Assembly: GCA_012295275.1 (NCBI GenBank)
Contig: CM022679.1
Coordinates: 13,392,001-13,456,000, forward strand
Origin: Chrysomallon squamiferum
Taxonomy: Eukaryota > Animalia > Mollusca
DNA length: 64,000 bases
Direction: 5' to 3'
Shown here: positions 1-64,000 of the stretch, piece by piece
How positions within the stretch are numbered: the first letter of the stretch is position 1
Layout of the letters: each line of letters opens with the position of its first letter
Made by a program: the position numbers and the translations under genes
Notes under the pieces: generated by a model
What the model saw: only the letters and a program-made list of their open reading frames with translations
Databases searched by the model: none
Told to the model about the DNA's origin: nothing

Positions 1-164
1 AAAAAAAAAAAATAATAATAATAATAATAATATTAAAGGTACATACAAACACAGACATAAAAAAATTATAATAATAAACATAAATATTCCAAATAAAATA
101 TTAAAAACTGGGTATTAAAATAAACAAAAAATGAAAAGGAACTGTAATAATACAAATGAAAAAC

Positions 165-1215
165 CTTGATATCCAAGAATTTTTCCGGGCAGTACTTTGT
201 AACAGGAAGTTCAAACAAGGCACTTGGACTGCAGGAATTCCTGAAACAGAAAATAAATAAATAAATAAATAAATAAATGAAATATATATTTAACTATATT
301 ATTTTTCAGTAATTTTAATAAGTACTTAAATAATTTCAGTTACTGAGTAATAATTATAACCTTAGAATGATTATGCACCTAAAATACATTTTTATCAAGC
401 ATTCTGTTGGCCTTTTTGTTATTACCATTACATATTTTTTTAATAATAATTAAAAAAATTAAATAAATAAATAAAGAAAATTTAAATATTTTGTCAAAAG
501 TAAAGAAAATGGAAGAAAAAAATGAGGAGAGACTTGCCATTTGCTATAGTGTCCAGAAAAATTCAATTCTAGCAAATGACCTGACACTGATGTCATTGTC
601 ATGGTGACATTCTGGTTGAGGAGATGATAATCAAACTCATACAACTTGTTGAATCGAGATTTTCCCTCTCTCTGAAAATATTTTTTGAAAAATGGTATTT
701 ATATTTTGCTCAAATGGAAATTTTTAAGCCGTTTTATTCGTCAAATATTATCAAAAAAAATAAATAAAATGAAACATTCCAACACCGCCAACAGGCAATA
801 AATATAAAATTAAATTAAAATTTAACCAGTATATACCAGCTATAATTATAATTTTATAAATAAAATAAATTAAACTGAACGACCGAAGATAATTTAAATT
901 TTAATTTTCACAAACTTTGAATGATTTAGTCGTATCATTCCTACAATCATCAGTGTCAAATTGTTGGTTTTGTTGTTGTTGTTGTTGTTTTTTGTGGGTT
1001 TTTTTTTTTAAATAATAATAATAATATTCCAATATGATTTTAAATAAATGTGAATTTTCAATATATAAATAATCTTAAGCCATGTCAGTTACCTTTCTGT
1101 ATTTTCCTTGTGACATGACATCAGCAAGTGATTTTGCTGCATCATTTTTCTCAGCAACATTTAAAACGCGAACCATTTTAAATGAACAGCAATACCGCAC
1201 AATAATGCGAAACAT
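165..1215 (-). CDS. TOP3A: DNA topoisomerase III alpha, first three coding exons (1093-1215, 538-671, 165-240); gene continues beyond the window start
   Basis: Spliced translation (MFRIIVRYCCSFK)MVRVLNVAEKNDAAKSLADVMSQGKYRK|REGKSRFNKLYEFDYHLLNQNVTMTMTSVSGHLLELNFSGHYSKW|NSCSPSALFELPVTKYCPEKFLDIK has the TOPRIM motifs VAEKNDAAK and TSVSGHL typical of TOP3A. Intron phases are consistent; intron 2 is GC-AG. Confidence 0.95.
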
Positions 1216-1320
1216 ACTTCTAATACCAATACGTTTTTTGTGTCAAACATGTTGTATAATTAAGCATAGCTTAAAAATATAATCTATTTAAACTTAGGAT
1301 TACATTTTCTCTTTTATCTT

Positions 1321-1360
1321 GCCGCCATTTTAAAGTTCAAGGCCATTTAAACACTTCCGG
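1321..1360. promoter_or_regulatory. Candidate TOP3A/UQCC4 bidirectional promoter elements (YY1-like and ETS/GABP-like sites)
   Basis: GCCGCCATTTT at 1321-1331 and ACTTCCGG at 1353-1360 lie between two divergent starts (1215 on -, 1961 on +). Motif match only. Confidence 0.45.
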
Positions 1361-1960
1361 GCTAATATTAACATGCAACCTGTAATAAAATACTACAACA
1401 CTTTATTTAATAATTTCTTTTAAAAATGTGAAATAGTAAAACTAAATGATAATATCTTGATTTTAGATAAACTTATCAAAATCACATTGTTATTCGTTAA
1501 CATTTGAAAACCAGATCCTTAATAAACCCATTAACACTTTTAATACATTTAAAGTCATTCGTTTCAATCGACGAAAAAAAGTAATAACAGCTTTTTTTGT
1601 TTTGTTTGTTTAATATTTATCTGTGAATATTGAAACATTAATGTAAATAGTTACAAATCCTTACAAATAAATAATATTAACAATTCATGCCGTTTATAAC
1701 GAAATTATGTTGTATTTTCATAGAATTGTACCAATCTTTTTGTAAAGTCGAATCACAGGTATCGCCTTTTAATGTTACACCGGTTTTGCTCGGCGGAACA
1801 TCCGTCTGCGAGTCACGTCGTATTGGTTATTATTTGTCTTTAACAATGTCATATAAGTCATTTATTTAAAACCACAACAGTGGAGACTAACATGTTACAG
1901 TGTTCACCTGTCTGAAGCACAAATAATAAGTGCAAGTTAATATTTTAATTTAGAGAAAAA

Positions 1961-3497
1961 ATGACGTCCTTTGCTTTAAGACATGGGTATGGCAGGATTT
2001 TGAAAATGCGTCCTTTGGGAATTTTAAGGTGATCTACAGGATTATAGTCATATTATTTGTATTTTTTTGTTTGTTTTAAATTATTTATTTTTCAGAAGAA
2101 AACATTTTTAAGTTGAAATAGTATTCATTTTTTAAAATTATGTAAGGTAAATAAATCTCTTTAATATTTTAATTTGGAACATTCAGGATGATCATGATAG
2201 TGTTCAGTTATCAGACATTTTCGTGATGTTGATATATTATACAGTACCTATATTAACAAGTTTTGATTAATATATATTGATATTAATTTTAGTTTAGGCA
2301 GAGATGTCAAGAACAAGGTAGTAATAATTTTGTTTGATGGTATACCTTTTGAATTAGGCAAATACATAATTATGTATTTACACATAAGTAGTTCTTGGAC
2401 AGATGTCCGAATTAGATTGTGATTGCATTTTGGTAGTAGTAGGTCCCTTTGTGTGATTGACATGTATGGTTACATAACTGACATCAGCCTATATGATTGA
2501 ATGCTTTTGAATTTAAAACTAAAAATATCCAATCTTTACAAGTATATATTTATAAATTTAATTTGCTGTTATTGTTGTTTGGTTTGGTTCATTGCAAGAT
2601 TCAGTTTAGCTGTTTTATATTTATCATGTTACTTGATAACTTAATATTTCATTATTTAATATGAAGTATCAGTGTTCTAGGGTTAAATAAAAATGATTTA
2701 AACCTGCAAATGTTGTTTAAATATAATTTCATAATTAACTACTGTAATACAAGAGGTAAACAGCAGTAAGCAGGTAATGAAATAAAACAGAAATAAGTTT
2801 TGTTAGTCTGTTTCCAGATATAACTATTTTTTGTAACAGAGCATAAAGCACCCCATTGCTTATGTTAAGGAAACAACATACTTTAATGTTTTAATATTTC
2901 CTGCATCATACATGCATGTTATTAAGTAGTTTCTATGTTCTCTAAGACAGATGTTGATTTATTATTTATTTAACATTAAGTTAAAATTCTATAGTCTCAG
3001 AAAAAGCCTGGTTACTTAAAACCAGCCTCCTAATAAAATAACATATTGGTAGTGTCATATTAGTTTTAAAAAACACATTACTGCCCCCTTTACCCAAATT
3101 TTTAATTCACAATTATTTTCTATGCAGATTGGCAAGTCGACAGTTAAAGACTTCATCTGTCTTATCAAAAAACAGCATAGAGGAGGAAGAAGAGGCAGTA
3201 CCTTTTCGAAATACTAGAGCAGCAACATGGAAGAACTCTGACAATTTGCCCCCTGCCACCGATGTTCCAGCATACCAGCCTCTTATCATTGGTCTAAGTG
3301 TCCTTGTGTTTCTCGTTTATTTTCTTGTACTGAGAGAGGAGAATGATATAGATTCTGAACTAGGGGAATCATTATATGAAAGAATTCCAGGTCTGGAGGA
3401 AACTCAGTTAAATATTGCTATTCGGTTTAATAAAAATTTGGGTAGAGATGTAACTTCTTTGGAAAAAAGACTAGCAGAGGTTGTTGCTGAAAAATGA
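1961..3497 (+). CDS. UQCC4: CCSMST1/UQCC4-family small mitochondrial membrane protein (complex III assembly factor); exons 1961-2028 and 3128-3497
   Basis: Exon 1 MTSFALRHGYGRILKMRPLGIL (basic, presequence-like) splices in phase 2 (AG|gtgatc...cag|A) into the 3129 ORF. That ORF has VPFRNTRAATWK...YQPLIIGLSVLVFLVYFLVLREENDID, the TM helix plus LREENDID signature of CCSMST1. Confidence 0.8.
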
Positions 3498-4192
3498 ACA
3501 GGATGCTCTTTTCTCAAGTTGTATGCATACTTTGAGAATACTGTAGCCTGTATTTCTGTTGAAATTTTTTTTGGCAAAATAAAACCAGTATTTAGTAAAA
3601 GGTTATTTTGTTTTGTTTAAAATGAATATTGGTTTCCCATTTGGTAAAGGTGATGAATTTTTTTTTTTTTATCAAATCTTAATTTTTTGCTCATCAGATG
3701 CATGCATTTCTTTACAAATGAAATTGTTCACTATTTTTTTCCAGGTAGTCTTTTGTACATATTGCAGTTGGCTTCAATTACAAGCAGAATTCTTGTATTC
3801 AGCCAGATTCTCTGGTTTATGTACATGTGTTTATTTTTTTGTTATACACAGTAACAAGATTTAGATGGACAAGAAGCTTATTTTAAAAATTTATAAAGTT
3901 TATTCAGTTTCATCACAATTTACTTGATGATACACTCCAATACAAATGCCTAAAATTACAATTTGTAAAAGAATAAAATCAAACTTCTTTCAAATGCATA
4001 GTGGTTGGAAAAATGTGTATCATATGCCCTAAGTGATGTTTAATTTTTACAAGTTTGAAGGAATATCTAAATAAAAAAAAATAAACGACAACAATCAGCA
4101 CAGACGAAACTTTACTTTTCCATAATAAAAACTACTTCAATTACAACCGATGGTAACCTCCTCACGTGTATCTCCATACCATTATACAGCAA

Positions 4193-4359
4193 AGTTGAAA
4201 AAGTTCATATATGGTTTAAAGAATATAACTTTTGACAAATGAACTGAAAAATATCAGTATGAACTTTCCACATTGTTAATGAATAGGTGGTTAAGAACTT
4301 CATCAGTTCTTATTATGCATTTGTGAAGTTCACAAAACCATATATGAAGTTTTTCAACT
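4193..4359. repeat. 25-bp inverted repeat (one mismatch) with 117-nt spacer between the convergent 3' ends of UQCC4 and H3.3
   Basis: agttgaaaaagttcatatatggttt (4193-4217) versus aaaccatatatgaagtttttcaact (4335-4359). Confidence 0.7.
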
Positions 4360-4804
4360 GTAGTCGTTCAAACATTTATTAAAATAAAAAGGGTAAATTA
4401 TCACAAACACATAAAATAAAGTCTACACATATTATGATCTAGCAATACACTGAACAATGAGTATGACAATATTGCTAGTCTATGATACCAAATAGAAATG
4501 ATAAAAGATGGACCCAAAAGAAAGCAATGAATAAGTTATTTCAGAACTATGTAGGTGACTGTTAAGAACATGCCTCAAAAACAAAAAAATTCACATGGCT
4601 GGTCAGCTGTAAAAATGTATTTGATGTTATCTGTCAGGTTTCAGAAGACAAGCAGTTAACACACTGTATCCAAATATTTATGTGTGTAAAACATGACATA
4701 TAAAAGTTCACTCCCATCTATATTATGAATTTGTAAGTGTTTCCAAAATATGAATTGATCTGATGAACCAAACAAGATGAGTGAACAAGTCAATTGAGTC
4801 AATT

Positions 4805-5422
<618 letters not shown>

Positions 5423-6498
5423 TCAACTTATGTCCTGTATTATTTAAAAAAAAAAAATTTTAGTTTCTATCTTGGCATATGATGTGAACAATTTATGTAA
5501 CAATCATCTGGTTTTACTTTAGCAAGTTGTAAATAAACTTGAAACAGATGAAACCATAAAATGCTAGTTGGATATCTTCCCAATACTAAATATGTATAAA
5601 TACAGGGGTACATGGAATACCATAGCATATATATTAAACAAAAATATTTATCTAGCAACATAGATGAAATTATTTAGTTTAGCTTATGTACTTTCTTCCC
5701 TCAAGCTGGTTTCAGGTATCGTAGGTTTAAGTAATACCATTCTTTATTCAGAACAAGAGATTTGGCAACAGCTATTGCACAATACAGTCAACAGAATTTA
5801 CTCCTAAGATCCAAAAACAGTAACCTAAATCGTAACTTTAAATGACGGATTTTCTTGCATTTAGTAATGTAAACTCTAGGATACTTGTATAGTTACTAAT
5901 ATAGCCAATCCGTGAAGTTAATTCTAACAACTGCCTAATTTTCTTTACAATCTGGAAAATTGTAATTCACATTAACAACATTACACGAAACTAGAAATTA
6001 CTTTTTTAATTTATTTAAAAGTTACAAAAATACTTCACATTACGTGCAAGATTTAAGTGTGACGTAACCAGAGTTCGACTGTCAATACAAAGCGTGAACA
6101 CGTGACCTAGATACGTCGTGGCCTACTCCAATAATTTTAATAACAATCAGTGAAACACCGTCATATATTGCTTACAATTTCTGTTTACATACACCGATAC
6201 GTGTAAAATCATTATTGGAAATATAACTACGCAGACGTTTACAAACTTATGTTAACTTATTTCAACTTGAAAAGATTTATATTTCTGTTATATAGATTTA
6301 TACATCGACACTTAAAAATGTTCCGGTAACAATGGCGCCTTTCTCAAGTCTTCCGTCACCCATACATACACCGACTCATATTCAAAAATATATCGATCCG
6401 TGTGAAATAACATATAATTCTAATGTTACTTTATAGTTTTATATCGTTGATTTAGAACATTTAACTCAGTATTAGGGTTTGGAATTAGGTTAACTCAC

Positions 6499-6705
6499 CT
6501 TCTTGAGGTAGACAATTTTACAATTTACCGCAAAAATCGCAACGAACTATGGTATATTTAGCTCGGTGGTTTAGTTTTGTTTCATTGGTTTTGTTTTTGA
6601 CAAAGTGATCTGAGCTGATTGGTTACAATCTCTGTGATTGTATTGGTCCATTTCTATAAAGTACATGAAGTGATTGGACAAATATTCTCTGTTTTCATTG
6701 GTCAA
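6499..6705 (-). promoter_or_regulatory. H3.3 non-coding first exon and promoter (TATA-like plus about five CCAAT boxes)
   Basis: Donor AG|gtgagtta at ~6498. TAAATATA on - at ~6553-6560. ATTGG (CCAAT on -) near 6584, 6618, 6642, 6673 and 6697. Confidence 0.6.
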
Positions 6706-7805
6706 TTCTCAATTCCTTTAGCAAAGTGCTTCTTTACTGTATTCCCTGGCCTCTACTATGCTGGGAGAGAGATTGCAAAAATAGATTTCCAATTTCGGAT
6801 TCGCTCGATAAATTCCGTAGACAATCCCGTAGTAATGAAAAGTTCCCAAGGGCAGATAACTAAAATATGATGAAATAAGAATTAAAAATAACTGTTTACT
6901 AATAAGCTTATTGCGCAATATAACATTCACAGAGGTAATGTAGTATATATAGAACTTGTCTCATTAATAAACAACTTTCTGTTGTTCAGGCTTTAAAAAG
7001 AATATCATAAAAACATTAAAAATGTACGTCATGTTTTGAACATTGAAATTGAAAGTTTAAAAATAATAAATAAATAAATAAATAAATAAATAAATGTAAA
7101 GATGTAAATAAAAGTGGCCTATACAGTAATCTGAATAAGGGAAACTCAGTGAAAGTGTGGCAGAGAATATGAGGAATTCGATTTTATGACAATAAAACCG
7201 CTAACGATATATTAAATGTAATGACTGTAGCAGTTCCGATTGGGGAAAGTTAACGAACTAAAGCAGCGTTATTGTTTTAAATACGATTGTAAAATATTAA
7301 AAAAAAAAGAATTATATGGCAGTGGAAATGTCCCCATCTTGTGACAAAAAATCCGTGTTACGAGCGAGCTTCAGATACGCAGCCGCTAGTTGGCGCAACG
7401 AACAACACAACATCCGCCCAGTATCCCGCGTTTCAGTCGTTCGCTTCACGTGGTTATCTCGCCGTGGAAGCATCTCTTTTGTGTTGTGTTAGCGTTTTGT
7501 ACACATATGTGGAAACACAAACATATACATATGTAGAGACAGACATACTTTCTGACTAATCCTGCTTTGGATAAAAATAAATAAATGAAACCTATTTATT
7601 TATTTATTATTTTTAATTATTATTTATTTATATATTTGTGACAAGAAACAAGTTCACAAAATGATGCTTCACAACTATAACAGCCAATAAAAGTTAAGAA
7701 CATTCTAAATTTTTTTCATTTAAGATAAGCTCCGACAAGCTCGCGTGTCCATCGTTTATTTTAAGAACATAATAATTCCATCCTCAAAATCACAATACGA
7801 TATGA

Positions 7806-7851
<46 letters not shown>

Positions 7852-7930
7852 GTAGTAGTTACATATGAGATGTATACATTTTTCTGTTTACCGTAACGTC
7901 ATTTTGTAGACCTACAGGAAATGGAGAATT

Positions 7931-7932
<2 letters not shown>

Positions 7933-8018
<86 letters not shown>
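7933..8018. repeat. (GA)n microsatellite, representative of many (GA)n, (TA)n, (TG)n, (AAT)n and (ATAC)n tracts in the window
   Basis: Seen directly. The paralogous tract at ~21839-21882 is shorter. Confidence 0.95.
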
Positions 8019-8021
<3 letters not shown>

Positions 8022-8728
8022 TATTTTTTAGATGTTCACAGGTGGTAAAGAAAATAACCATATCGGTGATAACTTACTTTTCACTGATTCTTATTGACTG
8101 TAAGAGAAATTAATTTTAAAAATCCTTTTCATTTTAATTATTTACTTTTCTTCACATTATTGTTTATTAGTAGTAGTAGTATTACTGCTGCGACTACTAC
8201 TATATACTTTATTATTGTATTTCAGAATTATTTTATTATTGTTATTGTAGCTTTGCTTTTGTTGTTGTCATTGTTGTTGATGTTATCATTGCATCTGCAT
8301 TAATTACATAAAGAATCTCAATTTTTATTTTATTTTTTTATTTTTTTTTATTTTTTTTATTGCTGGTAGTGCGTACGTGTTACAAAATTTTGACGTAAAC
8401 ATGACCAGTAAATTAATTTCTTGTACATAAACATAAAGTACGCAAAACAAATTTACTACATTTGTGAATGTCTCAGAATTACTTATTCTTTGTTTTCTAA
8501 ATAACAAGTTTCGACCTGCCGTTTATTTACGTCCGATTTCCTCAGTATCTGACGGACCGTAACTGACCGTTCATTATAAGTTCATTGTTATTCTTCTGAT
8601 CCTTTGTACAGTTATATAGATCTCATGTTAACGTATACCTTTACTCAAGGTCCGGACAGGTCCGGTTATGCATGATTAAGTCTATATAGCTGGATATCGT
8701 CCATTTTTGTACACAGTAAATGAACAAA

Positions 8729-8916
8729 ATGAAGGGAGGTAGTTTGTTTTTCGTTTTTCTCCTCATCTTTTCGATGGACAGTGTTAAAGGAGTGGGTAAG
8801 TACACTAATCTGACATCTAGACGTTTTAATATTAGCATAATTACACAAGCGTACAGTAATAGCGTTTTTTTTAATCTGTGTGCTCTATCAACATGTATTA
8901 TTTGTAATAAAATATG

Positions 8917-8980
<64 letters not shown>

Positions 8981-9379
8981 ATAGATTTAAAACAAATATT
9001 TTACTCATCCATTACCTTATTAATATCTACAACACAAATAACACAGCAATTATACGGCTGTGATATTATAATTTAAAAATATTCCAAAACTACTATTCGC
9101 TACATTACAAATTAGTTAATAAAAATTAGTAACACTTATCTGTCTGCACTCTGATTGTTTTACAATGAAATATGACATTAAAAAAACAACAACAATGATT
9201 TAAAAACTGAACAAATTTTTTAACAGGAACTAAATAAAAAAAATATATATATGAAAAGCTTAATAATAAAAATGTATATTTAATAATAGTAATAATAGAT
9301 ACATACTTACAACATACATACACATATATACATACGTACTTTGTAACCCATATAAATACATATATTCATACATATATGC

Positions 9380-9411
<32 letters not shown>

Positions 9412-9412
9412 G

Positions 9413-9444
<32 letters not shown>

Positions 9445-12400
9445 AACACACACATGTAGTATGCGTAGACAGACAGACAAACAAACAAACAAACAGACAG
9501 ACAGACAGATAGATAGATAGATAGACAGACAGACACAAATAACATGCATACACGTATACATATACATATAAATATACACTAATAAAGACAAAAACATGCA
9601 TACACACGTACAGACATACGCACATATAAAAATGTACATTCATACACAGACACCGCTTTTCATTTTCGTATATAAATTTCAGACAACTTAGAAACTATTA
9701 TTAAAATAACAGTAAGTTATGCTGTATTATTTATTTATTTATTCACTGATTCATTGATTTATTCATTTATTCATTTATTCATTATTAATATTTGTTTATT
9801 ATTATAAATGTTTTTTTTTTTTTTTTTTTGTGCAGATGTCCTATTTCCTTCAGGAGTCACCTTGTCATCGGTAGATTCAGAAATCATCCAGGATAACGAT
9901 CCCCGATACGCTGACCCTCTGAATACAGGTTGGGATTATATCATATTTGTTGTAGACACGGAAACCATCATGGTTCTGTCCTAACCACATCGTATGTTAC
10001 CAGTCATCAGAAGCATCATGGGAAGAATTCTGTATCTTAGTCGGTGATATTTTTGGCTATCATACTTTATGTGTGGCACACATTATGTATCTATTTCTAT
10101 AACTAAGAAAGGATTTTATTTAATTTCAGATCGACAATAAAATGTTTACATTAATTTGCTTTCAATATATAAGCTTAATTTGCTTATATATGTGCAATTC
10201 ATATATATATATATATATATAATTTGCTTATATATATATATTTAAAGAGAGAGAAAGAAGACAATGCAAATTCTTACTTCGTTGCTAATATCGCGTTCCA
10301 ATCAATTTAATAAAATTATATAAATAAAAAAGAGGATTTTATTTTTTTATTTTTTTATTTTTTTTGTTTCCAGGTACTTACATATTTGATTCCAAGGGTA
10401 TCGAAATGGACAGACTGGCTCTAACTGTTCTTGTCAGTCATTTCAAGTCAGAGAACGAACGATACTTCCGAGCTCATCCGGTTCTAATTAAATGTGCTGA
10501 CAAAGTCATGTTGGACCTTGGAAACCAAGGCAAGCAGGTAAATACAACAGGAATGGATGCTTATAAACCACTGCGGTTTTTACAAAACAGGAATTCTACA
10601 GTTTACGCTTACAAAAATCACTGAAACTGATACAAGACTGTAATGGTTATAACAATATAATGAAACACTCTTTATTTCTCCAAAAACCATTTTTTATCAT
10701 TTAGTTACTTATTTTTCAATTACATTTTTTTGTTTTATTTACTGCAGCAGTATTTATCCTTAACTCATTTTATTCACTTACTAATCGAGATTTTTTACTT
10801 GTTTAAAAAAGCCCAAGAAAGCCTCTTTCTTTTTCCCACTTACCAGTCAGGATTTGCGACTTGTCTAGGTAACAAAACACTTCAAAATTTCAGATAAGAA
10901 TTTTCAGCGGTTACATCCCAAGGTCGGAGATAGGTTCCAGCAAAACTGTTCAGGATCTTTATGCTGCGGCTGGATGTGCAGTTCAGTTGATGTTTCGACC
11001 TGAAGTCGTCGGAGATGTACTTTTAATTGCCCAGGCAGCACTTAAACACTGTCCGCTCATTTTTGAGGTAACTGACAATATTTAACACACAGTTAATCAT
11101 TAATTTGGCGATTAATATCCACTTATTTTTTTAATCATCAGACGTTTTGTTACTGTTTGTACTTTAATTGTTATTAACTGCATTGTGAAAAAAGTGTTTA
11201 CGTCATTAACGAATAAATGAGACGTTAAATGTTCAACTGTTTTTACTTTAATTGTCATTAATTGTATTGTGAAAAAAATGTTTACGTCATTAGCGAATAA
11301 ATGAATTTTATTATCACAGCCTGGGGGTTTCCTGGGCCCAAGGACCTATGCAATACATGTGTGATGTGGCTTGCTCTCGATAAATTAATCGTTGTTGTAA
11401 ATATTGGGTGCATTGTTTTGTCCCAGGACCTATATTGATATTAGACGGCCGTAACTGACGTTAGTTCATAATACATACTGAGCTTTAATGTTATTTTATT
11501 TCACAGAGATTTCAGCGCGACCTCGGTCTCGTTCTGATGGTAGATCGTCTGCACATTCATATGACTGAAGCAGGCGGAAATGGAATGTATCTAGGTATTG
11601 ATGGATACTCATGGAATCAAGTAGACACATTCGAAAACTGGTCTTTACAGCAAATTGACATCGGCTTAGGTAAATGTTAGAATTTGATATATATCCTGGA
11701 TTTGATACTTAATAAAGCTGCATGTCCATTTGCAGTGTTTTATATATATGCCATAGTAATGTTGGTAGTCGTAATTATATTATTCATTCATTCATTCATT
11801 TGTTCGTTTTTATTTTATTTGCGTTATTATTATTTTTTAAATTACGGTGGGATTCCTTTCATTCATTTGTTTATGCGTTTATTGCGAAAATATATACTGT
11901 TTTCTAAACTTAGCAATTTTATCTTTAATATTATTTGTATTTAATATCTTTCTTTCTTTCTATTTATTTATTGTTGTTATTATTATTATTATTATTATTT
12001 ATTTATTTATTATTATTATTATTACTATTATTATTTATATATTTATTTATTTATTTTATTATATTTATATACATACATACATATATATATATATTTTTTT
12101 TTTTTCATTAATGACCAAACAGAATATATTTTTTCATTACAGATTCTAATAAAGTGGACACATGTTCTTCGTTCGTGGGACTCGAGGCGGGTAGTGTTTA
12201 CCCACCAGGCAGTGCGTCCTCCCCCGAAGCAGTCGTGGGCAGGGTTGATGAACCCATCACACGAGATAACCCCGAAGATTTTAGTCTGTAAATTAATATT
12301 TTTAAAAAACAACATCAACATCATTTTATCATTCTTTTAAGTTGTTTATTTCTATTAGCTGCACAATGTATTAAGATCAGGATATTTTGTTTAGAAAACT

Positions 12401-12472
12401 ACAGAGACGCTTTTGTAATTATAAATAAGTGTTTGTAACGGAGATAAAAGCAAAAAGTCATAACGGGTAGAA

Positions 12473-12522
<50 letters not shown>

Positions 12523-13841
12523 TTATTGCACTTAAAGAAATAAAATTACTTCTCCTATCCTTTGTGTCGTGTAATTTAAATATATTTACTTAACAACAAT
12601 GCAAATTATGTAGGCATGTTAACTGTAGCTGAAATAATGTATATTGTTTTCAGAACAAATTTATTAATATGTTATTTCTTACAGTATGGTCCAGTATGTT
12701 GGGCGAGATATTGAATTTGAAAATGAAGAACGAACCTCGTCATGGTGTGGACTAGAAGGTAACCCATGTCATGACTGCAGAAGTCAGCCGAACGGAAGTC
12801 AGCCGAACGTAACAGGCGTTTAGATTTTTTATTTTTTATTTATTTATTTATTTTTGGTTGGTTTTTAATTGTATTTATTTATTTATTATTTATTTATTGT
12901 TTGTTTATTTATATATATATATATATATTTTTTTTAAGACGCCATTTTCACTGTTTTTATTTTGTTTGTTTTGTTTTGTTTGTTTTCTTTTTTGTTTTGT
13001 TTTATCAATCTGTATAAACAGATCTATATTGTTTTGTCCTTTTTTGGTTTTGGTTTTTCTGTTAAATACATGCAGGTTATATTCACCACATAACGATGAC
13101 TATTATAATGTTTTCTAAAATCCAGGAATCTATAATAACGTCAAACAAATTCAAATTTACAGGCAATACTTGTAATAAAATGATTTTTTATTTTAGCAGT
13201 ACATACCGAAGTACCATTGATTTTAATTTAAATCTTATAATAAACTGCAGTATGTTAACAGAACACATTAACCAATGCTATTTTGTATTCAGTTTAAAAA
13301 AAAAAAAAAGTTTATGCTTTTCACGTATGTAGCTCATAATATACAAGTTATTATTAGTCAGGGGACCTTCACACTGATGTTTAGAATTTCAATATACGAC
13401 GGAGAATAAAACAAAATAATAATAATATAAAATAAATACATAAATAAATATATAAATAATAATAATAATAACAACAACAACAACAACAACAACAATAATA
13501 ATAATAATAAAAGTATAATATTATAAAACGACATGTAAGTTACTGTTTGAAATGTAATTAGCATGCATTTACCCAGAATATGATTCTTTAGCTAATTTAA
13601 TAACGTGAAATACATTCTTGTGAGTGTAGGGTGTGTGACTAATGGGAGGTTACCGCATGTAGTTCTCTGTGCACCGCCCATTTCGAAATTCACTTGAAGC
13701 TGTTATCCGCTACTGCCAGTTCTCAAAAGGCCTTGATATGTTGTTGTTTTTTAATACCTAAGAGAAAATGCATTTAAAATTTTAATCTGTGTCAAATGCA
13801 TTAATCATGATCCCTGTTCCCTGTATCACAGTTATTTAAAA

Positions 13842-13880
<39 letters not shown>

Positions 13881-14568
13881 AAGAAAAGATAAATAACAAA
13901 CAAACAGACATGCATACAATTTCTAAATTTAATGGGTAACATTATAACATTTTCAGGTATGCTAAGCAATAATCATTCATTAATTTAGGTGCGCTGCAAG
14001 ACTGTTCAGTCCGAGGATGTTTGTATTAATCAGCAAACTTCAAAAGCTTGTCAGACACAACCTCAGTCGTAAGTTATTTGAATATATAATTATAGTGTGT
14101 TAAAAAAGATATAGTAACAGATGTAACACACACACACACACACACACATTAAAAAAGATATAGTAACAGATGTAATATATATACAGACACACACACACAC
14201 ACAAACACACAGACAGATATATCTGTGGGTGTCTTATCTATATCAGAGTGTAAGTCCATGCTTGCTGGCGTCTTTTAAAAGGATATATTAGAACTAAAAC
14301 AGATTCAAGATAATTTCTGTTAATATGAAATTAATCACATTTGGTATTCTTATATGGAATAATTATCTTCATGTTCATCGTCATTATCATCACCATCTTA
14401 AAACAATTATCCTTATAATCCTAAATATATTTTATGAATGATCTCATAATAATTTATTAACTTACCTATTTATTAAAATTAATTATTGTAATAAATGAAA
14501 GAGTTGCTATAAATATCCTTTTTAATCATACTTTATATCGTCAAAAGTATCACGAATAAAAAGGTTTG

Positions 14569-14604
<36 letters not shown>

Positions 14605-17600
14605 TATTTATTTGATTAGTTAATTAGAAATGTTGATAATTATAATTAATTAGAACTGTTGATAATTACGTAGAGAAAATGAAGGTAATTTACTCGTTTG
14701 ACGAACCACGGGAAGGACATATGCCAGATTCCGCGTCACTTCGAACTGAAGGTCGGCTGGTCAAACTGGAGCTTAGCAGCAGCAACACCGTAGACAACGT
14801 CAAAATTCTGAGTAAGCTGGCTCTTTGTGCCGATGCAGATTACGTCAGAAATGAAGGTGAGTGTAATTTTAAAGTAAATGTCTATAATAATACAGTCAAA
14901 ACTCCGTTAACCGAACATCAATTTTCCAAACAAAATTTTAAGGTCCATAGATAACATATGCATTGAATTCAGTTTATATATTTATTTATTTATTTATTTA
15001 TTTATAATAATATTGTTTATTTTTTCCCGTAGATGTATGTTACTGAATATGCATTTCATTCTTTAATTAAATAGGTTTACATTCACGGAAGATGTAAGTT
15101 GTCTGTTAGGTATAAGTATGTTTGTTGAAATCTAAGCTGTCTCTCTGTGATAGTGTTAGTAAAAAGAAAGAATGGTTATCTGTACAAGATAATGTAAGTG
15201 TTTTATTTAGAAGACAGAGAGGTTTTAAAAAATAGTGTTAGTGTGTTAGAATGTTAGCGAGAGGTCAATGCAGTGGTCTTACACCATCCCAGTTAGCTCT
15301 GTTATTATTATTGTTGTTGTTGTTGTCGTTATTGTTTTTGTTTTATTATTATTATTGATGTATGTATAAATGTATATAAATTAGGATTTATTGTATATGA
15401 ATATCATCATTCTCCTGCTTTAACATACTTAATTACAAATAATTTGTTGTAAATTAAGGTACCAGCATTCTGGTAGCAGTAAGAAAAGCCTGTTCGAAAT
15501 GTTTGAAACTGGAGTATCCTAAATCTTCTGTGTTGATCGTTTTACCCCCGTTCTCAAAAAACAACATCTACAAATTACCTTTATACATGGAGGAAAAGAA
15601 AACACCTCTCATCGACCCGGATGGACAGGTAAATACACAGGTGTGGATACCAGACCACAAGTGAATGTTTAGTGTGAGAGATTTTGAAATAAAAAAACTG
15701 AATTTCCAAAAGTTGATATTAAACTGGCTTTAATAAATCATTGTGAAAAAAAAAAAAAAAAAAGTTATGAACAAGTTAATTCGTAATCAATAAATAGAAA
15801 TTAAACACCTTATTTATATGAGCCATAACTTTTGAAAAAATAAGTAATTATCGATAAAAGTAATGATCGCTATTGTTGCTGACATTAGGTTCGTTGTAGT
15901 AGTAACAGTAGCAGCGTCAGCTGTATTATTAATATATTTTTATAATATATATTAATTAAATAAATATACTGAAACAAATCCAGATGCGTTCGTTTTCAAA
16001 GAGAGATACCCATTCTTCTCATGTTTTTTTATTATTGTATTTGTCCCTTTTCTGAAGGAAGATCTAGAGATTGCCGAGGATGCTACACTGGGGATGTTTA
16101 AATCAAAAGATTCTGTTTATCGATACATGCGGCTTCATGCAAGAATAGCCATGTGTTATTCCGCAGTGTTCAACAAACTGAACAAATGGAAAAACGAAGA
16201 AGGTAAGAATTAGAAATATTACAGTTTTTTTCGCGTGTTTACAGTATGGGATCATAGTCTTCAGGTTCTCGGGATAGGTTTGGCAGTTTTGTTTAATGGT
16301 GTCTACGAATATTTAAATGTTGCCTGGTTATGAGCTTATTACTTATCAAACCAACTGTTTTATACATACCACACAAACATATATACACAATCATACATAT
16401 GTACATACATACAAACATATACACACACATACAGACATACATGTATTCATTCATCCATGCATTTATTTATTCATACATACATACATACATACTTACATAT
16501 ATACATACATACATATATCGTGTTGTTTTATTTATTTTTATTTAATGTTATGTTTATTATTTATTTTATTTTATTTGCTAGTGAAAATCTGTATTTTTGC
16601 CATTCAGTCAGATACCTTTAAGGATAGAACGATAGCCAGCACATTGTAGTCATTTTCTGCTGCTTTGTTTGACAAGAATATTTACAAACAGATTTAATAT
16701 GCCTTCTACCCTTACAGACAAAGTTAAGATTGAAATCGTCAACGCGTACATGACCAACCAAGAACAAGCACTGAAAATAGATCCGATGGATCAGCGTTAT
16801 AACAAGTTTTCTAGTGGTACTGGCTTCGAAATGAAATTTTTGGTGTCAGACCTGAATTCCACGACGATCGTCAAAGATTCGTTGCTGTTATTGCTGCTTA
16901 CGGTTGTGGATATGTGTGGACCATTGTTCCACGATTCTTCAAACTCTTTAGGAGCCGGGCTTTACAAAGACAAGGTTTTCGTTTGTCTGCAAGACACGTT
17001 TGATTTCTGGACGGACGATAAGAATCTGATACCAGATGGCTTGAGCCTTGATTCGTTCAGGGAAAAGATGAACAAAAGATTTGTTCTGGCTTCACGTAAG
17101 TGTGTAAAAATATTTAGTGCATTCGATTAATTAAAATGTTGAGTTATTGATTAATACAGTTTAATGTCAGAGATTAATACCCTTTTAAGTTCCGAATATG
17201 AAAACGCTTACAAATATCATCTTCCAAAAACTAATGAATTAACAATTAAAACGATATATGTGTTTGTGGGAGTCTGTACCAGTGCAAGCATGCAAACGCA
17301 TTGTATACGTTTTATTGCGAACGTGTGTATGCATATTTACGTATTTCAAATGCATGCATGTATATCATACAGGGATGTATGTGCGAATACATGCATGCAT
17401 AAACATAGAGATAGATATCTTTATCATTAATACTTTATCATTGATATTTACAGAAAATCGACTGGTTGACCCAGATAATCTTGAAATAGCTTGCAATAAT
17501 GCAGACCCTCCCGCTCTTCAGTCAGTTGATTTCAGTCACGTGCATTCCCCCGGTGCGGTGTCAAGCCCTAACACGTGTCCCCTCTAGTGAAAGCCAGTTC

Positions 17601-19353
17601 TGCAAAGACACCGAGGCGATCAGACGCATGCACATCAAAGTGATGTTAAAAGAACTGGATCGCAAATGGTTATATCATGAGAGAAAGGAGTTCCTAAACC
17701 CTCTGGAGAAGTGTTTCTTGACGTGCGGAACGTGCATGGATGGTACGTTTTAGTTAACAGTCGCTGTTGGTGTTGTTGCTATTAATACTTATATTTAACA
17801 TGCTGAACATGCGTGGGTGGAACGTTTTGGGTAACGTCACAGCTGGTGTCGGTGTTGTTGCTATTAATACTTATATTTAACATCCTGAACTAATGCACAC
17901 ATACACATTAAACTAAGAAATATTTATTTATTTATTTATTTATTTATTTATTTCCTTTTTTTTTTTTTTTTTTTAAATGCCGGAACTTATATTTTATTTT
18001 TATTATTATTTCTTGTCAGTGGACTACTGAAATGTGAAGGACATGGGCTTCTGGAAGGTAATTAGTTCAATTTTGTTTTATTTAATATTTCAGGATTTAT
18101 TTGGGAAGACAAGACAGAAAGCTGCAACAACTTTATGCACTGGGCTCCTTTTGAACGAGAACGAAATCTCAAATATCTTTCCCAGACACAACGCCAATCT
18201 CCGCAGACTTGCCAGTCAGCATGGGCACACAAAGACAGTCCATTGTTTCATCTTATTTGTACGTGTAGTTTATTATATGTTATTGTGTCAGTGACAGCAA
18301 CAGCACAGTATAAATAGTCAGTGATTAGTGAGGAGTATTGTAGTCTAGCTAATCGTGTCACTGGGGATTTTCTATTATGAGCAACTCATTAGGACAGATG
18401 ACCCTCTTTAAAAATTTTGTATCAATAATATCTAGGGTTACCGTAGTTTCATCAACCAAAGACAGTACAAAAGGAATCTATATTTACTATGACGGTCCCA
18501 GATCTATCTACACGTTTTTATTTATTCCTCCTTCCAAGTCAAGTTTAAAAACGCTATAACATACCCTCGCTCAAGAACGATCTTGCAACCCCCAGGTTGA
18601 AAACCCTATAAACTAGAAAATTAAAATCAAAGTGAAGATAAAAACAAAATATTTTCATTTAGTCTGATATTAATTTGTTTCTTTCTTAAACACAGTGGCA
18701 CCCGTGTACCATTTAAAAAGTTGCGGGCGATTCTCAATACACAGTTCAGCCTCAACAGTTTCATGTTTTGAATTTCTACTCTCTCTCTTTCTTCTTTTTT
18801 TTTTTGTTTTTATCATTCACAGTCAACACAGTCGGAGCTACATACAGACCTAACCCAATGGAGTGTGTTCAGGAGGATCTCTACTTGCAGTGAAACAACC
18901 CAAGTCCTGCTCTCAAGTTACTCCTGTTATTTTGTATTCACGCCGCTGGGTCAAAGATGAAACAGACATGGTTTCTCTGTATAAAGCTTATAAGGTATCT
19001 CTCTCTCTCTCTCTCTTTGAGGAAATGTAAACTTGATGACAAGTTTATCAAAGACTGTGATATCTACTTTTCTGATAATAGGAAGGTGTATATTATGGAT
19101 CATTTCAGCTAGGCTGAAACAAATATCTTATAACAAGAATATTTTGTCTTCTTTTTAACTACAGATATTATGACATGTATTTGAATTAAAAATAAGTGAC
19201 GTGTTCCATTAAAATTAATATTTATTCCAAAAAAAAAACAATGATAGTTTTTAGTAATTTGTTACGTGGTGTAACAAAAATGTCACTGATGTCGTAAATG
19301 GACTGGTCAGCAAACCCATTTATAGCTGAAAGCACTGCTCACAGATTGCCATT
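8729..19353 (+). pseudogene. Truncated, decaying copy of the Hedge/M15-domain gene (exons 1-16; exon 17 absent)
   Basis: Exons at 8729-8795, 9836-9928, 10374-10537, 10894-11067, 11507-11669, 12143-12287, 12685-~12808, 13989-14068, 14674-14856, 15459-15628, 16058-16202, 16718-17095, 17454-17742, 18094-18258, 18823-18993 and ~19261-19353. Lesions versus copy 2: exon-7 donor lost; 2-nt deletion at ~17574; 8-nt and net 4-nt deletions in exon 14; TCA>TGA at 18891; exon-16 acceptor deleted. Confidence 0.9.
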
Positions 19354-19594
19354 GAAAGAGTGCCAAGTCCTGAGCAGTCTCGCGGACCAATCTCTGGAAT
19401 GGCAACTTTATGATCAGCAATTCTGTAGATTTCTGATACCATCTGATTTCTCTCATAGTACCACGCCTGTAACGATGGAGTTTCTTCACTCTTCTAGTAG
19501 ATGGTGCATTCTTTCTTGCTGCCTTTGTTGCCAGTTGCTTCCGTGGAGCTTTACCTCCAGTAGATTTACGTGCAGTCTGCTTAGTACGAGCCAT
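19307..19594 (-). pseudogene. 3'-truncated H3.3 duplicate with an open chimeric ORF (95 aa)
   Basis: H3 residues 1-77 with S28N, G33R, G34R, P38L, P43R, VAL46-48>M, R53W, R63I and I74T, followed by [19 protein letters not shown] read from the junction and antisense exon 16. Most of the histone fold is missing. Confidence 0.85.
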
Positions 19595-20695
19595 AATTCA
19601 ACTTGTCCTGTATCATTATTTAAAAAAAAAAAAAAAATTAGTTTCTATCTTGGCATATGATGTGAACAATTTATGTAACAATCATCTGGTTTTACTTTAG
19701 CAAGTTGTAAATAAACTTGAAACAGATGAAACCATAAAATGCTAGTTGGATATCTTCCCAATACTAAATATGTATAAATACAGGGGTACATGGAATACCA
19801 TAGCATATATATTAAACAAAAATATTTATCTAGCAACAGACGAAATTATATAATTTAGCTGATGTACTTTCTTCCCTTAAGTTGGTTTCAGGTATCGTAG
19901 ATAAGTAATATTCCGTATTCAGAGCAAGAGTGAGATTGGCAACAGCTATTGCACAATACAGTCGATACAATTTACTCCTAAGATCCAAAAACAGTAACCT
20001 AAATCGTAACTTTAAATGGATTTTATATGTTATTTCAACGGATTTTCTTGCATTTAGTAATGTAAACTCTAGGATACTTGTATAGTTACTAATAAAGCCA
20101 ATCCGTAAAGTTAATGCTAACAACTGCCTAATTTTCTTTACAATCTGGAAAATTGGAATTCACATTAATAACATTACACGAAACTATCTTAAGAAATTAC
20201 GTTTTTAGTCTAAAAGTTACAAAAATACTTCACATTACGTACAAGATTTAAGTGTGACGTACCAAGAGTTCGACTGTCAATAACGATCAGTGAAACACCG
20301 TCATATATTGCTTACAATTTATGTTTACATACACCGATACGTGTAAAATCATTATTGGATATATAACTACGCAGACGTTTACAAACTTATGTTAACTTAT
20401 TTCAACTTGAAAAGATTTATATTTCTGTTACATAGATTTATACATCGACACTTAAAAATGTTCCGGTAACAATGGCGCCTTTCTCAAGTCTTCCGTCACC
20501 CATACATACACCGACTCATATTCAAAAATATATCGATCCGTGTGAAATAACATATAATTCTAATGTTACTTTATAGTTTTATATCGTTGATTTAGAACAT
20601 TTAACTCAGTATTAGGTTTTGGAATTAGGTTAACTCACCTTCTAGAGTTTAACAATTTCAAAATTTACCGCAAAAATCGCAACGAACTATGGTAT

Positions 20696-20745
20696 GGTAT
20701 AGAAAAGTCTTTTTACGTGCCCACGTCCAATTCAAGGTTCGTATA
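20696..20745 (-). mobile_element. ~49-bp insertion in the duplicated H3.3 promoter, probably a 5'-truncated retroposon 3' end
   Basis: Absent from copy 1 (ggtatatttag at 6551). Positions 20708-20741 are the exact reverse complement of 20956-20989. Confidence 0.5.
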
Positions 20746-20947
20746 TTTAGCTCGGTGGTTTAGTTTTTGTTTCATTGGTTTTGGTTTTGAGAAAGTGATC
20801 TGAGCTGATTGGTTACAATCTCTGTGATTGTATTGGTCCATTTCTATAAAGTACATGAAGTGATTGGACAAAAATACTCTGTTTTCATTGGTCAATTCTC
20901 AATTTCTTTAGCAAAGTGCTTCTTTACTGTATTCCCTGGCCTCTACT

Positions 20948-21006
20948 TTAGTGCCCGAACCTTGAATTGGACGTGGGCACGTAAAAAGAGTTCTCCATCC
21001 ATCCAT
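20948..21006 (+). mobile_element. 59-bp insertion with (CCAT)n tail and 13-bp target-site duplication; SINE/LINE-like 3' fragment
   Basis: cctggcctctact is duplicated at 20935-20947 and 21007-21019 but single in copy 1 (~6745). The insert ends in ccatccatccat. Confidence 0.6.
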
Positions 21007-21703
21007 CCTGGCCTCTACTATGCTGGGAGAGAGATTGCAAAAATAGATTTCTGATTTCGGGTTCGCTCGATAAATTCCGTAGCCAATCCCGTAGTAATGA
21101 AAAGTTCGCAAGGGCAGATAACTTAAATATGATGACATAAGAATTAAAAATAACTGTTTACTAATAAGCTTATTGCGAAATATAACATTCACAGAGGTAA
21201 TGTAGTGTATACAGAACTTGTCTCATTAATAAACAACTTTCTGTTGTTCAGACTTTAAAAAGATTATCATAAAAACATTAAAAATGTACGTCATGTTTTG
21301 AACATTAAAACTGAAAGTTTAAAAATAATAAATAAATAAATAAATAAATGTAAAGATGTAAATAAAAGTGGCCTATACAGTAATCTGAATAAGGGAAACT
21401 CGGTGAAAGTGTGGCAGAGAATAAAAGGAATTCGATTTTGTGACAATAAAACCGCTAACGATATATTAAATGTAATGACTGTAGCAGTTCCGATTGGGGA
21501 AAGTTAACGAACTAAAGCAGCGTTATTGTTTTAAATACTATTGTAAAATGTTAAAAACATATGGCAGTGCGATTGTCTCCATCTTGTCACAAAAAATCCG
21601 TGTTACGAGCGACATTCCAATACGCAGTCGCTAGCTGGCGCAACGAACAACAGAACATAATAGTTCCATCCTCTAAATCACAATACGATATGAAATAACA
21701 ATA

Positions 21704-21755
<52 letters not shown>

Positions 21756-21835
21756 TCATATAAGAGATGTATACGTGGAGACATTTTCTCTTTACCGTGA
21801 CGTCATTTTGTAGACCTACAGGAAATGGAGAATTC

Positions 21836-21885
<50 letters not shown>

Positions 21886-22625
21886 TATGACAAATCATTT
21901 ATTTATTAAATATTCACAGGTGTTAAAGAAAATAACCATATCGGTGATAACTTACTTTTCACTGATTGTTATTGACTGTAAGAGAAATTAATTTTAAAAA
22001 CTCTTTTCATTTTAATTATTTACTTTTTTTCACATTATTGTTTGTTATTAGTAGTAGTAGTATTACTACTGCTACACTTCTACATATGTTATTATTGTAT
22101 TTCAGAATGATTTTATTGTTGTTATTGTAGCTTTGCTGTTGTTATTGTCATTGTTGTTGGTGTTATCATTGCATCTGCGTTAATTACATAAAGAACCTCA
22201 ATTTTTCTTTATTTATTTAGTTATTTGTTTATTTATTTATTTTATTTATATTTTTATTGCTGGTAGTGCGTACGTGTGACAAAATTTTGACGTAAACATG
22301 ACCAGTAAAATTAATTTCTTGTACATAAACATAAAGTACGCAAAACAAATTTACTACATTTGTGAATGTCTCAGAATTACTCATTCTTTGTTTTCTAAAT
22401 AACAAGTTTCGACCTGCCGTTTATTTACGTCTGATTGCCTCAGTATCTGACGGACCGTAACTGACCGTTCATTATAAGTTCATTCTTATTCTTCTGATCC
22501 TTTGTACAGTTATATAGATCTCATGTTAACGTATACCTTTACTCAAGGTCCGGACAGGTCCGGTTATGCATGATTAAGTCTATATAGCTGGACATCGTCC
22601 ATTTTGTACACAGTAACTGAACAAA

Positions 22626-22818
22626 ATGAAGGGAGGTAGTTTGTTTTTCGTTTTCCTCCTCATCTTTTCGATGAACAGTGTTAAAGGAGTGGGTAAGTAC
22701 ACTAATCTGACATCTAGACGTTTTAATATTAGCATAATTACACAAACATATAGTAATAGCGTTTTTTTTTTTTTAATCTGTGTGCTCTATCAACATGTAT
22801 TATTTGTAATAAAATATG

Positions 22819-22882
<64 letters not shown>

Positions 22883-23292
22883 ATAGATTTAAAACAAATA
22901 CTTTACTCATCCATTACCTTATTAACATCTACAACACAAATAACACAGCAATTATACGGCTGTGACATTAGAATTTAAAAATATCCCAAAACTACTATTC
23001 GCTACATTACAAATTAGTTAATAAAAATTAGTAACACTTATCTGTCTGCACTCTGATTGTTTTACAGTGAAATATGACATTAAAAAAAACAACAACAATG
23101 ATTTAAAAACTGAACAAATTTTTTAACAGGAACTAAATAAAAAATATATATATATGAAAAGCTTAATAATAAAAATGTATATTTAATAATAGTAATAATA
23201 GATACATAATACAACATACATACACATACGTACGTTGTAACCCATATACACGTATATTCATACATACATGCATACATATATGCATATCTATA

Positions 23293-23325
<33 letters not shown>

Positions 23326-26149
23326 ATATATACACACACACACACAAACACACACATGTATTATGCGTAGACAGACAGACAAACAAACATACAAACAGAC
23401 AGACAGATAGATAGATAGATAGACAAACACAAATAACATGCATACACGTATACATATACATATAAATATACACTAATAAAGACAAAAACATGCATTCACA
23501 CGTACAGACATACACACATATAAAAATGTACATTCGTACACAGACACCGCTTTTCATTTTCGTATATAAATTTCAGACACCTTAGAAACTATTATTAAAA
23601 TAACATGTAGTTATGCTTTATTATTTATTTATTTATTCATTGATTCATTGATTTATTGATTTATTGATTTATTCATTATTATTATTTGTTTATTATTATA
23701 AATGTTTGTGTTTTTTTTTTTTTGTGTGCAGATGTCCTATTTCCTTCAGGAGTCACCTTGTCATCAGTAGATTCAGAAATCATCCAGGATAACGATCCCC
23801 GATACGCTGACCCTCTGAATACAGGTTGGAATTATATCATATTATGATTCTGTCCTAACCACATCGTATGTTACCAGTCATCAGAAGCATCATGGGTAGA
23901 ATTCTGTATCTTAGTCGGTGATATTTTTGGCTATCATACTTTATGTGTGGCACTTATCATATATCTATTTCTATAACTAAGAAAGGATTTTACCTCATTT
24001 CAGATCGACAATAAAATGTTTACATTAATTTGCTGTCAATATATAAGTTTAATTTGCTTATGAAAAGTTATTGTATGGAATAATTATTACATCCACTTTA
24101 ACATTTTTTTACTTCGTAAATAAAATAATTATTGATTTTATATATATATATATATATTTTAAAGAGAGAGAGAGAAGACAATGAACATTCTTATTTCGTT
24201 TCTAATTTCGCGTTCCGATCAATTTAAAAAACACTATATAAATAAAAAAGAGGAGTAATTTCTTTTTTTTTTTTTTTTTTTTTTTGGGTTTCCAGGAACT
24301 TACATATTTGATTCCAAGGGTATCGAAATGGACAGATTGGCTCTAACTGTTCTTGTCAGTCATTTCAAGGCACAGAACGAACGATACTTCCGAGCTCATC
24401 CAGTTCTAATTAAATGTGCTGACAAAATCATGTTGGATCTTGGAAACCAAGACAAACAGGTAAATACAACAGGAATGGATGCTTATAAACCACTGCGGTT
24501 TATACAAAACAGGAATTCTACAATTTACGCTTACAAAAATCACTGAAACTGATACAAGACTGTAATGGAGCATACAACATAATCAAACACTCTTTATTTC
24601 TCCAAAGACACTTTTTTTTATCATTCAGATATTTATTTTTCAATTACATTTTTTTTTTTTTTACTGCAGCAGTATTTATCCTTAACTCGTTTTATTCACT
24701 TACTAATCGAGATTTTTTACTTGTTTAAAAAAGCCCAAGAAAGCCTCTTTCTTTTTCCCACTTACCAGTCAGGATTTGCGACTTGTCTAGGTAACAAAAC
24801 ACTTCAAAATTTCAGATAAGAATTTTCAGCGGTTACATCCCAAGGTCGGAGATAGGTTCCAGCAAAACTGTTCAGGATCTTTATGCTGCGGCTGGATGTG
24901 CAGTTCAGTTGATGTTTCGACCTGAAGTCGTCGGAGATGTACTTTTAATTGCCCAGGCAGCACTTAAACACTGTCCGCTCATTTTTGAGGTAACTGACAA
25001 AAAAAAATAAAAAAATACTATGCCTTTGTTTTGCCACGCTATTGTTGTAATAGGCAACATTATTATCAGTTTATATGTAAAACCTAATAGATGCTTTTAA
25101 TTATCAGTGCTTAATATTTAACACACGTTTAATCATTAATTTGGCGATTAATATCCACTTATTTTTTTAATCATCAGACGTTGAATGTTGAACTGTTTTT
25201 ACTTTAATTGTCATTAATTGTATTGTGAAAAAAAGTGTTTACGTCATTAACGAATAAATGAGACGTTAAATGTTCAACTGTTTTTACTTTAATTGTCATT
25301 AATTGTATTGTGAAAAAAAGTGCTTACGTCATTAGCGAATAAATGAATTTTATTATCACAGCCTGGGGGTTTCCTGGGCCCAGGGACCTATGCAATACAT
25401 GTGTGATGTGGCTTGCTCTCGATAAATTAATCGTTGTTGTAAATATTGGGTGCATTGTTTTGTCCAAGGACCTATATTGATATTAGATGGCCGTAACTGA
25501 CGTTAGTTCATAATACATACTGAGCTTTAATGTTATTTTATTTCACAGAGATTTCAGCGCGACCTCGGTCTCGTTCTGATGGTAGATCGTCTGCACATTC
25601 ATATGACTGAAGCAGGCGGAAATGGAATGTATCTAGGTATTGATGGATACTCATGGAATCAAGTAGACACATTCGAAAACTGGTCTTTACAGCAAATTGA
25701 CATCGGCTTAGGTAAATGTTAGAATTTGATATATATCCTGGATTTGATACTTAATAAAGCTGCATGTCCATTTGCAGTGTTTTATATATATGCCATAGTA
25801 ATGTTGGTAGTCGTAATTATATTATTCATTCATTCATTCATTTGTTCGTTTTTATTTTATTTGCGTTATTATTATTTTTTAAATTAAAGTGGGATTCCTC
25901 TCAATCATTTGTTTATGCGTTTATTTCGAAAATATATACTGTTTTCTAAACTTAGCAATTTTATCTTTAATATTATTTGTATTTAATATCTTTCTTTCTT
26001 TCTATTTATTTATTGTTGCTGTTATTATTATTATTTATTTATTTATTATTATTATTATTACTATTATTATTTATAATTATTTATTTATTTATTTTATTAT
26101 ATTTATATACATACATACATATATATATATTCAGATATATATATTCACA

Positions 26150-26180
<31 letters not shown>

Positions 26181-26983
26181 TTTTCATTAATGACCAAACA
26201 GAATATATTTTTTCATTACAGATTCTAATAAAGTGGACACATGTTCTTCGTTCGTGGGACTCGAGGTGGGTGGTGTTTACCCACCAGGCAGCGCGTCCTC
26301 CCCCGAAGCAGTCGTGGGCAGGGTTGATGAACCCATCACACGAAATAACCCCGAAGATTTTAGTCTGTAAATTACTATTTTAAAAACAACATCAACATCA
26401 TTTTATCATTCTTTTAAGTTGTTTATTTCTATTAGCTGCACAATGTATTAAGATCAGAATATTTTGTTTAGAAAACTACAGAGACGCTTTTGTAATTATA
26501 AATAAGTTTTTGTAACGGAGATAAAAGCAAAAAGTCATAACTGGTAGAATAATGTGTGCGTGCGTGCGTTTGTGTGCGCGTGTGTGTGTGTGTAAATTTA
26601 TTGCACTTAAAGAAATAAAATTACGTCTCCTATCCTTTGTGTCGTGTAATTTAAATATGTTTACTTAACAACAATGCAAATTATGAGGGCATGCTAGCTG
26701 TAACTGAATTAATGCATACTGTTTTCAGAACAAATTTATTAATATATTATTTCTTACAGTCTGGTCCAGTATGTTGGGCGAGATATTGAATTTGAAAATG
26801 AAGAACGAACCTCGTCATGGTGTGGACTAGAAGGTAACCCATGTCATGACTGCAGAAGTCAGCCGAACGGAAATTCACTGACTAAAAGGTAATGTAACAA
26901 GCGTTTAGATTTTTTATTTTTTATTTATTTATTTATTTTTGGTTGGTTTTTAATTGTATTTATTTATTTATTGTTTGTTTGTT

Positions 26984-27027
<44 letters not shown>

Positions 27028-27545
27028 GACGCCATTTTCACTGTTTTTTATTTTTTTTTGTTTTTTTTTTTTTTTTTTTCTTTTTTGTTTTGTTTTATCA
27101 ATCTGTATAAACAGATCTATATTGTTTTGTCCTTTTTGGTTTTGGTTTTTCTGTTAAATACATGCAGGTTATATTCACCACATAACGATGACTATTATAA
27201 TGTTTTCTAAAATCCAGGAATCTATAATAACGTCAAACAAATTCAAATTTACAGGCAATACTTGTAATAAAATGATTTTTTATTTTAGCAGTACATACCG
27301 AAGTACCATTGATTTTAATTTAAATCTTATAATAAACTGCAGTATGTTAACAGAACACATTAACCAATGCTATTTTGTATTCAGTTTAAAAAAAAAAAAA
27401 GTTTATGCTTATCACGTATGTAGCTCATAATATGCAAGTTATTATTAGTCAGGGGACCTTCACACTGATGTTTAGAATTTCAATATACGACGGAGAATAA
27501 AACAAAATAATAATAATATAAAATAAATACATAAATAAATATATA

Positions 27546-27589
<44 letters not shown>

Positions 27590-27605
27590 TAACAATAACA
27601 ATAAA

Positions 27606-27636
<31 letters not shown>

Positions 27637-27951
27637 GTATAATATTATAAAACGACATGTAAGTTACTGTTTGAAATGTAATTAGAATATGATTCTTTAG
27701 CTAATTTAATAACGTGAAATACATTCTTGTGAGTGTAGGGTGTGTGACTAATGGGAGGTTACCGCATGTAGTTCTCTGTGCACCGCCCATTTCGAAATTC
27801 ATTCGAAGCTATTATCCGTTAATGCCAGTTCTCAAAAGGCCTTGATATGTTGTTGTTTTTTTATTACCTAAGTGAAAATGCATTTAAAATTTTAATCTGT
27901 ATCAAATGCATTAATCATGATCCCTGTTCACTGTATCACAGTTATTTAAAA

Positions 27952-27982
<31 letters not shown>

Positions 27983-28418
27983 AAAATAAAATAAAAATAA
28001 AATAAATAAATATATAAATAAATAAAGAAAAGAAAAGATAAATAACAAACAAACAGACATGCATACAATTTCTAAATTTAATGGGTAACATTATAACATT
28101 TTCAGGTATGCTAAGCAAACTTTAATAATCATTCATTAATTTAGGTGCGCTGCACGACTGTTCAGTCCGAGGATGTTTGTATTAATCAGAAAACTTCAAA
28201 AGCTTGTCAGACACAACCTCAGTCGTAAGTTATTTGAATATATAATTATAGTGTGTTAAAAAAGATATAGTAACAGATGTAATATATATATATATATATA
28301 TATATATACTTACCTAGTTATTAAAATTAATTATTGTAATATGAGAAAGAGTTGCTATAAATATCCTTTTATCATACTTTATATCGTCAAAAGTATCATG
28401 AGTAAAAAAGTATGTTTG

Positions 28419-28453
<35 letters not shown>

Positions 28454-28457
28454 CATC

Positions 28458-28488
<31 letters not shown>

Positions 28489-31400
28489 GATTAGTTATTT
28501 AGAAATGTTGATAATTATAATTAATTAGAACTGTTGATAATTACGTAGAGAAAATGAAGGTAATTTACTCGTTTGACGAACCACGGGAAGGACATATGCC
28601 AGATTCCGCGTCACTTCGAACTGAAGGTCGGCTGGTCAAACTGGAGCTTAGCAGCAGCAACACCGTAGACAACGTCAAAATTCTGAGTAAGCTGGCTCTT
28701 TGTGCCGATGCAGATTACGTCAGAAATGAAGGTGAGTGTAATTTTAAAGTAAATGTCTATAATAATACAATCAAAACTCGGTTAACCGAACATCAATTTT
28801 CCAAACAAAATTTTAAGGTCCATAGATAACATATGCATTGAATTCAGTTTATATATTTATTTATTTATTTATTTATAATAATATTGTTTATTTTTTCCCG
28901 TAGATGTATGTTACTGAATATGCATTTCATTCTTTAATTAAATAGGTTTACATTCATGGAAGATATAAGTTATCTGTTAGGTATAAGTACGTTTGTTGAA
29001 ATCTAAGCTGTCTGTCTATGATAGTGTTAGTAAAAACAAAGAATAGTTATATGTACAAGATACTGTAAGTGTTTTATTTAGAAGACAGAGAGGTTGTAAA
29101 AAATAGTGTTAGTATGTTAGAATGTTAGCGAGAGGTCAATGCAGTGGTCTTACACCATCCCAGTTAGCTCTGTTATTATTATTATTGTTGTTGTTCTCGT
29201 TATTGTTATTGTTTTATTATTATTATTAATGTATGTATAAATGTATATAAATTAGGATTTATTGTATATGAATATCATCATTCTCCTGCTTTAACATACT
29301 TAATTACAAATAATTTGTTGTAAATTAAGGTACCAGCATTCTGGTAGCAGTAAGAAAAGCCTGTTTGAAATGTTTGAAACTGGAGTATCCTAAATCTTCT
29401 GTGTTGATCGTTTTACCCCCGTTCTCAAAAAACAACATCTACAAATTACCTTTATACATGGAGGAAAAGAAAACACCTCTCATCGACCCGGATGGACAGG
29501 TAAATACACAGGTGTGGATACCAGACCACAAGTGAATGTTTAGTGTGAGAGATTTTGAAATAAAAAACTGAATTTCCAAAAGTTGATATAAACTGGCTTT
29601 AATAAATCATTGTGAAAAAAAAACAACAAAAAAAACAAAACAAATGTTATGAACAAGTTAATTCGTAATCAATAAATAGAAATTAAACACCTTATTTATA
29701 TGAGCCATAACTTTTGAAAAAATAAGTAATTATCGATAAAAGTAATGATTAGGTTCGTTGTAGTAGTAACAGTAGCAGCGTCAGCTGTATTATTAATATA
29801 TTTTTATAATATATATTAATTAAATAAATATACTGAAACAAATCCAGATGCGTTCGTTTTCAAAGAGAGATACCCATTCGTATCATGTTATTTTTATTAT
29901 TGTATTTGTTCCTTTTCTGAAGGAAGATCTAGAGATTGCCGAGGATGCTACACTGGGGATGTTTAAATCAAAAGATTCTGTTTATCGATACATGCGGCTT
30001 CATGCAAGAATAGCCATGTGTTATTCCGCAGTGTTCAACAAACTGAACAAATGGAAAAACGAAGAAGGTAAGAATTAGAAATATTACACTTTGTTCGCGT
30101 GTTTACAGTATGTTATCATAGTCTTCAGGTTCTCGGGATAGGTTTGGCAGTTTTGTTTAATGGTGTCTAAGAATATTTAAATGTTGCCTGGTTATGAGCT
30201 TATTACTTATCAAACCAACTGTTTTATACATACCACACATACATATATACACAATCATACATATGAACATATATACATACATATACTAACACATACAAAC
30301 ATACATACACATACAGACATATATGTATTCATTCATCCATGCATTCATTCATTCATACATACATACATACATACATACTTACATATATACATACATACAT
30401 ATATCGTGTTGTTTTATTTATTTTTATTTAATGTTATGTTTATTATTTATTTTATTTTATTTGCTAGTGATGATGAAAGAGAAAATCTGTATTTTTGCTA
30501 ATCAGTCAGATACCTTTAAGGATAGAACGATAGCCAGCACATTGTAGTCATTTTCTGCTTTTTTGTTTGACAAGAATATTTACAAACAGATTTAATATGC
30601 CTTCTACCCTTACAGACAAAGTTAAGATTGAAATCGTCAACGCGTACATGACCAACCAAGAACAAGCACTGAAAATAGATCCGATGGATCAGCGTTATAA
30701 CAAGTTTTCTAGTGGTACTGGCTTCGAAATGAAATTTTTGGTGTCAGACCTGAATTCCACGACGATCGTCAAAGATTCGTTGCTGTTATTGCTGCTTACG
30801 GTTGTGGATATGTGTGGACCATTGTTCCACGATTCTTCAAACTCTATAGGAGCCGGGCTTTACAAAGACAAGGTTTTCGTTTGTCTACAAGACACGTTTG
30901 ATTTCTGGACGGACGATAAGAATCTGATACCAGATGGCTTGAGCCTTGATTTGTTCAGGGAAAAGATGAACAAAAGATTTGTTCTGGCTTCACGTAAGTG
31001 TGTAAAAATATTTAGTGCATTCGATTAATTGCGTTATTAATTAATACAGTTTAATGTCAGAGATTAATACCCTTTTAAGTTCCGAATAAGAATAATATTC
31101 AAAGCTGAAAACCCTTATAAATATCATTTTCCAAAAACTAATGAATTGACAATTAAAACGATATATGTGTGTTGTGGGAGTCTGCACCAGTGAAAGCATG
31201 CAAACGCATTGCATACGTTTTTATTGCAAACGTGTGTATGCATATTTACGTATTTCAAATGCATGCATGTATATCATACAGGGATGTATGTGCGAATACA
31301 TGCATGCATAAACATAGAGATAGATATCTTTATCATTAATACTTTATCATTGATATTTACAGAAAATCGACTGGTTGACCCAGATAATCTTGAAATAGCT

Positions 31401-31854
31401 TGCAATAATGCAGACCCTCCCGCTCTTCAGTCAGTTGATTTCAGTCACGTGCATTCCCCCGGTGCGGTGTCAAGCCCTAACACATGTGTCCCCTCTAGTG
31501 AAAGCCAGTTCTGCAAAGACACCGAGGCGATCAGACGCATGCACATCAAAGTGATGTTAAAAGAACTGGATCGCAAATGGTTATATCATGAGAGAAAGGA
31601 GTTCCTAAACTCTCTGGAGAAGTGTTTCTTGACGTGCGGAACGTGCATGGATGGTACGTTTTAGTTAACAGTCGCTGTTGGTGTTGTTGCTATTAATACT
31701 TATATTTAACATGCTGAACATGCATGGATGGAACGTTTTGGATAACAGTCAGTGTTGCAAATATTATTATCAATACTTATATGTACTTGTTTGGACTATA
31801 CATCATTAGTGCACACATATAGATTAAAAAAATACTCATTAAACTAAGAAATAT

Positions 31855-31897
<43 letters not shown>

Positions 31898-32966
31898 TTT
31901 CCTTTTTTCTTTTTTTCTTTTTAAATGCTGGAAATAGATTCGTTACTTATATTTTATTTTCATTATTGTTATTTCTTGTCAGTGGACTACTAAAATGTAA
32001 AGGGCATGGACTTCTGGAAGGTAATTAATTTAATTTTTTTTTTTTTTTTTTTTTTTTTGATATTTCAGGATTTATTTGGGAAGACAAGACAGAAAGCTGC
32101 AACAACTTTATGCACTGGGCTCCTTTTGAACTTCTGAATGAGAACGAAATCTCAAATATCTTTCCCAGAGACAACGCCAATCTCCGCAGACTTGCCAGTC
32201 AGCATGGTCACACGATCGAGGACAGTCCATTGTTTCATCTTGTTTGTACGTGTAGTTTATTATGTGTTGTTGTGTCTGTGACAGACTCGAAGCAACAGCA
32301 CAGTACAAATAGTCAGCGATTAGTGAGAAGTATTGTAGTGTAGCTAATCGTGTCACTGGGGACGTTTTTTTTTTTTTTTTTTAATCTACGTTTGGAAAAT
32401 AAGAAAAACAAATGACATTTTCTCTAAATGAATGACATAGATATCTGGATAATAAGACTGTTTATATTCGCGTTGTGATAACGATAACAAAGACCGCAGT
32501 GTTTGCTGTAGTGATTTGTAAGATATTATTGTAACAAATAACTGCAACACTGGTTTTCAACCTTTTTCATACTGCGACCCCTTATGAGCAACTCAATAGG
32601 ACCGATGACCCCTTTAAAAATTTTATCAATAATATCTAGGGTTACCATAGTTTCATCAACCAAAGACAGTACAAAAGGAATCTATATTTACTGTGACGGG
32701 TCCCAAACATTACTGCACGTTTTTATTTATTCCTCCTTCACAGTCAAGTTGAAAAAAGCTAAATCCCCACAAAAAAGGCTGGCGACCCCCAGGTTGAAAA
32801 CCTATGAACTAGAATATTAAAATCAAAGTAAAGATAAAAACAAAATATTTTCATTTGATCTGATATTAAATTTTTCCTTCCTTACACACAGTGGCACCCG
32901 TGTACAATTTAAAAAGTTGCGGGCGATTCTCAATACACAGTTCAGCCTTAACAGTTTCACGTTTTG

Positions 32967-33028
<62 letters not shown>

Positions 33029-33311
33029 AAAAATTTATCATTCACAGTCAACACAGTCGGAGCTACATACAGACTCTCTCTCTCTCTCTCTCTTTTTTAT
33101 TTTTTTTTATCATTCACAGTCAACACAGTCGGAGCTACATACAGACCTAACCCAATGGAGAGTGTTCAGGAGGATCTCTATTCGCAGTCAAACAACCCGA
33201 GTCCTGTTCTCGAATTACTCCTGCAGTTGTTTTGTATTCACGCCGTTGGAACTGTTAATTTTTGGGTCAAAGATGAAACAGACGTGGTTTCTCTGTATAA
33301 AGCTTACAAGG

Positions 33312-33387
<76 letters not shown>

Positions 33388-34172
33388 AAGTCTATACAAG
33401 ACTGAAGACCTGTACGCAGCTTAGTGGTGGAGTCTAGGATTGAGGCACGATTGGTCGCCAGATCAATCCTCATCAGTACTCTCTTTGAAGAAATGTAAAC
33501 TTGATGACTAGTTTATCAAAGACTGTGATACGTACTTTTCTGATAACAGGAAGGTGTATATTATTGATCATTTCAGCTAGGCTGAAACGAGTATCTTATA
33601 ACAAGAATATTTGGTCTTCTTTTTAACCACAGATATTATGCCATGTATTTGTATTAAAAATATGTGGAGTGTTCCATTAAAAATAATATTTATTTATACA
33701 AAAAAAATACAAAACAATGTTGATAGTTTTTAGCAATTTGTTTTCAGGTTGTTATGTTGTATAACAAAAATGTCACTGATGTCCACACGTATGTCGTAAA
33801 TGAAGCCAGTCTTGAATCTGTTGAAGCGGTCATCGAAAACTTCGTAATGGACTGGTCAGCAAATTCGTGTCCGCTGTATACAAGAGAGTTTATAGCTGAA
33901 AGCACTGTTCACAGAGTGCCATTTGGTATGTAGTGTTTTATTATTAACTTACTACTACTACTACAGTTATTATTCTTGTTCTAATTGTTGTTGTTATTAT
34001 TATTGTTGAAATTTAAAAACATAATAGGAACTTCTTTCTTTATATTTGTATCAAATTAGGGAATATAGCATTTCACAATTGGAGGAATACTTTTTAATGG
34101 TATGCAATTTGAAATTGCAAGAGGAGCCTGTATTCGAATCAAAACAAAAAACCGACCAGCCTTTTCCAAATG

Positions 34173-34207
<35 letters not shown>

Positions 34208-34376
34208 CATAATTAAATGAAATTAAAACAAATTTGACATACTTCATAACATGAATTTCCTAATTAAATTTCTTTTTTTAGATATTGTAAAGCGATCTGA
34301 CCAATCGGCTGTTCGCGAGGACATCATCAACTACTACAACGGCTGGGAACATCGCTGGGTCAGCCAAGATTTGTAA
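22626..34376 (+). CDS. Uncharacterised 940-aa secreted protein: signal peptide, peptidase-M15-like domain, Hedgehog N-terminal (Hedge)-like domain, second M15-like domain, Cys-containing C-terminal region
   Basis: 17 exons, all GT-AG and phase-compatible, 2823 nt with no internal stop: 22626-22692, 23732-23824, 24296-24459, 24816-24989, 25549-25711, 26222-26366, 26760-26888, 28145-28224, 28549-28731, 29330-29499, 29923-30067, 30616-30993, 31363-31653, 32069-32245, 33120-33310, 33748-33925, 34282-34376. The N-terminus MKGGSLFFVFLLIFSMNSVKG is signal-peptide-like. Hedge motifs: GRVDEPITRN, DIEFENEE, AARLFSPR, SFDE, SLRTEGRLV, LSKLALCADADYV. Confidence 0.88.
32548..32806. mobile_element. hAT-type MITE in intron 14 (~259 bp); copy 1 keeps only the right part (~18377-18610)
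   Basis: Ends cactggttttcaacct / aggttgaaaacctatg (14/16 inverted match, resembling Charlie-type CAGTGGTTCTCAAC termini). Degenerate 8-bp flanks aactgcaa / aactagaa. Confidence 0.65.
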
Positions 34377-35078
34377 AAAAAAAAAAAAAAAAATGATTTA
34401 TCTTCTATATTATTTATTCAACGTGATAATCAGTTTTGAAAAGAAATGAACAAAATATTGAAAATAACTTAGATATTTTTATACAACCGATATTATTATA
34501 TATGTACTCTGAACTGCACTTTGCAAAAGCTGAAAAACTGCTCGCTTCGTATTTAATATGTAATTAATAACTGATGGATTACCATTTAATTATTTGTTTC
34601 ATGATGTAGTTTTATACCTGCGTCACAAGGTAAAAATCGCAATACATATAATGCCTTAATAAAAAAAAAGTTTTGTTCTTCCTTGTAAATGTCCATTTTA
34701 TGGTAATTTATACGTGAAACTTCACCGTGGAACATCGCGATAATTCGGACTGTAGATATATTTTAAGTGAATGTATTTCATTGTTATTTCCTAACAATAA
34801 AGTTTATTCTTAAACTGTGATATTTATATGCATTAATGTTACTTTTACATACTTATAAGTTTTTAAACTGTTTGTTGTTGCTTTTTATTCTATTATATTA
34901 TGTATATATAAAACTGTTTTTTGTTTTAAATGTAGTTATTTATCTATATATAAAGCTACACACACACGCACATAAATATATATATATATATATATATCCT
35001 GCAATCACAATATATATTGGCAAGATATGATGACTAGATTTAGTTTTTTTTATTATTATTTAGGATTGCAGATAAAGA

Positions 35079-35366
35079 AATGACTGGTTACTCTCCTCGA
35101 TATCTGCTTTATCCTGCTTGATTAGACTGGTGTAATCTGACCTTACAGGACAAAGCTGTTATCTAAGATAGCAACCAGTCATTCCTATATATATATACAT
35201 ATTACATTGTGACTTATTTAATTAATGTTTTTAACTTTGTTTTTATTATATTAATTATGTGTATATATATATATATATATATATCAAAATAAGATTGGTG
35301 TAAGCTGCAACTGGTATTCCAACCTTCACAGGATAAAGCTGATATCTAAGATAGTAACAAGTTATT

Positions 35367-35370
<4 letters not shown>
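35079..35370. repeat. Small foldback element (38-bp imperfect arms at 35079-35116 and 35146-35183) with a second partial copy at ~35296-35368
   Basis: aatgactggttactctcctcgatatctgctttatcctg matches the reverse complement of caggacaaagctgttatctaagatagcaaccagtcatt at 31/38. Both right arms end in cc(ta)n. Confidence 0.55.
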
Positions 35371-35402
<32 letters not shown>

Positions 35403-36492
35403 CTAGTTACTTATTTAATTAATGTTTTTACTATATGCATTTGTTGTTTTTAGCGTTTTATATTAATTAAAAAATAATTAAAAAATTAAAAGATTATAAA
35501 TAAAAATATAGATAGAATTACAAATTTGGTTGGATTTTAATTATTATGTTCCAAATCTATTATTTTCTATCTTTCTCACTGTCATATATTTGAAATAAAT
35601 AAATAAATGAATGAATGAATGAATGAATGAATGAATGAATGAATGAATAAATAAACACAAAATGCCAGCTACTGCCACAAAAAGTAACTGTAAAATATAA
35701 ACCACAAAATCACAAACTCAGCGTACAGAACTGTAAATATCTTTATTGTTTTTGTTACCCAGAATCGTTAGTAATTTAATATCAATGATTGTAGTTACTT
35801 AATTACTGAATTAACATGGCTGAATCTAGTCAAACAGATCTGTATAAAATTTTCTTTTAAAAACAAAAACATTATTTGGAGTTGCTGATATATTGTTTGT
35901 ATTTAGTGTTCTAATGTATCAGATAGAAAGAAAAGAAAAAAAAAAAAATAATGATAATAATAAAAAAAAAAAAATAAATAAATAAAAATAAATAAATAAC
36001 CTGACATTAGAGAAATAAATATTAAAAAATACATTTTATATTACAGAATACAAAAAAAACAACAACATAAAAATAAAAAAATAAATAATAATAATTAAAC
36101 TGTTAAAGCATTAGATATATTTTAAACATATACTATTAATTTAGTTATATTCTTGTTTAATCTGAATTATTTTTCAACTGTCACATACTAAAAAAATATA
36201 TTTATAATTTTTAAACTGTCAGGTGATAATTATGAAACTGTCAACTGATAATTATGAACAACATGAAAAAAAATGTAAAAAATAATTTTTAAGTAACATG
36301 TAACAAATTAATAATATTAGATATATTATTTTACTGTTGAATATTATTAAAGTTTTATTATAGTTATCTCTCTACAATTACATATAAAAATATTTATGAA
36401 ATTAATACTGCTGGTATAAACAATAATCAAAAATAATTGCTTTATTCTTTTAGTTTCAAGAAAAAAAAGAGAAAGAAAATAAAGCCTAAACA

Positions 36493-36554
<62 letters not shown>

Positions 36555-37191
36555 GTAAATAAAAAGTAAATATTCACAAAAGTATACAAAAATGTCTAAT
36601 TTTTCCTTTATCTGTGAATAATTTATGTGAAAATGTTTTTTTCTTCTGATGACTGAACAGAAATATAAACATTTAAATAGAAAAAAAAGAAAAGAAAAAA
36701 AAAACAGAAGAAAAATAAGCCCAGTAGACCAAACTAGTAGGAAAATAAACACAAAAACAAATCCTAACTACATGACGCAAATGCACGAAAAAACAAAGCT
36801 AAGATTTTTTTTTAAAAATGAAAAGAAAAAGAATGTTGTATCATGACATATATTTGGCCCAATACCACCATGTTCCCATAACCAAAAACAAAAAATAAAT
36901 AAATAAAATAAAAAAAGCTTGTTTAGAAAAGCTACATAACCCATTCTGTTGAAGGAAATGAAAATTCATAACAGGAACATTCCTTTTAAAGCTTTAAATG
37001 TTTAGAAACTTTGGATGAAGCCTAAGTAGCAGCAGAATTTAAAAAACAAAACAAAACCCCCAAAAACCAATAGCAAATGGTTTAACAAAAGCAATTAATG
37101 TGAATAAATATTTCAGTTCACTTGTGTGATAAAAAAGAATAATAATAAATAAATGTTGTTCTTACCAAACAAAATGAACAATGAAATTCAG

Positions 37192-37233
<42 letters not shown>

Positions 37234-38693
37234 ATTATTAAAATCAAAATTACAATATTCAACAAAGGTAAAATAACTGTAATGTTCTTGTTTTTAACAT
37301 GTGCGTTAATCAGTAACATATTTAGTAATATACATCTTTGTGTAATAACTCCTCAGCGATTTTTTCAAATAAAAATCATGATTATCACAGAGAAATATGA
37401 AATTTCTATTTCCTTTTTCTAAAATAAATTACTTTTATATGATCACCACAAATAAATAATCATCGGGAGGTAACATGTTAGGAAGTGGTGTCAGGTTATA
37501 AAACAGACAAGATGTATCCATTTTGTCTTTTTTAAAAACTGACATATATAAATATATTTTTCTTTTGGCTGTTGAATTTTAAAATATGATCTGTTACTAA
37601 AACAACAAAACTAACAACGGTGTGCAAAGACATAAAAATCCAGTAAATCGTTATATATACATATACATACTGTTAAATTATTTCTTTCATTTTACCTATT
37701 TGCCACTTGTATTTATCATTTCATTTGTCAAAAATGATTCATGATAGTTAAAAAGACCAGCCTTATTTCTGTCTCTTTATTTTCATTTACCACATTATTC
37801 TTCTTAAGCAGAAAGTGAGAAAACATGCATGAATAATTAAGTAAAAAGAAAGAAAAGAGACTTGGTGGAAATCAAAATCTTAAAATAGCAAAATGATTAA
37901 TAATAATGGGTGAAAGATCTGCAATTAGTATTTGTGGTGAATTAGATTCATTTAATGCAAGTGATAGCTGATGATAGTTGCTGAAATATAAAAAGTAAAA
38001 AAATCAAGTTTGGTGAGTGAAAGACACAAACAAAATCAAAGGAATGAATTAAACATGAAAAATAAAGTTACTTGAAAATAAAGCTAGCTGTCACTCTGTT
38101 AGAAATATATTAAAATATCCCTATGTACTATCATCACTATTTACATTCGGAACCAAAATAGCCTTCTTGGAAATTCCACATTTCCAAACCAATGTGTGTT
38201 TTAGTATTTTTATTTTTATTTTAGTACTTATTTAATATCATAATTTTATACTGTTTCACTGTGATTCGGTGTGAAGTAAATGTATCTGTCATTCTGTAAA
38301 ACAGGCATTAAGTAATTTAGATTTCATGATTAGATGCCAATGCAGCCATTCTAGCTATATAAATGATTTTTAATTTCTGAAACATGAGAATATTTTCTAA
38401 GACTCAGATATATTTTGAAATAGGTACAGTTGATTTTACTCTTTGAGCCAAATTTAAAAAAAATTATGAGATGAAATTCAGGTTGTCTTCAGGCTGAACC
38501 ACATTACAGTGACAATGTTAAAATATAGGATGCTATGTGAATACAAATATGAATGTTTATAAAGTGAAGTATCTCTTGGACGGACAGACAGCTACATCTG
38601 CTCAAAGCGTAATGCACCATGTCTGAATTTAGTTGCAGAAAATTCTCTGAGTATTTAAGCTGAAAACCTGAATCTGTTGATAACAAATAAAGT

Positions 38694-41600
38694 TTAAACA
38701 TAAAATTTTCGTTTTTTCCTAATTGTCAGACCTTTTCCAAACCAGCCTGGCACTGAGGTTCGTTTCTTGGCTTGCAGGACAGCTGGCTTGTCTTCAGTTG
38801 CTTCTCCAGTAGTTTCTACCTGTATGTCATCCACAGAACAACTGGACCCTGGGTTTTCAGAATCACCGGGGTGAGTATTTGATGATGAAAGTGAGTGTGC
38901 AGAGATCACTGTCTGAGGTAAAACAGGTGCACAGTTGCACTTGTCCTCATTTGTGTTGTCCGAGTATTCAGCAGTTTTGGCATCTTGTGTTACCGACATC
39001 CTTTGCACATCCTGAATGTGATTGGAAGAAAAGCTAGAACCATTTGTTACTGAATTCCTTGCCGTTGAGAGATCGAGAGCATGTTCTTGCAGAGCATCGT
39101 CACATCTTCCTTCATCATTTTCATCCTTAAGTGAATCTTTGTCATTCACACAGTCCCTGTTACATATATGATCTTTGTTTTTATCTCCAAGATTAACTTT
39201 TACACTGTTTGTTTGTTTTGGAATATCGACCTGAAGCTGGAAGTTGCCTGCAAGTTTAGCATCGTGGACAGGCCTCATTACAAGAAATGCTGGCTGAAAC
39301 GAGCCCAGTCCACAAGGAAACAACGTGCTTCCAGGCGGGCAGTTGGAGATGTGGATGCCGTTGGTCTTAAAGTCTTTTTTCACTCTGTCCGTGGTGGAGA
39401 TCACTCCAGTCAGCAGTTTGATGCTTTCCCTCGTCCTGCCGTTCTCTTCCTGAGGTACTGGGGAGTTGAGCAATGTTTTTATGACGGAAAACGGCTCGTC
39501 AGAGGGAGTTTTCTTTTTCACACAAGATTTGTCACCTGAAACTGTCTCCTGTTTATACTTGTCCGTATGGTTCCTGTTTACCCGTACATTCTGTGCATAG
39601 CCGTTGGGTACCTGAAGAATTTTGTTTGAGGTAGTTTTCTGCTCGTGTTTCTTTAAAGGCACGCTCATCTTGAAAATAGGATCCATAATCCTGAAAATAA
39701 ATATTTTAAATATTACATAAAACAAATGTGGTTGAAAGCAAATATATTTGTGTAGCTACATGTGTCTATGCCAAAACAAACTAAGTAAATATATAAAAAA
39801 ATGTTCTTCTTCTTCTAACTAAAATTAAATAATCAGTTAAAAGCATAAATGAAAGAATGAAAAATATCTTAACAATACCATATATGATTCTGTAGATTTT
39901 GAAAAAAAAAAAATCTAAATAAATAAAAAGAGAGAGAAAAGAAATACAAAAATGATAACAATGTATACAATTTTCTGGACATATATTGAAATATTTTTGT
40001 TTAAATTTAAAATTAAAAATATTTGCCTCTGATATGGATCAACCTCTAGTGAAAGATAATTCATCACTTGCAGCATTACATCATCACAACGACCTGAAAA
40101 TCAACAAAAATATTTTTCACTATCAAATCCCTCATAATCAGTAGGTAAAACATAACCAATTGACATTAATTTTATTTCACAAATAAATTAATTTGAGGAA
40201 AACAAATAATTCATGCCTGTCAATAAAATCAACAGGCATTAAAAAAAAAAATTATTTGGTGATATATTTGAATATTTAATAAACTACAGAAGTTTGATTA
40301 ACAAGAACAAAAATATATGATTTTACTATTTTAAGAGTTTCATGTTTGCGATTACCTCACAATACTTTTAACAATAACTAGTTATCAAATATATAAATAA
40401 AATAAAAAATAAAAAATATCTTATAGTTTTTAAGATTTTAAATGAAAAACTGTTTAAAAATAATTAATGAGTTTACCATTTATTTTTAAAGTGGCATTGT
40501 CATCCTTTGGTGTCCACTGCAAGTTGACAATGAAGAGTTTTGGTCTTTGTTGAACTTTTTTGTCCATGCACCACAAACATGCATATTTCTTCAACACCTG
40601 AAAACCAAAAGTAAATTCTTAAATCTTCATAGCATTGATGTTTTATACAGTTTTATGGGTTTGTGACATAAACATGCAGACAGGCTATACAATTTTTATT
40701 TTCATTTCTATAAGCACTTTATAAATCTGAAATCATAATCAGCTCTGCCAACAAGATACTGGCAAGCTGTGTATTTAAAAAACAAAAACAAAATTTAACA
40801 TCAGGACATTATTAATCCAAAATATTAAAAACTAACCTCAAATATTTAGAAAAAAAACAACAAAAGCACATTATTTTTATTCTTCTTAAATCCATAATTT
40901 CACATCATCAAAACAGATTATTAAAAAAAAATATATATATATATATAGATAATAAAAGAAAATAAAACAAGAAGGTATAGTGATATGATATATAAGATGG
41001 GATATATGTTATATAACATGATATGAAATGATACAATATATAATGCAACAGATTTTTTTTAATAAACTTACCTTAAGACTTGATCCCAGACAGAGAATCA
41101 GGTCTGCAGTGTTTGCTGCCTTCACTGCTCTTTTCCACCAGTACGGCGATCTCATGCCTCCCTTCTCACCGAAGTGGACGACAGTGTCCTTCAAAGCAGA
41201 ACTACACCGATGACATTTCCGTCCTGTCTTGTGTCGCCGCACTCCCGTCTTCTCTGTGACGTCAAAGAGTCTAACATACTCCTGTTGCGGCTTGCAGTTT
41301 GGACAAACCTTGAAACGTGAATTTTAAAAACATATTTTAAATATTACTTAACGTGATACAGTAAACAAAATTTAAAAAATTAGATTTATACTGAGTATTT
41401 CTGTGAATTTTTTTTTTAACAAATTTGTTTATTTTCTAAAGTATGTTATTCGGTTAAATGAATGAAATTTAACTTTTCAGCTTATTACTGATATAAGAAG
41501 AAAAAAAGAAATCTTTATTCTCCTGAATTAAATTAACTTTTACTATACCATAATAAAAAGTAAACAACAACTTCTGTTTAGAAATACTGTAACAACATCA

Positions 41601-42099
41601 AATAATGGTTAAATATGAAAAGAATAAACATACATTAGGAAACAAAAAAAACTGACTGTACTTTTTATCTAAACAATTCCATCCTTAACAGCAGAAAAAA
41701 AAATACATGTATCAATATGTTAATATTTTTTGTCTTCTTTTTTATTCAAAAATTACATTTGATTTATTTACCTGAATAACATACTTTACAAGATAAATAT
41801 ATAATAATAAAAAGGATGGATTATTTAGTTTTAAAACTTTTTTTTTTTTATGAAAAATCAGACTTCAGCACAACAACAACAAAACAAAATTTCTTCAACT
41901 ATAGACTCACCTCAATGTACATGTTGCCATGTACTTCAGATATTATGTTTCTTGGCAGACTGCTACGTATGTGTAGACCATCACAGTTCTGTGACACAAC
42001 ATATTTTACCTGAAAGACAAAAACTAAGCTGTTGTAAACAGATGATTTTCTCTAGCCTCTCAGTAAACAAATAATTAAATTACATTAATAATGCACGTT

Positions 42100-42134
<35 letters not shown>

Positions 42135-44752
42135 ATATCTATATACATATATATATAGTTATTTATTAATTATTAATTAGAAAAACGTTTATATATATAT
42201 ATATATATATAAACTTTTTTCTAATCAATAATTAGAGTATTCTTTTAAAGTCTTAATATTGTTAATTTAAAAAACAATTTAGGCAAATTTACACATAGAA
42301 TAATTAACTATTGAATAAATAGAAGAAAATAGAATATTTTATAGAAAAATTAATGAATAAAATAAAGAAGTTTTAACTTTTATACAAAAACTGTTTTTAA
42401 ACAAAATAATAAAGGAAAAAAATAACCTTTATATTTTTTTTTTAAAGTTAACAAATGGTAACAAAAATAATTGCATTTAAAAGTTACTAAACAGGCATAA
42501 ACACAAAACAAAGTACAGTTATTTAAAATTTAACATGGAACAAAATATTAGAATTTGTGACTTACATATCCCTCTGTATACAACTTGGTAATACTCATGT
42601 GTGTGAAAGTTGGCTCAGCATCACTCAAATCTTGTGCTCTGTAAATCAAAATTTCACTTTATGAGAGGACAAAAATGGAAGTTTTATGAACAAAATACTA
42701 CAGATTTAGAAACTTACATCATCTGGATAATCTTACTGTGTATCTCTCTATACATTCACAGAGAAGCTGAAGATATACAGGTCAGGTGAATAAACAAACA
42801 GCAGCATATATATGTAATAAACAGAAGATTTTCATTCCATTTCTGGATAGATATTTTAAAACCAATGAAAACTGCAGAATATTATCATTGTATTAAGAAT
42901 GATCAGTGTGTGGATCTACTGTTGAGAGCAATAAAATTTATAAACTACACAATATTGCCTTATCTAATATACAAATGATTTATAAATGATTATTACATCC
43001 TGCCTGTGGCTTTAGGTGATATATTTTTCTCACTATTTTCTGATTAATGACAATTAAACTGTCATAAATTCTAAATAAATCAGTAATAAAATGCATACTC
43101 GAGTTCTCTTCCTTGTTTCAGCATTGTCCACACACCATTGGGACCTCGATAATCTGGGATTGAGGCTGCCTGCAAAACAAGAGAAGAACAAAAATATTAA
43201 TAATAACTCGATTCTTTAAAAATGGAGAACAGGATACAATACTCTTCTTTTTTATAAAAATTCTTTTATACGACTATTACTAAAGTTGTTATTATTATTG
43301 TTTAAAGGAAAGACAACAGTATATCAATTTATTTTGAGCTGAATTCTAAAAACTTTAAGATATCAATAAATGCTGTAATTTATGCAAACAAAACTAAATA
43401 GAATGCCAAGTGAGGAGTTAGTCATCAGTATTTATGTCTGTTATCAGCAGATACATGTAATTAAAAACAAAAACATACTGTACTGATTCCCGCACCAGTG
43501 TAAACAACTACTTTCTTTGATGTTTTAATTGCATTGGCCAGTTGTTGACATTTAGCAGACAAAATGTCAGGATCATCTTCAACCTAAAATCCAAAACAAA
43601 AAAACTCATGTTATCCGTTTTAACTGCAAGACAATACTAATGGTATGTACTAATGGTGTGTGTGTGTGTGTATGTGTTTATATATACGAATACACACACA
43701 CACACACAAAAATTATAAATTTCTAATGATAAACTTTACTAATAATACAAATACACCAACATAATATGAACAATAGAATATATTTAAATTAATATACTAC
43801 AATTTATTTTTTAATACTTTGTCTAACAATCTAAGGTTTTAATAATAATAATAATAATAATAATAGTATATTGAATTAAATAAAATTTCTGTGAAAGCAA
43901 ATAAAGAGAGATTTCTGAATACCTCTAGAGTCCGTTGTTTCTTCTTAGCCAGGACCTGAGCTCGTTTCTGGACAAGTTTTACAATATCAGGCCATGTTTC
44001 TAGCATCAGCACCTCCTCTTGTGTGCGCTGACTCTCTTTCTTCTTCAAGATGTTGGTAATCTTTGAAAATTAGTAAAAGTATTTAGGTACTAGCTTGAAT
44101 TATGAAACAAAAAAACTATCAGTTTGAAAACTGATGTTAAATAATGTAACAGCTTGAAAATCTTACAGCTGCTTTTTTTTAATTAATTTTTTTTTTAATA
44201 TTTTCATTTATATTATGTCACATCTGTAAGATAAATTTTATTACATTCACTGGCGAATGAATTAATATTTATTTCAATACCTGATAACATATATAAAAAT
44301 AGATAGTGTTTAACTTTTTATGTTAAACCATCATTCTAAATTTACTAAAATTGATTAATAACCATTATAACATATTAACCATATATTTCTTTTATAATGA
44401 TGGTATGAAAATGATTATTATTAAGCATCATTATTATTAAACATCTTTTATATGCACATTACCATGATTTTTATTATTAATATCATATTTGAAAAAGTTA
44501 TCCAAATAAACTGTATGATTATTTTCAAATTAATTGCCTGTATTATTTTAATAAATTCACACTGAATCACAGTAAACTGAGTAATCTGAGTAATTTATTA
44601 ATTAGTATTTACTAAATTAGTAATTTAATTACCTTTTTACAACGAACTTTCTGTTCTTCTCTCACGAGGTCACGTGATTGATATCTGTTCTTGCTTTTAG
44701 CTTTTCTGTCAAGACCATCATATTTATCGTAAAACGGAACTGACTCTGCCAT
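38694..44752 (-). CDS. SIRT7: NAD-dependent deacetylase sirtuin-7, 10 exons, 675 aa
   Basis: Exons 44633-44752, 43923-44060, 43479-43583, 43099-43169, 42566-42638, 41911-42009, 41072-41308, 40477-40597, 40027-40093, 38694-39690. Motifs [74 protein letters not shown] and C-terminal GWFGKG-RKKRK are SIRT7-type. Confidence 0.96.
44207..44273 (-). repeat. ~67-bp dispersed repeat in SIRT7 intron 1; inverted copy at 46268-46335
   Basis: tttatattatgtcacatctgtaagataaattttattacattcactggcgaatgaattaatatttatt matches the reverse complement of 46268-46335 with about 3 differences. Confidence 0.75.
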
Positions 44753-45588
44753 TGTGAGTTTGAGAAAACACAACCCCTTCAGTTTGAACTGGCACTGGCA
44801 GCTACCGATACCGTAGCAAATGTGCTGCAATTGAGGTATGTCAACAGTCGGCAGTTGCTACACAACGATTAATTTAAACTAACTCGGATCATTTTCATTT
44901 TAAACTATTATACAAATACTGAACTGCTATCAGTATCTATATGAAGCATATATCTATTTTTTAAATAAAAATACTTTTACGCATTTTTAGTGAAACGTTT
45001 TAAAAACGGCAAGAAAACTTTGTACGTCAGCCATTCCACTTCTTCAGCTGTGAATTTCTACTCTATTTACAAAAGCACACATGACGGTGTAACAGCTGTC
45101 AAAAATCAATTATCTTGGATGATTGTATAAAAAGAAGAGACAAAATGTTAATAATATAACAAATCCACGACTCGTTATTTTAAGTAATGATAATTTTAAA
45201 AAGCATTATAATGTAATAATGGAATTATTTAGAAAAGTCAGTAATGGACATTTGTATAATACATAATGATACTCGTAGTAACATGTCTCAGATTTAACTT
45301 GTCTAAGCGATCAGACATGCTAGTTCTTGTTACAGTATTCACGATTTAACTTTTAATTGCAATAGAAAATATTTGAAACAGTTTTTTGACTGAAGAATGT
45401 ACATTAATATTTTAATCTCAAAGGAAATATTTAAGCGACAAATGGCAATACGAAACTTTTATCGGAATAGCTCGATTCTTTCCGAAACATTCGCGAAAAG
45501 ATGCGAGGTTGTACGATCATATTATGTAAAGTTGTGTAAACCGACGATTTGCTCTTCGTTGGTGGTGTGCTTTCCATATGATGCCGAA

Positions 45589-47804
45589 ATGACAATGCCC
45601 AAAACCTTTATATTTGAAGATCTACAACAAAAAGAAAAACTTACAGTTGTAATACCAGAGGTATTAATTAACTATTTAATTAGTCAATGAATTCATCCAT
45701 TCCGACTTTTATTTAATAATTATTAATTATAATGATCATGTTCACATTATAATCATAATAATGTATTTATTTTTGTGAACTTAGCAATTTTCATTTTTTA
45801 TATATGATAAATACATTTGATTTTTAATATATATATATATATTTTTTCAGGTAATTGATCCAGCTTATGGAATGTATGTTTGGCCATCAGCTCCTGTTTT
45901 AGCTCAGTACGTCTGGAATCGAAGAAACTTTGTCCAAAATAAAAGTGTCTTAGAGGTAAGTTCTTATCAGTTCAGTTATTATAAATACACCTTGTTATTA
46001 TATATGTACTGCGATTTTTAGTATGGTTATTTAGGAACACCAACTAGATGTAACCAACTAACATTTTAACATTTCTTTGTATGAAAATGACTTTAATTCA
46101 AAGATTATGGTAAAAAAATAATTTATTTAGCCTAGCTTTTTTTTTGTCTTTTAAAATAAATAAATGTTCATAATCTGTATATATGTATATAGAAAGTTAA
46201 ACACTATCTATTCTTATTATTCTATTTTTTATATATATTATTATATATATTTTTTATCAGGATTTGTAATAAATATTAATTCATTGGCCAGTGAATGTAA
46301 CAAAATGTTATCTTACAGATGTGACATAATATAAATTTTTTCATCATTAGATAGTTTTGAAAGAAGATTTTGCTAATGAGAATATTCTGCCAGTAATCTA
46401 CATTTGTTCTTACAAATAGTGACATACGCAGTAAATCAAAATGTCAAAACTTTTTTTATTTCATTTTTGGTATGGTATAAAACAATATTATATTATTTTT
46501 TTACAGCTGGGAGCAGGTACCTCACTGCCAGGAATTGTTGCAGCTAAATGTGGAGCCAATGTCACCTTGAGTGATGCAGCTGAATATATAGACTGTTTAG
46601 AAAACTGTCACAGGAGCTGTGAGATTAATGGGATAACAGATATTAAGGTGATTGGTTTATCCTGGGGAGAGTTTAGTCCTTCATTAATGGAGCTAGAGCC
46701 ACAAGATATTATCTTAGGATCAGACTGCTTCTTTGATACAAAAGGTTAAAATTTGATATTCTCAGAATGAAAGGATTTAGGTTATTAATCTTATTAAGCA
46801 CTGAAAATGTGCATATAAATAGAACATGTTTTTACCATAAATACATTTTTCTTCATCTGCAAGTACAGATGTGTTGCAGCATTGTTTTGTCCTTCTGATT
46901 ATCCTCTGGGTGTGTGTGTGAGAGAGAGAGAGAGAGAGTTTGCTTATTTTGTTTTCACGTTAAAAAGAAATACAAATATCATATTGACATAAATAACAAA
47001 CAAAAAACCCACCAGATTTACATACTTCTTTTTTTTGATTTTCAGATTTTGAAGATATTATTGTAACTGTAAGCTTTCTGCTGGATAAAAATCCTGTTGC
47101 TGAGTTCTGGTGTACTTATCAGGAAAGAAGGTGAACAAATATTTCATTCACCTACACTGATAATAAGACGACATCTTCAAATTACTTTTTGTTATCTAAT
47201 ACAGAACAATTGTTATGGAAATTAATTTTATGTTTCTTTTAATGGGTTGTTCTTAATTTATGTTGTTCCCACATTTTATGTATATATTCAAAGAGATATA
47301 CATGTATTTGCAAATATCACATAATAAATTATCAGGTTTTTTATTTATCAGTGTGTATTAAAAATAGAATAAAGAATAATAATAAAAAATAGGAACATTT
47401 TATTTAACATTACCATCTCTAATTATAAGGTTGTTCTTAAACACTTATTGATGCATGATTACAACAGACATATTTGTTTTTAATTTGACACTCCTATTCA
47501 GCAACAGTGGAGTGGTCTTATTATATTTTACTTTAATAATTAGAAGAAAAAATATTTCTGAGCATGGTGATAATCTCTTTAAAAAGAAAAAATGGTGCTT
47601 GTGAAACACACACGACACTACTGTTTTACAATTTTTATTAAAATGTTTCATTTCAGTTCCGACAGATCCATTGAGCATTTGCTGCTGAGATGGCAGCTGA
47701 AATGTGTCCATGTGCCCCTCACATCATTTGATGTCGACACAACTGAACTCTGCCATACAATTCACATGCTTGTCATCACACAAAAAATGGATGATGGAGG
47801 ATGA
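45589..47804 (+). CDS. METTL23: Methyltransferase-like protein 23; exons 45589-45660, 45851-45955, 46507-46744, 47046-47130, 47657-47804 (start codon uncertain; frame is open upstream to 45397)
   Basis: YGMYVWPSAPVLAQYVW, VLELGAGTSLPGIVAAKCGA, DIILGSDCFF, FEDIIVTV, TYQERSSDRSIEHLLLRW are the seven-beta-strand motifs of METTL23. Confidence 0.93.
46268..46335 (+). repeat. ~68-bp dispersed repeat in METTL23 intron 2 (inverted partner of 44207-44273)
   Basis: Direct sequence comparison. Confidence 0.75.
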
Positions 47805-48902
47805 TGCTATCAACACAACCACTACTTTGAGAAATCAGTATTTTTACATTTAAGTACATACTTGTAAGAAAACAAGTCAACAATCAGCTATAAGGCAGAA
47901 CTGGAGCATGCATCTCTAAAGACTGGTGTAGCAATTAGACTATCCCATTCCAAGCAGTGAATGCTTTCGTACCTTTAGGAACAATCTGACACAAAAGGTC
48001 CTCTGCAGGCAATCAGTGAAAAGAGGAAATTCAGGAAAGTGTAAAAATAACATAAAACTGTTAAGAAATAAATATTTATTAGTTTATTTCTGCAGGATGT
48101 TAATTTTCATAACAGAGCACTGGGAATGATGTGACATAATTGTGGAGATGTAAATTTTACTGCATCACATGATTAACAGGAATAAATAGATGAAAATACC
48201 ATTCTTACTTCTTTGTTATTATTGAATTCATTCCGTAATTTGTTGTTGTCATTTACAATGCATTTCTAGCAATTACTTGAGAATAATTTTAAAATAATTA
48301 ATAGTTCTTAGAAAAGTCAGTTTAATGCATATAACAAATAAAAAAAAAGGATATTATTTTTAAATATCAGTTATATATTAAGACTCTCTTAAAAGTACAT
48401 CATATTAGTTTCTTTTATTACTACTTGAGCAGTTCATTTTGTTGAAATATTTGCAACTTTTGCTGACAGGGTTTTATATATATATATATATAAAATATCT
48501 AAGTAGTATTTTAATATAAAAAATATCTTTATTATGAAGATATTTGATTTTAATTGATCTATAATTTTATAGATTTTGTGCTTTCAGTCTGAAGTAAACT
48601 GAAAATGGAAAATAAATCTCAAGTTCTAAACTGATCAGTATGATTTTACTTACAATGATAACAAGGGATTTTTATTCTTTTTTATGACATAACTGTAAAA
48701 AACTGTCAGAAGAAAAAAAAAATCCTGTCACACATCAGTTTAGAACAAAAAGAATAAACACACAAAAAAGAGTTAATAATTAATGTATATTCTAAATATA
48801 TTTATTTTCTGCTGCCATTCTTGAGTTAGTTTGCTTTCAATTTATCTTTTCACTGCACTCTGAGTTAATTTAACAAAATCACAGTTAACTTCCTAATAAT
48901 TG

Positions 48903-49654
48903 TTAAGAACGTCCAAGTGTGTAACCACCCCCACCCCCACCCCCACCAGGTCTACGTGACCCACGGTTAATAGCACTGCCAGCTGGTGGGGCTGCTGTTC
49001 CCTGGCTGTATTTGACAACAAAAAACAACAAGGCTCCAAACAGAAGTCCTTTAAGTCCTAGCAAAAGTCCTGCCAAGAGAAAACCTAGTGACACTATTGG
49101 TTCAATAACGTAAGGGCCTGCATTCCAGCGAGGTACCCCAGCATCCAACAGTCTCTGATTTAGTGTGTTAAAAATGGAAACCTGTCCAACCATTTGTTGA
49201 TTTTCATTGTCATCATGACGAATAAATCCCTGTAAAAAAAAAAAAAAAAAAATTAAATTAAATGAGCTTATCATTGATTAACCAGGATGTGGAAACATTT
49301 TTGAAAAATAATATATATTTTTTTAATATTTAGAGAAATAAAAAAATAAATAATAAAAAAAAATTAAAAATTAAATCTTTGCTACCTGGACAAGGATGAT
49401 TATTATCATTATATGCAGGATATTAATTCATAATTGTGAAATAAGAATTGCAGATTCCTTCTGGTAGATAAATATCTGTATAATTAATAATATCAGTATA
49501 TGTAGAACTAACCATAAACACCAAAAATTGGGCATCATTATTATGATTATAACCTTTCAATAACAATAACAATGAAAAAGAAACAAAATCATCAATACAA
49601 ATATTACAGCAAAAATAGTTTTAATGCAAAATCCAGTCTCTCTCTGAGTCTCTC

Positions 49655-49686
<32 letters not shown>

Positions 49687-49934
49687 TGTTGTTTAATATC
49701 ACAAATGATAAAATTAGAAAATATACTATAATAACTATCCTTATATTAAATACTAAAAATAGTAATATATAATAATTATATATTATCAAAAAATATTGTT
49801 CAATAACTAAACCAAATTACCTGTCTTGGACCTTGTTGAGTAGTATTTCGGTTTTCTGGTCGTCTCTGTGTTGATCCTTTTGCTCTAGGATCGTCATCTG
49901 GTACGATATCACCATTACTAAGAATTTTTACCAT
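48903..49934 (-). CDS. FAM241: FAM241 (DUF4605) small membrane protein; exons 49821-49934 and 48903-49229, 146 aa
   Basis: N-terminus MVKILSNGDIVPDDDPRA, then SIFNTLNQRLLDAGVPRWNAGPYVIEPIVS plus a hydrophobic LLLGLKGLLF segment, match FAM241A/B. Confidence 0.88.
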
Positions 49935-51167
49935 ATTTTTTAGATGATCGAAAAAGACATCCGTACAAAATTTATTTTCGCTTTCTCATACGTGGAATCA
50001 CTGTTGCTTATAAATTATTTCCCTTTATTTATCATTTTCGGCTATCCTCGCAATGATGTACGAAATGTACCGAAATGTTCCGAATGACATAAGCATTACA
50101 ATTATCATCTACAATTGGTCCAGTATATTTAGATTACTTTATTATTTTTATTATTATTGTTGTTTTGTTTTTGTTTTTATTTTTAAAAGTGGAATAGATA
50201 TTAAATGCACTTAAGGACTTACCATATGACAGAACACTATAAAATGGTATATGTTGTATATATCTACAACACTGATGGTGGTTTTTTTTGTGAATGCTTT
50301 TTTTTTAAAAACAATTTTTTTTTTTTTTTTTTTTTTTTTTAGTTTTTTTTTAATCAATAGGTAATAGTTATGGAGATAAATAATCCAATCTTTAAATAAT
50401 AATTCAGGTTGTTCATCAATAAATCAATGGTTAAAAATTAGTATGGTTGCGATCCGATAGTTTAGTCAACACAACATCAGAATAGTTAACTAGAGCAAAT
50501 TAATCCAGAAATGATAAAAGATGAAGATTGTTTTATCTTTTGCACTGCTGTTCATACACATAACCTCGCTGCATATTCGCGTGTTTGTTGCTGTTGTTTA
50601 GAGGGAGGAGTGAGAGGTTTGTATGTTTGCATGTATGGCCGATTCATGCCACAATTTAAATTTTTTAAATGAAACATTAATGCCTGAATTTTTATTTTTG
50701 TAATTGTCAAAACCAGTTATAAGTAACCTTTTGAACACTGACAAACGTGATATTATATAAATTACTGCATAAAATTGTTTCCTATTGTCAAAACTATATA
50801 TATCAAGCTTATAATTAGTTGTCACAATGGTGGCAGTCATTTCCACCACAAGAAAATATGATGCGTTTACCAAACAAATGATGCAAACACAACTATATAT
50901 TTTTAAGACACTGCTAAATAAGTATCTAGATATACATCAAACATTTTCAGTTACAAGTCGAGTTTAAAACGGGGAAACATTTAATAGTCAGAAAATTTCT
51001 GTTATTCTCTGTCTGACAACTAACTAATCATGACACACACACACACGCAATTATATATTCTGTTATAATTATTTTGTAAACTTAATAACCTTTATATAAC
51101 TATACAAAATAAAGTTACAAGTTTAATAACTAAGTGGCATTGACATTTCTTTATTATTGTATAATAC

Positions 51168-51220
<53 letters not shown>

Positions 51221-51525
51221 AATACAAATGTTCTTAATCACAAAAATAATATTATTATTTCTATAACAGGTAAAGAAAATTAAAAAGGAATCAAATCGAT
51301 AAATAAATTATATTAATACAAAACAAAATCTACAGTGTAATCGTGGGAGTTTTCCGGAATTTATTTTTATATTTAGAATAATCCAGGTGTTTTCCAAAGC
51401 GTGCATTTATTTAAAAAAAATCAGGTCTAAATTTGGAAAATCCGGTTCCCAGAACCAATGAAAAAAAGTTTTTATAAATGTAGCATTCGACAGGCGCGTG
51501 ACTATGATTCCTTCGTGGAGGCAAT

Positions 51526-54500
51526 ATGGCTTTATTTCAGAGGATTTTTCAGCAAAGAAAACATTGTAAAAACACAAATACAAAATGGTCATCGCCAGAT
51601 CCAGGTTGTCAGTAAGTGTAGAATTATTCATATAAAAACATTGCTAAAACAACAATTTTTATGTACAGCTTCCGTGCGGATAGTAAATGATATGTAGGTC
51701 ACGAGTATCTAGAATCTGTAGAAATGGAAGTCTATGTTTGTAAACAAAAAATGATATTTTTGTAGTCATTTCAGTTTAACTTAAGTTTGTTTCAGTGTTT
51801 TTGCTTCCTGCGGATACGAAGTATGACCAAACAACTAAATTTATCTAAAAGATATGAAAATAAAAGGCCACAGTAACGATTTTGAAATAACTAATCCGAG
51901 TAATCGAAAGAAAGCGTGGCATGCATTACCACTTGTGACTTGCATCACGTGCTGGTGACCAGAGAGGCAACATAACTTGTATCTATCTAATGCGTAATAC
52001 AGTATCTACATGCTTTGTTAATAATAACGCCCCCACCTCTGCTATGGTGAGTTCAATAATTGCTCACGTGCTTTGAGTGGCACATGACCTAAACAAAATT
52101 ATATTAACTCAGTTCTGATGGCAACTTCATGGGTTTATTGTATTTCCTGGTCATGTTTGAGATTTATTTAGTCTGAATTAATTGTATGACTGTTTTAAAA
52201 TGAAATTAACTTTCCTTGATTACATCCAGCACCATCCTTTGTTACTTTTTGGAGACAATAAGTTTGAAAATGACATTGATTCCATAACTGTAAACACACA
52301 ACGCAGGTAAGACACACTTTATTTCTAACTGTAACAAATAACTTTAAATCCACTAATGCATCTAACAGGCAGATATTCTGTAAAACCAGGTGTATTTCTC
52401 ATATCCTTAAGCATTTCATATTATTTAATAGAAAAAGAAAATTTAAAAAATTATAAAAATTACAACCTTCTTTAATGTAATTATAATACTGAAACAATTT
52501 GTTGTAATAGTAAATACCATTCAATTAATAGTAATTGATAAATAAATAGAAAATTTAATGTATTTTGATGAAAGTTTTGTGTTTACAAGTTTCTGTTTAA
52601 AAACATCTGAAAATGTGTATATTTTTGGAGCATATATACACATACTGATACTTATTTGTATTTTGTATGTTTTCAGTAATTATACCTGTATAGTATTTAG
52701 ATGTGATCATTAAACTAAAGGATATGGTATTGTTGACACTGTATTTTATTTACACTGAATACTTTATTTTTAAAAGCTATGTTTCATATAAAATAAATCA
52801 CAAGTTACATACCTAGCACTGAGTGTCAATCTTTAGGCTATGTATTTATCTATCAGTTGTTCTGTATTCATACACATAATCATAAATAATGAATACATGT
52901 ACATATACATATACATACACGTACAGACATAGTATATATATGTATATATTCTTTTTTTACATTAATGCAATTAAAATTTTTAACTGATTAATGTTCAGAA
53001 GAAAACAGTGTAATTACTCAGTCAGACATTAAACTAAGATGTCTATTTTCAATTTCAATTTCTTCAGCAAAGACTGTTGAAAACTGAATGAAAAATTATT
53101 AAGAGGAAATCAGTGAATCTTGAAAACAGTGATTGTTCTTCTCAGGTCACCTGCACTTAACACGGTCATGTGATACATCAGGTGTGGTATAAACACTGTA
53201 TCACATGTTGAGCCAGGATAGCTGCACACTGTCATCAGCATGTGACAGAGGTCAGATACTGTTGACACTGCTAATCTTTACTGATAAGAGTATACCGTCC
53301 AGATTAAAAATTACATCATTGTAATATGTGTACAGGAGATAAATCCAGTGACCAGTAGGTGACTGGATTATGTAACATGACAAGATTAAAAAAAATAATA
53401 ATAAAAAAAAAAAAATGAAATAAGAGATGAAGGTTCACAATAATGAAAGAACTATGCACCTTCAGTTGAATGTTTTAAAAGGTATAGTTGATATTTACTG
53501 ATAAGAATAGCTAGGAGTTTTGACATCTCAGATAACGAGTGAACAATTTTTTTGTTTTGTTTTCTGATGTTGGCAGTGATAATAAATACTGTTTGTTTTA
53601 TTTACTTACATCTAAGAATAAGATAAGAAATAACAAAATCATGTTTTCTCCACTTTCAATTTGAAGTCACTCAACTTAGACTATTTTCTCCATGAAGATA
53701 TTCAGTTAAAAGTCAAAGTAAATTTACTAGCATTTCTATAATAAAAAAACAGAAATCTTGCTGAACCTAAATTTTAATGTATTCTAAATTTGAATATTCT
53801 CTATGTTTATTTAAATATTTTAATATTTTATGAAGAAGAAAAAAAATGTTTAAAACAAACACCAAAAGCCCTAATCCCTTATCAGATTTTCAAAATTACA
53901 CAGTGCACAGCTTGTTTAAGTTCTTTTCATTGTGTTATAATAATTTGGTTATTTACTGAAGTTACAGACACTTAAACTTTTTTGTTTGTTCTGTGTTAAC
54001 ACAGAAGATATGAATTTATAACAGACTTTATCTCAGAGATTATGTTTCTGTGTTTTGTGTCACCAGTATATCAGGTTATTATTTCTCTAGACTGATACAT
54101 CCTTGTATTACATCTCAGTGCTGGCCAGTGCATTACATCTGTATTTTTTAAATTTATTATTAAAACTACTATTGCATGTTAGATACACTTATTACCAATA
54201 TTATGACTATATCTTTGACAAAACATAATGATACTTCAACCATTTTTTTTTTTTTAAATCTCATCTTTCCTCATTTTTATACAGTCTGATATTTCTTTCA
54301 CTCTTTACATCTCATTAACTCTTAAATATAAGCTTGAAAATATAATTTTTAACCAGATATTAAATATGTAAATATGTAATTTTCAGACCACATCCAAAAC
54401 TTGATAGAGATAAAATCCGTCTTGTGATATACGCTGACCATGACAAAGGTCGTACTCCTATGTTTGATTCAGATGCCATCAGAAAGACTGAAAATGAGTC

Positions 54501-56154
54501 ATTTGAACAGGTAAATTGATATGTAAAAATTTACTGATAGTGTGATTAATATACCTCATTTGAAAAACCATTTTAACTAGATACATTTGATCTGATTTGT
54601 AATACTAATAGTTCATTTTGATAAAATCTGAACATTCTCTTTTTGTAATGGTATTTATAATGCATGAATGGATCAGCATTTTCAAAAAAAACAACAACAC
54701 AATATTGCTTTCAGAATAATATTAAAACAGTTTATTAGACATAATCTGTAATTTATAACTTAAGTTCACTCTTTGCTTGTTAATTTAGGGTCCACAGAAG
54801 CCAGGAGGAACCAGGCCTGTTACAAATTTGCTCCCACCCCTTGGCAGGCCTATGGGGGATGGAGGAAATCCTGGTACCCAGAAAACATGTCCCAAATATC
54901 AGGTAAGTGAAACAGAAAGTCATTTATTAACTATACAGGGTGGCCCAAAAGTAGGTTTACAGTTATTACATAGGCAATTTATTTTAAAATACAAGCATGT
55001 TTCAAGCATTAAACAGAAACTGTTTAATCTCTCAGGTGCTCAAAATGTCCTCCTTCAACATTGCAACATTCTTCAAACCTCTCCAGGACGCTCTGGCACA
55101 CAGTGCAAGTAACTTCAAGCATATAAACGATAGCTCAATAACTGTAAACCTACTTTTGGGCCAACCTGTATAACAGTGATTTGATCAGCTACATCTTATA
55201 CAAAAGTTGAATAACCTAAAAGATACACCAGATTTTGCACTTTTTTATTTGTATCTTGATCAGTTCTCATGTGGCTGTTTAATATTATTCTTGTAGTAAC
55301 TTCAGGATGACTGATCACCCACATCTTTCTGTTTAATAGGAAAATAGAAAAATGCATTACCAAACTGTTGATATGACGATGGCAATATGTTTCATCTCAT
55401 CTCCTACTGTCATCACTGTATTGAGCTTTTAACAACCATTAACATAAAAATGTTGAGGTTTCATTAAAATATTATTTTATTGAGATAAATTACGGTACGA
55501 ATAAAAGGACCAAATACAATCAGAAACCTGTATTGTGGATCTAAAGCCATTCCACAGTTTAAACAATTGTTTATTATTTACAGACATTCACTTTAATTCG
55601 TCTAGTCAACAGTTGTATAAATTATAATATTGTTGTTTATGAACATATTTTAACCGTTTGTAGTTCAAACGACTGAACAGTGATATACAGATGCTGGAGG
55701 AAATGATGCTCGGATCTGTTGGCATGGCATACAAAGGGTTAACACTTAAAGTTCATTTTATCAGGTACCTTTCATTTTATAAGCTCCTTAAAGAAAACTA
55801 TAATATCAGAATAATAACATATCATTTATTTTAGTCTGGGTAATGTTAGATAACAATAGATAAATAAAATGTTTCTTCCAGTCATTCTTGTTTTATAAAT
55901 TTTTATTTTTATTTCTGATTTATAAACATCTGGTATTTTTCTTGATTGTAATAGATAATTTTTCATTATTAGTTCATACACTTTTGTAGTGTACTGTTTA
56001 TTCTGTAACATGTTACCCAGCAAAAAATTTATTTTGTAATTAACATAATCGTCACTGCCATTTATTTGATCTAGTAATCTGTTTCAAAATTATACTGATA
56101 TTTTAATGTTGATCTATTTACTGGTTTATTTGTACTCATAATTGATTTATTTAT

Positions 56155-56203
<49 letters not shown>

Positions 56204-59200
56204 AGGTGTTAATATTTTCAAAAGGAAGAATGAAAAATGAAACAAATTTATTTTATCTCATTTTTCTTTTGTTGCTTTTATTTATTTTAAAAACTGTGTT
56301 CTTTTATAGATCTCCACCACAAGTCATGCTGAGCAAAATTTTCTACCCAGATAAGCCAAAAAGAGAATATGTGTAAGTTTCATTACTAACTTGGTTTTTA
56401 CATTTATTAGAAATTTTACATTTGATTTTGTTTGTCACATAATCAACATTGTCATTGTACCTTTTTACATATACATTAATACAACATACAAAAGACACAT
56501 ACACACATACAATACATGTGACATACACCTCCTGACAAAATTATTTTAACAGATGGATTGATTCTTTTCACATTTAATACAAATTTACTTACTATCAGTA
56601 ATATACAACAATGATCCTACTGATGGATATTATTTTTATATCATCTTACCATCTTCAGTTAATATAGTTTTTTTTGTTGTATTTTTTCAGTGATGTTGAT
56701 TCAGATTCAAGTAGTATATCCAGCCAACCATTAGATTTTTCAATCCCCAAACATCTTTCTATTGAAAGTCAGGAGAACTGGGACACTGGTTATGGTAAGA
56801 ATTATTATTATTTTTTTTACACTTTTCTTTGAAAAAATGTCATATCCAGAGTTGTTGTAAATTTTGTAACATTTGATAGCATTTATAACATTTATAAGGA
56901 AAAACAATCAATAAAAGTACTGTTTGATAAATTTTGGGACTTGCCATTGTACGTAGAATTTATATTAAAAAAAAGAAGTACACGCATTCAGACAGACAAA
57001 CACACACACACACACACACACACATTTCTCTACAAGACATATTAAATTTTCATTCTAGACTTTTTACACAAGCATTAATCAGTACAGACATAAATAAAGC
57101 ATCACAAATTTAGCAGTTTACTAGGTTAAAGTCATAGATAGTTTATTTGTTACTTGAATTTGAAACGTACGTTTTATTTCTTGTTAACAAGTTGATGGTG
57201 AACTGTTGTATTTGATGTTTCAGGTAAAAGTATTCCAGTAGCTGTACCAACACCTGGCAGCAGTTACAGTGAATCAGCAGATGACGAAAGTGGCCTAGCT
57301 TCTTGTAAGATTTTATAACTGTTATATCACTCAAGTTTTATATTAGCAAAGTATAGGTTTTTTTTAATTTTTTAATTGTTTTTGTTTTATATTTATATCA
57401 AGGACTGAAGCCAAGAACTGATCATTTTTGCATGTCCATAATTAAAATTTAAAGTCTTTATATTAATCTACATAATGCAATATCTATCTCTAATTTTTTT
57501 AATCAATATGTTTTAATTTTTATCTGAAATATTTTTTCATTTTTAATTTCCGTTCTTTTTAATAATGTTTTTGTTTCTATAGTTACTTCAAGTGGGAGTT
57601 TCCAAGGTCATTTTCCTTCACCAAGTGGCAACAGCGCCAGCAGCTACAACAGCTTGCATCGGCGGTGGATGAGAACGCAGACAACATCGCTGCAGAGTAA
57701 AAAGTGGAGCTCACAAGAACAACTCCTTAGTCAGGAGGTTGGTTATATTTTCTTTTCTTTTTGTATGTGCGTTTTCTCTCTTTAATAAGTATGGAAGGGG
57801 GTATTACTCCTATAGTTTGCTGATCAATTTATTTTTCTTGATAGAGTTTTTTCTCTTATCACAGGTATAATTAATGATACAGTTATAGATGTATTTCAAT
57901 GACATTTATGTTGTACAGGCATATCTTTCATTAGTAAAAGAACAAATATAAGAAGAAAACTCATATATAAAAGTAGAAAAGTAAACCTTTCTTTTTCTTC
58001 TTTTCATTTTAAATATAAAAACTTCTATTGGAATACAAAATGTAAATTTAGATTTTTCCCTTCTTGATTTGTTTATTTTAAAATAACATTCAATTAATTT
58101 TTATACATTGCATACTGATATGCTTATATCAGATAAACTATATAATTATATGCTTTACATCTTACAATAATAATATGATTTAAATGAAATAATAATATAT
58201 AAATATATAACAGCTACTGTAAATATAATAACGTCTAAGGATTGCTATTTCTGTCACTGTTTTTGACAGAATTCATACTCTCAGAAGAGACGTTGCAAAC
58301 TTGCTCTTGGAATTCTGTTTGGTTCTGGTGACGATCCTGCAGATGAGTAAGTAGCTTAATCTTTTTTTAAGTTTTTATCATTTTACTAAATCTTGAAACA
58401 TACAGTTAAATAAATGTTATTAGTTTTATGTTTATCCTGTTTTACACTATATTGGAAATTAAATTATTATTATTTTCTTTTTCTTGATTGGTTTATTATT
58501 ATTTTTAATGTATTTTTCTTTGATTTAGAATGTTCCAGAACTTCTTTTTCTCTCACATCACTCTTCTAGAAAGCCATGTTGAGAAACTGAGAGCTGTTGT
58601 AGAGAAAGCGTTTTTCAACAGGCCAGGCTTTATTCCCATGGTCATGGAAGTATGTAATATCAGTTTAATTTTTGTGTTAAATAGATAGATTTTTTTTTTT
58701 TTAACCTTGAAGGATATTCAGATTAAATATTGTTTCTGATGTTGGGATTTAGGATGTATTTGTTTTATTAAACAAATTAAAAAGACAAGGAAAATCTTTT
58801 CCACAGATTTTACATAACTGTGTAAAAAGGTCTATCTCAGGATATTGAGAATTTGTGAATATAAAATGTATTTTACATTTTTAGCAATAAAATTTCTATA
58901 AATATTTATCTTTATTTTATTAAAATCTACAAATAAGAAAGTTTTTAAATAGATTTTTTAATGATCTCTATTGCTTAATAACCAATTATTTTACTTAAGA
59001 TATTATGGATTGCGGGATGAGTTTTCCTTAAGAGCACTAATAGGCTAACTTTCATTTCTACCAGTGTTTCATTTTAAATGATTTTTATTTGTAATTACGC
59101 ATTCAGGCTCTCGAGTTGTTTCGAAATGATGTCTACGACCTGTACACAGCACCACGTCTTTCAGAGCCCGTCTGGCTCAACATGATGTCATTCAGCAACC

Positions 59201-60289
59201 ACCGCTACATCTTCTGTGAAAAGTTTATCAAGGAATTCATGTTTCTTGCTGCCAAATACGACAACAAAAGCACAAAGTTGTAAGTCGAATTTTATAATTA
59301 TTAATTTATATTTTTAAAAATGATTGACGTTTTTTTATTTTTATTTTTTTATTATTGAAATTGTGACATTTATTTTAATTGTTGTTGATTTTAATTTTAA
59401 AAATCAAACAATATTAACATTTATTTAATTTAACTTGCAGTATAGATGTATAAATATCCTATTATTTTTTATTTTTTTATTTATTTTATTATTATTATTA
59501 TTTCTTGTTTTTTATTTTTTTCAGTTTTTTAAGTACACTTATCTCCGCTGTATTAACACACCACTTAGCTTGGGTTGCCACAGTAACACCTGCAGGAGGA
59601 ATTACCTCAAGAACTTACCTAGATAAGCATTCTGCTAAATGGGTAAGTACAGAATATTCATAAGTTTCCTCAAAATAAATAAATAATAAAAAGTGCTTAA
59701 AGTATTCTGTAATTACGGTAGGAGATTTTTTTTTGTCTTTCTCAAATGATATATGAAATGGTTTTAATCTTAAGAGGTTCTGATGAGTGAATCCATTATT
59801 AAATTAAACATTTATCACGTAATCCAGTCACACCTTTCTGTAATTAATTATTATTTGCTTATGATTTTGATTATTATTATTATTTGATACCTTTCTTTGT
59901 ACTCTTTAAAAGATAAATGGTATTCTTAGAACTTAAGTAGCAATAATATAATAAAATAAATAAATACATTTTTAAAAATTATAATAAATGAAAAAACTAA
60001 ATAATAATAATAATAATGAAATTTAAAAAAAACCTTCAATAGAAATAAATACAATTTTTTAATATTTTTATAAAATATCTACATTTGTTTTTTAGGTGGA
60101 TGCACTAGCTAAGACTCATCCATATAATCCACTGTGGGCACAGTTAGGGTATGTTACTATTGATGTTTGTTTATTTATTTATTTATTAATTAAAGATGTG
60201 TTGTATTTAGAGAAGTTAAATTAAAAAACAAAATTACATTCCTGCTTAAAATTTGACACAATGTGTTATCTGTCTATCTTTATATTATG

Positions 60290-60340
<51 letters not shown>

Positions 60341-62014
60341 ATTTTTGTTTTGATAATGATGTTGGTGGTGGTGGTGATGGTTTTTGTTGTTGTTGTTTTT
60401 TTTTCTCTTTAAAGTCATTCCTTAAGATATATAATTTACAAAGTAGAAAAATTTAAAAGTAATTTATTAAATTAAATTTAACTAAATGCAAAACTGGTTT
60501 CCATTTCTGTGATACGAATATCTTCTGTTCTTTGTTTCAGAGACTTGTACGGAGCAATAGGAAATCCACTTAAACTGGCTAGAACTATAGTTGTTGGCAA
60601 AAAGCAGGAGCTGGTGAAAAGGTTTCTTTATGTTCTCAGTTACTTCATTCGCTGTAGTGATGTGCACGAAATAAAAGATCCAGGTTCTCTGGAAACCTTC
60701 ATGAACGATCTGAATTTCAACGACACTCCTTTAAAAAGTGAAAAATCTTCCGAAGCCTCTACACCCGTTGATATTGACGTTTGTGCGGGTGACAGTCATT
60801 TGACACCAACAGACAGGAGGACTAGTGTTTTTAGTAGTCAGGAGAGAAACAAGTTATTTCAGAATGAACTGGGAGAGAGGGTGGGCATCCAGGAGTGTGG
60901 TGGGGGAGAGGGAGATGGTTATGCCACTGTGGAAAGGGACAAGAGTGTTGGGGGATGTATAGAGATGGTGGACATGAAAGAAGAAGAAGACAGATCTGAG
61001 TTCAAGTGCAGTTTGGCTGCTGTAAGGATAGTCGAAAGTGCCAAAGTAGAAAACATTCAACATGTTAGAAAAGCTGTTGATATCTCTTGCATGGACAAGT
61101 CTTTGAGTGAGACGATTTCTCCAAAAGGTCTAGATAATAGTTTAACATCTTTCACAGACAAATCTCTGAGTCGGAATGTTTCCCTAAATAGTCCAGATAA
61201 CAATTTAACACCTGGTACAGGACAGGTAAAAAAAATATCAATGTTATCTCAGCAGCTACAGTCTCAGAACGATAATGAAGTTAAACTGACGATTTCAGAC
61301 GTTCGGAAAAACTTCCTTGCAGAAGGCAGCAACAGTATGTTTGAGGAATACTTCGAGGAAGGAATTGAAACAAAGACGATTGACGATGTTGCAGAACATG
61401 AAATAGTTATCAGTCATCCATTGGCAAGTCCTCGGAGTCCAAAGCAGGCAGACAATGGAGGTGGTGTGCAAGATGTTGGGTCTGCAAAAACTCCTACATC
61501 ACTTCAGAACAGTCCTACCAAATGTATTTCCAGGCAGAATTCCAGACCTGTAGCTAATGCACCGGGAAGATGCAGGTGTGTGATTAAATATCATTGAACA
61601 GTGTGTGATTTAGTATCAGTTAATAGTGTGTGAATTAATATTATTTAACTGTGATTTAATATTAACAGTGTGTGTTTTAATATCAGCTAATAGTGTGTGA
61701 TTTAATATCAATTGATTGTGTACAATTTAATATCAGTTGATAGTGTCTGATTTAGTATCAGTTAATAGTGTGTGAATTAATATTATTTAACTGTGATTTA
61801 ATATTAACAGTGTGTTCTTTAATATCAGTTGATTGTGTGTGATTTAATATTAATTAATAGTGTGTGATTTAATATCTGTTAATAGTATGATTTAACATAA
61901 AAAAAATGTGATTTAATATCAATTATCAGTGTGATTTAGTATTCTGTATCAAGTAATGAAATTAATATTTACCAAAGAGAAGAATGAATTGAGATGGAAT
62001 ATATGAGAGAGAGA

Positions 62015-62076
<62 letters not shown>

Positions 62077-63017
62077 CAGGCAGGCAGGCAGGCAGGCATG
62101 TCCAATTTAAAAAGATTAAAATAACACCAAAATCATTTACTTCATTATATATCTTCTGTTATGAATTAAGTTTAATTGTTCCCTTTTTATTTTATTTTTA
62201 CCTGTTAGACCTGTAACGCCAACAGAACTAGAAAAACGACGTCATCTGTCATCAGCAAGCAGTGTTGACTTTGATGTATTTGATCCCATTCTTCACTGTC
62301 AGGAGATAATATTACCCGAGTGAGTGGTCTTTAAACTTGAATCAAGAACCTTCAATATTGTAAAATCTTACACACACCCATGCATACCTGTACTGAGTAG
62401 AATACATTTATATATATACCTTTACTGAGTAGAATACATTTATATATATACCTTTATTGAGTAGAATACATTTATCTGTATCCATTTTTTATAAGAATAA
62501 TAATTACATAATAATGTATTTTCTGTGAACATAAATGCTGTGAATTATTTGGGTAATTATTTTAAAGCTAATATGCTATAGACAGATCTACACATGTCCA
62601 GGTAATTCAACCTAAATAAATAAAGAAGAGAAATAATAGCAGATTACTAAAATCAACACTTACTGAAATAACAGTATCTTAAAGTTTATCTCACTAATTA
62701 ATTTTTTGTCACCTTAAATCATGTTAAATGTGTTTTCATTGGTTAACATTTTCCTTTTATTTGACAGAATGACCAATGACAGTTGTGAATGGAGTCCAAG
62801 TGTGAGGACTTTTGACAGAAACTTTGGCCGGTCTCTTCTTGCTGGCTTCTCTGATCACTACATGTCTAACTTTGTCCTGCATGGGACGTCTGATGTTGAA
62901 TTGTGGCCCAAGTTACTCAGTGATCTTCAGATTTCATCTCAGGTAAATAATATGACAAATTAATCTTCAAAACAGAATTTCCATTACTTTTTGTTATTAT
63001 ATTTATATGACATACAT

Positions 63018-63095
<78 letters not shown>

Positions 63096-64000
63096 TGAAT
63101 GTTTAAGGTGTGTGTGTGCATGCAGTGATTTAACAAGTGATGTACATAGAAATTTTTGTTTTGTTTTTGTGCATTTCACTAATATATTTTATTACCAGAA
63201 AAATATTTTTTATCATGAAACAGTATTCAGCCATGTGTGATTGTTCGTTCATATTTGCAAATTTAGTGAAATCCGTTAAGTCTAATTTTGATAATAAATA
63301 TACAAGACCATCATCTGACTTGGGGGAAAAGATTGGTATTTTTGATATTACATTTATTTTGATTTCATTGGAAGTTATTTTAAAGATAAATAGGACACAC
63401 AGACCAGCTTGTGTTAAACAGGAATGCATAGTTAATGTTTAAATGACTTTTTGTCACTTGAGTCACACTGGGCTCTGATTTATCTTTCAGCATTCGGTTT
63501 TGGATGAACCTATCGCAGAAGCAGTTTGTGTAGTTGCTAATACAGATACATGGTACAGTATTTGTAAAATGTTTTTTAATTAATAACTGATTTTGTAATT
63601 AACATATTTGGAATTTTTTATTACAAATATTTTAGTATAATTATGCAAAAATTTATGTGTTTGGTTATGGATTGTTTGTTTTCATATAGACTATATATAA
63701 AATATATTTTAAATCATACATGAATTTTATTATTATTATTATTTATTTTTTTTTTTGCTGCTAAAATCTGTTTTTTTTCTAATACAAATCACCAAAAAAA
63801 ATTAAAGAATCCACAGAAATGCAGAAATAATTTTCATAGAAAAAAGGAGTATTCTCCTGATGCTAACATTGTCTCTGTTTTGCCTTTAATTCAGTGATTT
63901 TAATCTGAATATTTGTTTTTAAATCAGGACTGTAGATGTTGCTAACAGCAAGCTGCTGGAAAGATCAGCATCAGGGAAAATGTCATGGACAACGTCGCAA
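51526..64000 (+). CDS. FNIP: Folliculin-interacting protein (FNIP1/2 ortholog), 3'-incomplete
   Basis: Exons 51526-51611, 54387-54510, 54789-54902, 55664-55764, 56310-56372, 56691-56794, 57224-57304, 57583-57737, 58270-58346, 58529-58649, 59107-59279, 59525-59642, 60096-60148, 60541-61575, 62210-62319, 62769-62942, 63491-63552, 63928->64000. Motifs [115 protein letters not shown]. Confidence 0.96.
51945..53246. promoter_or_regulatory. Two clusters of CLEAR/E-box/M-box-like motifs in the FNIP 5' region
   Basis: TCACGTG at 51945 and 52064, CACATGAC at 52081, GTCATGTGA at 53165, TCACATG at 53201, CATGTGAC at 53239. Confidence 0.5.
52200..52306 (+). CDS. Candidate alternative first coding exon of FNIP
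   Basis: aaaATG-initiated open frame [35 protein letters not shown] ends at a strong donor CAG|gtaaga in phase 2, the phase required by exon 54387. Confidence 0.5.
54936..55168 (-). mobile_element. Non-autonomous Tc1/mariner element, 233 bp, in an FNIP intron
   Basis: 32-bp TIRs (cagggtggcccaaaagtaggtttacagttatt; one mismatch) with TA on both sides. The internal minus-strand remnant reads [25 protein letters not shown], a transposase C-terminal GGHFEHL motif. Confidence 0.9.
61596..61945. repeat. Degenerate ~21-bp minisatellite (gtgtgtgatttaatatcagttaata-like) at the start of an FNIP intron
   Basis: More than a dozen diverged units; a higher-order block at ~61607-61690 recurs at ~61748-61830. 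Confidence 0.8.
62385..62476. repeat. 32-bp tandem repeat, about 3 copies (tacctttactgagtagaatacatttatatata)
   Basis: Seen directly. Confidence 0.85.

Follow-up and report, generated by a model that had tools for sequence, protein, structure and literature searches.

The locus raises the question of what a Hedgehog signalling (Hedge) domain does when it lies inside a protein predicted to be secreted, and the possible answers may be framed as a contrast between glycopeptide binding and Hedgehog-pathway activity. In the window analysed here, a stretch of 64,000 nucleotides from Chrysomallon squamiferum, 17 exons (22626..34376, +) splice to 2823 nt, which encode 940 amino acids and a stop with no internal stop codons, and all 16 introns have GT-AG boundaries. 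Exons 1 to 17, all on the + strand, occupy 22626-22692, 23732-23824, 24296-24459, 24816-24989, 25549-25711, 26222-26366, 26760-26888, 28145-28224, 28549-28731, 29330-29499, 29923-30067, 30616-30993, 31363-31653, 32069-32245, 33120-33310, 33748-33925 and 34282-34376, respectively. A candidate exon at 25362-25410 was dropped as it disrupts the frame, and an exon 14 donor at 32249 was rejected since the frame is lost there and brought back by the donor at 32245. The protein is collinear with the oyster ortholog P0048 (326/929 identities, 35 %); 13 of the 16 junctions are gap-free within ~5 residues in this comparison, the other three showing 1, 4 and 1 gap columns. The 940-residue model, already proposed as a 17-exon splice in the initial annotation, is confirmed on the basis of predicted splicing and ortholog collinearity.

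The central domain, D2 (aa ~231-409, exons 6-10; 26251..29358, +), is a genuine Hedge domain, as had been claimed earlier. Amongst 14 exons scanned singly, exon 9 matches Pfam HH_signal at an E-value of 0.002, below the curated cut-off, and the Tegillarca ortholog P0022 (39 % identity over 712 columns) matches the same family (PF01085) at 5.4e-15. A profile built from 23 bacterial Hedgehog domains aligns collinearly with aa 247-287 and aa 314-408 (39.5 bits). Between the two matched segments lies a Cys-rich insert (aa 285-312; 26806..26888, +), placed within the loop that holds the calcium site in Shh; its long form is common to this protein and P0022, and it is short in oysters. HHalign gives 99.2 % for D2 against bacterial Hedgehog domains and no match for D2 against either of the flanking repeats, D1 and D3. 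The modelled P0048 superposes on Shh-N with a Z-score of 14.6 (rmsd 2.7, 139 residues aligned), and the whole Shh-N fold is kept in this model, including the Hedgehog-specific N-terminal part (chain range 40-189). The metal sites are altered: R362, K369 and L404 stand at the positions of the zinc ligands H141, D148 and H183, and three of six calcium ligands are kept together with the equivalents of E177 and H135; in the six proteins compared, between one and four of the six calcium ligands are present.

Comparison with known Hedge-containing proteins upholds the view that this is a third kind, devoid of vWA, cadherin or membrane anchor. Hedgehog (Shh/Ihh/Dhh and Drosophila Hh; PF01085 plus Hog) resembles it in the full Hedge fold and in the signal peptide (predicted here), however, the Hedge domain of Hedgehog directly follows the signal peptide and carries zinc ligands, whereas here it is internal and lacks them. 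Also, the Hh exon 2 donor lies at the end of the Hedge domain according to PMC8052667, whereas the present gene has no intron there. The absence of Hog, palmitoylation start, autocleavage site and transmembrane helix, noted earlier, agrees with our motif, Pfam and hydropathy checks: CGPG is absent in 6/6 proteins, GCF is absent from the 940-residue protein (a GCF in P0022 falls within the Cys-rich region), and Pfam scanning detected no Hint family in 10/10 alignment members. Drosophila Hh has no zinc motif and yet signals (PMC6027127), an observation which counts against the non-signalling reading preferred below. Hedgling (sponges, cnidarians and choanoflagellates; Nv 200640, PMC2362128) shares a Hedge domain without Hog and an incomplete peptidase motif. 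However, Hedgling has an N-terminal Hedge domain encoded in one or two exons, followed by vWA, cadherin and EGF repeats and a membrane anchor in a chain of 3592 residues, whereas the 940-residue protein has its Hedge domain interrupted by four introns, and neither a membrane segment nor any vWA, cadherin or EGF domain was detected.

The architecture had been regarded as uncharacterised, but the family already has a name. P0080, an ortholog across the whole length (identities of 39/143 in D1, 67/161 in D2, 60/156 in D3, and 55/150 and 54/125 in the C-terminal region), is Crassostrea virginica XP_022317995.1, which is listed as a Hedglet by Jagers and Roelink 2021 (PMC8052667), who gave the family this name; on these alignments the Chrysomallon gene belongs to the Hedglet family. 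In the accessible part of that paper, Hedglets are also listed from Lottia (XP_009064322.1), Mizuhopecten (XP_021349176.1), Acanthaster (XP_022111291.1) and Branchiostoma; the hosts are lophotrochozoans, echinoderms and amphioxus, all of which also possess hh, and the distribution is termed enigmatic. The published domain ranges begin at residues 269-311, the same internal place, with catalytic and zinc residues likewise lost and a domain more divergent than those of Hh and bacterial Hh. Thus the family had been described by name, but the comparison in that part of the paper is confined to a domain of ~105 residues, and architecture and function are not given there, nor are the two repeats D1 and D3, the basic sites or the C-terminal region reported here. 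In the openly accessible literature searched, mostly main texts, the word 'hedglet' is confined to two versions of this one work and no further description of the family was found.

Word-based protein searches with exons 12 and 9 returned no match, and ESM Atlas searches with the same exons gave no usable lead. A full HMMER search with exon 9 gave 57 matches, of which 7 single-long-stretch matches were kept; the 50 multi-stretch repeat proteins were dropped, nearly all scoring on query residues ~25-44, a ubiquitin-matching stretch. An alignment of scattered exon rows (A1) recovered four proteins, all from oyster, and the named orthologs recovered are all bivalves, so the range of the family beyond bivalves rests on PMC8052667. 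No relative was found in the metagenome and prokaryote contigs searched, and no protein with the three-fold layout in the bacterial loci examined; a single plasmid match (E-value 0.4) was dismissed, having no M15 match. Oyster Hedglets have no Pfam match at all and therefore escape gene counts based on the Hedge domain.

What is new here is that two mutually homologous repeats flank the Hedge domain and resemble generic bacterial M15A peptidases rather than Hedgehog; together with an upstream pseudogene (see below), they go beyond what the initial annotation had observed. D1 (aa 56-200, exons 3-5; 24301..25650, +) and D3 (aa 449-606, exons 10-12; 29476..30920, +), both likely degenerate LAS/M15A-type folds, match each other in HHalign at 92-94 % (E-value 4.9e-7 at 92.5 %), a score reached by none of 60 block shuffles. 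A joint D1+D3 profile against 31 M15A domains gives 46 % (E-value 2e-4; 0/60 shuffles). When 3425 bacterial frames, including the 31 M15A and 25 bacterial Hedgehog domains, were ranked, M15A accounted for 6, 10 and 13 of the top 25 with D1, D3 and both, and for none with reversed and C-terminal control profiles, the enrichment P values being overstated because the M15A sequences share ancestry. In HHalign against M15A, D1 alone was at chance level (19/60 shuffles reach its score, and the reversed profile scores higher), and no single M15A protein matched the repeats significantly (best E-value 0.52). On the whole, the profile evidence is moderate.

The structural evidence for an M15A-type fold in D1 is suggestive and depends on a model of P0048 of low confidence (pLDDT 44), whose alignment contains no peptidase. 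In this model D1, D2 and D3 have the same order of elements, helix-strand-strand-helix-strand-strand, and the best match of D1 amongst 48,161 chains is the Streptomyces DD-peptidase 1lbu (Z-score 7.5, rmsd 3.0, 98 aligned). For a D3-only model, the best matches are nitroreductases (Z-score 6.3), with 1lbu at 5.6 and Shh at 5.0, all of them below the noise level of 8 for the tool, and the top Foldseek row is VanXYc (E-value 0.09). In the model, D1 and D3 share element order with M15A/LAS zinc peptidases (PF08291; 1lbu), and their sequences retain motif traces; D2 strongly matches bacterial Hedgehog domains. In contrast to both bacterial groups, three such domains would stand in tandem within one animal protein. 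Descent of D1 and D3 from M15A domains is considered likely.

The protein is predicted to be secreted. A probable signal peptide (aa 1-21; 22626..22688, +), judged by eye from a hydropathy peak at aa 6-26, coincides with the most hydrophobic window of the protein, and the N-terminus is hydrophobic in 5/5 orthologs. Hydropathy indicates no membrane helix in this protein or its orthologs; the hydrophobic windows at aa 554 and aa 816 are not taken as such helices, ortholog peaks outside the N-terminus being 1.0-1.4. The C-terminal region (aa 632-905; 31365..33912, +) comprises a conserved Cys-rich helical part followed by a small alpha/beta part, with no match in Pfam or amongst PDB sequences and no clear one in the fold search, which was made within the full-length model. 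Within it, the position of a polybasic furin-type site (aa ~661-669; 31452..31478, +) is occupied in 5/5 orthologs, whereas the Chrysomallon protein lacks the site. A dibasic KR before the short tail (aa 913-914; 34290..34295, +) aligns with RKR in four oyster orthologs and is a possible convertase site. The proteins compared here are acidic (net charge -10 to -26) and share numerous conserved cysteines.

The intact gene, copy B, is preceded by copy A (8729..19353, +), a tandem duplicate of exons 1-16, which is a decayed pseudogene: the end of exon 7 and its donor are lost, exons 13-16 contain frameshifts, there is one nonsense codon, and the copy ends within exon 16. The window contains a 14-kb tandem duplication (5184..33783, no strand assigned), in which 5184-19293 is repeated at 19365-33783 with 83-93 % identity per block, and at the junction exon 16 of copy A is fused to a decayed histone H3 exon. 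A haplotype artefact was rejected, as the lesions are reciprocal, H3 being intact in the first block and Hedglet in the second. The adjoining pseudogene, the splicing predicted from genomic sequence, and the loss in copy B of two features kept in 5/5 orthologs, the furin-type site and the first zinc histidine of D3 (F535 here), might suggest that copy B too is a non-working gene, either mis-spliced in our model or decaying. However, its frame is open and collinear with orthologs, the observed frame-breaking lesions are all in copy A, and pN/pS between the copies is ~0.46, which makes this reading extremely improbable.

A second alternative is that the protein is an active metallopeptidase. Amongst 18 domain copies (three domains in six proteins), none has all three conventional zinc ligands, and in 12/12 copies of D1 and D3 the M15A Arg is absent and the H-x6-D plus H-x-H site of bacterial M15A/LAS peptidases is incomplete. 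The best reading of these sites is that all three folds are catalytically dead. If catalysis relied on an unusual site, such as His plus Glu in D3 or one composed from several domains, it would draw on residues that do persist, namely the first His of D3 and the Glu that stands in D3 where the second ligand would be (each in 5/6 proteins), the H-x-H of D1 (2/6, including H182 and H184 here, where H-x6-D is absent) and the first His of D2 in P0022 and 5/5 fragments. Nevertheless, the residues kept vary by lineage, copy B carries Phe in place of the D3 His, and S, D or C stands at the third ligand; activity of this kind is regarded as very improbable.

Since the zinc sites are incomplete in all three domains, Hedglet is probably a binder rather than an enzyme or a Hedgehog ligand. 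Non-catalytic peptidoglycan-recognition proteins exist and are the basis of the analogy for its ligand. We tentatively propose, at somewhat less than even confidence, that this secreted protein, with its central Hedge-type domain and two likely M15A-type repeats, would act outside the cell by binding glycopeptide polymers at several sites without cutting them, possibly after convertase trimming at basic sites. Bacterial peptidoglycan would be the first candidate ligand, which by analogy is possible rather than probable, and matrix proteoglycan the second. Alternatively, the dead folds could be protein-interaction modules, with no glycopeptide recognition, in a protein that has a structural or scaffolding role in mucus, matrix or shell. 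The predicted secretion, acidity, cysteine content and polybasic convertase sites of orthologs are compatible with this, and the oyster cluster includes many full-length contigs of transcript size, but there is no low-complexity or repetitive matrix signature and accession searches of main texts yielded no shell or mucus proteome paper, and we consider a scaffold rather unlikely.

A soluble decoy or modulator, suggested earlier, would compete for Patched, Ihog/CDON/BOC or HHIP, and is consistent with the complete Shh-N fold of D2, the calcium ligands and the E177 and H135 equivalents retained in copy B and the co-occurrence with hh. The idea is weakened in that none of the three zinc ligands and no more than half of the calcium ligands are left: D2 cannot hold zinc, through which HHIP binds, and has no lipidated N-terminal peptide, the mediator of Ptch1 binding (both roles according to PMC8052667). 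Further, the calcium ligands are variable, a Cys-rich insert fills their loop and D2 is flanked on both sides. Such a role therefore appears quite unlikely, and glycopeptide-polymer binding remains our preferred reading.

In a broader and more speculative proposal, which we hold to be unlikely as it stands, Hedglet would be a separate, at least pan-bilaterian lineage and not a drifted hedgehog copy. It would unite a Hedgehog-type fold with two generic bacterial-type M15A folds within one secreted chain, still bear a trace of how a cell-wall peptidase turned into a Hedge domain, and act in aquatic invertebrates as a multivalent sensor or trap for peptidoglycan. Should the repeats on either side of the Hedge domain indeed be generic M15A-type folds, duplication of hh and simple descent from it would not be enough to explain the family, and animals would have M15A-type domains other than Hedge. 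The family would then bear on how bacterial cell-wall peptidases gave rise to the Hedgehog signalling domain.

A gene of 17 exons for a predicted secreted protein of 940 aa, as claimed in the initial annotation, is present at 22626-34376 (+), with an open frame of 940 codons followed by a stop and with GT-AG boundaries at all 16 introns in the window DNA. A HMMER search using exon 9 as query returned 57 hits, with a single long matching stretch in seven, two of which are long proteins: the oyster ortholog P0048 (925 aa), whose cluster takes in C. gigas LOC105335757, and the Tegillarca ortholog P0022 (766 aa). Identities between the spliced model and these proteins are 326/929 and 278/712, respectively. 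P0048 and many members of its cluster derive from contigs of ~3 kb that carry the entire 925-codon frame, and are therefore likely to be spliced transcripts. Thirteen of the 16 exon junctions are gap-free against P0048, and support for the predicted junctions rests on this collinearity between sequences. All named orthologs found are of bivalve origin, and a molluscan host is likely; C. virginica and O. edulis each contribute two loci to the cluster (P0080/P0083 and P0082/P0092), so that duplicates or split haplotypes of the gene recur.

The gene is real and belongs to a named, almost unstudied family. The initial annotation had regarded its Hedge architecture as unrecognised; the family had, however, already been named 'Hedglets' by Jagers and Roelink in 2021, from lophotrochozoans, amphioxus and echinoderms (PMC8052667; also a bioRxiv version), and the C. 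virginica entry there, XP_022317995.1 (residues 275-379), is our P0080, in which this segment agrees by eye with the alignment and whose match to the window's protein extends over all regions. In the available text of PMC8052667, Hedglets are predicted to be incapable of catalysis, their distribution is termed enigmatic and comparison is confined to a domain of ~105 aa. The term occurs only in the two versions of that work in the literature searched. Elsewhere, in the accessible parts of each source, Burglin 2008 (PMC2362128) treats the Hedgling-type Nv 200640, an annelid pathway survey (PMC9695228) makes no mention of Hedglet-type genes and PMC8166818 gives domain counts only; a search of the PMC6027127 supplement gave no matches.

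The internal Hedge domain (D2, aa ~231-409) is also real. On scanning 14 exons singly against Pfam, exon 9 was the one match to HH_signal, at E 0.002, which falls short of the curated threshold, and P0022 matched the same family at E 5.4e-15 and PDB Hedgehog chains at about 1e-6. An AlphaFold model made for P0048 rather than the window's protein (10 sequences, mean pLDDT 44) matched Hedgehog N-domains by Foldseek (E 7e-7, target TM 0.65-0.76) and Shh 40-189 by VIA-align (Z 14.6, rmsd 2.7, 139 residues). Amongst 116 bacterial frames with the Hh zinc motif (L002-L121), 23 were classed as bacterial Hh, and the profile built from them aligns to two segments of the window's protein, aa 247-287 and aa 314-408, which lie on either side of the Cys-rich insert noticed in the initial annotation. 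By HHalign, D2 reaches 99.2% with bacterial Hh and 35% with M15A, a bacterial zinc peptidase fold. R362, K369 and L404 occupy the positions of the Shh zinc ligands H141, D148 and H183 (numbering as in PMC6027127), and out of the six calcium ligands listed in PMC8052667 the window's protein retains 3, P0022 4 and the oysters 1 or 2. As had been proposed, the window's protein contains neither a CGPG start nor GCF and no membrane helix was found; Hint, vWA and cadherin families were detected in none of the 10 relatives scanned. Many of the 116 frames fall outside bacterial Hh, in a distinct LAS-type family of actinobacteria (Nocardioides, Kribbella). Two bacterial Hh-like proteins, L068:2357-3202 and L118:157-624 (minus), carry additional Cys close to the domain end, one with an A-x-C-A-G-F-D-W-V pattern reminiscent of the Cys conserved in D2.

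What is added to published Hedglet work is a pair of repeats on either side of this domain, D1 (aa 56-200) and D3 (aa 449-606), which were not found in the literature searched; further descriptions may exist in supplements and subscription papers. The two are homologous (HHalign 92.5%, E 4.9e-7, 128 columns; score reached by 0/60 block shuffles), have corresponding Cys pairs (C94/C161 in D1, C489/C571 in D3) and share helix and strand order with D2 in the P0048 model (pLDDT 44). In a comparison with 48,161 chains, D1 came closest to 1lbu, a zinc DD-peptidase from Streptomyces (Z 7.5, rmsd 3.0, 98 aligned). From 37 loci fetched, 32 were tried and 31 bacterial M15A domains were usable; against these a profile combining D1 and D3 reaches 46% (E 2e-4) and beats 60/60 shuffles, and against bacterial Hh it reaches 0.6%. 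M15A domains fill 6 (D1), 10 (D3) and 13 (both) of the top 25 places among 3425 ranked bacterial frames, and none for reversed and C-terminal control profiles. Other results speak against M15A likeness: D1 alone is at chance against M15A by HHalign, no single M15A protein matches D1/D3 significantly, and for a D3-only model (pLDDT 66) nitroreductases rank first (Z 6.3; 1lbu Z 5.6), with VanXYc at E 0.09 by Foldseek. D1 and D3 are considered quite probably LAS/M15A folds. Zinc ligands survive in them as scattered remnants: two proteins retain H-x-H in D1 and five retain the first His in D3, and a full set is nowhere present.

Hedglet is a conserved, Cys-rich protein with a predicted signal, whose single Hedge domain and two repeats all lack a full metal site. 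A polybasic furin-type site follows D3 in 5/5 orthologs and is missing from the window's gene; beyond it come a Cys-rich region without family match, a basic site and a short tail. From this analysis we tentatively favour a protein that would be secreted, undergo convertase trimming in most species, and bind but not cleave glycopeptide polymers, in grooves presumably inherited from cell-wall peptidases. Non-catalytic peptidoglycan-recognition proteins likewise hold their polymer uncut. A plain matrix scaffold is a possibility of lower standing. A Hedgehog decoy appears unlikely, as the lipidated N-terminus and zinc used by Ptch1 and HHIP are missing and the calcium loop of D2 is remodelled, although zinc loss alone is no bar to signalling, as Drosophila Hh shows (PMC6027127, in its available text). 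A cryptic enzyme is more doubtful still, and a dead gene is very improbable.

The intact gene is one of two copies within a 14-kb tandem duplication (5184-19293 and 19365-33783). The upstream copy, 8729-19353 (+), no longer has the end of exon 7, is disrupted by a nonsense codon and by frameshifts in exons 13-16, and is cut within exon 16 at the junction with a decayed histone H3 exon; over 846 codons compared, the copies differ by 15 silent and 25 replacement changes. Decay is reciprocal: the first block has a whole histone H3 exon (5117-5422, minus) and a broken Hedglet, and the second has a degenerate H3 exon and a whole Hedglet. The copies (8729-19353 and 22626-33925) diverge unevenly: exons 4, 5, 9 and 11 and their edges are identical, and the two versions of exon 15 are separated by 11 mismatches and 3 deletions. 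A possible cause is gene conversion that spared the junction end. Ordinary neighbour genes are a CCSMST1 family member (3042-3497), a sirtuin (41009-41323), a Methyltransf_16 methyltransferase (46435-46749), DUF4605 (48903-49277) and a folliculin-interacting protein (60482-61597), with a short tandem repeat at the FNIP-like exon end (61583-61943; ~140-base period, 82% identity over 225 bases); the frame at 38694-39755 (minus) has no Pfam match.

In its available text, PMC8052667 suggests hh as the Hedglet ancestor. The Hedglet gene has four introns inside the Hedge domain and, in contrast to Hh, none at the domain end, the site of the Hh exon 2 donor (PMC8052667); since introns move, this layout is weak evidence for an origin apart from hh duplication. 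Should D1 and D3 prove to be generic M15A folds, hh duplication alone would be insufficient to give the Hedglet protein, and it is these flanking peptidase-like repeats that keep Hedglet worth follow-up.

What the first reader, a model, noticed from the sequence alone, without database searches (positions are those of the whole stretch)
24296..30993. Two bacterial-type peptidase-M15-like domains flank the Hedge domain, giving three related folds in one chain
Seen: exons 3-5 and exons 10-12 are internal repeats. YIFDSKGIEMDRLA~PLIDPDGQEDLEIA; SHFKAQNERYFRAHPVLIKC~GMFKSKDSVYRYMRLHARIAMC; IRIFSGYIP~IEIVNAYMT; AAAGCAVQLMF~FSSGTGFEMKF; CPLIFERFQRDLGLVLMVDRLHIHM~CGPLFHDSSNSIGAGLYKDKVFVCL. Known: Peptidase_M15_3 / Zn D-Ala-D-Ala carboxypeptidases have the ordered motifs F...L...IxSGYR...H..G.A.D...G.G.Y...VHID and share their fold with Hedge (Hedgehog/DD-peptidase superfamily). 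Inference: the protein joins a bacterial-like M15 version and the Hedge version of the same fold, which bears on the origin of Hedgehog. It could be a catalytically dead peptidoglycan-binding protein.
Basis: partly seen in the sequence, partly recalled or inferred. Interest (0 to 1): 0.78.

Follow-up and report, generated by a model that had tools for sequence, protein, structure and literature searches.

The report
Hedglet: four dead enzymes, pre-animal origin
This snail-type gene belongs to a barely studied family of Hedgehog relatives ("Hedglets"); its protein joins three related cell-wall-peptidase-type domains to a predicted CD38-like domain, all likely inactive, the same set occurs in a sponge and a choanoflagellate and so likely predates Hedgehog itself, and it likely binds bacterial cell wall rather than cutting it.

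Summary
Confirmed and extended. The window holds a 17-exon gene for a 940-residue protein with a signal peptide, 63% identical to a Gigantopelta protein. It is a Hedglet, a family named in 2021 from its Hedge domain alone (PMC8052667; two orthologs are in that supplement). The flanking regions are true repeats (HHalign 99.6%) of peptidase M15A type: a profile of intact PF08291 enzymes hits both (58 and 20 bits), and repeat 1 matches the DD-peptidase 1lbu (Z 9.8). None of 10 orthologs keeps a full zinc triad, and the cyclase glutamate position holds Glu in 4 of 63 (mapping recalled). The whole cassette also occurs in the sponge Oscarella and a choanoflagellate, against the published idea that Hedglets derive from Hedgehog. 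Best guess: a secreted pseudo-enzyme that binds bacterial cell wall (untested). An upstream duplicate copy is broken. The scan had not noted this family before.

The parts
22626..22692 (+). Exon 1: start codon and hydrophobic signal-peptide-like N-terminus
   Evidence: hydrophobic N-terminus also flagged in most full-length orthologs (crude hydropathy rule)
23732..23824 (+). Exon 2: N-terminal extension shared with intact secreted M15A enzymes
   Evidence: alignment starts at residue 25
24296..25711 (+). Exons 3-5: repeat 1, dead peptidase M15A (Hedgehog/DD-peptidase) fold, residues 55-188; only the third zinc histidine kept
   Evidence: 58.3 bits to profile of intact PF08291 enzymes; ortholog model matches 1lbu Z 9.8, rmsd 2.7, 116 aligned; ligands
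26222..29364 (+). Exons 6-9 and start of exon 10: Hedge (Hedgehog N-terminal) domain, residues 231-410, with a cysteine-rich insert; zinc ligands lost; no Hint domain follows
   Evidence: PF01085; ortholog model Z 17.7-18.6 to Hh/Dhh/Ihh/Shh N-domains; ligands
29482..30905 (+). End of exon 10, exons 11-12: repeat 2, dead peptidase M15A fold, residues 449-601; third ligand is Phe in 10 of 10 orthologs
   Evidence: 19.6 bits to intact PF08291 profile; HHalign 99.6 to repeat 1; ortholog model Z 6.7 to endolysin LysB4 6akv, a middling score
31363..31478 (+). Linker in exon 13; carries an R-x-K/R-R convertase-type site in 16 of 20 full-cassette animal members, but not in this protein or Gigantopelta
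31479..34283 (+). Exons 13-16: two-lobed ADP-ribosyl cyclase / CD38-like domain, residues 670-910, predicted inactive
   Evidence: ortholog domain model pLDDT 84.8, pTM 0.81; Z 12.2 to Aplysia cyclase 3zwm, 10.7 BST-1, 9.7 CD38, next row 7.6; all 38 listed Foldseek rows are CD38, best E 4.3e-5
34282..34376 (+). Exon 17: dibasic KR site followed by a conserved ~26-residue helical tail, then the stop codon
   Evidence: dibasic site in 18 of 20 full-cassette animal members
8729..19263 (+). Upstream duplicate copy of the same gene, broken: exon 7 donor lost, frameshifting deletions in exons 13, 14 and 15, a stop in exon 15, exons 16-17 not recognisable

Best explanation
This gene encodes a Hedglet, a 940-residue protein with a signal peptide, an M15A-type repeat, a Hedge domain, a second M15A-type repeat and a predicted ADP-ribosyl-cyclase-like domain, which likely works as a secreted, catalytically dead binder of bacterial cell wall rather than as an enzyme or a Hedgehog-type ligand. 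Shown: exon structure, repeat homology, M15A ancestry of the repeats, Hedge domain, lack of a full zinc triad, and the same four-domain order in molluscs, annelids, echinoderms, amphioxus, a sponge and a choanoflagellate. Predicted: the cyclase fold and its inactivity. Inferred: the ancestor was a choanozoan multi-domain peptidoglycan hydrolase; the enzymes died but their clefts were kept for multivalent binding (capture, sensing or handling of bacteria at mucosal or feeding surfaces); convertases cut off the C-terminal tail and, in most animals but not this snail, the cyclase-like domain, which would then act as a non-catalytic partner or signal.
For: Architecture. Dead sites: 0 of 10 orthologs with H-D/E-H in any of the three folds; 4 of 104 repeat copies in the wider set are complete. 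Ancestral activity: one of those four is repeat 1 of a full-cassette relative (P0045); the other three are single-domain PF08291 enzymes (E about 1e-15) 30-35% identical to Hedglet repeat 1, one fused to a C-type lectin. Cell-wall context: the choanoflagellate member P0043 carries an extra Peptidase_M15_4 domain above cut-off (E 3.4e-10) and the Didymoeca member P0061 a Peptidase_M23 domain inside the cyclase-like region (E 1.7e-7). Strong constraint despite lost catalysis: mean pairwise identity 37%, 47%, 38% and 48% for the four domains across mollusc-annelid-echinoderm-amphioxus orthologs.
Against: No binding or expression data for any member. A dead Hedgehog/DD-peptidase cleft need not bind peptidoglycan: Shh uses it for matrix and receptor contacts (PMC8052667 passages). 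Peptidoglycan-contact residues were not tested. The Hedge and cyclase-like domains are the best conserved parts, which a pure cell-wall-binding role does not explain. The full-length model has pTM 0.47, so domain packing is unknown. The models are of the Gigantopelta ortholog (63% identical), not of the window protein. Cyclase active-site positions were mapped from recalled CD38 numbering, not read from a superposition.
Confidence: 0.45

Rival explanations
1. Hedglet is a signalling or matrix pro-protein: the Hedge domain and dead repeats bind heparan-sulfate proteoglycans or Hedgehog co-receptors, and convertases release the cyclase-like domain and a short C-terminal peptide as messengers, like the dead toxin domain released from teneurins.
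For: Hedge domain is a close structural match to Shh/Ihh/Dhh N-domains (Z 18) and among the best conserved parts; dibasic site plus conserved tail in 18 of 20 and furin-type site in 16 of 20 full-cassette animal members; teneurin precedent in PMC3482391 and PMC3417536 (passages).
Against: No Hint domain, and the Hedge domain is internal, so it lacks the free N-terminal stretch that PMC8052667 says mediates Patched binding. The sponge member has no tail and no furin-type site. Choanoflagellate relatives are fused to further cell-wall hydrolase domains.
Confidence: 0.3
2. One or more domains are still active with changed chemistry: for example a composite metal site between repeat 1 (keeps the third His) and repeat 2 (often keeps the first His and an acidic second ligand), or an NAD-consuming activity in lineages that keep the cyclase glutamate.
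For: 13 of 104 repeat copies keep two of three ligands; Glu at the mapped cyclase position in 4 of 10 orthologs; the cyclase-like domain is strongly conserved.
Against: The retained residues are patchy: this protein and Gigantopelta lack the first His in both repeats and have Lys/Arg at the glutamate position; Lys, Arg or Gln fill that column in 52 of 63 members; no Trp at either mapped tryptophan position in 10 of 10 orthologs.
Confidence: 0.12
3. The folds now serve only as disulfide-stabilised structural modules of a mucus, shell or basement-membrane protein with no ligand related to their ancestry.
For: Secreted, 18 near-invariant cysteines, all catalytic sites decayed in parallel.
Against: Fixed four-domain order and length in 20 animal members and conserved processing sites suggest a specific ligand or partner.
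Confidence: 0.13

Closest known systems
Hedglets (Jagers and Roelink 2021, PMC8052667; read: passages of main text and part 1 of 2 of the supplement)
   Same: Same family: XP_009064322 (P0003) and XP_019614930 (P0006) are in their sequence list; they also predicted a non-catalytic Hedge domain and listed lophotrochozoans, amphioxus and echinoderms.
   Different: They trimmed sequences to about 105 residues of the Hedge core; the passages seen describe no flanking M15A repeats, cyclase-like domain or processing sites, and suggest Hedglets derive from Hh. The sponge and choanoflagellate members found here argue otherwise.
Hedgehog (Hh/Shh) and Hedgling
   Same: Hedge domain fold (Z 17.7-18.6; PF01085).
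   Different: No Hint/Hog domain, no VWA-cadherin chain; Hedge is internal, has a cysteine-rich insert and lacks the zinc ligands. The Hh exon-2 donor at the end of the domain (PMC8052667) has no counterpart: that position lies inside exon 10 here.
Peptidase M15A (PF08291; Streptomyces Zn DD-peptidase 1lbu; E. coli MepK)
   Same: Both repeats carry the ordered M15A elements including the final hairpin (HHalign 96.6%, E 6.8e-10 for 104 repeats against 8 MepK/phage sequences; shuffled maximum 16 against 56).
   Different: No complete zinc triad in animal Hedglets; added cysteine pair and helix insertion; two copies in one chain.
ADP-ribosyl cyclases (Aplysia cyclase, CD38, BST-1/CD157)
   Same: Predicted two-lobed fold over about 194 residues (Z 12.2, rmsd 4.0), including the N-terminal helical lobe that the listed bacterial homologue 9ro8 lacks (Z 7.4, 110 aligned).
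   Different: 10-16% identity, no hit by Pfam or HMMER; the glutamate and two tryptophans said to be absolutely conserved in cyclases (PMC1949048 passage) are mostly absent by my mapping; fused behind three peptidase folds.
Rusticalin (PMC6339383; passages read)
   Same: Secreted marine-invertebrate protein with a Hedgehog/DD-peptidase fold traced to bacterial cell-wall enzymes and proposed for immunity.
   Different: About 270 residues, one Ply500-like domain with catalytic residues kept, defensin-like N-terminus; no Hedge or cyclase domain.

Membership tests
Hedglet | Divergent Hedge domain without Hint, orthologous to the published members | tested here: met
   Window protein 46.5% to XP_009064322 and 36.2% to XP_019614930 over full length, same domain order; both accessions in the paper's supplement
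Hedglet | Hedge zinc ligands lost | tested here: met
   0 of 10 orthologs complete; window protein has Arg, Lys and a hydrophobic residue at the three positions
Hedgehog (bona fide Hh) | Hedge domain fold | tested here: met
   PF01085; Z 17.7-18.6
Hedgehog (bona fide Hh) | C-terminal Hint/Hog domain and N-terminal position of Hedge after the signal peptide | tested here: not met
   Hedge starts at residue 231; the sequence after it is an M15A repeat and a cyclase-like domain, accounting for the chain to its stop codon
Hedgling | Hedge followed by VWA and cadherin repeats | tested here: not met
   Whole 940 residues assigned to other domains; Pfam lists no VWA or cadherin in 10 of 10 orthologs
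Peptidase M15A (PF08291) | Homology and fold, repeat 1 | tested here: met
   58.3 bits to intact PF08291 enzymes; 1lbu Z 9.8, rmsd 2.7, 116 aligned
Peptidase M15A (PF08291) | Homology and fold, repeat 2 | tested here: met
   19.6 bits, reversed control no hit; 99.6% to repeat 1; direct structural score only Z 6.7; not folded alone
Peptidase M15A (PF08291) | Pfam gathering score | tested here: not met
   No ortholog reaches the 23.2-bit cut-off; best repeat-located hit E 0.13
Peptidase M15A (PF08291) | H-x6-D plus second His zinc triad | tested here: not met
   0 of 9 repeat-1 and 0 of 10 repeat-2 ortholog rows; met in relative P0045 repeat 1
Peptidase M15A (PF08291) | Binding or cleavage of peptidoglycan | not testable with these tools
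   needs biochemistry
ADP-ribosyl cyclase / CD38 | Two-lobed cyclase fold | tested here: met
   Z 12.2, 10.7, 9.7 for the three cyclase entries, next 7.6; Foldseek E 4.3e-5; predicted model of the ortholog
ADP-ribosyl cyclase / CD38 | Catalytic glutamate and two tryptophans | tested here: inconclusive
   By a register taken from recalled CD38 numbering: Glu in 4 of 63, Trp in 0 of 10 orthologs at both sites; no residue-level superposition was available
ADP-ribosyl cyclase / CD38 | Sequence match to the Pfam family or to solved cyclases | tested here: not met
   No such hit at E up to 1 or up to 10
ADP-ribosyl cyclase / CD38 | NADase or cyclase activity | not testable with these tools
   needs biochemistry

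The most novel reading that the evidence does not exclude
Hedglets are a third, pre-animal lineage of Hedge-domain proteins beside Hedgling and Hedgehog: a choanozoan cassette that fused bacterial-cell-wall peptidases (M15A, Hedge) to an ADP-ribosyl cyclase, began as an anti-bacterial or bacteria-digesting machine, and became a convertase-processed pseudo-enzyme that senses bacteria and releases a cyclase-like domain and a short peptide as signals. It would be a living record of the step from peptidoglycan hydrolase to Hedgehog-type ligand, and the first dead CD38-fold family traced to choanoflagellates.
Probability: 0.3. Interest if true: 0.9.

Novelty: new variant of a known kind. Interest (0 to 1): 0.74.

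Why it matters
The origin of the Hedgehog signalling domain is an open question (Hedgling route versus transfer of a bacterial peptidase; Roelink 2018, whole text read), and the one paper that names Hedglets calls their distribution enigmatic. Showing the cassette in a sponge and a choanoflagellate makes it older than Hh and puts a Hedge domain in one chain with its M15A cousins and other cell-wall hydrolases, which makes the peptidoglycan-enzyme ancestry directly testable. It also adds a large, unannotated family of CD38-fold domains (63 aligned here) that Pfam does not see, linking two animal signalling folds thought to come separately from bacteria.

Tried and rejected
No whole genome is held for this window, so copy number elsewhere and synteny were not checked. 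Exon 12 alone found no homolog by word search and nothing credible in the Atlas; the Atlas search of the C-terminal domain gave only sub-threshold rows from a poor model. Exon 9 against PDB sequences gave only chance ubiquitin rows. I first read the weak PF08291 hits in 3 of 10 orthologs as support for the repeats; one search showed they lie on the Hedge domain, so I dropped them. PHROGs and phage tblastn gave nothing useful. No bacterial or archaeal genome contig encoded a relative under the two patterns used (60 stretches, none confirmed); this is a narrow test, not proof of absence. HMMER did not link the C-terminal domain to cyclases. No RNA holder was listed for the gene; only exons 1-5 were laid on reads, and only one junction was covered. 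Assembly artefact (two haplotypes in tandem) as the cause of the duplication is not excluded, but lesions of 3-16 bases and the opposite decay of the histone gene favour a real duplication. Bacterial contamination is rejected: 16 spliceosomal introns and animal orthologs. No complex prediction was run. No tree with bona fide Hh or Hedgling could be built, as none was among the fetched proteins I identified. The cyclase-domain tree is the quick version and its deep forks are weak; the repeat tree has few columns. Names were looked up for 30 proteins (10 first hits, 20 of the 147 new ones); 7 of those 20 carry no organism, so the range is a lower bound and absence from vertebrates, arthropods or cnidarians is not shown. 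Literature searches; 'hedglet' occurs in 2 papers, both the same work; subscription papers, part 2 of that supplement, its figures and bioRxiv supplements were not seen.


Full report
Gene and observation. The region is AT-rich animal DNA with microsatellite-filled introns. Seventeen GT-AG exons from 22626 to 34376 give an open frame of 940 residues beginning with a hydrophobic signal-like stretch. A word search with exon 13 found one homolog, Gigantopelta aegis LOC121380136 (P0001, 940 aa); the window model is colinear with it at 63% identity and 32-47% identical to the other full-length hits. P0001 retrieved orthologs from Patella, Lottia, Ridgeia, Asterias and Branchiostoma plus two unnamed Logan proteins (10 hits of 7990 candidates scored). 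One RNA contig joins exon 4 to exon 5 over a GT..AG intron; its loose end matches the upstream copy's version of exon 3 (read by eye), so it shows splicing of the gene but not of this copy.

The repeats. Ortholog profiles of repeat 1 (P0001 55-195) and repeat 2 (450-605) align at probability 99.6, score 139, against 12.3 on average and at most 21.5 for 100 shuffles. Pfam does not place PF08291 on them at cut-off: the weak hits in 3 of 10 orthologs fall on the Hedge domain, and the only repeat-located rows are E 0.13 (PF08291, Asterias rubens) and E 0.011 (MepK model, Asterias amurensis). Three lines settle the ancestry. (a) In the AlphaFold model of P0001 (mean pLDDT 75.9, pTM 0.47), residues 30-214 match the Streptomyces zinc DD-peptidase 1lbu at Z 9.8, rmsd 2.7, 116 aligned, and residues 463-598 match endolysin LysB4 at Z 6.7, a middling value. 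(b) An alignment of 104 repeat copies matches a small MepK/phage M15 set at probability 96.6 (score 56; shuffled maximum 16) and the 57 Hedge domains at 92.5 (score 44), whereas the Hedge alignments match the M15 set at only 3-7. (c) The profile search returned three proteins (P0119, P0130, P0131) that are intact PF08291 enzymes (E about 1e-15) and 30-35% identical to repeat 1; a profile of these three hits the window protein at repeat 1 (58.3 bits) and repeat 2 (19.6 bits), not at the Hedge domain, and the reversed protein gives no hit. These three were found with the Hedglet profile, so the test is partly circular, but their PF08291 score is independent.

The Hedge domain. PF01085 passes cut-off in 10 of 10 orthologs and residues 232-410 match Hh, Shh, Ihh and Dhh N-domains at Z 16-18.6. 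No Hint domain follows. This is the family that Jagers and Roelink named Hedglets: the Lottia and B. belcheri accessions of P0003 and P0006 are in their supplement (PMC8052667). They analysed about 105 residues, predicted no catalysis, called the distribution enigmatic and thought derivation from Hh plausible. The word occurs in two library papers, both this work.

A fourth domain. The C-terminal 240 residues are invisible to Pfam and to HMMER against PDB, but the full model hit CD38 in Foldseek (E 2.8e-5). Folded alone (pLDDT 84.8, pTM 0.81), the domain's top three of 48,161 chains are Aplysia ADP-ribosyl cyclase (Z 12.2, rmsd 4.0, 194 aligned), BST-1 (10.7) and CD38 (9.7); the next row is 7.6. 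The match covers both lobes. It is preceded by an R-x-K/R-R site in 16 of 20 full-cassette animal members (not in this protein, Gigantopelta, Asterias, P0026 or Oscarella) and followed by a dibasic site and a short conserved tail in 18 of 20.

All four look dead. Using the H-x6-D and second-His motif given by Roelink 2018, none of 10 orthologs has a full triad in any of the three folds. In the wider set 4 of 104 repeat copies are complete (repeat 1 of the unnamed full-cassette protein P0045, and the three single-domain enzymes) and 4 of 57 Hedge domains, all in proteins that score as typical bacterial-type Hh rather than Hedglets (assignment inferred). For the cyclase-like domain I mapped the glutamate and tryptophans that PMC1949048 and PMC2785692 name as critical (passages) with a register from recalled CD38 numbering: Glu in 4 of 63, Lys, Arg or Gln in 52 of 63, no Trp in 10 of 10 orthologs. 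This needs a residue-level check.

Age and range. The profile search of 1.84 billion representatives gave 943 hits at E up to 0.001, 150 listed. Domain mapping and names for 20 of the 147 new proteins show the full repeat-Hedge-repeat-cyclase cassette in further bivalves, Owenia and amphioxus, in the sponge Oscarella pearsei (P0033, behind trypsin and PLAT domains) and in the choanoflagellate Craspedida sp. UC1 (P0043, behind C2 and an above-cut-off Peptidase_M15_4 domain). Salpingoeca urceolata and Didymoeca costata have repeat-plus-cyclase versions, the latter with a Peptidase_M23 domain inside the cyclase-like region. Molluscs have a second paralog group with two Hedge domains, one repeat and the cyclase-like domain. 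In the quick cyclase-domain tree P0043 groups with three other proteins, two of them looked up and without organism (support 98), outside the bilaterian groups, which argues against recent contamination; deeper forks are weak. Roelink 2018 states that Hh is absent from sponges and protozoa, so the cassette is likely older than Hh. In line with a separate history, the Hh exon-2 donor at the end of the domain has no counterpart here. Burglin 2008 (PMC2362128, passages) noted an Oscarella EST with Hedge but neither Hog nor VWA after it; it may be this gene (untested).

How it likely works. The simplest reading is a multi-domain cell-wall hydrolase of the choanozoan ancestor whose catalytic sites decayed while the folds stayed under strong constraint (37-48% identity per domain across four phyla). 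I put 0.45 on multivalent, non-catalytic binding of bacterial cell wall, 0.30 on a matrix or signalling pro-protein whose pieces are released by convertases (teneurin precedent), 0.12 on residual or changed catalysis and 0.13 on a purely structural role. The architecture and ancestry are far firmer than any of these, about 0.9.

Local context. Window 5184-19263 and 19365-33742 are a tandem duplication at 87-97% identity. The upstream Hedglet copy is broken in exons 7, 13, 14 and 15 and lacks recognisable exons 16-17; the histone H3 gene in the duplicated unit is intact upstream and decayed downstream. The finding lies on the intact copy.

Verdict. The gene is a member of a named but undescribed family; the four-pseudo-enzyme architecture, the cyclase-like domain and the pre-animal age were not found in print in nine library searches or in this scan's earlier notes. 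Interest 0.74.

Noticed in passing
window 5184-19263 and 19365-33742: A 14-kb tandem duplication with opposite decay: the first unit keeps an intact intron-containing histone H3 gene (4780-5420, minus; H3.3-type residues, recalled) and a broken Hedglet; the second has a truncated, mutated H3 (19290-19600) and the intact Hedglet.
   Followed up: partly
proteins P0119, P0130, P0131: Unnamed, apparently secreted single-domain peptidase M15A enzymes with intact zinc triad, sharing the Hedglet N-terminal extension and cysteine-helix insert; P0131 is fused to a C-type lectin, so likely a eukaryotic peptidoglycan hydrolase family.
   Followed up: partly
proteins P0034-P0040, P0044, P0047, P0048: A second paralog group (named members are molluscs: Sinanodonta, Batillaria, Saccostrea) of about 1400 residues, mostly with two Hedge domains, one repeat, the cyclase-like domain and the same basic site and tail.
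   Followed up: partly
proteins P0053, P0066, P0070, P0073, P0080, P0081: Giant (2700-4300 aa) environmental proteins with internal hydrophobic segments, some with FN3, cadherin-like or TNFR hits, ending in repeat plus cyclase-like domain; organisms unknown.
   Followed up: partly
protein P0061 (Didymoeca costata): A Peptidase_M23 domain sits between the two halves of the cyclase-like domain.
   Followed up: no
protein P0096: Two intact Hedge domains in one chain with amidase, glucosaminidase, peptidoglycan-binding and DUF2272/CHAP-like domains: a bacterial-type Hh in a clear cell-wall hydrolase setting.
   Followed up: no
L001 147-1170: A marine-metagenome contig holds two exons of another Hedglet whose intron positions appear to match the exon 14/15 and 15/16 borders here (read by eye).
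   Followed up: partly
window 41009-41323 (-), 46435-46749 (+), 48903-49277 (-), 60482-61597 (+), about 3128-3497 (+): Neighbouring exons that look like ordinary animal genes (SIRT7-, METTL23-, FAM241-, FNIP- and C16orf91-like; names recalled from motifs, not tested).
   Followed up: no
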